Shown: in pieces, positions 1 through 38,552 of the stretch | Layout: every line of letters starts with the position of its first letter | How positions within the stretch are numbered: the stretch's first letter is position 1 | Sequence record: DRR723986_1367 | Direction: 5' to 3' (one strand) | DNA length: 38,552 bases | Made by a program: the position numbers and the translations under genes | The notes under the pieces: generated by a model | Seen by the model: the letters and a program-made list of their open reading frames with translations, nothing else | Databases searched by the model: none | What the model was told of the DNA's origin: nothing

Positions 1-1
1 C

Positions 2-1759
2 ATCGACCACGGTAAATCCACGCTGGCGGACCGGATGATTCAGCGCACCGGTGCGCTGTCTGACCGCGAGATGCAAGCACAAGTGCTGGATAGCATGGAC
101 ATTGAGCGCGAGCGGGGCATTACCATTAAGGCGCAAACCGTGCGGCTGGAGTATACCGCGCAAGACGGTGAGAAATATGTCCTGAACCTGATGGACACGC
201 CCGGCCATGTTGACTTTGCCTATGAGGTCAGCCGCTGCCTGTCGGCCTGTGAAGGCTCGCTGCTGGTGGTTGACGCAAGCCAGGGTGTTGAAGCGCAAAC
301 GCTGGCCAACGTGTATCAGGCCATTGAAAATGACCATGAAATTGTGCCGGTGCTGAATAAAATTGACCTGCCCGCCGCCGAGCCCGCGCGCGTACGCACC
401 CAGATTGAAGATGTCATCGGCCTTGATGCTTCGGATGCGGTGGAATGCTCCGCCAAGTCTGGCCTTGGCATTGATGATGTGCTGGAAGCGGTTGTTACCC
501 GCCTACCTGCGCCCGCCGGCGACCGCGATGCGCCCCTGAAAGCGCTGCTGGTTGACAGTTGGTATGATGCCTACCTTGGGGTGATGGTCCTTATCCGTGT
601 GCTGGACGGCACGGTGAAGAAGGGCCAGACCATTAAAATGATGGCCGCTGACACGGTGCACCAGGTTGACAAAGTTGGTGTGTTCACCCCCAAGGGTGTA
701 ACGGTGCCTGAGCTGGGGCCGGGCGATGTGGGTTTCATCACCGGTTCCATCAAGGAAGTGGCCGAGACCAATGTGGGTGACACCATCACTGACGCCAAGC
801 GCCCCTGCGCCGAGGCGCTGCCGGGCTTTAAGCCTAGCCAGTCTGTGGTATTTTGCGGCCTGTTCCCTGCCGACACCAGCGAGTATGAGGCGCTGAAAGA
901 AGCGCTGGCCAAACTGCGGCTGAATGATGCCAGCTTTGATTTTGAAACTGAAAGCAGCACCGCGCTGGGCTTTGGCTTCCGCTGTGGTTTCCTTGGCATG
1001 CTACATCTGGAAATTATTCAGGAGCGCATCAACCGCGAGTTTGATATTGAGCTGATTACCACCAGCCCCAGCGTTATTTACGAGGTTAACCTGAACAACG
1101 GCGATGTGCTGGAAATGCACAACCCCGCCGACCTGCCGGATGTGGTCTACATCGACCATATTAAAGAGCCGTGGATTGACGCGACCATTTTGGTGCCTGA
1201 CGATTATTTGGGTGTGGTGCTGAAGCTGTGCGAGGACAAGCGCGGCATTCAGGAAGACCTGACCTATGTGGGCGCGCGTGCCATGCTGAAGTATAAGCTG
1301 CCGCTGAATGAAGTGGTCTATGACTTTTACGACAGGCTGAAGTCTGTCAGCCGGGGCTATGCCAGCTTTGACTATGAGGTGAGCGGCTACGAGCAATCTG
1401 ACTTGGTGAAAATGTCTATTCTCGTCAACGCTGAGCCGGTTGATGCGCTTTCCATGTTGGTGCACCGGTCTCAGGCTGAAAGCCGGGGCCGGGCATTGTG
1501 CGCGCGATTGAAAGACCTGATCCCGCGGCAATTGTTCAAAATTCCGATCCAGGCGGCGATTGGCGGCAAAATTATTGGCCGCGAAACCATTTCCGCCATG
1601 CGCAAGGATGTAACCGCCAAATGTTACGGCGGCGACGTGACCCGCAAGAAAAAACTGCTCGAGAAGCAGAAAAAGGGCAAGGCCAAGATGCGCATGTACG
1701 GCAAGGTGGAAATTCCGCACAGTGCTTTCATCGCCGCGCTTAAAATGCGCGAAACCTAG
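2..1759 (+). CDS. lepA: Translation elongation factor 4 (LepA), 5'-truncated by window edge
   Basis: Frame open from position 2 ([12 protein letters not shown]...). Motifs [30 protein letters not shown] and C-terminal [11 protein letters not shown]. Confidence 0.99.
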
Positions 1760-1849
1760 TTTTCAGGCGGTCAGCCTATTAGGCGGTCGGGGCGGTCAGC
1801 GCTCGCTCGTCTCAAGCCTTCTAAATTTACATCTGTTTAAAATTGATGA

Positions 1850-2276
1850 GCCCAAAACGCCTTAAGCCAGCGCCCAAGCAGTGTGCTTGGGGCTGTGCTT
1901 TTGGGCCTTGGTCCCTGGGGAGGGCTGGGAGGGCTTAGGAGGTCTTCTAACAAATCCGCACGCTAGGGTGCGTACGGTATCAAATTGGTGCCGAGCAGAG
2001 CAGGAGTGAACACAGGCCGGCTCGGCGCGGCAGGTGTGTTCCGGGATAAATCCCTTTGCACGAACGGCCAGCGCGCCTGATGGGGGGAGCTGCGCTTGCC
2101 GTATAATCAGCCACTAATAACGGGAAAATATTAGCTGGCTGACCTTGGACCTATAAGCTTACTCAACAACCAGCGGAGGGAATGATGGTTTGCTGGGGGG
2201 TACACCCATACAAACCGTGTGTGATGCTGGTGGTTCAATCAAACTTATAGTGTGCGTGTCCTTTCGTTCGTCTTAC
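1850..2276. ncRNA. Candidate structured non-coding RNA / hairpin array (strand unresolved)
   Basis: Six stem-loops read by eye (1850-1906, 1957-1972, 1988-2028, 2064-2102, 2107-2142, 2165-2235). No credible ORF. A minus-strand promoter candidate lies at 2283-2311. Confidence 0.35.
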
Positions 2277-2282
2277 ACCCTC

Positions 2283-2311
2283 AACATAAGCAGGCCGTGT
2301 GCGTTCCGCAA
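2283..2311 (-). promoter_or_regulatory. Putative sigma70 promoter TTGCGG-N17-TATGTT, TSS about 2276
   Basis: Exact 17-bp spacer. The centre of the LysR box (2341) sits about 65 bp upstream of the predicted TSS, the usual LysR recognition-site position. Confidence 0.45.
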
Positions 2312-2333
2312 TACAGCGGCGCAATGTTTCCTG

Positions 2334-2348
2334 ATAGGAAAAACCTAT
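2334..2348. promoter_or_regulatory. LysR/OxyR-type box ATAG-N7-CTAT (copy 1)
   Basis: ATAGGAAAAACCTAT; 16 of 17 nt identical (2334-2350 vs 3776-3792) to the box in front of the LysR gene. Confidence 0.65.
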
Positions 2349-2432
2349 TGTGATAGGAATTTCGGTTAGGTTTGATCGATTATGCTCGGATTGGCGGTTT
2401 TCTGGGTTTTTGCTCTTGTAAAAGGACACTGT

Positions 2433-2449
2433 TCCCTAAACTTTAGGGA
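2433..2449. promoter_or_regulatory. Perfect 8-1-8 palindrome, possible operator
   Basis: TCCCTAAA-C-TTTAGGGA, about 80 bp upstream of the 2529 small ORF. Confidence 0.4.
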
Positions 2450-2528
2450 CACAGCCTTGGAAAAGGCAGGGCACGAAACGCCCCGTTTTAAGAATAAAAC
2501 CATTGATTAACACAGACAGGAGATCCCC

Positions 2529-2699
2529 ATGATTGGAACACGTGGAACAAGCGCAGGACGTATCGCCAAACTTCGCCGCCGGGTGCGCAGGCGCAATATG
2601 CGGCGGATACGGGCCGAGCAGGCAATGCAGGCGGTAAACACCCAAATTCAGCATGCGGCAAGCCATTTTGAGCGCAAGCCAGAAGCTGAAGCTGTTTAG
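2529..2699 (+). CDS. Small Arg-rich hypothetical protein (56 aa), not in ORF track
   Basis: CAGGAG RBS just upstream of ATG. Translation MIGTRGTSAGRIAKLRRRVRRRNMRRIRAEQAMQAVNTQIQHAASHFERKPEAEAV*. Followed by a GC hairpin. Confidence 0.6.
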   Translation: MIGTRGTSAGRIAKLRRRVRRRNMRRIRAEQAMQAVNTQIQHAASHFERKPEAEAV

Positions 2700-2723
2700 C
2701 CTTTGTTTGTAAGCATTTCCAGA

Positions 2724-2739
2724 GGGCGGTACGCCGCCC
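2724..2739. terminator. Hairpin between convergent small ORF and LysR gene
   Basis: GGGCGG-TACG-CCGCCC, UNCG-type tetraloop; no strong U tract. Confidence 0.45.
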
Positions 2740-2773
2740 CCATAACTATTGCCGCCCCAAAAGTGTTTATGGC

Positions 2774-3706
2774 TCAGGTTTCGATGGTGAAGGTTGGAAA
2801 TTTTACCTTAACCACGCTGCGAATAACCTCTGCCAGTTGGTGGTAGGCGGGTGCCCGCCCCGCACTGCTGCGCCACACCAGCCCTACCGAGCGGGTAATG
2901 GTTCGGTCATCCAGTTTTTTCACCACAACTTCACTTCGCGGCGAAATGTCAGAGTGCACATAAAGCGCTGGCAGGAAGGTGACACCCATGCCCATGCCAA
3001 CCATTTGGCGCAGGGCATCAAGGCTGGTGCCTTCATAATCGCGCAGGCGGGTTGCGCCGAAGTCTCGGCATAGGGCATTGATTTGGTCATGCAGGTGGTA
3101 TTCCGGGTTAAGCGACAGCATTTGAAGGCCTTCAAGGTCGTTTGATGTGATGCTGTCCCGGTCGGCTAGTGGGTGGTCAACGGCCATTGCAAGATACAGC
3201 GGTTCGCGGAACAGGCGGCACGTGACCAGCTCACTCCCGACGATAGGCAGCTGCGCCAGGATAACGTCATGCAGCCCGCGGTTCAGTTCGTGCACCATGT
3301 CTTGCGGTGGGGCTTCGCGCACATAGAGGTTCAGCTCGGGGTGGGCTTTGTGCAGCTTCGCCACCACCTGCGGCAACAGATAGGGCCCCAGCGTTGCTTT
3401 GGTGCCAAGCCGGATGGTGCCGACAAGGCCGTGCTGTGCGCCGGCAGTAAAATCAATAATGCCCTGCAGTTCGTCCACCACCCGGCGGGCGCGCGCACTC
3501 ACCTCTCGGCCAACCGGGGTGAGGGCAACGCCGGCACGGCCCCGCTCCACCAGGCGTACATCAAGCACATCTTCCAGATTTTGAATTTGCGCACTGAGCG
3601 ACGGTTGGCTGATGTTGCAGGCCTCCGCGGCATAGCGAAAATGTTTGGCATCTTCCAGGGCCACCAGATAGCGCAATTGCTTCAGCGTCAGGCGGTTGAT
3701 TTGCAT
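2774..3706 (-). CDS. LysR-family regulator, OxyR-like but lacking the peroxidatic Cys
   Basis: N-terminal LysR HTH (TLKQLRYLVAL...HFRYAAEACNISQPSLSAQIQNLE). OxyR-like segments TLGPYLLP and EGTSLDALRQMVGMGMGVTFLP. YHLHDQINALC replaces HCLRDQxxxxC. Confidence 0.92.
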   Translation of the reverse strand: MQINRLTLKQLRYLVALEDAKHFRYAAEACNISQPSLSAQIQNLEDVLDVRLVERGRAGVALTPVGREVSARARRVVDELQGIIDFTAGAQHGLVGTIRLGTKATLGPYLLPQVVAKLHKAHPELNLYVREAPPQDMVHELNRGLHDVILAQLPIVGSELVTCRLFREPLYLAMAVDHPLADRDSITSNDLEGLQMLSLNPEYHLHDQINALCRDFGATRLRDYEGTSLDALRQMVGMGMGVTFLPALYVHSDISPRSEVVVKKLDDRTITRSVGLVWRSSAGRAPAYHQLAEVIRSVVKVKFPTFTIET

Positions 3707-3774
3707 GGTCTTTCTCCGGTGAGGAAGGCGCAGGGTTTGGGCAGGCGCGCATCTGAAATTACGGCGGCACTATA

Positions 3775-3791
3775 AATAGGAAAATCCTATT
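3775..3791. promoter_or_regulatory. LysR/OxyR-type box (copy 2) in the divergent LysR / DUF465 promoter
   Basis: Perfect palindrome AATAGGA-AAA-TCCTATT containing ATAG-N7-CTAT. Centre (3783) is about 65 bp upstream of the TSS implied by a -10-like CTATATA at 3835-3841. Confidence 0.7.
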
Positions 3792-3883
3792 GAAAAATCA
3801 ATATCCATTGTCTTTTTGTATTGCTCAAGACACTCTATATACGAACGATGGTTAGAAACTCATCAAGCTCGAAAGAGACGCCA

Positions 3884-4126
3884 ATGCAGGAAGCGCATAC
3901 GCACAGATCAATTGGCCAGCGGCTCAGCGCTTTGAGGCGGCGGTATAGTATAATTGACGGACGTATCGATGCCGAGTTCAAGCGACCAAAGCCAGACCCT
4001 CTTTTGATTGTCAAGTACAAGCGGATTAGACTTGCGGTGAAAGATGAGATAACATCTTTGCTTTATATTAAGACCACTTTAGGCAATAATGCGAATCAAT
4101 TTTCTGATTCGAAATTGATTCGTTAG
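3884..4126 (+). CDS. DUF465 / YdcH-family small coiled-coil protein (80 aa)
   Basis: RLSALRRRYSIIDGRIDAEFKRPKPDPLLIVKYKRIRLAVKDEI fits the DUF465 pattern. Start moved to ATG 3884 after GAAAGAGA. Confidence 0.7.
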   Translation: MQEAHTHRSIGQRLSALRRRYSIIDGRIDAEFKRPKPDPLLIVKYKRIRLAVKDEITSLLYIKTTLGNNANQFSDSKLIR

Positions 4127-4143
4127 TGATTCGAAATTAGTAT
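4092..4143 (+). promoter_or_regulatory. Cluster of four TGATTCG (GANTC) sites overlapping a putative TTGATT-N17-TAGTAT promoter
   Basis: TGATTCG at 4105, 4116 and 4127 (11-bp period) plus inverted CGAATCA at 4092. -35 at 4115-4120, -10 at 4138-4143. Confidence 0.5.
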
Positions 4144-4194
4144 TTTATCACTATGAAAATATCGCCTCGTAGAACGTCAGAACTTCGATACTTA

Positions 4195-4246
4195 TCTTCA
4201 GGTTAAAATAAAGTCTCTGGTCTTCAGGTTAGAATAAAGTCTCTGG
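4195..4246. repeat. 26-bp tandem duplication (1 mismatch)
   Basis: TCTTCAGGTTAAAATAAAGTCTCTGG / TCTTCAGGTTAGAATAAAGTCTCTGG; partial third TCTTCAGGT at 4321. Confidence 0.9.
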
Positions 4247-4252
4247 GCTTTT

Positions 4253-4323
4253 TCTAATTTCGTCCAGTTTGCCTCTAATTTTGGTATGTTTTCTTCTAAT
4301 TTTGGCTGGTTAAATTCTATTCT
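4253..4323. repeat. Phased 21-bp direct repeats
   Basis: TCTAATTT at 4253, 4274 and 4295, degenerate TCTATTCT at 4316. Units 1-3 share TCTAATTT.G....GTT. Confidence 0.8.
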
Positions 4324-4438
4324 TCAGGTATTTTTTTATAAAAACACATCGTTTTTGTCAGAAAACCGTCAATACTATCTTCATTAGCAGACGCTATTTA
4401 CAGATTTTTAACGCCTAAGGTTGTATTTTATGTGCATA

Positions 4439-4523
4439 GATACAGCTCATTAGCTCCCTTATTCTGACTGTGTCCAGCGGGACCGCCCTTTCTCCCCCTG
4501 AAAGCGGTTCCGCTTTCTTTTTT
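4439..4523 (+). ncRNA. Candidate trans-acting sRNA with two C-rich (anti-SD) loops and an intrinsic terminator
   Basis: Hairpin GATACAG/CTGTGTC with loop containing AGCTCCC. Hairpin AGCGGGACCGC/GCGGTTCCGCT with loop TCCCCCT, then TTCTTTTTT. G-U pairs in both stems favour the + strand. Confidence 0.55.
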
Positions 4524-4659
4524 GCTCTGCAAGTATTTCAATTGCGCAATGGTTCGCGTTTATATGCTCTTTATTTTTTTAGCTAAATCCATATCCAGCT
4601 TGCATTTTCCCTGTAAAATACTCTTAATAGGTTTTGGGGGTTGCCTGAGAGATACGGTG

Positions 4660-5493
4660 ATGAAATTACTGGTTGCCATTTGCCTGATGATAACAGGCTT
4701 GATTGTCAATGCGCCCACAGCCCGTGCGCAAACCCTTATTGACACCAATGACCCGCGCCAGCTGGCGCTGGACATATATTCTGGTGTTGTTCGCGGCGGC
4801 GAACCTGCGATAATTGCCCTTAGATTACAAGCGCTTGTACGGATTTTTCGGTATCGTTGTACGCGCTTGACTGACTATCAGGTTTTCAATCAACGCACCA
4901 ATATTGTTGACTTTAAAGCCAAGTGCAGTGGCGACCCGCTTTACGGAGTTACCGTTGCGTCAAACGGCTATGTTTCTGTCTATGGCGGCAATGGTATTTT
5001 ATCAGGCTTCAACCGTACAGATGGTTTGATCCTTAGCTTTGCGGGTGATGGTGACCTTCAGGGTGACAGTGCTTTAACAGTTGAACAAGCAGTGGGTGAT
5101 ACGGTTGAAAGGCTTGACCTGAGCAACGAGGTGAATGCGATTTCCGTGGTCGGTATTATCTCTGGAACGCTGGCCTTTATCATAGTGATCGGTATTGTCT
5201 GGTGGCAGGCTTGGAAGCATAAGCTTACCCGAAAGCCTCGCCAACGTATGAAGCCGATGCAAAAACACAGGGTTTCCGCTTCAACGAGCGATAAAGACCT
5301 CTATGTTGCCGAAAGCGAAGAGGTTGGCAAGCATCTGTTCCGTCATCCCCAAGGCTTTTATATTGCGCGCGGTAAGCGAGGCAAACGCCGGTTTTTCAAA
5401 AGTCGTATTTGGGCCAAGCTCTATGCCGCTCGTGGATGGCGCATGTTTGAAATTAGCCCGCCAAAACGGCAGGATACTGTCAGTCCCGCTTAG
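4660..5493 (+). CDS. Hypothetical single-pass membrane protein with signal peptide
   Basis: MKLLVAICLMITGLIVNAPTARA signal peptide, TM helix (VVGIISGTLAFIIVIGIVWW), basic C-terminal domain. Start moved from 4522 to ATG 4660. Confidence 0.75.
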   Translation: MKLLVAICLMITGLIVNAPTARAQTLIDTNDPRQLALDIYSGVVRGGEPAIIALRLQALVRIFRYRCTRLTDYQVFNQRTNIVDFKAKCSGDPLYGVTVASNGYVSVYGGNGILSGFNRTDGLILSFAGDGDLQGDSALTVEQAVGDTVERLDLSNEVNAISVVGIISGTLAFIIVIGIVWWQAWKHKLTRKPRQRMKPMQKHRVSASTSDKDLYVAESEEVGKHLFRHPQGFYIARGKRGKRRFFKSRIWAKLYAARGWRMFEISPPKRQDTVSPA

Positions 5494-5556
5494 GGCAGAG
5501 TTGCCTGGGTATCGCCTATTAGGTGGCCTACGCGGCTGATTTCGGGGTGTATTAAG

Positions 5557-5835
5557 CTATCGCCTGAACGGTGATGTCCAGGTAACACCGGTTACCGCGG
5601 CGACAAAGTCAGCGGCAAAAACCAGAAAAACGATCAGCCCGGTAAGCTGAATATAAAAATGTGGCACAATGGGAACGTTACCAATAAGCGCTCTACTCTC
5701 GCGCCAACGCCCAAAAGCCCATAGAGCCACACCGGCGATCATTCCAATAAAAGCATACCAACCCACAAGCGTTCCTCTCAGCGCAGGCGCTCTCTTTAAC
5801 CGGAAAAGTACATGCACCCAACAAAATTTATGCAC
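5557..5835 (-). CDS. Small hypothetical membrane protein (2 TM)
   Basis: Two hydrophobic stretches. True start may be a few codons downstream. Confidence 0.55.
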   Translation of the reverse strand: MHKFCWVHVLFRLKRAPALRGTLVGWYAFIGMIAGVALWAFGRWRESRALIGNVPIVPHFYIQLTGLIVFLVFAADFVAAVTGVTWTSPFRR

Positions 5836-5965
5836 CGAGCCTTTCTATAACTGAAATTATCGTCTCACAAATTGGCCTCAGTAAAGCTTTTCAAGTGAAG
5901 GCGGCGCTGGTAGTCTCGGACATATGCAGAGTCAAAGTAAACGTACAGAAGGGACAGGGAACATT

Positions 5966-8059
5966 ATGGTCAAACATAAGAATGTATCAGGAAATAGTGT
6001 GATCAAGGCAAGCGCCGCATTGGCACTTACTATCGCTATGCACGGGGGGCTGAATGCAGCTCTTAGTGCGGCAGAACCGGTGCCAAACGGCTTGCAATAC
6101 ACCGATGTTTTCAATTTGGAATATGCCACTGGCCCCCAAATAACACCGGACGGGCAATCGGTTGTTTATGAGCGGCGGGCTATGGATGTGATGACTGATC
6201 GCGTGCGGTCTAACATCTGGTCTGTTGGGCTCGACGGCCAGAACCACCGGCCCATTCTGTCAGGTAAAGCACAGTATAGAATGCCACGCTTTTCGCCGGA
6301 CGGCACACGGCTGGCTTATTTGTCAACCGTGGAAGGCAAAACCCAAATTTATGTTCGTTGGCTGGATAGCGGTGCCACTGCACGGGTAACCGACTTGAAG
6401 GTGTCGCCGTCAAACATCAGTTGGTCGCCGGACGGCAAGCATATTGCTTTTACCATGTTTGCACCCTCGGCTGGCCCTTCGTTGTTTACCATGCCTTCTA
6501 AGCCTAAAGGGGCAAACTGGGCAGGCACCGCGCGTGTGATTGATACCATGACATACCGCATCGATGGTGCCGGGTATTTGCCAACCGGGTTTTCCCAAGT
6601 GTTTGTTGTGCCGTCAGACGGCGGTTCGCCGCGCCAAATCACCAGTGGTAATTTTAACCATAGTGGCACTATTAGTTGGACAGCGGATTCGGCAAATATT
6701 TTAGTTTCTGCCAACCGGAACGCAGACTGGGACATGAACCCCCGTGAAAGCGAGATTTATTCTTTTTCTGTAGCTGATGGCTCAGTGACGCAGTTAACCC
6801 AGCGGGTTGGTCCGGACGCCAATCCGATTGTGTCTCCGGACGGCAGCAAGGTTGCATACACCGGCAATGATGAAAACAACATGTCACACCAAAACGGTGA
6901 CCTGTATGTGATGAACATAGATGGATCTGGCGTGCAAAATCTGACCGCAGGGTTAGACCGGGGCGTGAGTAATGTTCAATGGAACAGTGATGGCACCGGG
7001 CTTTATTATTCTTATAATAATTCTGGTAAAAAGCTGGTGGCTTTCACCAATCTTGCCGGTAATGGCCGTGTTATTACAGACGCCCTTGGGGGCACTGCGC
7101 TTGGGCGGCCCTATGCCAGCGGCACCTACCGTGTGGCACCGGATGGCCGCGTTGTCTTTACTCAAGCCCGCGCCGACCGCCCCGGTGACTTGGCGGTAAT
7201 TGATCGAATCGGGTCAGTGACTGCACTTACCGACCTGAACGAAGATGCGCTCGGCGCGCGGGCCATGAGCCAAGTGGAACGCATTGCGACCAACTCTAGT
7301 TTTGATGGCCGCGAAGTGGAAGGCTGGATTGTCCGGCCCGCCAACTTTGACGCCTCCAAGCAGTATCCATTAATACTGGAAATTCATGGTGGTCCGCACG
7401 GTGCTTATGGCCCGGGCTTTAGTACAGAAGTTCAATTGATGGCGTCACAGGGCTATGTGGTTCTTTACACCAACCCGCGCGGCAGCACCTCATATGGGGC
7501 TGAGTTTGCCAACCTCATTCACCATAATTATCCATCGGAAGATTATGACGACATGATTGATTTGGTGGATGCAACCATTGCGCAAGGGTCAATTGATACT
7601 GATCAGCTGTATGTAACGGGCGGCTCAGGCGGCGGTGTGCTAACTGCATGGATTGTTGGCAAAACGGATCGCTTCCGGGCGGCAGTTGTTGCTAAGCCAG
7701 TGATTAACTGGTCCAGCTTCGTGCTTACAGCGGATTTCAGCGCAATGTTCACCAAATATTGGTTCCCGGACATGCCGTGGAATGAGCCTGAGCATTATTG
7801 GAAGCGTTCACCTTTGTCTCTGGTTGGCAATGTGAAAACACCGACCATGGTAATAAGTGGTGAGGACGATTATCGCACGCCGATTTCTGAGGCCGAGCAA
7901 TATTATAAAGCCCTGAAGCTTGAGGGTGTGCCAACCGCCATGGTGCGTGTGCCGGGCGCAAGCCACGGTATTGCAGGTAAACCCAGTAACTTGATCCAGA
8001 AAATTGGTAATATCATTGGCTGGTTCAAAAAGTTTGAGGGCGATACGCCTGCAGATTAG
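5966..8059 (+). CDS. S9-family serine peptidase (acylaminoacyl/dipeptidyl-peptidase-like), exported, with beta-propeller
   Basis: Signal peptide, repeated SPDG blades, IHGGPH, catalytic GGSGGG / DYRT / ASHG. Start at ATG 5966 after AGGGA. Confidence 0.95.
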   Translation: MVKHKNVSGNSVIKASAALALTIAMHGGLNAALSAAEPVPNGLQYTDVFNLEYATGPQITPDGQSVVYERRAMDVMTDRVRSNIWSVGLDGQNHRPILSGKAQYRMPRFSPDGTRLAYLSTVEGKTQIYVRWLDSGATARVTDLKVSPSNISWSPDGKHIAFTMFAPSAGPSLFTMPSKPKGANWAGTARVIDTMTYRIDGAGYLPTGFSQVFVVPSDGGSPRQITSGNFNHSGTISWTADSANILVSANRNADWDMNPRESEIYSFSVADGSVTQLTQRVGPDANPIVSPDGSKVAYTGNDENNMSHQNGDLYVMNIDGSGVQNLTAGLDRGVSNVQWNSDGTGLYYSYNNSGKKLVAFTNLAGNGRVITDALGGTALGRPYASGTYRVAPDGRVVFTQARADRPGDLAVIDRIGSVTALTDLNEDALGARAMSQVERIATNSSFDGREVEGWIVRPANFDASKQYPLILEIHGGPHGAYGPGFSTEVQLMASQGYVVLYTNPRGSTSYGAEFANLIHHNYPSEDYDDMIDLVDATIAQGSIDTDQLYVTGGSGGGVLTAWIVGKTDRFRAAVVAKPVINWSSFVLTADFSAMFTKYWFPDMPWNEPEHYWKRSPLSLVGNVKTPTMVISGEDDYRTPISEAEQYYKALKLEGVPTAMVRVPGASHGIAGKPSNLIQKIGNIIGWFKKFEGDTPAD

Positions 8060-8081
8060 AGCAGGGTACAAAAAAACAGAT

Positions 8082-8109
8082 AAAAAAGGGTCCTTCGGGG
8101 CCCTTTTTT
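8082..8109. terminator. Intrinsic terminator
   Basis: AAAAAAGGGTCC-TTCG-GGGCCCTTTTTT. Confidence 0.9.
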
Positions 8110-8204
8110 GCAAATATAGCCATGCCTGTTAAGCTATTGATTAGCGAATACGCGTTAAGTGTAAGCGGGTGAAGTATGAAATGAAAAGGCTGGGGAGTAA
8201 TATC

Positions 8205-10292
8205 ATGACGACAGTAATGAGGCTAAAGGTTGGGAATTTTAAATGTGCGCTTGCCGCATGTGTGGTTTTTTCTACTGCCATGTATGCAGCGCCTGTCAGC
8301 GCCGCACCGCCCACACCTGTTGAAAATGGCCTGCAATATCAGGATGTTTTTAATCTTGAATATGCAACGTCGCCGCAGGCAACCCCGGACGGACAGTCGA
8401 TCTACTATGAACGTCGATCGATGGATATTATGACCGACCGTATTGGCACCAATATCTGGACTGTTGATTTAGACGGCGGCAATCACCGCGCGGTGTTGTC
8501 CGGCAAAGCACAATACCGCATGCCGCGGTTCTCTCCGGATGGCACGCGGTTGGCGTACCTGTCGAATGAAGACGGCAAAAATCAGATTTATATTCGCTGG
8601 CTGGATAGCGGAGACACCACACGCTTAACAAACCTTGAGCGTTCGCCGTCGAACATTAGCTGGTCGCCAGACGGTAAGCAAATTGCGTTCACCATGTTTG
8701 TGCCTGAACCAGGTCCGTCATTGTTCAAAGTGCCAGTAAAAAAACCGAAAGACGCCAAGTGGGCTGCTGAAGTTGGTGTGACCGACAAACTGACCATTCG
8801 CCGCAACGGTGCGCCGGGCTATGTGCCATATGGCTTTACCCATGTTTTTGTTGTGCCGACAGATGGTGGCACCCCGCGCCAAGTGACGCATGGCGCTTAT
8901 AACCATAGAGGAGCGGTTTCATGGGTGCCCGACGCGAGTGCATTTGTGATCTCGGCAAACAGAAATGAAAACTGGGACCGCGATGGGCGTGAAAGCGACG
9001 TTTATAAGGTGAGCTTAGCGGATGGCGCGATCACTGCGCTTACCAGCCGTGATGGCCCCGATGGTTCGCCGGTTGTCTCGCCCAAGGGAGACCTCATTGC
9101 CTATACCGGTAATGACGACGACGGCCTGACCCAGCAAAACCGAGATCTATATATCATGAATATGGATGGCAGCGGGGTGCGCAACCTGACCGCAGGCCTT
9201 GACCGCAGTGTGGGCAATGTTCAGTGGAATGCTGATGGGTCAGGGTTGTATTATTCTTATGTTGCATCGGGCAAAAGGGTTGTCGCTTACACAAATTTGG
9301 CCGGTAATGGGCGGGTTATCACAGAAGAATTAGGCGGCACATCCCTTGGTCGGCCGTATGCTGGCGGCAACTACGGTGCTATGCCAGACGGGCGTATCGT
9401 CTTTACCCAAAGGCGCACAGATCGCCCGGCGGACCTTGCGGTTGTAGACCGGATTGGCAATGTAACCACATTAACTGATTTGAATGGTGACGTGATTGGA
9501 CACCGCCGCATGGCAACGGTGGAACGCATCACTGTGAATTCAAGCGTTGATGGTCGCGAGATTGAAGGCTGGCTTGCCAAGCCAGCGGGTTTCGACCCCT
9601 CTAAAAAATATCCGCTCATTCTCGAAATTCATGGCGGTCCCTTTTCGGCATATGGCCCCATGTATAGCAGTGAAATCCAGTTGATGGCGGCGCAGGGCTA
9701 TATGGTGCTTTTTGCCAACCCCCGGGGCAGCACGTCTTACGGCGCTGATTTTGCCAACCTGATCCATCAGAATTACCCGTCAGAGGATTATAACGATCTG
9801 ATGGATTTGGTTGATACCACTGTTGCGCAAGGCGCGGTTGACGAGGGTCAGCTTTACGTAACCGGTGGTTCGGCAGGCGGCATCATGACCGCATGGATTG
9901 TGGGCAAAACCAATCGCTTTCGGGCGGCTGTTGTCGCTAAACCTGTGATTAACTGGACCAGTTTGGTTCTCACATCAGATGCCGGTGTTGGCACAGTGCA
10001 AACCTGGTTTAGCGACATGCCCTGGAATGTGCCGATGGAATATTGGGAGAGTTCGCCCTTATCATTGGTGGGCAATGTAACGACGCCAACAATGGTTCTT
10101 GTTGGGGCAACGGATTACCGAACGCCAGTATCGGAGTCGGAGCAATATTATACAGCGCTCAGGCTAAAAGGCGTGCCAACAACCTTGGTGACGATGCCAA
10201 ATACGGACCACGGCCTGGCGAGTAGGCCAAGCAATCTCATTCGGAAAGTTGGCAACATCATCGCTTGGTTCAAGAAATATGAAAGCGAGTAG
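8205..10292 (+). CDS. S9-family serine peptidase, tandem paralog
   Basis: Collinear with the upstream paralog; IHGGPF, GGSAGG, DYRT, TDHG. Start at ATG 8205 after GGGGAG. Confidence 0.95.
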   Translation: MTTVMRLKVGNFKCALAACVVFSTAMYAAPVSAAPPTPVENGLQYQDVFNLEYATSPQATPDGQSIYYERRSMDIMTDRIGTNIWTVDLDGGNHRAVLSGKAQYRMPRFSPDGTRLAYLSNEDGKNQIYIRWLDSGDTTRLTNLERSPSNISWSPDGKQIAFTMFVPEPGPSLFKVPVKKPKDAKWAAEVGVTDKLTIRRNGAPGYVPYGFTHVFVVPTDGGTPRQVTHGAYNHRGAVSWVPDASAFVISANRNENWDRDGRESDVYKVSLADGAITALTSRDGPDGSPVVSPKGDLIAYTGNDDDGLTQQNRDLYIMNMDGSGVRNLTAGLDRSVGNVQWNADGSGLYYSYVASGKRVVAYTNLAGNGRVITEELGGTSLGRPYAGGNYGAMPDGRIVFTQRRTDRPADLAVVDRIGNVTTLTDLNGDVIGHRRMATVERITVNSSVDGREIEGWLAKPAGFDPSKKYPLILEIHGGPFSAYGPMYSSEIQLMAAQGYMVLFANPRGSTSYGADFANLIHQNYPSEDYNDLMDLVDTTVAQGAVDEGQLYVTGGSAGGIMTAWIVGKTNRFRAAVVAKPVINWTSLVLTSDAGVGTVQTWFSDMPWNVPMEYWESSPLSLVGNVTTPTMVLVGATDYRTPVSESEQYYTALRLKGVPTTLVTMPNTDHGLASRPSNLIRKVGNIIAWFKKYESE

Positions 10293-10321
10293 GCCGCTGA
10301 TTAGAGTGCATTGAAAATGCT

Positions 10322-10353
10322 ATAAAAAGGGACCTGTATAGGTCCCTTTTTAT
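10322..10353. terminator. Bidirectional intrinsic terminator
   Basis: ATAAAAAGGGACCT-GTAT-AGGTCCCTTTTTAT between convergent genes. Confidence 0.9.
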
Positions 10354-10359
10354 TTTAGG

Positions 10360-12075
10360 TTACTGCGCCTGAAAAATAACCTCGCCGTCAACGATGGTTA
10401 ATGTGGCTTTGCCCTTGGGAATGTCTGCCTCAATGGCCGTCATAAGATCCACGTCAAAAGCCGTGAAGTCTGCTTTCTTGCCCACAGCGATAGAACCAAT
10501 CTGATCTTCCTCGAATGAGGCAAAGGCAGGCCAAAGGGTAAACATTTTTAAGGCCTCTGAACGGGTGAGTGCTTCTTGAGGTCGCCAGTTTTCGCCTTGA
10601 AACCCGTTTAGATCACGACGGGCGGTGGCAGCATAAAATTCAATCAGCGGATCACCGCGTTCAACCGGGGCATCAGAGCCACCAGCGATGATCACACCTG
10701 TCTCCAAAAAGCTGGACCAAGCATAGGCACCATCTAGTCGTGCATCCCCCAAGCGGTCGGCAGCAAAATGCATGTCCCCAATGGCGTGGCTTGGTTGCAT
10801 GGACGGAATAACACCCAGCTGCGCATAGCGCGGAATATCATCAGGATGAACGATCTGCGTGTGTTCATCGCGCCAACGCGGCGTTGCGACAGCGCGCTCA
10901 GAAGGCGGCACATTTGTGAATGTGGTCTCGAACCAATTGAGCAGCTCGCGGTTGGCACGATCTCCGATGGCGTGCATGTTCACTTGAATGCCTTCGCGCA
11001 AGGATAAGTCCAGCAGGGGCATAACTTCTTCAGCTTTTGACAGGATTAAACCGGTTGAATTGGCGTCTGCATAGGGTTCTAGAAGAGCCGCACCGCGCGA
11101 GCCAAGCGCACCGTCCATATAGAGTTTCATCGCTCGCGTAACAATGCGGCCATTTTCGCTGCGACGATGGCCACTTTGCACCAGCTGGGTGAGCGCATCA
11201 CGGTTGATGGAATTATAAACCCGAATACCCAGGTCGCCGTCGTTAGACAGGGATTCCATTAGTTCCACTTCTTGCCAGCTAACGGACATGTTGTGCAGGC
11301 CTGTCCAGCCATATTCGCCGTATACCCGACCGCCTACGGAGAGTTGTTCTTCAACTTCTGCTCGGGTTGGCGATGGGATTAACTGGTTCACCAAATTCAT
11401 GGCGGCATCGATGAGAATGCCGGTTGGCTCGCCGAGTGCATTTTTTTGTATTTCACCGCCAAAGGGTGCTGCAGTTGTGTCTGATATGCCAGCCGCAATC
11501 ATGGCAGCGCTATTAGCGACGGCGGCGTGCCCGTCCGCCCGGAACAAAATAACGGGTCGGTTGCTTTCAATATCGTCCAGATCCCAACGAGAGGGAAAAC
11601 GGCCTTCGGGCCAGTGGGTTTCGATCCAACCACGACCAACAATCACCGCCTGATCATTTGCACTGGCATATTCATTTAAAGCGGTTTGAACAGCCTTAAG
11701 GGAGGCCATACCCTCTAAGTTGAGCGATAGTTCACGAGCACCGATGCCAGACAGATGCGCGTGGGCGTCTACAAACCCGGGGTATAGTGTTGCGCCTTCC
11801 AGGTCGATAATACGGGTGCCCTCAGATACATATGTTTCGGCAGTGGCTCGCGCACCGACAAAAATAATCCGGCCGTTATCTACGACAATCGCCTCTACTG
11901 AAGGGTTGCTATCTTCGGCGGTATAGATTGTACCGCCCCAAATAACCATTTCTGCGGTTGGAAAAGGTTCATCGTTTGCTGCTGATTGACCGTCTGTGGT
12001 TTGAGCAAATACACTACTCAAAGGCATAAGCACGGCGGTAGCCAGCGCCAAAATCAAACATTTCAAATGGGGCAT
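10360..12075 (-). CDS. Amidohydrolase-3 family (YtcJ-like) metallohydrolase, exported
   Basis: PGFVDAHAH, DGHAAVANS, KLYMDGALGSRGA, HAIGD, EHTQ, GSDAPV; signal peptide. Confidence 0.92.
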   Translation of the reverse strand: MPHLKCLILALATAVLMPLSSVFAQTTDGQSAANDEPFPTAEMVIWGGTIYTAEDSNPSVEAIVVDNGRIIFVGARATAETYVSEGTRIIDLEGATLYPGFVDAHAHLSGIGARELSLNLEGMASLKAVQTALNEYASANDQAVIVGRGWIETHWPEGRFPSRWDLDDIESNRPVILFRADGHAAVANSAAMIAAGISDTTAAPFGGEIQKNALGEPTGILIDAAMNLVNQLIPSPTRAEVEEQLSVGGRVYGEYGWTGLHNMSVSWQEVELMESLSNDGDLGIRVYNSINRDALTQLVQSGHRRSENGRIVTRAMKLYMDGALGSRGAALLEPYADANSTGLILSKAEEVMPLLDLSLREGIQVNMHAIGDRANRELLNWFETTFTNVPPSERAVATPRWRDEHTQIVHPDDIPRYAQLGVIPSMQPSHAIGDMHFAADRLGDARLDGAYAWSSFLETGVIIAGGSDAPVERGDPLIEFYAATARRDLNGFQGENWRPQEALTRSEALKMFTLWPAFASFEEDQIGSIAVGKKADFTAFDVDLMTAIEADIPKGKATLTIVDGEVIFQAQ

Positions 12076-12207
12076 GGTGTATCTCCTTTAATCGTCATGC
12101 TATGCGGGGAAGAAAACTTGTCAAGCACGCAAACTTGCGCCGTGGTCCAATTGCAGGCACAATAGTGCGCGAAACGAATTAATGATTAAGAGTGGACGAA
12201 CTGCGAG

Positions 12208-13560
12208 ATGAAAAGCGCGCTGGTTGCATTGCTGGTATTTGTTTGGATGCCTTTCATGTTGTTTAAACCGCATGTAGGTGTGCTGGTCTGGAATTGGGTG
12301 TCTCACATGGCGCCTCACAGCTATACATATGGCTTTGCGTATTCTTTCCCGTTTCTGGTTCTCGTAGGCGGATTAACGGCGGCAGGTATGATTTTTGCCC
12401 GAGAGCCTAAATATTTTCCCGGTCACCCTATTGTTATTGCTTTATTGATGTACTTTTTCTGGACCGTCGTAACTTATTTGTTTGCTTTTGATCAATCAGT
12501 GGGCGAAGAGAAAATTGTCCAGTTTTCTAAAGTGATTATTTTTGCGCTGCTATCAATGGTGATAATGCAGTCGCCTAACCGCCTGAAGGCATTCATGTAT
12601 GTAATGATTTTGTCCCTACTTTTCATCTCGGTTAAAGGGGGGTTATTTACAATTGCAACAGGTGGTGGTTACCGTGTGCAGGGCGCGGGCGGCATGATGG
12701 GAGATAATAATCAGCTGGCAATGGCAATGGCCATGTTGTTCCCAATTTCAATATTTCTAGCGCAACATCCGCCGTATAAAATACTGAAATGGCCTTTGGT
12801 TATGGCATCGTTTTTGGTGCCCATCACCGCTATCGGTACTCAGTCCCGAGGCGGTTTGGTTGCGATTTCGGCAGTTTTGTTGATGTTACTGCTCAAGAGT
12901 AAACGGAAGTTTATGCTTATCGCAGTCACGGTGCCACTCGTAGTTGGGGCCGTTACATTCATGCCTGATAGCTGGAAAAACCGGATGCAGACTACTGAAA
13001 ATGCGACCGAGGACGACAGCTTTAAAGGCCGGGTTTCCATGTGGAACTATGCAACAAATGTTGCTAATGATTACCCAATGGTCGGGGGCGGTTTTAATGT
13101 TTTTTATATTCCTTCTTTAGGCCCAGAGTATATGCCGCCAGGCTATAAGATGCGCGCACCGCATTCGATTTATTTTGAGGTGCTGGGAGAGCATGGCTAC
13201 ATGGGATTGTTCTTATTCCTAACTTTGTTGTTTACTGGTTATTATGCCGCCGGAACGAACGCCAAAATGTTCAGGCCTTACGAGGAAACCAGATGGATCG
13301 GCGATCTGGGAGGAGCGATCCAATTGAGTTTGATTGGGTTTGCTGTAGGGGGCCTTACAGTGAATATTGCCACTTTTGATGTGTATTATCATTTGCTTAT
13401 CGTAGTGGTTTTAGGCCGCGTGGTTGGTGACAAAATGCTTGAAAAAGGCGCCACTAAAATTGTTACCAAGCGTGAAGAACAAGTGAAAACCAACGGTAAA
13501 TGGAAACCACCCGCACCGAAAAAACAAGGGCCTGTTCCTGCGGAGCGGGTAGTCAACTAA
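12208..13560 (+). CDS. O-antigen-ligase-like protein, exosortase-A-associated O-glycosylation ligase type
   Basis: Polytopic membrane protein. KPHVGVLVWNWVSHMAPH...YGFA, DNNQLA, TQSRGG, HSIYFEVLGEHG. Confidence 0.82.
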   Translation: MKSALVALLVFVWMPFMLFKPHVGVLVWNWVSHMAPHSYTYGFAYSFPFLVLVGGLTAAGMIFAREPKYFPGHPIVIALLMYFFWTVVTYLFAFDQSVGEEKIVQFSKVIIFALLSMVIMQSPNRLKAFMYVMILSLLFISVKGGLFTIATGGGYRVQGAGGMMGDNNQLAMAMAMLFPISIFLAQHPPYKILKWPLVMASFLVPITAIGTQSRGGLVAISAVLLMLLLKSKRKFMLIAVTVPLVVGAVTFMPDSWKNRMQTTENATEDDSFKGRVSMWNYATNVANDYPMVGGGFNVFYIPSLGPEYMPPGYKMRAPHSIYFEVLGEHGYMGLFLFLTLLFTGYYAAGTNAKMFRPYEETRWIGDLGGAIQLSLIGFAVGGLTVNIATFDVYYHLLIVVVLGRVVGDKMLEKGATKIVTKREEQVKTNGKWKPPAPKKQGPVPAERVVN

Positions 13561-13566
13561 AAGCAC

Positions 13567-13947
13567 TTATTGGCGGGTATCATTATTTTGATCGTCATCC
13601 ATCAAAGCGGTTAGCGACCCGCTGCTGTTGCGGCGCGACCATTTTAGCGTTGCGATTAAAGCGCCAACAACACCTGCTGCGCCGATAACGGCGCCAAAAA
13701 TCATAAAGAAACCAAGCACCCAAGTGCCAAAGCTGAACTGGCTTTCGCAGCCGTCTTCACAAATTGATACCGTAGGGTCGCCAATAAATTTAAGAAAAAG
13801 CGCCAGTAATATAGCGCTGACAATAATCAGGCGAATGATTATCTTTGTGGTTAGAAACCCGTCCCGTCGTTTGCGCTGACGCTGACGTTTTTTTATGAAT
13901 ATATGCTCAGGCATGGCAACACTATGGTCGTCCGCGCCGTGCGGCAC
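13567..13947 (-). CDS. Hypothetical 2-TM membrane protein downstream of pspF
   Basis: Basic N-terminus, two TM helices, CEDGC loop. Likely start at ATG 13914. Confidence 0.65.
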   Translation of the reverse strand: MPHGADDHSVAMPEHIFIKKRQRQRKRRDGFLTTKIIIRLIIVSAILLALFLKFIGDPTVSICEDGCESQFSFGTWVLGFFMIFGAVIGAAGVVGALIATLKWSRRNSSGSLTALMDDDQNNDTRQ

Positions 13948-13950
13948 AAG

Positions 13951-15000
13951 TCATGAACACTCAATATTATGTTTTTTAATGGCGTGGCGTATTTGATCAT
14001 AACTAATTTTTAATTGTCCCGCTGCCGCGCGCTGATTATAGCGCGCATGGATTAAGGCAGTCTCAATCAAGCTCTTTTCATAGTTGGCAACTTCGCTTTT
14101 TAGGTCAACTGGCTGGGTAGCATTGAAGTTAAGGGCTTTTGGTGCGGGCGTGTTATCATGAGGTTCGCGCCCTTTAGCTTGCTCGTTGTCCATGTGGACT
14201 GGCAGCCTTGCAGTCGCTGGTCTGTAAGGGCTTTCGAAAGGATCAAAAACCAAACCACAAACCGGCGCTTCACCGTCCCAGCATGTATATACCGCGCGCT
14301 CTACTACATTCTTCAATTCACGAATGTTGCCCGGCCAGCTGTAGTTTAGCATGGCATCTACCGCCACGTCAGAAAACCCAGGAAACGTGAGCCATTCAAG
14401 TTCATGTGCCATTGCAGCACCAAAATGATTGGCCAGCTCCAGTATGTCTTCGCGGCGTTCACGCAGTGGCGGTACGGTAATAACGTCAAAGGCGAGGCGG
14501 TCTAACAGGTCGTGGCGAAAGGCGCCAGCATCGGCCGCGGCAGGCAGGTCTATATTGGTGGCACCAATCACCCGCACATCAACCTTAACCGTTTCTGTAC
14601 CGCCAACCCGTTCCAGTTCGCCGTATTCAATAACCCGTAAAAGCTTTTCTTGCGCTTGCATGGCCATGGTACCTATTTCATCAAGAAACAAGCTGCCCTC
14701 GTCTGCGGCTTCAAAACGGCCAGCCCGCCTATTACGGGCACCGGTAAAGGCTCCGGGCTCATATCCAAATAATTCGCTTTCCAGCAAGGTCGGTGCCAGC
14801 GCTGCGCAGTTCATTTTTTGAAAGACCTGATCCCACCGCATAGAAAGGAAGTGTAGCCGCGCGGCTATCATTTCTTTGCCTGTACCCCTTTCTCCAACTA
14901 CTAAAAGCGGCCGGTCTAACGGTGCGGCGCGGCTGATTTTGTCCATAAGGTCAAGGAATGCTGGCGAAGAGCCAATTATCTGGTCAGACTGATAATTCAT
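13951..15000 (-). CDS. pspF: Phage shock protein operon activator PspF (sigma54 enhancer-binding protein)
   Basis: GERGTGKE, ESELFG, GAFTGA, LFLDE, DLLDRLAFDV, WPGNIRELKN, C-terminal HTH, no receiver domain; divergent from pspA. Confidence 0.95.
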   Translation of the reverse strand: MNYQSDQIIGSSPAFLDLMDKISRAAPLDRPLLVVGERGTGKEMIAARLHFLSMRWDQVFQKMNCAALAPTLLESELFGYEPGAFTGARNRRAGRFEAADEGSLFLDEIGTMAMQAQEKLLRVIEYGELERVGGTETVKVDVRVIGATNIDLPAAADAGAFRHDLLDRLAFDVITVPPLRERREDILELANHFGAAMAHELEWLTFPGFSDVAVDAMLNYSWPGNIRELKNVVERAVYTCWDGEAPVCGLVFDPFESPYRPATARLPVHMDNEQAKGREPHDNTPAPKALNFNATQPVDLKSEVANYEKSLIETALIHARYNQRAAAGQLKISYDQIRHAIKKHNIECS

Positions 15001-15091
15001 ATTGCTAATATATGGTGAAAAAAACTAAATGTTAGGAATTATTTCTATAAGATGTATATTTAATATCAAAATTAAAATTAAAATATATATA

Positions 15092-15104
15092 TTTCAATGG
15101 TTTA
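15092..15104 (+). promoter_or_regulatory. Putative IHF site
   Basis: TTTCAATGGTTTA, one mismatch to WATCAANNNNTTR, in an AT-rich tract just upstream of the sigma54 promoter. Confidence 0.45.
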
Positions 15105-15120
15105 TAATTTTTTAAAAAAC

Positions 15121-15136
15121 TGGCACGCCTCCTGCT
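15121..15136 (+). promoter_or_regulatory. sigma54 -24/-12 promoter of pspABC
   Basis: TGGCACG-CCTC-CTGCT vs consensus TGGCACG-N4-TTGCW; adjacent to divergent pspF. Confidence 0.85.
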
Positions 15137-15422
15137 ATTAACCCTTCAACAACCCGATTTAGAAGAGGTTGTCCTTAAAAATACGAGAAACTAAGTCACA
15201 GACAACGAGCCAGACAGCAAAAGAAGCGCCCGAGTGTGACAGCGAGGGGTCAACAACAAAAAGCCAAAACAGTAATTGGCAATAATAACGACCAAAAACT
15301 GTGATCAGAAAAAGAAACCAGAAGGTTCAATGAGGATCGCCCACGGAAGTGTCAAATAAGGCCAATGAGCCAGATAAAAATTTTGAGACACATGCGAGGA
15401 TTATAAGAAAGGAACTAAAACT

Positions 15423-16136
15423 ATGGGTATTTTTTCCCGCCTGACAGACATTATTAACTCCAATATTAATTCCATTTTGGATTCAGCGGAAGATCCTGAA
15501 AAAATCATTCGTATGGTTATTCAGGAAATGGAAGACACTTTGGTTGAAGTTCGCTCAAGCGCAGCTAAAACCATCGCGGACCAGAAAGATATCAACCGCC
15601 GTCTCGGTAAAATGGATAAGGCACAGTCTGATTGGGAAAAGAAAGCCGAACTGGCCATTTCTAAAGGTCGCGATGACCTGGCCAAAGGCGCGTTGGTGGA
15701 GAAAGCCAAAGTCGCTGACATGGTTGCCCATCTCACTGAAGAAGCCGCTCACCTTGATGCCGCGTTGAAGCAAAACGAAGAAGACGTGATCAAGCTTGAT
15801 GCAAAGCTCCGTGAAGCCCGCGCTAAAAAGGCGGCACTTGCTGCGCGTCATAAGACAGTATCTAACACGGTTCGAATTCGTAAAAACTTGAACGATAACC
15901 GTATTCAGGATGCATTTGATCGCTTCGATAAAGTAGACGCCCGCATGGACCGTCTGGAAGCTGAAGCAGAATCAATGAACATTGGCAAGGGCCAAACATT
16001 GGCGGAAGAGATTACGAGCCTTGAGGTTGATGATACAATCGAAAAGGAACTGGAACAGCTGAAGGCAAAAGCAAGCGGTACGGCGAACGACAATAAAAAA
16101 GCCGCGACCAAAGCCAAAAAAGCAGCTGCTAAGTAA
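15423..16136 (+). CDS. pspA: Phage shock protein A
   Basis: MGIFSRLTDIINSNIN...AEDPEKIIRMVIQEMEDTLVEVRS; AAGGA RBS. Confidence 0.97.
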   Translation: MGIFSRLTDIINSNINSILDSAEDPEKIIRMVIQEMEDTLVEVRSSAAKTIADQKDINRRLGKMDKAQSDWEKKAELAISKGRDDLAKGALVEKAKVADMVAHLTEEAAHLDAALKQNEEDVIKLDAKLREARAKKAALAARHKTVSNTVRIRKNLNDNRIQDAFDRFDKVDARMDRLEAEAESMNIGKGQTLAEEITSLEVDDTIEKELEQLKAKASGTANDNKKAATKAKKAAAK

Positions 16137-16207
16137 TCAAGGTGCGCGCCTTAGCTTCAGGCATGGGGCGCGCCAACAACAAAAACCCGAATTAAAAGGG
16201 ATCGAAA

Positions 16208-16438
16208 ATGCCAGATGTAATCGGAATCTTACTTTTCACAATCGTCATCCCGCTTTGGATAATTTTCCATTATGTTACAAAATGGAAAACCATGAAGGGC
16301 ATAACCCCGGAAGATGAAGCCTCTCTGGGCGACCTTCGCAACTCTGCAGACCGCTTGGAAGACCGCCTTCGTGTTATGGAGCGGATCATGGACGATGAAG
16401 TGCCAGATTGGAGGAGCCGCCACAATGACAAGTTTTAG
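16208..16438 (+). CDS. pspB: Phage shock protein B
   Basis: N-terminal TM with PLWIIFHY; ADRLEDRLRVMERIMDDEVPDWR. Confidence 0.93.
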   Translation: MPDVIGILLFTIVIPLWIIFHYVTKWKTMKGITPEDEASLGDLRNSADRLEDRLRVMERIMDDEVPDWRSRHNDKF

Positions 16439-16817
16439 AAGAAGCCCAACGCGCCTGTATAAAAATCCACAAAAAGGTAAAATTGCTGGTGTATGTGCTG
16501 GCATCGCTGACTATTTTGATATGAAAGTGGGTGTTGTACGTTTCCTATTCGTACTGGGTGCTTTGTTCACAGGTATTTGGCCACTGGTAATTGGTTACTT
16601 TGTTGCCTCGCTTTGGCTCGACCCTACGCCCGTTGATTTATACGAAGACGAGCAGGAAGAGGAGTTTTGGCGGCAAACCAGAAAATCACCGGACTATACA
16701 GCCGCAGATCTGCGCCGTCGTTTTCGCGACATCGAACGCCGCGCCAGCGATATGGAAGCCTACGTGACCAGCAAGCGATTTAAGTTAGACCGCGAATTGC
16801 GCGCTTTGGAAGACTAG
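16425..16817 (+). CDS. pspC: Phage shock protein C
   Basis: LYKNPQKGKIAGVCAGIADYF PspC domain and MEAYVTSKRFKLDREL. Start at ATG 16425 after GGAGGAG, overlapping pspB. Confidence 0.93.
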   Translation: MTSFRRSPTRLYKNPQKGKIAGVCAGIADYFDMKVGVVRFLFVLGALFTGIWPLVIGYFVASLWLDPTPVDLYEDEQEEEFWRQTRKSPDYTAADLRRRFRDIERRASDMEAYVTSKRFKLDRELRALED

Positions 16818-16880
16818 AGCAGCCTGAGCAAATTATTACGAGACTATCTTTCCTTTTCCTCCCGGAATAAGAAAGAACAA

Positions 16881-16912
16881 CGGCGGGCCATATTTTGGTC
16901 CGCCGCTTTTTA
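16881..16912. terminator. Intrinsic terminator of psp operon (convergent with MFS gene)
   Basis: CGGCGGGCCA-TATTT-TGGTCCGCCG followed by CTTTTTA. Confidence 0.8.
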
Positions 16913-16919
16913 TTGATGT

Positions 16920-18260
16920 TTATTGGTCCAGGGCAGCCAGTTCTCGCTCGGTTTCCTGATCAACAGCCCGCATGAAGGCTTTGCGCCCCCACAGGAAAGT
17001 CGCAATGCCGAGCGGAATGGTCACCAAAGCAACTGTAAGATAAGCGTAGCGAAGCGAGTCTGGGCCGCTGTAGAGGTAATCAGACATAAACCCGATAGCA
17101 AAGGGACCGCCGCCATAACCGATCAGGCTGGTAGACATGATATAAATTGAGATGATTTGCCCGCGCATCTGGTTCGGAGTGATAACTTGCAGGCTGGCAA
17201 TCGCTATGCCGGATGGGCTGTTAATGAAAAAGTTGCTGATACCCAGCAAAACCCAAACGGCTATGACATTGTCAACCGTAATGAAGGCAACGGCGGGGAT
17301 CATAAAACCTAGAGGTGCAAGCATTAAAGCGCGAACATGAGCATCTTTTTTGCCTGCCTTAAACCATTTGTCAGCCATATAGCCGCCGAATAACAACCCA
17401 AGCGGCCCCATGATGAGCGATATAAATCCAAATATGATACCTACATCTGCGCCCCCAACGCCGTGATAGCGCTCGAAAAACAACGCAATGAACGAGGCGC
17501 TGCCAAAACCAAAGGCGGCGTTCATCGAAACACCAAAACATATGGTGATATAGGCTTTGGACCGGCCCTTGAAAAAGGTAAAAACTTCTTTTATCGGCAG
17601 AGCGCCCGCAGTGCCGATTTGGCCGTGGCGGGTGGGTTCCTTAATTGTAAGCACCAGCAGGGTCAGCAAAATACCGGGCACACCTACCAACAACAGTGCT
17701 TTTTGCCAGCCATAGTCGACAGTAAACCCGAGAAATGAAATATCCGGCATGCCGTTGGCAATGGGAATAATGGCGCCGCCAATGATAAACGCGAGCGCTG
17801 AGCCGACCGGGATGCCCATGGAATAAACCGAAAGCGCGGTTGACAGTTTATGTTTAGGGAAGCTGTCGGCGATCAATGAACTTGCAGAAGGCCCAAGTGT
17901 TGCTTCCCCTACACCCACGCCCATACGCATGATAAACAACTGCGCAAAATTTTTGGCGAAGGCGGAAGCAGCTGTTGCAAAACTCCAGAGAAACAAGCCG
18001 ATGGCTATTAAGCCAACACGGCTGCGGCTATCAGCGATGCGAGCACAAAATAGGCCGATAAGTGTGTAAAAAGTTGCAAAAGCAAAGCCAACCAGTAGAC
18101 CAAATTCTGTGTCAGAAACCCCGAAGTCTTCCTGGATTGGTTTGGCGAGCAAACTCAAAATTTGGCGATCAATGAAAGAAAAAGTGTATATCAGTAGAAG
18201 TAGGGCAACCATGTACCAGGCATATTGGGGCTTTGGATAGGTTTGATTATCCTCTGACAT
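16920..18260 (-). CDS. MFS transporter, spinster-like
   Basis: IYTFSFIDRQILSLL, ARIADSRSR, RMGVGVGEA. Start moved to ATG 18260 after AAGGA. Confidence 0.92.
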   Translation of the reverse strand: MSEDNQTYPKPQYAWYMVALLLLIYTFSFIDRQILSLLAKPIQEDFGVSDTEFGLLVGFAFATFYTLIGLFCARIADSRSRVGLIAIGLFLWSFATAASAFAKNFAQLFIMRMGVGVGEATLGPSASSLIADSFPKHKLSTALSVYSMGIPVGSALAFIIGGAIIPIANGMPDISFLGFTVDYGWQKALLLVGVPGILLTLLVLTIKEPTRHGQIGTAGALPIKEVFTFFKGRSKAYITICFGVSMNAAFGFGSASFIALFFERYHGVGGADVGIIFGFISLIMGPLGLLFGGYMADKWFKAGKKDAHVRALMLAPLGFMIPAVAFITVDNVIAVWVLLGISNFFINSPSGIAIASLQVITPNQMRGQIISIYIMSTSLIGYGGGPFAIGFMSDYLYSGPDSLRYAYLTVALVTIPLGIATFLWGRKAFMRAVDQETERELAALDQ

Positions 18261-18415
18261 ACAAGGGTCCTTTTGTTGGCTATTTCCATTCGCCGCGGCA
18301 AAATGGTTATTGATTTTTGAAGTCAGTGCAGTAGACAGTCGTTCAAACGGCATCATTGTCAAGGTTTTGTCGCCAGATTAATACTATCTGGAATTACCAC
18401 AATCGGATGTAAAGC

Positions 18416-18832
18416 ATGGCTCTCGATAACACAACGCTTGATGAAATACTCGATACCTTTGAGTTTCTGGATGACTGGGAAGACCGGTATCGGGTGATTA
18501 TTGATTTGGGCAAAAAGCTTGTGCCGCTGGCATCTGATGAAATGACAGAAGCTTTTAAGGTGCGCGGTTGCCAAAGCCAGGTGTGGCTGGTGCCCACAAC
18601 CGATGCAGATGGGCGCATTCATTTTCGCGGAGACAGCGATGCCCATATTGTCAAAGGCCTTGTGGCTTTAATGATTGTGGTATTTTCCGGCAAAACTGGC
18701 GACGAGATAGGGCAGATTGACGCTAAAGCCGTTCTTGATAAGCTAGGCTTGTCATCCCACCTGTCACCTATGCGGGCGAATGGCCTGTTCTCAATGGTGG
18801 AGCGTATTAAGGAAATTGCTGGCGCGACCTAA
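18416..18832 (+). CDS. sufE: SufE-family Fe-S sulfur acceptor
   Basis: DWEDRYRVIIDLG, VRGCQSQVW, DSDAHIVKGL, HLSPMRANG. Confidence 0.95.
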   Translation: MALDNTTLDEILDTFEFLDDWEDRYRVIIDLGKKLVPLASDEMTEAFKVRGCQSQVWLVPTTDADGRIHFRGDSDAHIVKGLVALMIVVFSGKTGDEIGQIDAKAVLDKLGLSSHLSPMRANGLFSMVERIKEIAGAT

Positions 18833-18850
18833 TTATATAAGGTTGGGCAT

Positions 18851-18881
18851 AAAAAAGGCGCACCATGGCACGCCTTTTTTT
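18851..18881. terminator. Bidirectional intrinsic terminator
   Basis: AAAAAAGGCG...CGCCTTTTTT between convergent genes. Confidence 0.85.
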
Positions 18882-18900
18882 ATTTTCTGTTCCGCGGCTG

Positions 18901-20268
18901 TTAGCCTGTTACGGTGTTGTAGATAATCGAAACAAACACAGCACCAACGGCCACTGGGCAAACATACCGTACTAGGAAATACCAGACACGGAATGTGCTG
19001 TCAGTCATGGCAAGCTCTTCCATCATATTTTTGCGGCTGACGAACCACCCAACAAAGATAGCAGAGAACATGCCGCCAATTGGCATCATGATGTTGTTGG
19101 TCAGGAAGTCTTTTGCATCCAGAATACTGCGGCCGAATATTGAAATTTCAGCAATGACGTTGTCGCCTTGACTAAGGCCAGACAAGACACCCATTGCGAA
19201 AATAAAGCCACTGATCATCAGAGCGATCTTTTTGCGCTCCACACCGGTCTTTTCAGTGACATAAGCCACTGATGGCTCCAATAGTGAGATGGCGCTGGTA
19301 ACAGCGGCAACAACTAACAGGAAGAAGAAAGCGCCGCCAACAAAGGCACCACCGCTCATTTGTCCAAACGCAATTGGTAGGGTGGCAAAAATCAATCCAG
19401 GGCCTTGACCAGGAACCAGGCCATACGCAAATACAATTGGGAAAATCATCAGGCCTGCCATAATGGCCACACCTGTGTCTGCACTGGCAATAATAACGGC
19501 AGATTTACCAATGTTCACGCTGCGCTGCATGTAGGCGCCGTATGTCATAATTGAACCAAGCGCCAATGAAAGCGAAAAGAAAGACTGACCGAGGGCTTGC
19601 AGAGCGACATCAAGGTTAATCTTGGAAAAATCTGGTTTAAACAGGAAGTCGACTGTCGCGCCAATATCACCGACGATACTTGAATAGATAGCCAAGCCAA
19701 TCAGCAGTATAAAAAGCGCAGGCATCAAATATGTTACCGCTTTTTCGAGGCCACCTTCAACGCCGCGCGCCACAATAAACATCGTTAGCGCCATAAAGGC
19801 AGCATGCCAGCCGATCACGGCATACTCGTTGGACAGTAAACCACCAAAGTGTGCGCCTGCCGCTGCCGCATCCATCCCTGTAAATGTACCAGAGATTGCT
19901 TCGAAAAAGTAAGAAACAGTCCAGCCGCCAATAACTGAATAGAAGCTAAGAACAATAACAGCACCAATAACACCGGACCAACCGACAAGAGCCCATAAAG
20001 GACTGCGGCCTTCTTCTTTGGCGATTTTTGCCATAGAGCCAATGGGCGACTTTTGCCCGCGTCGACCAAGAGAAAGTTCGGCGACAAGAATAGGCGTGCC
20101 AACGACAAAGACGAAAAAGAGGTAGATAAGTACAAAAGCACCGCCCCCGCCTTGTCCGGCTTCATAAGGAAATTTCCAAATGTTACCAAGGCCGACAGCA
20201 CTACCGACCGCTGCCATAATGAAAGTCCAACGCGATGACCAGTGCGCTGTTTGTGATGATCCAGCCAT
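18901..20268 (-). CDS. Sodium-dependent transporter, NSS/SNF (LeuT-like) family
   Basis: WSSRWTFIMAAVGSAVGLGNIWKFPY, GGGAF, QSFFSLS, GPGLIF. Start at ATG 20268. Confidence 0.95.
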   Translation of the reverse strand: MAGSSQTAHWSSRWTFIMAAVGSAVGLGNIWKFPYEAGQGGGGAFVLIYLFFVFVVGTPILVAELSLGRRGQKSPIGSMAKIAKEEGRSPLWALVGWSGVIGAVIVLSFYSVIGGWTVSYFFEAISGTFTGMDAAAAGAHFGGLLSNEYAVIGWHAAFMALTMFIVARGVEGGLEKAVTYLMPALFILLIGLAIYSSIVGDIGATVDFLFKPDFSKINLDVALQALGQSFFSLSLALGSIMTYGAYMQRSVNIGKSAVIIASADTGVAIMAGLMIFPIVFAYGLVPGQGPGLIFATLPIAFGQMSGGAFVGGAFFFLLVVAAVTSAISLLEPSVAYVTEKTGVERKKIALMISGFIFAMGVLSGLSQGDNVIAEISIFGRSILDAKDFLTNNIMMPIGGMFSAIFVGWFVSRKNMMEELAMTDSTFRVWYFLVRYVCPVAVGAVFVSIIYNTVTG

Positions 20269-20397
20269 AAGTCCCAAACTCCCCCGAGTATGATTATGGG
20301 TAATAATGAAAACACCGTGCACACACGGATAACTTTGGCTCGCTCCCCAGCCAGCCAAAGCGGTACAAAATTATCTATAATGCAGCTTTACCGCCCG

Positions 20398-21225
20398 CTA
20401 CTGTGATGTGTCAATAACTGCGCAATATTCTTGCTGGCTTTTAACCGAACGACAAAGGCTACTGGCATCGGCTTTTTCACTCACGCGCACACCGAGGCGC
20501 ACAGCCGTACTGCCGCCAACAGTAAGTTCCCACTGATCAATAATACCGGCCAGTGGCGGAAATTTAGCCTCAAGGGTAGAGCGGTTTTTGGTTGCAGCGT
20601 TTATGGAACTGTAGCTGGCCAAGTGAACGAACCATTGCCCCAGTGGAGATTGACTCGATGGTTTGGAAAGTTTGGCCACATCCCGATTATTTGAACGACT
20701 GCCAGAGTTGCGACCAGAGAATCTGATCGGGTCAACCACGCGAATTGGCCCAGAAGGGGCAATGCCCTCATGCAGCCGGGTAGGCGGGGCCAAGTTAACA
20801 TCCATCGCGGTTAGATACTGCGACAGAGCAGCTAATCGGCGCCCAGCTTCATCAACAACCGGTCCATCTGCTAACACGCGGTCAAAGCATCGCGCCTGCA
20901 CGCCATCGTTTGAGTTGGTTTGCATTACGCGGGCATACAATAGCCGTGCGCGGTTTACGGAACCGGCTTCCTCAAGGGCGAGCGCGGTATAAAATCTGTC
21001 TGTGGCAGAAACTAGGGGTTCAGCATTGAGGGCGTCAATTGCTTCTTGTGGGCGACCGTTACATATGGCGGCCTCTAAGTTTGACGATAATGCCTGAACG
21101 GAGCCACCGTTCATGCTTGCTGTAGGCCCTGTTCCTTGCAGGGTGCTGCCTCCACATGCCGCGAGCAAGAAAACCGGTGCCAGTTTCATCAGTGTGGTGA
21201 TTTTTGAATGTTCCTTCGCCCACAT
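20398..21225 (-). CDS. Lipoprotein with helical (TPR-like) N-domain and C-terminal SPOR domain
   Basis: Lipobox FLLAAC; WFVHLASYSS...ASSLCRSVKSQQEYCAV is an alphaproteobacterial SPOR pattern. Confidence 0.75.
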   Translation of the reverse strand: MWAKEHSKITTLMKLAPVFLLAACGGSTLQGTGPTASMNGGSVQALSSNLEAAICNGRPQEAIDALNAEPLVSATDRFYTALALEEAGSVNRARLLYARVMQTNSNDGVQARCFDRVLADGPVVDEAGRRLAALSQYLTAMDVNLAPPTRLHEGIAPSGPIRVVDPIRFSGRNSGSRSNNRDVAKLSKPSSQSPLGQWFVHLASYSSINAATKNRSTLEAKFPPLAGIIDQWELTVGGSTAVRLGVRVSEKADASSLCRSVKSQQEYCAVIDTSQ

Positions 21226-21228
21226 GAT

Positions 21229-21990
21229 CTATTGCCCCTGCGCATCAAGGATAAGGCGCCTGCCACGATTTTGAAGAGGGCGCGCATTGCCCCCTCCGAT
21301 CACGCCTTTGATAAGGTTGATCTGTTCTTTTGAGGCCTGCAGGGGTTGCTTGTATATATACCAGCTCACGCCTTCGCTGCATGGTGGTGTGGTAAGCGAG
21401 CCCATATAGCGGAAATAACTCTTGTCATCGGGCATCAGGTCGCGACCATTTACCAAAACATTGGCGCTTCGGTTCCGCTGGTCTGGCTCAAGGGGCATGT
21501 TGGCGATAAATTCTGCCAGCGCCCGGTTGGTCCTGCCTTCTTTTACTAATGTGACAACCACGGCACGACTACCATCGCTTCTACGGTGCATGAACTGAAT
21601 AGAAAGCGGAAAAGTTTCTCCTGCCACTGTATGCTCGGCGGGCGCCCGAAACACAAAACCATTAAGGCCGAGCATTTTTTTGCCGACGCGCAGAAAGCTG
21701 CCTTGCTCATAGTCCATAGAGATCATCAGCCGGTTATGGGCCAGATTAATGGCGGATACTTTATAGTCTGGGCGCAACCGATGCATAATGGCTGGCTCAG
21801 TGCCCTCAATGTTGATGGGTGACTGGAATTGGCCGGTGGCGCAAATTGAGTTGTTACCTGATAAGGTATGCCAATTTTCCGGGCCGTTTGAGCCGCTATA
21901 GCTCCAATTTTCCTGAGCGGATACAGCGGAAAGCCCCAGCAGTATTGTTGTTGCTAATGCCGCGCCTGATTTAAGCCTTTCTGGCAACAT
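21229..21990 (-). CDS. Alpha-carbonic-anhydrase homolog, predicted non-catalytic, exported
   Basis: WSYSG..GPENW, CATGQFQSPINI, YFRYMGSLTTPPCSEGVSW, NARPLQ. Zn-ligand segment reads GFVFRAPAEH...SIQFMH. Confidence 0.9.
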   Translation of the reverse strand: MLPERLKSGAALATTILLGLSAVSAQENWSYSGSNGPENWHTLSGNNSICATGQFQSPINIEGTEPAIMHRLRPDYKVSAINLAHNRLMISMDYEQGSFLRVGKKMLGLNGFVFRAPAEHTVAGETFPLSIQFMHRRSDGSRAVVVTLVKEGRTNRALAEFIANMPLEPDQRNRSANVLVNGRDLMPDDKSYFRYMGSLTTPPCSEGVSWYIYKQPLQASKEQINLIKGVIGGGNARPLQNRGRRLILDAQGQ

Positions 21991-22008
21991 TCTTACCTCC
22001 AGATCTTT

Positions 22009-23445
22009 CTAATCCTGTGTCGGTTCCAGTGCCATTGTTAAGGCATTGGCAAATTTTTTAACCGTCATTTCAATCGTCTTGTCCGGCAAGTTGGCAAACC
22101 CAACCAACAGCCCCTGCCTTTTGGGCGCAAACTGGTAACAGTGAGAAACCGGCACCGCTCCGATGCCTGATTGTCGTGCCAAATTCGCCAGTGCCTCGTC
22201 GTTCAATCCATTTCTTTGCGCTTCTTCTGCGACATAAGCCAGTAGATGCAGACCTGCATCTGAAGGCTGAAATTTTAAGAATCGCTTCAAGTAAGTGTCG
22301 GCAAAATTGGTGAATAAATCCTTACGTTTGGCGTGGACAAGTCTCAGCCGCCTGATGTGGCGCGTGAAGTCACCGTCTTCCATGAAAGCATTGAGAGCAA
22401 TTTGGCTGCTAAGAGCAGGGAAACTGTCTATGGCGCTGCGCAGCTCAGTCACTGGTTTAACCATGGGCTTTGGCAACACCAGATAGCCCAGCCTAAGCGC
22501 AGGGAATAACGATTTAGAAAAAGTGCCGCCGTATATAACCCGCTGGCCACCATCAATGCCTTGCAGGCTGTTCAGTGGATGGCCAGCATAGCGAAATTCA
22601 CTGTCATAATCGTCTTCAAATATCAGGCTGTCTGTTTGCCGGGCCCAGTTTAAAAGCTCCAACCGCCTATTATGCGGCATGGTATAGCCAAGCGGATACT
22701 GACGCGACGGACTGGTTACCAGAAGGGCTTTGTTTTCCTCTGGCACCAACGCGCCTTTATCATCAACTCCAGTGTAGTGTACGGGGTGGCCTGATGCCTT
22801 GGCAGAGGCCAGCATGCCATCAAAACCCGGGTCTTCAAGAATGATCGGCGCTGTTGCCTGCAAAACTGATTTGACCAGCAGATACAGACCTTGTTGCAGA
22901 CCTGAGACAATCATGATCTGTTCGGCGTCACAAACTGCACTGCGTGATGCCTGTAAATAGGCGGCAATGCTGTGGCGCAGCGGTTCATAGCCCATGGCAT
23001 CGTTGTGGTACATCAGATCGGTATTAAGTTTTCGCATTGCACGCCCGGCTGTACGGGCCCACGCTGCGACAGGAAACTGGTCAAGCGCTGGCATGCCCGA
23101 TAACAACGTGTGTTCAGGCCGGGGAGGAGAAGCTGTGCCGTTCGTTTGGGGTAACCTCGCAGTTTGAATCAGTTGGTCCGGTGTTGATGCCGTCACATAG
23201 GTGCCTGCCCCCCTGCGTGTTTCCAGATAGCCCTCTGCTACAAGTTGATCATAGGCCTGCACAACGGTGATGCGCGCAACACCAAGCCTTGCGGCCAGCA
23301 TGCGACTTGCTGGCATGCGGGTGCTGCCGACAAGGGTGCCGTCTAAAATTGAGGTGCGAATTTTTGTATGGAGCTGCCGTTGTAATGTTTTGCCCGCCCG
23401 TGGGTCTAATCCGCTGCCCCAAAGTGCTGTAAATTCATCTTTCAT
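22009..23445 (-). CDS. MocR/GabR-family PLP-binding transcriptional regulator
   Basis: GntR HTH (RMPASRMLAARLGVARITV), EDDYDSEFRY, GTFSKSLFPALRLGY. Confidence 0.95.
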   Translation of the reverse strand: MKDEFTALWGSGLDPRAGKTLQRQLHTKIRTSILDGTLVGSTRMPASRMLAARLGVARITVVQAYDQLVAEGYLETRRGAGTYVTASTPDQLIQTARLPQTNGTASPPRPEHTLLSGMPALDQFPVAAWARTAGRAMRKLNTDLMYHNDAMGYEPLRHSIAAYLQASRSAVCDAEQIMIVSGLQQGLYLLVKSVLQATAPIILEDPGFDGMLASAKASGHPVHYTGVDDKGALVPEENKALLVTSPSRQYPLGYTMPHNRRLELLNWARQTDSLIFEDDYDSEFRYAGHPLNSLQGIDGGQRVIYGGTFSKSLFPALRLGYLVLPKPMVKPVTELRSAIDSFPALSSQIALNAFMEDGDFTRHIRRLRLVHAKRKDLFTNFADTYLKRFLKFQPSDAGLHLLAYVAEEAQRNGLNDEALANLARQSGIGAVPVSHCYQFAPKRQGLLVGFANLPDKTIEMTVKKFANALTMALEPTQD

Positions 23446-23492
23446 ATTGGACCTATAAAAAAGATATAATTGGACCTTTATATAGGCTCAAT
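23446..23492. promoter_or_regulatory. MocR-type operator: two direct repeats plus one inverted repeat
   Basis: ATTGGACCT at 23446 and 23469; imperfect inverted copy AGGCTCAAT at 23484. Confidence 0.75.
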
Positions 23493-23538
23493 AGTGGCAC
23501 ACATTTCATGACACGCAAAGATTAAACAGGAAAGATAT

Positions 23539-23760
23539 ATGGCGCTGGAACTTACTTTTGGTCGAACCACATTTTCGGTACGAAGGCGCCCCGTTAGGCA
23601 AGTGGGCAAGGCAAACTTGTCTGCACAAGGGAAAAGCAGCTTTCTATCAGCCTATGTAAAAATTTTTAACGGCACATGGGAAGCAAAAGCGGGCGCCTTT
23701 TTCCCCAAACAGCTTTCGGCAAAACGAGAAAAAACAGAACTGGATAAAAAAGATGTCTGA
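23539..23760 (+). CDS. Small basic hypothetical protein (73 aa)
   Basis: ACAGGAAAG RBS; first ORF after the MocR operator; stop overlaps the next start (ATGTCTGA). Confidence 0.55.
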   Translation: MALELTFGRTTFSVRRRPVRQVGKANLSAQGKSSFLSAYVKIFNGTWEAKAGAFFPKQLSAKREKTELDKKDV

Positions 23761-24424
23761 CACCGTGAGGGCGAAATTTGCCGCTAATGATCGTAATCGA
23801 GTTCGGCGCGGCCTCAAACGCGCTGTTTATGACAAAGAGTTGGTTTACGCCATCATTGATAGCCATTTCTTATGCCATGTGGCCTTTGAAGTGGAAGGTC
23901 AGCCCTATGTTATGCCAACATCGCATTGGCGCGACGGCAACAAGCTTTATTGGCACGGTTCGTCAAAAAGCATGATGATCCGACATCTGGCTAAGGGCAA
24001 CCCGGCCACCGTTGCGGTAACTCAACTAGATGGCCTGGTTTTGGCACGGTCAGCCTTCAGCACCAGCGTGAATTATCGCTCTGTTGTGGCATATGGCACG
24101 CCGCGCCTGATTGAAGATGAAGGTGCTTTTAATTATCACATGGAACGCTTTTTTGAGATGCTGGCACCGGGGCGTTGGCCGCAGTTGAGAGCAATGACAG
24201 AAACTGAGCGCAAAGCGACAGGCTTGCTGGAAATGGAAATAGAAGACGCCAGCGCAAAAGTACGTGCTGACCCACCAGGTGACGGCGACGAAGCAGATTT
24301 TCCAATCTGGGCCGGGGTGGTGCCAATAAGCATGCGTCGGCATAAGCCTGTGTCTGCACCGGAAGGCGAAACTGCGCCATTAGACCACGGCCTGCTTACG
24401 GCTTATGAATTCCCAAAAAGCTAG
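23753..24424 (+). CDS. Pyridoxamine-5'-phosphate-oxidase-like flavin-nucleotide-binding protein (NimA-like)
   Basis: RAVYD...CHVAF, LYWHGS, DGLVLARSAF..SVNYRSVV, KVRADPPGD, WAGVVP. Confidence 0.88.
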   Translation: MSDTVRAKFAANDRNRVRRGLKRAVYDKELVYAIIDSHFLCHVAFEVEGQPYVMPTSHWRDGNKLYWHGSSKSMMIRHLAKGNPATVAVTQLDGLVLARSAFSTSVNYRSVVAYGTPRLIEDEGAFNYHMERFFEMLAPGRWPQLRAMTETERKATGLLEMEIEDASAKVRADPPGDGDEADFPIWAGVVPISMRRHKPVSAPEGETAPLDHGLLTAYEFPKS

Positions 24425-24453
24425 GTGCTGCGACTATGGTTTTGGTGATAGCC

Positions 24454-25773
24454 TTATTTGTCCAGCGCGCCATCATCAATGGCAAGGATGGCATTAACCA
24501 AAACATCTGCACCTTTGGCCATGGCGTCCGCCGTGGTGAATTCGTTGGGCGAATGGCTAACACCACCTACCGATGGCACAAAAATCATGCCGGTGGGGGC
24601 AATATGTACCATGTCTTGCGCATCGTGGCCCGCACCGGACGGCAAATAGCGGTAACTATAGCCAAGCGACTGAGTCGCAGATTCGATGATTTTGCGCATG
24701 CGCGGGTCAGTAGGTGCAGGTTCAGACGCCACATCAATTTCCTCAAAATTGATCAGCACATCCGACTTTGCAGATATCTTTTTAGCGGCCACCTCAATCG
24801 CTGCAAAAACCTTGTCGATTTTACTTTGTTGCAGGTCACGAATTTCAAGGCTCATTTCCACCCTGCCGGGAATGACATTGGGCGCACCGGGAAAAGCCTG
24901 AATGCGGCCAACTGTTGCTACTTGCCGCCCGTCCATTTCAAGCGCAATGCGGTTTATTGCAAGGGTCAGTTCAGCCGCAGCGACCATGGCATCACGCCGG
25001 TTGTCCATGGCGGTTGTGCCGCCGTGGTTGGCATAGCCTTTAAGCGTGACATCCCACCAGCCGATTCCAACAATTCCTTCGACCACGCCAATATCCAGCT
25101 TTTCTTCGTCGAGAATGCCGCCTTGCTCAATATGCAGCTCAATAAAGGCTTTATATTTGTCCGTGTTGACTTTAGCGCTGGCGATGTCAGCAATATTACC
25201 GCCGATATAATTTGTGCCGTCGGCAATAGAGCGGCCACTGGCGTTAACCACAGACAAGGCGCTTTCTTTCAGATGGCCGCGCATGGCAAGCGAACCCACA
25301 AGCCCGCCTTCTTCGTTGGAGAAAACCACCAGCTCAAGCGGGTGATTGGTTTGAATGTTGGCTGCATTCAACAGATCAATGGCTTCCATTGCAGCGATAA
25401 CACCAGTGGGGCCATCATAGTTGCCGCCACCTGGCACAGAATCGGTGTGCGACCCGAACAAAATGGGCTTGGCATTGGGTGTGCGGCCTTCGCGGCGGGC
25501 GAAAATATTAGCAGCTGCATCAATGCGTACGCTCAAACCCATAGCCTCAAGTTCATTGATGATATAGGCTCGGCCTTGCAGATCAGCCTCTGTGTAGGCA
25601 ACCCGGTCAACACCGCCATCAGCATTTTTGCCAAATTGTCCAAGAGCCTTGATACGGCTTTCCATGCGCTCGGCGCTGGCCTTTGGCGTGCCATCAGCCG
25701 CTCTTGCGGGCAATCCAATGGCCATCAGAATAGCCAATATAACAGTAATATTTTTAAGCCCGAAAGTTGTCAT
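24454..25773 (-). CDS. M20-family Zn amidohydrolase (allantoate amidohydrolase / N-carbamoylase-like) with signal peptide
   Basis: GSHTDSVPGGGNYDG, NEEG, ELHIEQG, NHGGTT, SGAGHDA, GVSHSPNE. Confidence 0.92.
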   Translation of the reverse strand: MTTFGLKNITVILAILMAIGLPARAADGTPKASAERMESRIKALGQFGKNADGGVDRVAYTEADLQGRAYIINELEAMGLSVRIDAAANIFARREGRTPNAKPILFGSHTDSVPGGGNYDGPTGVIAAMEAIDLLNAANIQTNHPLELVVFSNEEGGLVGSLAMRGHLKESALSVVNASGRSIADGTNYIGGNIADIASAKVNTDKYKAFIELHIEQGGILDEEKLDIGVVEGIVGIGWWDVTLKGYANHGGTTAMDNRRDAMVAAAELTLAINRIALEMDGRQVATVGRIQAFPGAPNVIPGRVEMSLEIRDLQQSKIDKVFAAIEVAAKKISAKSDVLINFEEIDVASEPAPTDPRMRKIIESATQSLGYSYRYLPSGAGHDAQDMVHIAPTGMIFVPSVGGVSHSPNEFTTADAMAKGADVLVNAILAIDDGALDK

Positions 25774-25871
25774 AAATCACCCCTAAAACTATGTAGTTAG
25801 CCTAACATCGTTCCACTATAGGAAACACAGGCTGCATATGTAAACCAACAGGATTATTCCGGAGACCAACG

Positions 25872-26180
25872 ATGTTGAAAATGAAACCCAACTGCGAGCA
25901 CTGTGACATTGATTTGCCGAACGAAAGTTCGGAGGCGATGATTTGTAGTTATGAATGCACTTTTTGTGCGGATTGCGTGTCCGATGTGTTGGAAAATGTT
26001 TGCCCTAACTGTGGTGGTGGTTTCAAAAAAAGACCCACGCGACCGAATAAGGAGTGGCGACCCGGTGTTTCCGCGCAGCAGCAGCCACCTTCAACGGAAC
26101 GGGTTTTAAAGCCTGTTGATATTGAGGCACATATAAAGTTCGCCGCAAAAATCAAGAAAACCAAACCACGCAAACGATAA
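25872..26180 (+). CDS. DUF1272 family Cys-rich protein
   Basis: PNCEHC...AMICSYECTFCADC...CPNCGG...RP.RP; GGAG RBS. Confidence 0.88.
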   Translation: MLKMKPNCEHCDIDLPNESSEAMICSYECTFCADCVSDVLENVCPNCGGGFKKRPTRPNKEWRPGVSAQQQPPSTERVLKPVDIEAHIKFAAKIKKTKPRKR

Positions 26181-26211
26181 CTTTTTGATATTTGAAATCA
26201 GGAATATGAAT

Positions 26212-26892
26212 ATGGCTGAACAAAGTTTATCTGATTGGACTGCATGTGCCTTACCGGGCAAGGCCGACATGGCAGGGGCGTACTGCACCCTTGAGCCATT
26301 TAACAGCGAAAATCACGCCCATGCTTTGTTCGCGGCCATTGCTGGTCCGCAAAATGATGCCCTTTGGCAGTATATTCCCATGGGTCCATACGGCGAAGTG
26401 CAAGAGTTAATAGCGGCGCTTGCCTATGTGCGGGACAATTTGGGTTGGCAAACGATGATGATTAAAGGGGCAAAGACCAATACCCTATTGGGAATGGCCA
26501 GTTATATGCGCCAACGCCCAGAGCACGGTAGTGTTGAAGTTGGCTGCATTGTATTTAGCCATGCCTTGCAGCGCACCCGCGCCGCGACCGAGGCAATTTA
26601 TCTGATGGCCCGTCATGCTTTTGATGAATTGGGATATCGCCGCTTCGAATGGAAGTGCAATGCAGCCAACGCCGCGTCAAGACGAGCGGCGCTTCGGTTT
26701 GGGTTCAGCTTTGAGGGCATTTTCAGGAACGATATGGTGATGAAAGGCGCAAACCGCGACACGGCTTGGTACTCTATCATCGACAGCGAATGGCCTAGGG
26801 TAAAAGCAGGCTTCAAAGCATGGTTACACGCCAACAATTTTGACAAAAACGGCAATCAAAGGACTAAATTGACGATGCCAACACCAGAGTAA
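26212..26892 (+). CDS. GNAT N-acetyltransferase (RimJ/RimL-like)
   Basis: GSVEVG..FSHALQRT, LGYRRFEWKCNAANAASRRAALRFGF, RDTAWYSI. Start after CAGGA. Confidence 0.9.
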   Translation: MAEQSLSDWTACALPGKADMAGAYCTLEPFNSENHAHALFAAIAGPQNDALWQYIPMGPYGEVQELIAALAYVRDNLGWQTMMIKGAKTNTLLGMASYMRQRPEHGSVEVGCIVFSHALQRTRAATEAIYLMARHAFDELGYRRFEWKCNAANAASRRAALRFGFSFEGIFRNDMVMKGANRDTAWYSIIDSEWPRVKAGFKAWLHANNFDKNGNQRTKLTMPTPE

Positions 26893-26893
26893 C

Positions 26894-27400
26894 TTATTCT
26901 TTGAGTAAGTCGTATGCGCTTTGGATTTGGTGAAAACGTTCCGAGGCAGCCGGGTCACCGGGATTAGCGTCTGGGTGGAACATTTTCGCCAGTTTCCGGT
27001 ATTGGCTCTTTACTGCATCCTGCCCTGCACCGCTATCCAGTTCCAACGTGTCGAACGCGGCTTGTTCTGTTGTGGAGTAACCGTTTTCATCTTCAGCGCC
27101 GCCCCATTCAAAGGTTCGCGCGCCTGCAAAAGCATCAGAAGACTGGCTATTGTCTTCCATATGCTGCTTGGCTTCTTCGTCGCTCATGCCTTCAAAGAAA
27201 TTCCAGTTGCGGTTATATTCCGCCGCATGAGGCCGGCAAAAATGCCACCGTTCGTTGGAGCCGGGCGACTTGGGGGCAGGATGGTCACCGCGCTCATTAC
27301 AGCCGGTATATTCGCACATTTGTACCGCTTCAGCGTCTTTATCTTTGCCGTATTCGCCCCAACGAGGAAAACCAAAGCTTCTGATGTTATCACTAGGCAT
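26894..27400 (-). CDS. J-domain protein (C-terminal HPD) with N-terminal Cys/His motif
   Basis: CEYTGC...APKSP...WHFCRPHAAEYNRNWNFFEGM; YRKLAKMFHPDANPGD. Confidence 0.88.
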   Translation of the reverse strand: MPSDNIRSFGFPRWGEYGKDKDAEAVQMCEYTGCNERGDHPAPKSPGSNERWHFCRPHAAEYNRNWNFFEGMSDEEAKQHMEDNSQSSDAFAGARTFEWGGAEDENGYSTTEQAAFDTLELDSGAGQDAVKSQYRKLAKMFHPDANPGDPAASERFHQIQSAYDLLKE

Positions 27401-27604
27401 GAGCGTATTTTACCGAACAATTGCAAAAAAGTCTTCATCGCTATGAGGCGATTTGAGCGGCGCACTTTCGACCAACTGCAAGGGAATTTCAAGGCCTAGA
27501 TTCATACAGCGTCAAATTGACAGGTTTAGGCGCGAGGATTGCAGCTGCGCGAAGGGCGAATACTAGACGTTTTCCTCCACCCGGCCTAAGGTATACCCTA
27601 AAGA

Positions 27605-28300
27605 ATGAACGGGGAAACACACATGCGTAGCGTTGATGACTTATTTGACCTGGCGGCCACCTACCGTGGCAACCGGGCTGCGGTAGAGGATATGATGCCG
27701 TCCATTAAGTCGGCTGATGAAATTAGAGCCTTGTCTGAAGACCGTATTCTGGCAGGCATAACAAAAGCTGTCTTTCAGGCAGGGTTTAGTTGGAAAGTGA
27801 TTGAGAAGAAATGGCCCGGCTTTGAAGAGGCGTTTGAGGGTTTTGTGCCGGTGCGCTGGAAGTTTATGTCAGACGATGACTTGGACAGTTTATTGAAAGA
27901 CACGCGTATTGTTAGAAACGGCATGAAAATTCAGACGGTGCGCGACAATGCCATTATGCTCTGTGATTTGGAAGATGAATATGGCTCGGCAGCGGCCTGT
28001 ATTGCTGATTGGCCAATGGACGACTTTATTGGCCTTTTGGCCTTGCTGCATAAGCGCGGCAACAGGCTTGGTGGTGCCACGGCACAGTATTTTTTGCGGT
28101 TTCTCGGCAAAGACGGATGGGTGATGGGCCGCGACGTGGTGGCGGCACTGGTGCGCGAAGGCGTGGTCGACAAAGCCCCTACTAGCAAGGGCGCGCAAGC
28201 GAAGGTGCAAGCAGCATTCAGCCAATGGGCTGATGAAAGTGGTCGGCCCTTTGCCCATATTTCCCGGTTGTTGGCGCTTAGTGTTGGCCCTAATCTATAG
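27605..28300 (+). CDS. DNA-3-methyladenine glycosylase I family protein
   Basis: VFQAGFSWKVIEKKWPGFEEAF, DTRIVRNGMKI, LGG.TAQYFLR. Start may be ATG 27623. Confidence 0.8.
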   Translation: MNGETHMRSVDDLFDLAATYRGNRAAVEDMMPSIKSADEIRALSEDRILAGITKAVFQAGFSWKVIEKKWPGFEEAFEGFVPVRWKFMSDDDLDSLLKDTRIVRNGMKIQTVRDNAIMLCDLEDEYGSAAACIADWPMDDFIGLLALLHKRGNRLGGATAQYFLRFLGKDGWVMGRDVVAALVREGVVDKAPTSKGAQAKVQAAFSQWADESGRPFAHISRLLALSVGPNL

Positions 28301-28374
28301 CCTGTGTTGAGTGGACTTGATTTGAGTATATAGTGTTTTTCTAGCTTTGGCACACAACCTCGATAAGGATTGAA

Positions 28375-29493
28375 ATGAAATTTTTAAAATCAATGACCAT
28401 GATTTCCGGCCTGTTGGTTGCGAGCGGATTGGGTGCCGCGAGTGCCGATGATAAACCGATATATAGCGACCGAAATTCCTACCCACTCGCCGGAGACGCC
28501 TTTCTAACCGCAGGTCTGGCGGTCGGTGATGTAGACGGTGACGGTGATTTGGATTTGGTTGAAAACAATGGGCGTCACTGGACCCAGCCAAGTTTTGTTT
28601 ATCTGAACAGTGGTAGGCGGCTGTCCACAAGAACCCAACTTGGTAGCACACAAACCACCAATTATTTGGTTTCATTGGTTGATATGGACGGAGACGGCGA
28701 TCTTGATGTGGTGGCAGCAGCCGACTTGCTTGCCAATCAGGTGTTTTTTAATGACGGCAAAGGTGGATTTTCACCGGGCCAGTCATTTGGTAGCGAAAAA
28801 TCCGATACACGCGGCATTTATGTTTTTGACATTGATAATGATGGAGACCCTGATGTTCTGGAAGTTTGCCGCAGGTCTGCAAATTACATTTTTTTGAATG
28901 ATGGTAATGGCAAATTGAGCGCGACGGGAACCTTTGGTGCACTGGACGACAGTACATTGGCAGTGGCAGTGGCGGATATGAACGATGACGGGCAGGTTGA
29001 TTTGGTGCTCGCCAACCGCGATGACCAGCAAAATGTGATATTGTTCGGCGACGGTTTGCGCTTTGAAAAGTCTGAACCCTACGGTCCTGCTGGAGGCGAC
29101 ACGCGCGGGGTTGCCGTGGCGGATATGAACGATGATGGGCGGCCAGATATTATTGTGGCCAATATTGGTAGCCAAAATACTGTTTTCCTGAACAAGGGTA
29201 ACGGCAAATTTGAGACCGCTGCGAGTTTTGGCGGTGAAAGTTCGCGCAGCTATGCTCTTATTGCTCGTGATTTGGATGGTGACGAAGACATTGATATCAT
29301 TGTTGCCAATGCGCCCGGTAGCAACGAGGTGTATCTAAACGACGGAAAAGGCATGTTGACCTTAAATTCTACGTTTGGCCCTGCGGACGCGCGCACATAC
29401 GCAATCGCCGCCGGTGACATGAACGGTGACGGCAAGATAGATATTATTACCGGCAATTCGGAAGCAAAAAACATCATATACTTCCAGCGATAG
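28375..29493 (+). CDS. Exported FG-GAP/VCBS-repeat beta-propeller protein
   Basis: Signal peptide; seven DxDGDGxxD-type repeats, most followed by xxNxG. Confidence 0.9.
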   Translation: MKFLKSMTMISGLLVASGLGAASADDKPIYSDRNSYPLAGDAFLTAGLAVGDVDGDGDLDLVENNGRHWTQPSFVYLNSGRRLSTRTQLGSTQTTNYLVSLVDMDGDGDLDVVAAADLLANQVFFNDGKGGFSPGQSFGSEKSDTRGIYVFDIDNDGDPDVLEVCRRSANYIFLNDGNGKLSATGTFGALDDSTLAVAVADMNDDGQVDLVLANRDDQQNVILFGDGLRFEKSEPYGPAGGDTRGVAVADMNDDGRPDIIVANIGSQNTVFLNKGNGKFETAASFGGESSRSYALIARDLDGDEDIDIIVANAPGSNEVYLNDGKGMLTLNSTFGPADARTYAIAAGDMNGDGKIDIITGNSEAKNIIYFQR

Positions 29494-29623
29494 CCGCGCC
29501 CGGTTTAATCAAATTCGTTTCACCTGTTTATCGCGCCGGGAAAACCTGTGATCGCTGCGGGCTTCCCCTGTGAAAACCGTGTGATAGTCTGTTAGTTGAG
29601 CAAGGTATAACTGCGAGCGATAT

Positions 29624-30076
29624 ATGTTTGATAAAGTAACAAAACTATTGGGCCTGAAGGCAAAGCCAGAAGAGAAAACGCAAAATGATTTGCATCTGGC
29701 GACAGCTGCGTTGCTGGTTTATGTGTCGCGTGCGGACGGTGATTTCAGTGCCGAAGAGCGTGCGCAATTACTGGCGTGTATGATTGAGCAATTCGGTATG
29801 GAAAGCGAAGACGCCAGCCAAATTTTAGATGATGCTGAAGCGCAGCAGCAGGAAGCCACATGCTTATACCGTTTTACCAAGGCGATCACTGACGAGCTGG
29901 ACCAGGACGGCAGGCAAGACATTGTGCGCCTTTTGTGGCGGGTGGCATTGGCCGACAATCATATTGATAATTTTGAGGCCAATGTTTTGGCGAAGGTTTC
30001 GGGATTGTTGGGTGTGCCCGCCCGGGACCGGGTGACGCTCAAACATGAGGTTGAGGCGGCCTTGACGGCAGGTTGA
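29624..30076 (+). CDS. TerB-family protein
   Basis: LATAALL..VSRADG, LYRFT, LWRVALAD..DNFE, LLGV..RDRV. Confidence 0.88.
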   Translation: MFDKVTKLLGLKAKPEEKTQNDLHLATAALLVYVSRADGDFSAEERAQLLACMIEQFGMESEDASQILDDAEAQQQEATCLYRFTKAITDELDQDGRQDIVRLLWRVALADNHIDNFEANVLAKVSGLLGVPARDRVTLKHEVEAALTAG

Positions 30077-30957
30077 TGATAGACCAGCACAATATCGCCA
30101 AACAGAATCCAATTATGGGCGCTATGGAGGCTTACAGCAGTGCAGATGGTCTTGCATGGCACAATAGCTATTGGTTTATAGCCGCTTTACCAGCCCTTTT
30201 GTTGTTTGGTTTTGATGGTCTTGAAATTCTCATGTATGACCACGCTCGGGCACCCAATGCAGGTGTAGGAGGCCAACTATTATTGATGTTGGTTTTTTAC
30301 GCTGCGTGGCCTGTGGTGCCGTGGTTGGCTTGGAAAACCATTGGTGGTTTTGCTTTAAAGCGATCAGACCCCATCGATTTGAAAGTCGTGATTGGGAAAT
30401 TGGTTTTTTTAGGTATCGGCGCAAGTTCAATACATATGACACTTTTAGCTGTCGTATTGCGGGTTTTATATTCGCCGCCCGGATGGGGCGCTTTGCATTT
30501 GATGGACTCGGTGATTGAGCTTTGGGTTCAACATGCGGGGTTATGGTATTTTGTTTATTTCGTTTTTTGTGTTGGCATTTATTATTTCGTTTTTAAAAGC
30601 AGTGCCGGCAACAAAGATGGAGCACCTGTGGTCTATAAAGTGAGGTCAGGTAATAAAATAATTCCTGTAAATATGGAAATGGTCAGCTGGGTTGAGGCTT
30701 GTGGTAACTATGCGCAGTTGCATACAAATCAGGGCGCTTTTCTGGTTAGAAAGTCTTTGGCAACCATTGAGCATGAAACAGCTCATCATTCTATTGTGCG
30801 GTCTCACAGGGGTGCATTGGTGAACACAAAATTTGTTTCTGCCATTCACCGGGACAGCGAAAACGGACAATACAGGGTGGAGCTTAAGTCCGGTGAAACT
30901 GCGCCGCTAAGCCGTAGGCGATTGTCAGCCTTTAAAGCACAGTTTGAAACGCCTTAA
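30076..30957 (+). CDS. Membrane-anchored LytTR-domain transcriptional regulator
   Basis: About 4 TM helices followed by WVEACGNYAQLH...RSHRGALVN...PLSRR. TGATG overlap with the TerB gene. Confidence 0.85.
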   Translation: MIDQHNIAKQNPIMGAMEAYSSADGLAWHNSYWFIAALPALLLFGFDGLEILMYDHARAPNAGVGGQLLLMLVFYAAWPVVPWLAWKTIGGFALKRSDPIDLKVVIGKLVFLGIGASSIHMTLLAVVLRVLYSPPGWGALHLMDSVIELWVQHAGLWYFVYFVFCVGIYYFVFKSSAGNKDGAPVVYKVRSGNKIIPVNMEMVSWVEACGNYAQLHTNQGAFLVRKSLATIEHETAHHSIVRSHRGALVNTKFVSAIHRDSENGQYRVELKSGETAPLSRRRLSAFKAQFETP

Positions 30958-31070
30958 CCGTAACCGCCTTTCAAATAAATTTATTGACCGTTCACACCAA
31001 CCTGTTTGCGAGTGTAAGCCGTACCACTGAGGCTGCCTAAATCTTTTGGCAAACACGAGGAACGGCAACA

Positions 31071-31853
31071 ATGAACAAACAATCTTGCGGTATACCAACC
31101 ACAACAAAGGCAGTGTTGGCAGCGTTGGCGGTGGCAATTTCACCCTTTGCAAGCGCACAACAAGAGGCCCAGGAAATCACGCCAGGCTCATCACTTTTCG
31201 ACGTGCCGGAAATAACTGACTATGAAGCGCGCTATAACAGTTCTTTCTCCAAAACCGGGGAGTTTACTCTTCAGGTACGAGTCACCGGCGACGGCAAGAA
31301 GCTGAGCATGATTGACATTATACCTGGCGAAAATGTGGTGATTGTGGCTCACCGCCAAATCGACATTGTAAGCCAGTTAGAAGAATTTTCCGCTGGGCCA
31401 AACTTTGCCTGGGGGCCAGAGTTTATTGTTAAACAAACTAACGGCAAAGGGTATGATTGGGCCCGGGTGTCCGTAGGCGGCGGTGAACCCAAACGCGCGG
31501 CGGGCCCCGTTGCCAACGGTGGTGCGGTTAGTGAGATGTTCTCGCCGCTGCTCGCAACCCTGATGCCGATGGATGTTGGCAGTAAATTTCGGTTGCCGGC
31601 AATGTACGCTCGTAAGGGTGAGATTGCCTCATCCGAATTTGATGACTATGAGATCACGGGCCTTGAAAGGCTGGAAACCGCGTCTGGATTAAGCTGTGAT
31701 TGCTGGGTGATTGACAAGAAAACTTGGGGCGGCAGCCTGGAGCGCATTTGGGTGGCGCGCAAAGCACCATTTGTTTTCAAACGGCACCGAAATGTTGGTG
31801 GCCCACGTAGCTTTGTTTCCGAACTGACCGGCTACCGCGTACTGGAGAAATAG
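31071..31853 (+). CDS. Exported hypothetical protein
   Basis: GAGGA RBS; signal peptide ending PFASA; beta-rich C-terminus (CDCWVI...ERIWVA). Confidence 0.75.
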   Translation: MNKQSCGIPTTTKAVLAALAVAISPFASAQQEAQEITPGSSLFDVPEITDYEARYNSSFSKTGEFTLQVRVTGDGKKLSMIDIIPGENVVIVAHRQIDIVSQLEEFSAGPNFAWGPEFIVKQTNGKGYDWARVSVGGGEPKRAAGPVANGGAVSEMFSPLLATLMPMDVGSKFRLPAMYARKGEIASSEFDDYEITGLERLETASGLSCDCWVIDKKTWGGSLERIWVARKAPFVFKRHRNVGGPRSFVSELTGYRVLEK

Positions 31854-31854
31854 A

Positions 31855-31884
31855 AAAGCCGCACCCAAAGTAGGATGCGGCTTT
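31855..31884. terminator. Bidirectional intrinsic terminator
   Basis: AAAGCCGCA...TGCGGCTTT between convergent genes. Confidence 0.8.
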
Positions 31885-31905
31885 AATTATGCTGTTAATT
31901 ATAGC

Positions 31906-33510
31906 TTATGCCGCGCTGGGTGCTGCTGCGTTTACGCTGTCATCAACATGGCCTGCGAAAGCCTCGAAGTTGTTGATGAACAGTTCCACCAGATAGCGGG
32001 CCTTGGCGTCATACGCATCTTTGTCTTCCCACGTATCGCGAGGGTTGAGGATAAGGCTATCAACGCCGGGCACTTCCATGGGCACTTCAAACCCGAAGTT
32101 CGGGTCAATGCGCATGGGGGCAGCATTCAGGCTGCCATCCAACGCTGCGTGTAACAAAGCGCGCGTGTCTTTAATAGGCATGCGGTGGCCAACGCCGTAT
32201 ACGCCGCCGGTCCAGCCTGTGTTGACCAACCAACAGTTCACACCGGTTTCAGCTATTTTTTTGCGCAGCAGGTCGCCGTACACACTTGGGTGGCGCGGCA
32301 TAAAGGGTGCGCCGAAGCAAGTTGAGAAGGTGGCCTGAGGTTCTTTCACGCCGATTTCAGTGCCTGCTACTTTCGCGGTATACCCAGACAGGAAGTGATA
32401 CATGGCCTGCTCTGGTGTTAGACGCGAGATAGGGGGTAATACACCAAAAGCATCAGCGGTAAGCATGATGATATTTTTTGGCTTACCACCACGATTATGT
32501 TCACTGGTGTTGGGAATATAATGTATCGGATAAGCCCCGCGGGTGTTCTCGGCCAGCGTGTTGTCGTTCAGATCAAGCTGGCGGGTGTCCGGGTCCATCA
32601 CCACATTTTCAAGCACGGTACCGTACATGCGGGTGGTGGCATAAATTTCAGGCTCGGCTTCCTCAGACAGGTTGATCAGTTTGGCATAGCAGCCGCCTTC
32701 AAAATTGAAAACGCTGTCGTCTGACCAGCCATGCTCATCATCTCCAATAAGGGTGCGCGAACTGTCGGCGGACAGGGTGGTTTTACCTGTGCCGGACAGG
32801 CCAAAGAAAATAGCCACGTCGCCGTCCGGGCCAATATTGGCCGAACAGTGCATGGGCATAATGCCGTCTTTTGGCAGAAGATAATTCAGGATCGAGAAGA
32901 CAGACTTTTTGTTCTCTCCAGCATATTGGGTACCACCGATCAGGACCAAACCCTTGCTGAAATTAACAGCGATGATGGTCTCGGAATTACAGCCCATTGT
33001 TTCCGGGTCTGCTTTAAAGCTTGGCAGGTTGATAATGGTAAACTGCGGCGCCATACTGGCTTTTTCGCTCTCTTCCGGACGTACCAACATGGTGCGGCAA
33101 AACAGACTGTGCCATGCAAGTTCGCCGATTGTGCGAACAGCAACCCTATGCTCAGGGTCTGAACCGCCCCAAAGGTCTTGTATAAAGAGGTCTTTACCTT
33201 TGGCTTGTTCCAAGAAGGCGGTGTGAACAATATCAAACTGCTCAGAGGTCATCGGACGGTTAACATCCCCCCACCAAATTGTGTTTTCTGTTGTTTCATC
33301 GCGGACGGTAAATTTATCATTCGCCGACCGTCCAGTACAACGGCCTGTCTTAACAACAAGGGCGCCGCCGTCTGCAATTGAGCCTTCGCCGCGGCGAATC
33401 GCTTCTTCGTAAAGTTGGGCTGTACCCAAATTCCAATATTGATTTCCGGTATCTGCGATGCCTTGAGCATCCAAACTGACTGTACTGTGACGAGTACCAA
33501 AGACTTGCAA
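31906..33510 (-). CDS. pckA: Phosphoenolpyruvate carboxykinase (ATP)
   Basis: [55 protein letters not shown] start at 33510 after GGAGG. Confidence 0.98.
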
Positions 33511-33689
33511 CGTCTTGACCTCCAACATGAATTTACTGTGACGAACTCGCCTAAGGCGATCCCATTTAATTTTTCCGGCAAACTTGCCTGACACATGCGT
33601 ATCAATTCTCAGCCTTAGCCCCCTCTGAGAATGGGCGACAAGCTTGCGGAAACGGAAAGAGAAATCAACCAGAATCTTGGCAATTTCGA

Positions 33690-33707
33690 AATGATAGCGC
33701 TGTCATT
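33690..33707. promoter_or_regulatory. LacI-family-type operator between pckA and chvI
   Basis: AATGATAGC|GCTGTCATT, central CG, one mismatch; extra half-site AATGACAGC at 33755-33763. Confidence 0.6.
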
Positions 33708-33904
33708 GTGGCGTCACAAATCTGGACCATTTGGTCAGGTTTCATGGTTTAGCAAATGACAGCACACCCATATAACCGACACAGCTTCGCCATGATTTGG
33801 TCGTAAATCGTGCTTAACGCTTTACCATGCACAGTATTAGGCTAGAATTGTTAAAATTTTTGCCGGACTGAAGCTTGGGACACATAATAAAAAAGGGGAT
33901 ACCC

Positions 33905-34615
33905 ATGACAGCAACGATTGCGCTGGTCGACGACGACCGGAATATTTTGACATCGGTAACTATTGCGCTGGAAGCAGAGGGTTTTCGGGTGCGTACTTAT
34001 CCTGACGGGCAAAAAGCATGGGAAGCACTTTCTAAAAATCCGGCAGACCTAGCGGTATTGGATATTAAAATGCCGCGAATGGACGGCATGGAACTGCTGC
34101 GGAAGCTGAGGGATGTATCATCCATGCCGGTAATTTTTCTGACTTCTAAAGATGAAGAAATTGACCAACTTTTAGGCCTACGCATGGGGGCAGACGACTA
34201 TATTGGCAAACCGTTTTCTCAGCGGTTGCTGATTGAGCGCATTCGCGCCCTTCTGCGTAGGGTTGAAATGAATGCAATAAAGGTTGAAGACACGCCAGTA
34301 GAAGAAGGCGAAGAGGTTATGGTGCGCGGTAACCTAACCCTTGACCCGCTGCGCCATAGCGTAACTTGGTGCGGTAAGGACGTAACTCTGACCGTTACAG
34401 AGTTTTTAATCTTGCAAACCCTTGCGCAGCATCTGGGTCATGTAAAAAGCCGTGACCAGTTGATGGATGCAGCTTACACTGACGATGTATATGTGGATGA
34501 CAGAACCATCGATAGCCATATTAAGCGTTTGCGTAAGAAATTCAGACTGGTTGATAAAGACTTTACCGCAATTGAAACTCTGTACGGCGTTGGCTATCGA
34601 TATAAAGACGGGTAA
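33905..34615 (+). CDS. chvI: Response regulator ChvI (OmpR family)
   Basis: [48 protein letters not shown]; conserved synteny. Confidence 0.97.
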
Positions 34616-34629
34616 GGCACCGAACCAAC

Positions 34630-36300
34630 GTGGCGGCTGATCAGGGCAAGACAAATGAAAGCGGGATAAGCGCAGGGTTACCCAGTGCCCAGCCAAAAAG
34701 CTTGCACCCACGGCACTACACGCGCGGCCTGTCGCCATTGATGGTGCGGATCATGTTCGTGAACGCGTTGGCGCTGGTTATATTGGTTGGCAGCGTGCTG
34801 TATCTGAACCAATTTCGCCAAAATCTAATTGAAGCTCGTACAGCTGCCCTTTCGGTGCAAGCCAGTATTATTGCGGGAGCATTGGGCGAATCAGCAGTTG
34901 CAGGGCCAGAGTCCATTGATATTGACCCCGCACCAGCGCGGCAAATTATTACGCGCCTTGTAGGGCCAACTGACAATAGGGCGCGTCTGTTCGCAACATC
35001 AGGGGGTATGATAGCTGACAGCCTTTTTTTGGCGGGTGATAAGGAGCTTATTGAAGAGCCACTGCGCCAGCTTGACTATCAACCATCTATTAAAGAGCAA
35101 ATTGTCAACCGCTTGCATGACTTTCTGGATGCCATAACCAAAGAGATTTCCGCCCCCGCCAATGTGGATGGCCCCACCATTAGGTCGACAGACCTACCCG
35201 AAGTTGAGCTGGCGTTGACCGGAACACTGACCAGCCAGCTGCGTCAGCGCGATGACGGCAATCTTGTAATCAATATTGCTGTACCGGTTCAACGCTTCAG
35301 GCGTGTGTTAGGCGCGCTTTTGCTCACGGCACAAACCGACGATATCGATACCATTGTTCGGGCGGAGCAAATGCTGACGATCAAGATTTTTATCGGTGCT
35401 TTTGCCCTGACAATTTTGTTGTCTTTCTTTTTGGGGCGCACGCTGGTTCGCCCAATCAGGGTTCTTGCCCGTGCAGCTGAAAGAGTACGCCGCGGGATTG
35501 GCCGCGAGGAAAATATTCCTGAATTTGCTGAAAGACGAGATGAGATTGGCGACCTGTCGCGGTCACTGTCTGACATGACCGGTGCGCTTTACAATCAAAT
35601 TGATGCGGTGGAACAGTTTGCTGCCGACGTAGCCCATGAAATTAAGAACCCGCTTTCCAGTATGCGCAGCGCCCTAGAAACAATTCAAATGAGCGATAAG
35701 CCGGAAGTTCGAACCAAGCTTCTTGCTATCCTTGAAGATGATGTGAAGCGTATTGATCGACTTATTACTGATATTTCTGATGCATCAAGGTTGGATGCAG
35801 AGTTAACCCGTGGTCAAACATCCGTGGTTGATTTGGGGGTTATGCTGGCGACTTTGGTTGAGGCGTATAACACTACAGGCAAGCTGGGTGATATTGAACT
35901 TGCGTTTGCTGATGATGAGGCCGGTGTTTTTCTGGTTTCGGGCATTGACGCCCGCTTGGGTCAAGTGTGGCGTAACCTTATTGACAATGCCGTAAGCTTT
36001 AGCCCTAGAGATGGTCGTGTGCAGGTTGGCCTAGAAATTAAAAACCGGCATGTTTTGTTGACTGTTAGTGACCAGGGTCCTGGCGTGCCGGAAGGGCTGG
36101 AGGACAAAATCTTCAGCCGGTTTTACTCCGAGCGACCATCGGAAGAACAATTTGGCAGTCATTCTGGCCTTGGGTTGGCTATTTCGAAACAAGTGATTGA
36201 GGCGCACGGCGGTTCAATTGTTGTTGAAAATATTGCAACCGAAGCGGGCGATGAAACAGGTGCCAAATTTGTCGTGACTTTACCGCTGGCTAACGCTTAA
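34630..36300 (+). CDS. chvG: Sensor histidine kinase ChvG/ExoS
   Basis: 2 TM, HAMP, FAADVAHEIKNPL, NLIDNA.SFS, HSGLGLAISKQ. Confidence 0.95.
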   Translation: MAADQGKTNESGISAGLPSAQPKSLHPRHYTRGLSPLMVRIMFVNALALVILVGSVLYLNQFRQNLIEARTAALSVQASIIAGALGESAVAGPESIDIDPAPARQIITRLVGPTDNRARLFATSGGMIADSLFLAGDKELIEEPLRQLDYQPSIKEQIVNRLHDFLDAITKEISAPANVDGPTIRSTDLPEVELALTGTLTSQLRQRDDGNLVINIAVPVQRFRRVLGALLLTAQTDDIDTIVRAEQMLTIKIFIGAFALTILLSFFLGRTLVRPIRVLARAAERVRRGIGREENIPEFAERRDEIGDLSRSLSDMTGALYNQIDAVEQFAADVAHEIKNPLSSMRSALETIQMSDKPEVRTKLLAILEDDVKRIDRLITDISDASRLDAELTRGQTSVVDLGVMLATLVEAYNTTGKLGDIELAFADDEAGVFLVSGIDARLGQVWRNLIDNAVSFSPRDGRVQVGLEIKNRHVLLTVSDQGPGVPEGLEDKIFSRFYSERPSEEQFGSHSGLGLAISKQVIEAHGGSIVVENIATEAGDETGAKFVVTLPLANA

Positions 36301-36352
36301 TTTACGAGGGGCGATAAGCGAGCAGTTGGGCGAGCGCAAGCGTAGGTGAAAC

Positions 36353-36799
36353 GTGCAAACAACTCACGGAACAATCATAGATGTGGCTGGTGCGGGTGTT
36401 TTACTGAGGGGCCCTTCCGGGTCTGGTAAGTCTGACTTGGCGCTTCGTTTGATTGATCGCGGCGCTACCCTTGTTGCTGATGACCAATTTATGACCCGGC
36501 CCTCGCGGCGCGGTCTTGTTGTTTTTGCGCCGGACACTTTATACGGCCTTCTTGAGGTGCGCGGGCTTGGTATTCTCTCTATCCCGGCAATCAAAACCAC
36601 GCTTTTGAAATTGATCGTGGATATTGTGCCAGCCGAACAGGTCCCCCGGTTGCCCACCCCAACATATTCTACCTTTGAAAGGGAAGAAATATACACCTTA
36701 ATGCTGAATGCATTTGAAAACACGGCTCCAATTAAAATAGAGTTAGCAGTAAGAGATTTAATGCAGGCTGGCAAAGTTGGGGAAATAGATGAGCGATAA
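36353..36799 (+). CDS. hprK: HPr kinase/phosphorylase, short alphaproteobacterial form
   Basis: GVLLRGPSGSGKSDLAL, LVADD, GLLEVRGLGI. Confidence 0.92.
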   Translation: MQTTHGTIIDVAGAGVLLRGPSGSGKSDLALRLIDRGATLVADDQFMTRPSRRGLVVFAPDTLYGLLEVRGLGILSIPAIKTTLLKLIVDIVPAEQVPRLPTPTYSTFEREEIYTLMLNAFENTAPIKIELAVRDLMQAGKVGEIDER

Positions 36800-37685
36800 A
36801 ACGGGGAAAACCGTGAATGCACGCAGAAGACAATTGGTTATTGTCACGGGACTTTCTGGTGCGGGAAAGTCGGCAGCTCTTCACTCTTTTGAAGATATCG
36901 GCTTTCAAGCAGTGGATAATCTGCCACTTACCATGGTTGAAGCTCTCATTGATGATGAAAATTTGGAATCAGGTGACCGTCCTGTTGTTATTGGTGTGGA
37001 TTCGCGCACATTGCATTTCTCACCAGACTTGTTCGTAGATGTGCAAAAGCGGCTAAATGCCAGAGATGATATTCGCCTGCATGTATTGTTTATGGATGCC
37101 TCGGACGATGTGTTGACTAAACGATTTTCTGAAACCCGGCGCCCGCACCCCCTGGGCGATGGGCAATTGTTGCGCGCAGCCATTCAGCAAGAGCGCGATA
37201 TGATGACAGTGGTGCGCGAAAATATAGACGGTATTCTTGATACTAGTACGCGCACAGGTGCGGAAACCCGGCGTATTATTCGCCGCCGGTTTGCTAAGGA
37301 ATCCGAAGATCTGATCGTTACTTTTATGTCTTTCGGCTTCGCTCACGGCGTGCCTCGTGACGCTGATATTGTGTTGGATGTAAGATTTTTGCGTAATCCG
37401 CATTATGTGCCAGACCTTAAGCCACTAACCGGGCGAGATGACGCTGTTTCAAATTATGTGCGCGCAGATGAAGCTTTCCCGGAGTTTGTTGAGAAGGTTC
37501 AAGGGCTGTTGAGTTTTTTGCTGCCCCGGTATCAGGCAGAGGAAAAAGCATATTTAACCATTGCATTTGGTTGCACGGGAGGTCAGCATCGGTCAGTTGC
37601 TACAGCTGAAGCTGTGGCAGGGCAAATGGGTTTAGACGGCCTAGCGGTTAATTTATACCACCGGGAGTTATCAAGCAGCAGATGA
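36789..37685 (+). CDS. rapZ: RNase adapter RapZ family P-loop protein
   Basis: TGLSGAGKS, VDNLP, ETRRPHP, DVRFLRNP, GCTGGQHRSV. Confidence 0.95.
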   Translation: MSDKTGKTVNARRRQLVIVTGLSGAGKSAALHSFEDIGFQAVDNLPLTMVEALIDDENLESGDRPVVIGVDSRTLHFSPDLFVDVQKRLNARDDIRLHVLFMDASDDVLTKRFSETRRPHPLGDGQLLRAAIQQERDMMTVVRENIDGILDTSTRTGAETRRIIRRRFAKESEDLIVTFMSFGFAHGVPRDADIVLDVRFLRNPHYVPDLKPLTGRDDAVSNYVRADEAFPEFVEKVQGLLSFLLPRYQAEEKAYLTIAFGCTGGQHRSVATAEAVAGQMGLDGLAVNLYHRELSSSR

Positions 37686-37707
37686 CGAATATAGGGAATA
37701 TAAGGCA

Positions 37708-38106
37708 ATGATTGGGATGGTCTTGGTGACACATGGCCGGTTGGCCGAAGAGTTTATTGCCGCGACTGAACATGTTGTGGGCGCACAAGAAAATATTCAG
37801 GCCGTATGTATCGGGCCAGATGATGACATGGAACAGCGCCGCCTGGAGATTTTAGAGGCGGTGAAAACCGTAGAAAGTGGTGACGGCGTCGTTCTGTTAA
37901 CCGACATGTTTGGCGGCACCCCCTCTAATCTTGCTATTTCCATAATGGAAAAGGACAAAGTTGAGGTGATTGCAGGCATCAACTTGCCCATGTTGATTAA
38001 ACTTGCGAGCGTAAGGCAGGCTCTCGGGCTTGAGGAAGCCGTGGATGCTGCCAAAGAAGCCGGCATTAAATATATTAACGTTGCCAGTCAAATTCTTGGA
38101 AATTAA
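37708..38106 (+). CDS. manX: PTS EIIA component, mannose family (ManX-like)
   Basis: MIGMVLVTHGRLA, TDMFGGTPSN, AGINLPML. Confidence 0.92.
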   Translation: MIGMVLVTHGRLAEEFIAATEHVVGAQENIQAVCIGPDDDMEQRRLEILEAVKTVESGDGVVLLTDMFGGTPSNLAISIMEKDKVEVIAGINLPMLIKLASVRQALGLEEAVDAAKEAGIKYINVASQILGN

Positions 38107-38108
38107 GC

Positions 38109-38396
38109 ATGGCCTCGGATAATGCGAGTGTATCCAAGGCGGTAGAAATAGTTAATCAGCGTGGCTTGCATGCTCGAGCTTCCGCACGTTTGGCCAAAGA
38201 GGCCGGATACTTTCAGTCAGTCATAACAGTTTGCAAGCATGACAGCTGCGTGACGGCAACATCGATTATGGGGCTGATGATGCTCGGGGCTGCGAAAGGT
38301 GACACAATTAAGGTTTCTGTAAAAGGCCCAGACCACCAGAAGGCGCTAAACCAGATTGTGGCGCTGGTTGAAAACCGATTCGGCGAGTCAGAATAA
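38109..38396 (+). CDS. HPr-family phosphocarrier (HPr/NPr)
   Basis: NQRGLHARAS (His15) and ATSIMGLMMLG (Ser46). Confidence 0.93.
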   Translation: MASDNASVSKAVEIVNQRGLHARASARLAKEAGYFQSVITVCKHDSCVTATSIMGLMMLGAAKGDTIKVSVKGPDHQKALNQIVALVENRFGESE

Positions 38397-38414
38397 ACAT
38401 TCAATTTTTCTTAT

Positions 38415-38430
38415 ATAAAGAAATCTTTAT
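38415..38430. promoter_or_regulatory. Palindromic operator upstream of ahcY, SahR-like
   Basis: ATAAAG-AAAT-CTTTAT. Confidence 0.65.
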
Positions 38431-38494
38431 CTAATAGAATTGTTCTGTTATAAGCGGCGCAAATAATTTTGCAGTCAAAAAAACAGGACAACCC

Positions 38495-38552
38495 ATGACC
38501 GATTATAAAATTGCTGATATTTCCCTCGCCGACTGGGGCCGCAAGGAAATCA
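38495..38552 (+). CDS. ahcY: Adenosylhomocysteinase, N-terminus only (not in ORF track)
   Basis: CAGGA RBS; MTDYKIADISLADWGRKEI; expected position after the HPr gene. Confidence 0.93.
   Translation, partial: MTDYKIADISLADWGRKEI

Follow-up and report, generated by a model that had tools for sequence, protein, structure and literature searches.

Recognition sites of LysR-type regulators consist of a T-N11-A dyad near -65 of the divergent target promoter. The operator of E. coli OxyR is built on ATAG/CTAT elements, ATAG-N7-CTAT being its half-site pattern, and the oxyS gene is controlled in E. coli by OxyR, the product of the adjacent gene. VtlR/LsrB regulators have conserved cysteines at C144 and C273 (A. 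tumefaciens numbering). According to the cited part of PMC7486931, small RNAs (sRNAs) and small proteins (AbcR1/2, VrsA) are direct targets of VtlR, the sRNA genes lie directly downstream of vtlR, and vtlR itself directly follows trxB, in an order called well conserved. NhaR of E. coli is a high-salt/high-pH regulator (excerpt of PMC6307784). The NdhR/CcmR regulon, as far as the excerpted text of PMC4390856 describes it, includes SbtA/SbtB, an Mrp-like Na+ pump and, in one species, the SulP transporter BicA; the regulator is of LysR type, and its effectors are alpha-ketoglutarate and NADP+.

The locus described here lies in a stretch of 38,552 bp, referred to in full as the window, and was compared with 80 related alphaproteobacterial loci, which comprise two paralogous clades and derive in several cases from metagenome bins. 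Like E. coli OxyR/oxyS, it has a regulator of the LysR type and of the same structural branch (36% identity over the full length by BLASTP), a regulator gene adjoining the gene of a (here putative) sRNA, and predicted autoregulation from a shared control region. Unlike in that system, the gene divergent from the regulator encodes a DUF465 protein and not an sRNA, the putative RNA would depend on a second operator 433 bp past the regulator stop codon, and the family has transporters of ions and bicarbonate as neighbours in place of peroxide defences. With VtlR/LsrB it has in common an OxyR-like LysR regulator with sRNA and small-protein targets (cited part of PMC7486931), the targets here being predicted. 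NhaR is likewise of LysR type and genetically linked to nhaA, and 13 of the 80 loci encode NhaA; in E. coli, nhaR lies after nhaA on the same strand, whereas the arrangement here is divergent. Sharing 21% identity with the regulator over the N-terminal 156 residues (E 3e-05), NhaR belongs to a different LysR branch, and it is absent from the regulator's best 25 NCBIfam families. The likeness to NdhR/CcmR, judged against the excerpt of PMC4390856, is one of regulator type and gene set (SbtA with a PII-like protein, Mrp, SulP with carbonic anhydrase, isocitrate dehydrogenase); the hosts here are heterotrophic alphaproteobacteria, and that excerpt describes no counterpart of DUF465 or of the RNA in that regulon.

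The regulator gene and its operators

The regulator is of the LysR type, with an N-terminal HTH_1 domain (Pfam PF00126, 6e-19, residues 8-67) and a C-terminal LysR substrate-binding domain (PF03466, 1.6e-46, residues 93-298) both present. Its gene and the two boxes are:

2774..3706, minus strand: LysR-type regulator gene; 310 aa, OxyR-like fold without the peroxidatic cysteine
3776..3792, no strand assigned: box 2, primary operator ATAGGAAAATCCTATTG, core dyad 3776-3790; exact match
2334..2350, no strand assigned: box 1, second operator ATAGGAAAAACCTATTG, past the regulator stop codon; exact match

An earlier, sequence-only reading of this DNA had reported two 17-mers that differ at one base. 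Exact matching confirmed them, in the same orientation on the plus strand, and a scan of the window for the degenerate box with at most 3 mismatches returned just these two sites, the shuffle control giving a mean of 0.18 matches (2 of 100 shuffles reached 2). The pattern ATAG-N7-CTAT with at most one mismatch occurred 11 times in the window against 8.6 expected, and exactly in the two boxes only. Across the related loci, the strict pattern was found in the 120 bp before the regulator gene in 48/78 cases (background 0.002 per 120 bp), and 64 loci had the family box with no more than 2 mismatches. A second strict box lay between -20 and +100 of the regulator stop in 10/78 loci, with one more at +446 in locus L058, so that a second box past the regulator gene, as had been noted here, is a recurrent layout; elsewhere in the related loci there were ten strict boxes in 643,839 bp, about one per 64 kb. 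The best evidence against a chance origin of the boxes came from outside the window: when the 769-bp spacer was searched against the 80 loci by BLASTN, about 20 of 29 matches were the box, chiefly in regulator upstream regions, and the others were short, weak (E 1.5 to 5.2) and outside it. The predicted operator of the family is the dyad ATAGG-N5-CCTAT, and because the box is conserved across the 80 loci, both copies in the window are predicted operators of the adjacent regulator, in support of the earlier proposal.

Box 2, DUF465 and autoregulation

3769..3796, minus strand: the regulator's own promoter TTTTCA-N16-TATAGT; found by sigma-70 scan, 9/12 matches; its spacer carries box 2
3799..3841, plus strand: DUF465 activation-site and promoter region; CAAT-N4-ATTG dyad 3799-3810, T-rich -35 zone TTTTTG 3813-3818, -10-like TCTATATA 3834-3841
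3884..4126, plus strand: DUF465 small protein, 80 aa; PF04325, E 2.4e-7, residues 15-60

The sequence aTAGGAAAATCCTAt includes T-N11-A, and box 2 is centred at 3783-3784, about 64 nt before the predicted DUF465 transcription start site (TSS) at about 3847-3848 on the plus strand. The predicted box 2 thus fits the LysR dyad-operator layout, with T-N11-A near -65 and an overlap with the regulator's own promoter. The CTATATA reported towards DUF465 is present on the plus strand at 3835-3841. By the family matrix, the plus flank of box 2 scores 17.4 bits, the top of about 77,000 window positions, and the elements of the DUF465 promoter region recur in register across related loci. Conservation marks box 2 as the predicted canonical site of the family, in a divergent promoter region.

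The DUF465 open reading frame (ORF) reaches 31.1 bits against PF04325, above the gathering cut-off of 25. A DUF465 gene is divergent and upstream of the regulator in 25/80 loci, within 250 bp in 19 of those (Pfam confirmation at E <= 1e-6 for 10 of the 25), and it is the commonest first gene across a box 2-type site from the regulator. The DUF465 gene is therefore supported as a target by this recurrence and by the flank score, and the regulator probably switches it on from box 2. An in-frame ATG at 3848, upstream of the 80-aa start, falls on the predicted TSS, which would allow a leaderless form of 92 aa.

A generic sigma-70 scan flagged the regulator's own promoter only, neither outward promoter. 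As this promoter spans box 2, autorepression by the regulator is implied. To judge from the geometry, a tetramer on box 2 (centre about -64) and on a weaker adjacent CAAT-N4-ATTG/T-rich site would activate DUF465 from a TSS near 3847, and the same tetramer would occupy, and repress, the regulator's own promoter.

Box 1 and a putative non-coding RNA

2283..2311, minus strand: putative box-1-dependent promoter; -35 TTGCGG 2311-2306, 17-nt spacer, -10 TATGTT 2288-2283
1955..2276, minus strand: putative non-coding RNA; about 320 nt (about 440 nt with extension to the hairpin at 1848-1912); six hairpins
1956..1977, minus strand: terminator-like hairpin CCGUACGCACCCUAGCGUGCGG, then AUUUGUU; from the terminator scan; -16.5 kcal/mol, z -5.33; first candidate 3' end
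1848..1912, no strand assigned: long GC hairpin between lepA and the putative RNA, candidate bidirectional terminator; second candidate 3' end (minus strand), then AAUUUUAAA
2423..2455, no strand assigned: near-perfect palindrome with UCCCUAAA / UUUAGGGA core; BLASTN self-match; UUUU after it on the minus strand

The hexamers of the putative minus-strand promoter TTGCGG-N17-TATGTT are present as the sequence-only reading gave them (CCGCAA 2306-2311, AACATA 2283-2288, spacer 17), with an extended -10 CTTATGTT at 2290-2283 and a predicted TSS at about 2276. TTGCGG matches TTGACA at 3/6 positions. Counted from the box start, the hexamers fall at positions 38-43 and 59-66, in the register of box 2, with the -10-like motif on this side starting at position 59; across the family a -10-like motif starting at 58-60 is found on the target side in 23/64 loci and on the other side in 3/64. 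That each box lies some 65 bp before a predicted promoter facing outward is likewise supported.

The predicted transcript folds with a minimum free energy of -125.5 kcal/mol (z -5.56, 0/100 shuffles as good; z -6.28 for a 452-nt version) and its opposite, plus strand with z -2.31, scores to be read with the caution that high values also arise in GC-rich terminator regions. The hairpin at 1848-1912 folds at -39.8 kcal/mol (z -5.0) on the minus strand and at -34.4 kcal/mol (z -3.05) on the plus strand, where, on the lepA side, it was also picked up by the terminator scan. No ATG-started ORF of at least 20 aa was found on the minus strand of the putative RNA, and inspection of candidate starts within it revealed no Shine-Dalgarno sequence. 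Its unpaired stretches are C-rich: CCCUCC at 2180, UUUUCCCGU in the loop 2128-2120 and CUCCCCCC at 2089. At gathering score, Rfam 15 had 0 matches anywhere in the window; at E <= 10 it gave three weak unrelated ones in 1700-4700, all outside 1760-2330. BLASTN found no homologue of the RNA in the 80 loci. The palindrome at 2423..2455 folds at -14.3 kcal/mol on the minus and -14.6 kcal/mol on the plus strand, with z about -2, and is a candidate for the end of the regulator mRNA or for an operator of another factor.

Box 1 would be a second co-directional operator like those past the stop in 10/78 relatives, a moderately supported step, and would act through TTGCGG-N17-TATGTT, in the same register, to give a minus-strand transcript from about 2276 that ends at hairpin 1977-1956 or 1912-1848. 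The product would be structured, apparently non-coding and 320-440 nt long, and might base-pair with ribosome-binding sites through its unpaired C-rich stretches. The seven second boxes scored near the regulator stop (six after it, one just inside) are all oriented like the regulator, and the second box of locus L008 precedes a short unit, about 190 nt long, whose sole ORF has 25 aa. The other second boxes lie 7-73 bp from the stop, box 1 lies 433 bp from it, and the box of L058, at +446, is the eighth and is oriented back, towards a 95-aa ORF convergent with the regulator.

Which strand box 1 serves was judged from its flanks. The family matrix gives 0.1 bits on the minus side (top 1.2% of window positions) and -4.2 on the plus side (top 4.4%), a preference of about 4 bits only; second boxes in other loci show 13-35 bits between their two sides. 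With so small a lead, an ORF on the other side stays an alternative target:

2529..2699, plus strand: 56-aa arginine-rich ORF; convergent with the regulator, divergent from box 1; AGGAG 7 nt before its ATG

This ORF, confirmed where it had been reported, is possibly a small protein. An unlikely alternative, to be taken seriously nonetheless, is that box 1 serves the plus strand and reaches the 56-aa ORF through a long leader, instead of or besides the minus-strand RNA, as a second divergent region like box 2. The two boxes share their 17-mer in one orientation, and T33, TTT38-40 and T43 of the plus flank fit the family matrix, which over positions 31-45 gives 5.4 bits against -3.7 on the minus side; over positions 57-70, on the other hand, the plus side has -11.3 bits against +1.5, as it lacks a -10-like element in the family register. 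L058, the only other locus with a distant second box, would by its layout favour the 56-aa ORF as target, and the AGGAG is suitably placed, but the box 1 centre is 187 bp from the ATG. A single homologue was found among 1.84 billion representatives and in a 5.8-billion set, of 56 aa and changed mostly conservatively (53/56 positives); at 84% identity, apparently beside a regulator 95% identical, it is about what is expected with little or no constraint. The 80 loci contain no homologue of the ORF, and it matched no family in Pfam or NCBIfam.

It is quite improbable that box 1 binds the regulator without promoter function, as a spare site or one that titrates it, or is a near-copy that arose by chance, with the hairpins at 1780-2280 being just terminators and structured spacer downstream of lepA. 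By the family matrix, box 1 scores near zero on either side, its putative promoter went unflagged in the generic scan, the hairpin region lacks homologues in the 80 loci and Rfam matches, and the hairpin at 1848-1912 is plausible as a lepA terminator by itself. A chance 16/17 copy within 1.5 kb of the regulator is, however, very unlikely given the rarity of strict boxes elsewhere, and the second boxes near the regulator in relatives have clear promoter-like flanks; moreover, the spacer that follows lepA is 570 bp long and has a strand-specific fold signal (z -5.6 vs -2.3), more than a terminator requires.

The minus-strand reading is preferred: box 1 probably drives a minus-strand RNA, less surely than box 2 drives DUF465, and the regulator perhaps switches on a long non-coding RNA in this way. 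The RNA output proposed earlier is moderately supported, by promoter register and fold; the missing homologue and the narrow lead of the minus side weigh against it.

Class of the regulator

The best named NCBIfam matches of the regulator are OxyR, GltC and CynR, close relatives are publicly annotated as 'hydrogen peroxide-inducible genes activator', the ATAG-N7-CTAT box resembles the OxyR half-site pattern, and E. coli oxyR likewise adjoins an sRNA gene. It is nevertheless very improbable that the protein senses peroxide as a genuine OxyR does and that the module serves oxidative stress in the manner of oxyR-oxyS. Against the OxyR equivalog NF008361 it scores 213.9 bits, below the cut-off of 329, and against the Francisella-type OxyR model 139.8 bits vs a cut-off of 500. 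In the BLASTP alignment the peroxidatic C199 of E. coli OxyR corresponds to His204 and C208 to Cys213, the regulator having cysteines at 30, 163 and 213 only. Across 79 family members, position 204 is His in 41, Ala in 18, Gln in 6, another residue in 14 and Cys in none; the resolving-cysteine position (Cys208 of OxyR) is Cys in 72/79. Conserved around the former sensing site in this OxyR-like branch are His146, His178, His206 and Cys213. The sequence-only reading had noted no katG, ahpC or dps adjacent, and a scan of the 28 larger ORFs of the window found none of the three; nor did genes for catalase, AhpC or peroxiredoxin turn up among 150 upstream and 14 further ORFs (9 downstream, 5 upstream) of relatives or in the window, so that linkage to katG/ahpC/dps-type genes was not found, one ferritin-like gene near the regulator, in L019, being the exception among peroxide-defence genes. 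The oxidative-stress colouring given to the module is not upheld, since the sensing cysteine and adjacent peroxide-defence genes are both lacking.

That the regulator is a VtlR/LsrB orthologue with an AbcR-type RNA as target, a kinship suggested earlier and favoured by a layout like that of vtlR followed by abcR1/abcR2 and by the activation of sRNAs and small proteins by VtlR (cited part of PMC7486931), can hardly be entertained: the upstream neighbour is a divergent DUF465 gene and not trxB, with no thioredoxin-reductase-type family in 150 upstream ORFs of relatives; the published box GCAT-N3-TG-N3-T, as opposed to ATAGG-N5-CCTAT here, occurs 10 times in the window vs 10.3 expected and not at all in the control regions 2276-2530 and 3707-3884; Rfam detected no AbcR-type RNA in the window or in 16 related loci (8 Rhizobiales-type), which gave only tRNAs and one terC RNA; Rhizobiales-type relatives of the regulator adjoin Sbt_1, isocitrate dehydrogenase (IDH) or DUF533 genes; and LsrB is described as Rhizobiales-restricted (PMC11975290).

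The regulator is thus neither OxyR nor VtlR/LsrB, the latter set apart by neighbourhood, RNA and published box. It belongs to a branch of OxyR-like LysR regulators that is widespread in alphaproteobacteria; the earlier word 'undescribed' is supported, as no published study of the branch was found in the literature.

Neighbourhoods and likely signal

Transporter genes lie near the regulator in 43/80 related loci (MrpA 21, NhaA 13, Sbt_1 7, carbonic anhydrase with SulP 2), and further neighbours are Usp (10), IDH (7) and DUF533 (8). Such ion and inorganic-carbon neighbours occur also within the window regulator's own clade of the tree; in the window itself, no transporter gene adjoins either box. 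Because the operator in relatives fronts Mrp, NhaA, SbtA/SbtB, carbonic anhydrase-SulP, Usp and IDH genes, besides DUF533, the signal is likely some aspect of Na+/H+/inorganic-carbon balance and not peroxide, as far as neighbourhoods can tell. With the same operator fronting so many other genes, the regulon here probably extends past the visible 38.5 kb, and the description of the module as self-contained is unproven.

Taken as a whole, the proposal that box 2 serves DUF465 and autorepression, box 1 a minus-strand RNA, and both an ion or inorganic-carbon signal is judged, from sequence comparison, to be somewhat probable. A wider view can be offered only tentatively: the branch, annotated as peroxide activators and lacking the sensing cysteine, may govern Na+/H+/bicarbonate homeostasis in marine and other alphaproteobacteria (through Mrp, NhaA, SbtA/B, carbonic anhydrase-SulP, Usp and IDH), with DUF465 as its constant small-protein partner and, in this lineage, also a dedicated C-rich regulatory RNA of 0.3-0.45 kb. 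If this is true, the branch would be the heterotrophs' counterpart of cyanobacterial NdhR/CcmR, and the C-rich RNA would be to its regulator what OxyS is to OxyR.

Layout of the Region

The LysR-type regulator lies between two small ORFs and is associated with two near-identical 17-mers, box 1 and box 2.

Features of the region (coordinates, strand, description)
ends 1759, plus, lepA, its 5' part outside the window
between lepA and the 56-aa ORF, spacer of 769 bp
2334-2350, box 1, beyond the regulator stop
2529-2699, plus, 56-aa ORF
2774-3706, minus, LysR-type regulator
3776-3792, box 2, between the divergent regulator and DUF465 genes
3884-4126, plus, DUF465 ORF
4127-4660, AT-rich spacer of 530 bp, 3' of DUF465

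The AT-rich spacer has 32-33% GC, against about 55% in its surroundings. An 11-bp repeat, TGATTCGAAAT, runs for 3.1 copies across the DUF465 stop (4105-4138), and a 26-bp tandem repeat (2.2 copies, 93% match) lies within 4195-4250. Between box 1 and the 56-aa ORF there is a near-perfect palindrome at 2423-2455 (core UCCCUAAA/UUUAGGGA), followed by UUUU on the minus strand; it could be the end of the regulator mRNA or a site for another factor.

The Operator of the Regulator Family

The two 17-mers lie exactly where the sequence-only reading had placed them and differ by one base. They are the only matches to the 17-mer pattern in 38,552 bp with up to three mismatches (shuffle mean 0.18), and similarity between the two box regions is weak outside the 17-mer. 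Exact ATAG-N7-CTAT is likewise confined to the two boxes; with one mismatch it occurs 11 times in the window against 8.6 expected, which is chance level.

An alignment of 28 regulator homologues was used to fetch related loci from GTDB species genomes. This gave at least 80 loci, with regulators 49-73% identical to the window regulator among the matches listed, all alphaproteobacterial by title save a few bins. Strict ATAG-N7-CTAT is centred within 120 bp upstream of the regulator start in 48 of the 78 loci with enough upstream sequence, and from -20 to +100 of the regulator stop codon in 10 of the 78. Anywhere else in the loci there are 10 strict boxes in 643,839 bp, or 0.002 per 120 bp. An upstream box is found in 64 loci when two mismatches to ATAGG-N5-CCTAT are allowed. 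When the 769-bp spacer is compared with the 80 loci by BLASTN, about 20 of the 29 rows are the box itself, the remainder being short and weak. By this conservation the boxes are the predicted operator of this regulator family.

Aligned towards the divergent gene, the upstream boxes have a conserved extension on the target side: the box (positions 1-15) is followed by CAAAA-TT, by a weaker dyad, CAAT-N3-4-ATTG, that ends at about 35, by T-rich sequence at 38-40 and by CCCATNT/CTATAT, a -10-like element. The -10-like element starts at 58-60 on the target side in 23 of 64 loci, and within 56-61 on the regulator side in 3 of 64; the regulator side of the aligned loci has no conservation at all. 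The plus flank of box 2 carries the following elements.

Elements of the box 2 plus flank
3799-3810, plus, CAATATCCATTG
3813-3818, plus, TTTTTG
3834-3841, plus, TCTATATA

By the family matrix this flank reaches 17.4 bits, the top score among about 77,000 window positions. Together, elements and score predict a transcription start site (TSS) at about 3847-3848, which puts the centre of box 2 at about -64, in agreement with the spacing proposed from the sequence. On the other strand, a sigma-70-like regulator promoter, TTTTCA-N16-TATAGT (3796-3769, minus), spans box 2. The regulator would thus repress its own promoter through box 2, the classic layout of autorepression.

DUF465 as the Divergent Partner

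Iterative profile searches found DUF465 ORFs in 25 of the 80 loci, all of them upstream of the regulator and divergent to it, 19 within 250 bp; ten were confirmed by Pfam (E <= 1e-6). In two loci (L052, L071) Usp comes next after DUF465 on the same strand, with NhaA or MrpA behind it; in three (L037, L060, L065) NhaA alone follows. DUF465 is a conserved partner of the regulator family. The DUF465 gene of the window has an in-frame ATG at 3848, on the predicted TSS itself, so that a longer, leaderless form of the protein is possible.

In the Fulvimarina pelagi locus (L058), a terC RNA motif (3278-3338, minus; Rfam RF03067, 49.4 bits) and a TerC-family membrane protein (2235-3362, minus) lie 3' of the divergent DUF465. 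Five Rhodobacteraceae loci (L016, L025, L039, L056, L057) have divergent ORFs of 73-95 aa, without a Pfam family, between the regulator and mrpA; these could extend MrpA at its N-terminus or be more small-protein targets.

Identity of the Regulator

Close homologues of the regulator number in the hundreds. The best 120 listed are 63-95% identical (regulators at 95, 87, 81 and 77% are among them), and many of these carry the annotation "hydrogen peroxide-inducible genes activator". With the OxyR equivalog model the regulator scores 213.9 bits, below the cut-off of 329. E. coli OxyR is 36% identical to the regulator, its Cys199 and Cys208 corresponding to His204 and Cys213; no Cys occurs at the Cys199 position in any of 79 family members, and 72 retain Cys213. 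The sub-cut-off score and the missing cysteine speak against an oxidative-stress role. A VtlR/LsrB identity, also considered, is not supported by a comparison of features. In PMC7486931, vtlR stands immediately after trxB and before abcR1/2, and the VtlR box is given as GCAT-N3-TG-N3-T; here all of these are missing. NhaR was rejected at 21% identity, confined to the N-terminal 156 residues.

A quick maximum-likelihood tree of 79 proteins has two clades (SH-aLRT 98 each). That of the window regulator holds 63 proteins, including NhaA-, Mrp-, Sbt-, carbonic anhydrase-SulP- and IDH-linked members. The clades are paralogous, since L001 and L062, from one metagenome bin, fall into different ones. 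These two loci are on separate contigs of a Rhodobiaceae bin, are 73% and 50% identical to the window regulator, and lie one beside DUF465/DUF533 and the other beside isocitrate dehydrogenase. L013 (Woeseiaceae) and L051 (Luminiphilus) have gammaproteobacterial bin titles, yet are nested among alphaproteobacterial sequences in the tree, which suggests binning error or gene transfer.

Box 1 and Its Direction

The minus flank of box 1 carries two putative promoter elements.

Elements of the box 1 minus flank
2311-2306, minus, TTGCGG, positions 38-43 from the start of box 1
2290-2283, minus, CTTATGTT, positions 59-66

Their register is exactly that of box 2 and the family, and predicts a TSS at about 2276. 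Direction can also be compared with the second boxes of other loci. Seven were scored at or just past the regulator stop (six after it, one just inside), and all point the way the regulator does, their two flanks differing in score by 19-35 bits. They front DUF533 (L001, L002), carbonic anhydrase and SulP (L013), a zinc-ribbon protein (L020), an ABC transporter (L075, L078) and, in L008, a unit about 190 nt long that holds a hydrophobic ORF of 25 aa and a terminator. Outside the scored set, second boxes have carbonic anhydrase and SulP (L019) or NhaA (L066) downstream.

Box 1 could instead serve the plus strand. Both of its flanks are weak by the family matrix (minus 0.1 bits, plus -4.2 bits), and at positions 31-45 the plus flank scores above the minus flank. 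Box 1 is also 433 bp from the regulator stop, and the only other distant second box, at +446 in L058, faces back to a small ORF convergent with the regulator. Weighed against these points, register and second-box direction give a moderate preference for action on the minus strand.

The L008 unit (Marinicaulis bin, 4930-5190) has its second box right past the regulator stop, a textbook family promoter and a strong AGGAGA, and its 25-aa ORF starts with TTG. Its output, in another genus, is a tiny protein or an sRNA.

The Putative RNA and the 56-aa ORF

Downstream of the predicted minus-strand TSS the sequence has a stable predicted fold.

Folding and candidate 3' ends of the putative RNA
2276 to 1945, minus, MFE -125.5 kcal/mol, z -5.56, 0 of 100 shuffles as good
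2276 to 1945, plus, z -2.31
2276 to 1825, minus, z -6.28
1977-1956, minus, candidate 3' end, hairpin then AUUUGUU
1912-1848, minus, candidate 3' end, long hairpin then AAUUUUAAA

The predicted minus-strand structure has six hairpins and unpaired C-rich stretches, CCCUCC (2180), the loop UUUUCCCGU (2128-2120) and CUCCCCCC (2089), with a further C-rich run, CCUCCUAAGCCCUCCCAGCCCUCCCC, in the stretch that separates the candidate terminators. Alphaproteobacterial sRNAs typically have C-rich loops that pair with ribosome-binding sites. Minus-strand ORFs in the region have only GTG or TTG starts, reach 44 aa at most and lack a Shine-Dalgarno sequence by inspection. Rfam gave no match at gathering score in the window, and only weak, unrelated matches at E <= 10 in 1700-4700; ARAGORN found neither tRNA nor tmRNA in its search. 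Compared with the 80 loci by nhmmer, the 769-bp spacer has no match beyond the window. A pseudogene remnant in the spacer was rejected (tblastn of 3,227 neighbouring ORFs, best E 4.7e-05 uncorrected for 3,227 queries, not significant), as was a repeat array, the direct-repeat search of the hairpin region finding no real repeat family.

The 56-aa ORF has AGGAG 7 nt ahead of its ATG. A single homologue was found in 1.84 billion representatives and a 5.8-billion-sequence set, also 56 aa long (47/56 identical, 53/56 positive) and from the same source as the 95%-identical regulator, so that the ORF has changed more rapidly than the regulator. No copy was found next to regulator relatives of 87%, 81% or lower identity, and the ORF has no Pfam or NCBIfam family (best Atlas score 0.77, uninformative). 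It could encode a small protein of recent origin, or be no gene at all.

Neighbours and the Likely Signal

Genes within 2.5 kb of the regulator were counted in the 80 loci.

Neighbouring genes and number of loci
MrpA (with MnhB where scanned), 21
NhaA, 13
Usp, 10
DUF533, 8
Sbt_1 bicarbonate-transporter family, 7, with a PII-like protein alongside in L007 and L072
isocitrate dehydrogenase, 7
beta-carbonic anhydrase and SulP, 2

The MrpA, NhaA, Sbt_1 and carbonic anhydrase/SulP rows sum to 43 of 80 loci. As described in PMC4390856, cyanobacterial NdhR/CcmR, whose effectors are alpha-ketoglutarate and NADP+, has a regulon of sbtA/B, bicA and an mnh operon of Mrp-like type, a gene set like the neighbours of this family; the E. 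coli NhaR-nhaA pair likewise resembles its neighbourhood (PMC6307784). Judged by gene neighbourhood, the signal would concern Na+, pH or inorganic carbon. No such regulator of Mrp/NhaA antiporters and SbtA-type transporters in abundant marine heterotrophs was found in the literature searched, most subscription journals lying outside it.

Elsewhere in the window, a eukaryotic-type (alpha) carbonic anhydrase (21229-21990, minus) lies near a sodium:neurotransmitter-family symporter (18901-20358, minus). Near 18901-21990 there is no exact regulator box, and the one-mismatch matches at 23227-23873 are at chance level. Other parts of the window include a phage-shock-type cluster at 13951-16817 (sigma-54 activator, 13951-15000, minus; PspA/IM30, 15423-16136, plus; PspC-domain protein, 16314-16817, plus) and, at 5924-10292, a tandem pair of paralogous genes of the prolyl-oligopeptidase family (S9), encoding 711 and 707 aa. 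The gene order at 31906-38106 is PEP carboxykinase, response regulator, ChvG/ExoS-type sensor kinase, HPr-kinase C-terminal fragment, RapZ and EIIA-Man protein, a layout typical of alphaproteobacteria.

Implications

The module proposed from the sequence, one regulator with the same operator twice and small outputs, has good support in the case of DUF465 and moderate support in that of the RNA; that it is self-contained is unlikely given the loci of its relatives, the view here being 38.5 kb. LysR regulators that have a divergent target and an sRNA gene beside them form a known kind of system, of which oxyR-oxyS is an example. The literature search, which left out most subscription journals, turned up no account of the branch itself, of its operator architecture, of its DUF465 link or of its ion and carbon transport neighbours; part of the search yielded only a Thiomicrospira genome paper and a cyanobacterial review.

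The window would present a compact system, with a single regulator, a near-identical pair of operators and two small outputs. If the assignment is right, many alphaproteobacterial genes annotated as hydrogen peroxide-inducible activators would need renaming. DUF465, of no known function, would gain a defined regulator, an operator and likely conditions, and abundant marine heterotrophs would have a transcriptional regulator for Mrp, NhaA and SbtA-type transporters.

Follow-up and report, generated by a model that had tools for sequence, protein, structure and literature searches.

A zinc-less alpha-carbonic-anhydrase-like protein of a marine alphaproteobacterium, almost certainly without enzyme function and with a new role in binding

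The gene, its product and its neighbours

Here we describe an alpha-carbonic-anhydrase (CA)-like gene from a window of 38,552 nucleotides (the whole stretch of DNA that was analysed), together with the genes around it (Table 1). The intact reading frame with signal peptide given in the original prediction was confirmed, with GGAGG a few bases 5' of the ATG as read from the sequence. The strand of the gene was absent from that prediction. The predicted signal peptide was recognized by its basic n-region, hydrophobic core and VSA at about residue 26, and the mature start, ENWSY, aligns with mature bacterial alpha-CAs.

Table 1. Genes and key codons of the locus, in window coordinates
Feature	Position	Strand	Remarks
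SNF (sodium:neurotransmitter-family) symporter gene	18901-20358		Two genes downstream of CA-like gene
Lipoprotein gene	20398..21225	minus	275 aa; lipobox LAAC, Cys24; 3 nt past CA-like stop
Alpha-CA-like gene (P0001)	21229..21990	minus	253 aa; ATG start, no internal stop
Gln132 (CAG)	21595..21597	minus	Replaces third zinc His (His119); PDB alignment
Ser130	21601-21603	minus	Replaces Glu117; alignment
Arg115 (CGG)	21646..21648	minus	Replaces second zinc His (His96); PDB alignment
Val113 (GTG)	21652..21654	minus	Replaces first zinc His (His94); PDB alignment
Leu88 codon	21727..21729	minus	Replaces proton-shuttle His64; adjoining Arg87 replaces Gly63; alignment
Signal peptide	21913..21990	minus	Residues 1-26, MLPERLKSGAALATTILLGLSAVSA/QE; by eye
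MocR/GntR-type regulator gene	22009..23445	minus	Upstream of CA-like gene, 18-nt gap; PF00392, E 4e-13
Pyridoxamine-phosphate-oxidase-like gene	23753-24424		Divergent from MocR-type gene
'orf454'	24436-25800	plus	Used as synteny marker; antisense shadow of M20 peptidase gene
M20 peptidase gene	24454-25773	minus	True gene behind 'orf454'

Homology to the alpha-CA domain, well above chance, was found in both sequence and fold. Pfam PF00194 matched residues 35-244 (E 6.5e-26; 91.9 bits against a 27-bit cut-off), and 240 distinct PDB sequences matched at E<=1e-3. The top match, 6im0_A (the alpha-CA of Persephonella marina, E 1.2e-47), was also the best Foldseek match of the AF2 model (E 7.9e-22; TM 0.67-0.76 among the Foldseek matches), which has a moderate pLDDT of 73.4, with values below 50 at residues 46-57, 199-206 and 235-253. 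The solved comparators are the periplasmic alpha-CAs of P. marina (6im0), Thermovibrio ammonificans (4c3t), Sulfurihydrogenibium (4x5s/4g7a) and Neisseria gonorrhoeae (1kop), which are alike in fold and length at 33-38% identity (E 1e-47 to 1e-36; Foldseek E 1e-22 to 1e-18). In the PDB sequence search human CAs are matched more weakly (about 1e-13 to 1e-15), as are RPTP-gamma CA-like domains (E 3e-15, residues 116-226). The mature protein was described as Arg-rich, which is borne out by its 18 Arg in 227 residues (7.9%), with a net charge of +6 and a pI of 9.5, against a median of 4.8% Arg and a pI of 6.6 in 45 canonical relatives. In NCBIfam no family was found for this protein or for the lipoprotein encoded downstream.

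In the lipoprotein a disordered linker (150-180) joins an N-terminal TPR-like region (about residues 44-140) to a SPOR-like domain (196-272); the AF2 model of this protein has a pLDDT of 81.8. TPR-like domains are typical protein-binding modules and SPOR-like domains typical peptidoglycan-binding modules. Structural matches to the TPR-like region in the wide search reached Z 8-9.8, a range common for helical repeats, so that they indicate the type of fold and no particular relative. The C-terminal domain aligned with the RlpA SPOR domain 6i0n_A over 75 of 77 residues (Z 8.0, rmsd 3.0). Its Pfam SPOR (PF05036) match of 18.1 bits lies under the 21-bit cut-off (E 0.0034), and SPOR was matched at E<=0.01 in 15 of 33 lipoprotein orthologues (best 6e-5). 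Foldseek, run with the lipoprotein model, listed CwlC (E 0.017) and RlpA SPOR (E 0.026), and no match at E<=0.001. The C-terminal part alone of the family profile was matched in 69 other alphaproteobacterial genomes.

The lipoprotein gene always comes next after the CA-like gene, and at 32 of 34 loci its start is within -20 to +15 nt of the CA stop. The pair recurs in four Rhodospirillales loci, three with all zinc His present (L034, L035 and L038; HHH) and one with HHQ (L036). Because the whole Kordiimonadales region is syntenic, adjacency within that order is weak evidence, and independent support comes from the four Rhodospirillales loci only. A complex prediction for the mature CA-like protein and the mature lipoprotein (score 0.03, mark 0.34) speaks neither for nor against binding. 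Upstream, a MocR-type gene precedes the CA or CA-like gene in 25 of the 32 Kordiimonadales loci. The more usual targets of MocR/GntR-type regulators are pyridoxamine-phosphate-oxidase-like genes.

The SNF symporter gene follows the pair in 30 of the 32 Kordiimonadales loci, the other two (L002, L011) ending too early. By analogy with the animal CA-related proteins (CARPs), which enhance the transporter MCT1 non-catalytically according to excerpts of one paper (PMC6609565), the CA-like protein might assist this symporter. We consider such a role highly improbable: with synteny across the region the linkage is unspecific, the Rhodospirillales loci with the pair gave no SNF match, and between the lipoprotein and SNF genes stands a terminator-like hairpin, of a kind no commoner than in shuffled sequence.

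Zinc ligands, proton shuttle and pocket

The ligand-bearing stretch runs without gaps in three printed alignments to solved bacterial alpha-CAs, and invariant motifs flank it. V113 and R115 face both His of FHFHAPSEH, Q132 faces the His of EAHFVH, and HNRLM stands opposite NNGHT, placing Leu88 at the shuttle His. The human CA II numbers (His94, His96, His119, His64 and others) were assigned by motif and are presumed equivalents. In this register the original prediction holds for the replacement of all three zinc His by Val, Arg and Gln and for the change from NNGHT to HNRLM; Glu117 to Ser130, Leu141 to Arg142 and Gly63 to Arg87 are further substitutions.

Among 121 aligned relatives, 57 have the Ser130/Gln132 signature in common, and the other altered columns were compared between this clade and the canonical relatives. 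Gln132 and Ser130 are each present in 57/57 clade members, against His in 44/44 and Glu in 40/44 canonical relatives. Column 113, His in 45/45 canonical sequences, is occupied by V18/T15/S13/D5 and others in the clade, and column 115 by R31/H25/K1. At column 88 the clade has L24/H11/I7/V6, against His in 43/44 canonical relatives, and at column 87 Arg in 42/57, against Gly in 44/45.

The H-H-H site of all 45 canonical relatives is thus V113/R115/Q132 in the window protein, and the catalytic zinc cannot be held because these residues replace the three His. Of His64 and its Asn62/Gln92/Glu117 network only the Asn62 equivalent, N86, is retained, the other positions being L88, G111 and S130. With both the zinc site and the shuttle His gone, the protein would therefore be no CO2 hydratase, a loss of activity read from the ligands. 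The Thr199-Glu106 gate (T200, E119) and the hydrophobic pocket wall of Val143, Leu198, Val207 and Trp209 (V144, L199, V208, W210) are present; Met stands at the Val121 position and Arg at that of Leu141. The Cys pair (Cys50/Cys204), QSPINI, GSLTTPPC and NARP were correctly predicted as retained, and together with the Glu119-His120 and Thr200 equivalents they are invariant or nearly so in the degenerate and canonical sets alike. The window protein resembles bacterial alpha-CAs in its signal peptide and Cys pair, in the QSPI, SLTTPPC and NARP motifs and in the Glu106/Thr199 equivalents. It departs from them in the zinc and shuttle His and in the equivalents of Gln92 and Glu117, all of which are replaced, in having Arg at three cavity positions, and in being basic where they are near-neutral.

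It is very unlikely that the protein is still an enzyme, whether by weak CO2 hydration or esterase activity at an alternative metal site or by a new metal-independent activity. Strong purifying selection (below), the invariance of Glu119, His120, Thr200 and His135, and potentially metal-binding combinations in some relatives, such as D/S-H-Q or N-H-E, would fit an enzyme. Val, Arg and Gln at the ligand positions, however, offer no usual metal ligand, Leu occupies the place of the shuttle His, the pocket positions vary across the clade, and excerpts of two papers report animal proteins without these His as devoid of CA activity (PMC2873310, PMC6609565).

Orthology, ligand states and selection in Kordiimonadales

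A syntenic block of genes for MocR, the CA-like protein, the lipoprotein, SNF, SufE, MFS and PspC/PspA extends across L001-L032, and the 14-kb neighbourhood is syntenic throughout the order Kordiimonadales. By synteny the CA-like gene is an orthologue of true alpha-CAs. The proteins encoded at this one slot range from canonical HHH forms, through forms that keep HHH but have an altered (polar CO2) pocket and forms with one or two ligands lost, to forms that are zinc-less altogether. In the window and the 32 Kordiimonadales loci, 10 are HHH and 23 non-HHH, all three ligands being lost in 13 of the 33. Named species include Kordiimonas marina (HHH, with a near-canonical pocket), K. gwangyangensis (HHH, with Asp in place of Val121), K. 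laminariae (KHQ), K. aquimaris (VHQ) and K. sediminis (ERQ). The search for paralogues covered five relatives' genomes, each of which had a single PF00194 match at the syntenic place; beta-CAs were found in four of the same five. Of the 93 nearest single-domain cluster representatives, 20 lack at least one zinc ligand, a count made after 57 of 145 new proteins (>=450 aa) had been excluded, since the 12,348 hits of the representative-library search were led by long multi-repeat CA proteins.

In the tree the window falls within a well-supported 10-row V/T/I-R-Q clade, nested in a well-supported 16-row Ser/Gln clade. Loss of His96 takes at least four changes on a quick tree. Several independent losses of the triad within Kordiimonadales were considered: parsimony gives at least two changes, but a single non-HHH clade is not rejected by an AU test (p 0.37), so it is not established that the first loss arose more than once.

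Had close orthologues kept the His, or had this copy been under relaxed selection, a maintained non-catalytic fold would have been contradicted; neither was found. In all 55 listed proteins P0001-P0055 (about 54-90% identity) Ser130/Gln132 are present and the first His is missing, and the His are retained only in more distant syntenic orthologues. Pairwise dN/dS (NG86) was 0.027-0.098 (0.03-0.10 when rounded) in six of seven pairs with the window, the seventh having a saturated dS. Among the least saturated pairs of the zinc-less subclade, L086-L001 gave 0.059 (dS 0.51) and L002-L003 gave 0.11 (dS 0.50). The overall range was about 0.03-0.14, with dS saturated (>2) in 112 of the 120 pairs of the 16-member set. 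Across 48 clade members 46 columns are invariant, Glu119, His120, Thr200 and His135 among them. Arg115 is encoded by five codons (14 loci), Arg87 and Ser130 by four each and Gln132 by two (CAA, CAG). Since one base change is enough to turn His into Arg or Gln, mutational accessibility may account in part for the recurrence of these replacements.

The CA-like gene is not decaying. A dying enzyme gene would first show loss of all its catalytic ligands, as seen here, but a functionless relic heading for loss, or an artefact of alignment or register, is hardly credible as an explanation: the frame is intact, without stops, in the window and at all 32 syntenic loci, the dN/dS values and invariant columns contradict a relic, and the register is fixed by the flanking motifs and by the gapless alignments to three solved CAs. 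Replacement of the zinc His with fold and protein conserved by selection, the hallmark of acatalytic CA-related proteins, is what was found.

Of the catalytic positions, the equivalents of N62, H64, T65, Q67, H94 and V121 have lost constraint, and new constraint appears in the clade at residues 63-72, 166-171, 186-190 and 242-253. The HHH-bearing Kordiimonadales orthologues carry the same newly constrained motifs, which are thus older than the zinc loss and leave the zinc-less state itself unexplained. As a simple lipoprotein-docking signature these motifs were rejected, being absent from the paired CAs of Rhodospirillales.

The former active site, proposed role and significance

Arg occupies cavity positions 87, 115 and 142 together in 24 of the 57 clade members. 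In P0001-P0022 these residues are near-fixed (R115 22/22, R87 21/22, R142 20/22), each maintained across synonymous codon changes. The window's subclade combines the triad with hydrophobic residues at 113 and 134, and another subclade has S/D113, H115, K134, W142 and E146; since the cavity residues vary by subclade, a single clade-wide ligand pocket is disfavoured. The anionic ligand of the original prediction therefore stands only in part, with the conserved triad and the basic shift in its favour and the different filling of the cavity in other subclades against it. In the window's subclade Arg87, Arg115 and Arg142 would form part of the lining of the old active-site cavity, where an anion could be held.

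A stand-alone, metal-free receptor, whose Arg-lined cavity binds bicarbonate, carboxylate, sulfate or phosphate and which serves in periplasmic binding or sensing independently of the lipoprotein, is rather unlikely. It would agree with the triad, with the rise in pI from 6.6 to 9.0-9.5 in the subclade and with the retained Thr199/Glu106 equivalents and pocket wall, but the triad is missing from other subclades, the positions that lost constraint are exactly those of the cavity, and no receptor-specific transporter or signalling gene is linked beyond the general synteny. More doubtful still is a combined form, in which Arg takes the place of zinc in a bicarbonate or anion receptor that is docked on the TPR-SPOR lipoprotein and links inorganic-carbon or envelope status to septal peptidoglycan. 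If true, this would amount to a signalling or scaffolding module built on a bacterial 'CARP', and the steps by which it arose from an enzyme would be preserved in living, partly cultured Kordiimonadales.

Animals are well known to have acatalytic relatives of the alpha-CAs, in which Arg and Gln are typical replacements of the zinc His too. Animal CARPs have as partners the IP3 receptor, neurexins and contactin, which have no counterpart for the window protein. Like CARP VIII, X and XI and the CA-like domains of RPTP beta/zeta and gamma, the window protein has an alpha-CA fold without the canonical zinc His; excerpts of two papers describe the animal proteins as having one to three zinc His replaced, conserved under selection and with non-catalytic binding roles (PMC2873310, PMC6609565). 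Unlike them, the window clade appears independent in origin: its nearest relatives, solved or not, are bacterial alpha-CAs, in which it nests, it arises among the Kordiimonadales orthologues in their tree, and no sign of common descent with the CARP subfamilies was found. It differs further in that the protein is presumably periplasmic and its gene is paired with a lipoprotein gene. Outside animals, the alpha-CA fold is used beyond canonical zinc catalysis in dioscorin, a storage protein of yam tubers (4twl, E 9.9e-31), and in poxvirus D8, both eukaryotic or viral and of different biology.

Judged from its sequence and those of its relatives, the marine alphaproteobacterial CA-like protein has almost certainly ceased to be an enzyme and taken on a new role in binding. 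The predicted maintenance of the fold for a non-catalytic exported role is well supported, because close relatives lack the His and selection is strong and unrelaxed. The protein would be an exported, disulfide-bonded pseudoenzyme of alpha-CA fold, and its ancestor a true periplasmic alpha-CA encoded at the same locus. Because new sequence constraints in the order precede the loss of the zinc site, it was probably a second function that rendered catalysis dispensable. The present role of the protein is most likely non-catalytic periplasmic binding, in which the lipoprotein encoded 3 nt downstream may be its partner. On balance, we regard it as probably a bacterial counterpart of the CARPs, a zinc-less periplasmic binding protein working with this lipoprotein.

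No description of a bacterial acatalytic alpha-CA relative was found in a full-text literature search. In a 2017 review of bacterial CAs the words 'acatalytic' and 'lack' are absent, and its four matches to 'inactive' or 'devoid' concern other matters. Public records label the zinc-less relatives 'carbonic anhydrase', and alpha-CAs would therefore be overcounted in gene surveys of carbon cycling and CO2 capture. Kordiimonadales provide a natural series of orthologues, part of it culturable, that leads from enzyme to pseudoenzyme, and with it both the order in which a pseudoenzyme evolves and the idea that Arg replaces the metal become directly testable.

Carbonic anhydrase-like gene and its zinc-ligand positions

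The carbonic anhydrase (CA)-like protein, P0001, is encoded by an intact ORF of the predicted length, which lies on the minus strand and whose ATG is preceded by GGAGG. It matches the Pfam family of eukaryotic-type, i.e. alpha, carbonic anhydrases (PF00194) with 91.9 bits (E 6.5e-26; cut-off 27 bits) and also 240 different sequences of the PDB. Periplasmic alpha-CAs of bacteria rank on top: 6im0_A (E 1.2e-47), followed by 6eki, 8w7x, 4c3t, 4xz5, 4x5s, 4g7a, 5hpj, 8dpc and 1kop. An AlphaFold2 model calculated from 48 sequences of the Ser130/Gln132 clade described below (mean pLDDT 73.4, core >90) retrieved the same structures, 6im0_A with E 7.9e-22.

Alignments to three of the PDB sequences run without gaps through the ligand-bearing region. 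V113 and R115 lie opposite the two His of 'FHFHAPSEH', Q132 opposite the His of 'EAHFVH' and S130 opposite the Glu of the same motif, and 'HNRLM' stands opposite 'NNGHT'. The Cys pair (C50/C204), QSPINI, GSLTTPPC and NARP are kept, as are Glu119-His120 and Thr200. Human CA II residue numbers were transferred by motif and are those we take to be equivalent. Because the ligand replacements sit in gapless register and the named motifs are kept, the original prediction (Val/Arg/Gln at all three zinc-ligand positions, a replaced proton-shuttle motif, a retained structural Cys pair and retained motifs) is right in every particular.

Features of the window around the CA-like gene
Feature	Position	Strand	Remarks
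CA-like gene	21229-21990	minus	Intact ORF, ATG start, 253 codons
Lipoprotein gene	20398-21225	minus	275 aa, lipobox LAAC; starts 3 nt past the CA-like stop
MocR/GntR-type regulator	22009-23445	minus	Directly upstream of the CA-like gene
Pyridoxamine-5'-phosphate-oxidase-family gene	23753-24424	plus	PF12900, E 2.4e-38; divergent from the regulator
M20/M28 peptidase gene	24454-25773	minus	PF01546, E 4e-29
Sigma-54 activator, PspF-like	13951-15000	minus	Phage-shock cluster (13951-16817)
PspA	15423-16136		Phage-shock cluster
PspC-domain protein	16314-16817		Phage-shock cluster
Tandem S9 prolyl-oligopeptidase/DPP-IV-like paralogues	5924-8059 and 8169-10292	plus	711 and 707 aa, same domain order

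In 25 of 32 Kordiimonadales loci the pair of regulator and oxidase-family gene is conserved immediately upstream of the CA-like gene. The phage-shock cluster, at a distance of about 4 kb from the CA-like and lipoprotein genes, is syntenic throughout the order. A 454-aa ORF at 24436-25800 on the plus strand, nearly coextensive with the peptidase gene, had no Pfam match and gave tblastn values of 37-53% in relatives; it was rejected as a genuine gene, the tblastn signal being an antisense shadow of the peptidase gene.

Zinc-less clade, selection and ligand loss

When the best 120 of 3,031 database relatives were aligned with the query (121 rows), 57 rows combined Ser130 and Gln132 with absence of the first zinc His. 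All of P0001 to P0055 belong to this clade, with identities from 90% down to ~54%; among the relatives listed, canonical forms with the triad H-H-H (residues at positions 113, 115 and 132) begin at ~45%. The source names are Kordiimonas and Kordiimonadaceae, marine Alphaproteobacteria of the order Kordiimonadales, and 46 columns are invariant in an alignment of 48 members. Judged by these sequences, the zinc-less form is a family and not an accident.

The expectation that orthologues would carry the same substitutions under purifying selection was borne out. Between the window and its relatives dN/dS (Nei-Gojobori) was 0.027-0.098 in six of seven pairs, those with computable dS, which at 1.6-3.0 is near saturation. 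The cleanest pairs of the fully zinc-less subclade are L086-L001 (dS 0.51, dN/dS 0.059) and L002-L003 (dS 0.50, dN/dS 0.11). The median dN/dS was 0.11 in the 16-member set, taken over the only 8 of its 120 pairs with dS <2, and 0.16 in the Kordiimonas H-H-H group (20 of 28 pairs). Arg115 is retained across five codons (CGC, CGG, CGT, CGA, AGA), Arg87 and Ser130 across four each and Gln132 across two. Relaxed selection, the refutation named beforehand, was found in neither dN/dS nor codon turnover, and it is scarcely credible that the gene is a relic or an artefact.

A scan at one genome per species yielded 80 loci. At L001-L032, whose record titles all name Kordiimonadales, the CA or CA-like gene lies in a block that matches the window's: GNAT, M20 peptidase and pyridoxamine-phosphate-oxidase-like genes come first, followed divergently by the MocR-type regulator, CA(-like) gene, lipoprotein, SNF symporter, SufE, MFS and PspC/PspA. 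The triad is H-H-H at 10 of the 33 syntenic loci (window included), among them L031 and L032, whose second shell is fully canonical, and eight Kordiimonas forms, including K. marina, K. gwangyangensis and K. aestuarii. It is altered at 23, either in part (H-H-Q, D-H-Q and T-H-Q at two loci each; K-H-Q, N-H-E, S-H-Q and, in K. aquimaris, V-H-Q at one each) or, at 13 loci, by loss of every His (V/T/I-R-Q in the window, L001-L008 and L029; T-R-Q in L012 and L028; E-R-Q in K. sediminis).

In a quick maximum-likelihood tree the 10-row V/T/I-R-Q clade that includes the window has an SH-aLRT of at least 95 and V-H-Q as its sister; both are nested in a well-supported 16-row Ser/Gln clade, the other branches of which are D/T/S-H-Q or T-R-Q. 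Parsimony on this tree requires at least two changes at the third His, three at the first and four at the second. An order of loss from third to first to second His is suggested but not proven, because an AU test (p 0.37) does not reject the grouping of every non-H-H-H form in a single clade. PF00194 has exactly one match, the syntenic one, in each of five relatives' genomes, so the zinc-less protein is the lineage's only alpha-CA homologue and not a spare paralogue. Beta-class CAs were found in four of the five; in the genome G001 (~4.3 Mb) a search for beta-CA (PF00484) gave no match, and the zinc-less V-R-Q form is its sole homologue of alpha-CAs.

Within the Kordiimonas H-H-H forms, the Val121 position is Asp in six of eight (L018, L020, L021, L022, L023 and L025, with the CA gene at ~6935-7729 in each), and the Leu198 position is altered in five of eight: L018, L020 and L023 have Glu there, L022 has Gln and L025 Met. 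The metal site is retained and the once hydrophobic pocket for CO2 has turned polar; these may be zinc proteins of altered activity.

Rebuilt cavity and putative partner lipoprotein

Columns were compared between the 57 clade members and 44 canonical relatives. Constraint is lost at the catalytic-cavity equivalents of Asn62, His64, Thr65, Gln67, His94 and Val121. It is also lost at residue 162, which is Ile in the window but Trp in 40 of 44 canonical relatives. The clade has fixed Ser in place of Glu117, Gln in place of His119 and Ala in place of Ser105, together with changes at residues 41, 72, 186 and 232. We hold it to be very probable that the CA-like protein is acatalytic and selectively maintained; residual or new catalysis appears improbable. 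Newly constrained are residues 63-72 (GTEPxxMxRL), 166-171 (PLEPDQ), 186-190, 226-232 and the C-terminal stretch 242-253 (R..R.ILDAR.Q). These motifs are common to all Kordiimonadales orthologues, H-H-H forms included, and occur partly in the canonical L031 and L032 and not in outgroups. The new constraints therefore preceded zinc-site loss, a sequence pattern that fits a second function rendering catalysis dispensable.

The window's subclade carries cavity Arg at 87 (Gly63), 115 (His96) and 142 (Leu141). The three occur together in 24 of 57 clade members; counted singly within P0001-P0022, they are present in 21, 22 and 20 of 22 proteins, respectively. The mature window protein has a pI of 9.5 and a net charge of +6; the median pI is 9.0 in the clade versus 6.6 in canonical relatives. 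Another subclade has Ser/Asp113, His115, Lys134, Trp142 and Glu146, so that rebuilding of the cavity took more than one course. With its Arg residues the protein might be a stand-alone receptor for an anion or bicarbonate, which we consider unlikely. A lipoprotein gene accompanies the CA(-like) gene. With starts assigned heuristically, 32 of 34 loci have the lipoprotein start between -20 and +15 nt relative to the CA(-like) stop; the start calls of the two exceptions (L017 and L026) are doubtful. The pair also occurs at four Rhodospirillales loci, L034, L035 and L038 (H-H-H) and L036 (H-H-Q), and its presence beside canonical CAs makes the pairing older than zinc loss.

In the AlphaFold2 model of the lipoprotein (pLDDT 81.8), residues 44-140 form a helical domain that contains a beta-hairpin and residues 196-272 an alpha/beta domain, with a disordered linker (150-180) between them. 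The helical domain is similar to TPR modules (Z 8-9.8, values common for helical repeats) and the alpha/beta domain to the SPOR domain of RlpA (Z 8.0, rmsd 3.0, 75 residues aligned); Foldseek returned CwlC (E 0.017) and RlpA (E 0.026). Pfam SPOR scores 18.1 bits on the window lipoprotein, below the 21-bit cut-off; 15 of 33 orthologues match it at E<=0.01. A family profile matched 70 of 201 alphaproteobacterial genomes, full-length only in the Kordiimonas genome and elsewhere over the C-terminal SPOR-like part, save one genome with the N-domain alone, which makes the complete architecture lineage-restricted. Proteins are the ligands of TPR modules and septal peptidoglycan that of SPOR domains, and the lipoprotein would tether the CA(-like) protein. 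We lean towards a role of the CA-like protein as a non-catalytic periplasmic binding protein, jointly with the lipoprotein and its TPR-like and SPOR-like domains, a role in which the Arg-lined cavity would be a candidate anion site.

Relation to known CA-related proteins

In the animal proteins related to CA (CARP VIII, CARP X and CARP XI) and the RPTP beta/gamma domains that are CA-like, at least one zinc His is replaced, making them inactive, according to an excerpt of PMC2873310. The window's protein may resemble them in manner of working; by descent it is not related to them, having originated within the alpha-CAs of bacteria. By analogy with CARP-MCT1, as described in part of PMC6609565, it might help the neighbouring SNF symporter, a reading we regard as very improbable.

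At least one ligand is missing in 20 of the 93 nearest single-domain cluster representatives, 57 longer multi-domain proteins having been excluded; the lost third His is Gln in 13 of 14 cases and the lost second His Arg in four of five. On a quick 103-row tree, ligand state must change at least 12 times, by which zinc-site degeneration is recurrent among alpha-CA relatives. Single-ligand losses (H-H-Q, Q-H-H, S-H-H, D-H-H) were also seen in alphaproteobacterial alpha-CAs outside Kordiimonadales (L036, L042, L044, L033, L056). The very long representatives P0122-P0132 (863-3,007 aa) have 4-15 matched alpha-CA stretches apiece.

No paper on bacterial acatalytic alpha-CAs or a CA-SPOR link was found in the open full-text literature, outside which others may exist, and the words 'acatalytic' and 'lack' are absent from the excerpt of a bacterial-CA review. 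The feature exists and was correctly read: the CA-like protein is a new bacterial variant of the CA-fold pseudoenzyme. Its evolutionary series is unusually complete, and the gene of its putative partner is conserved.
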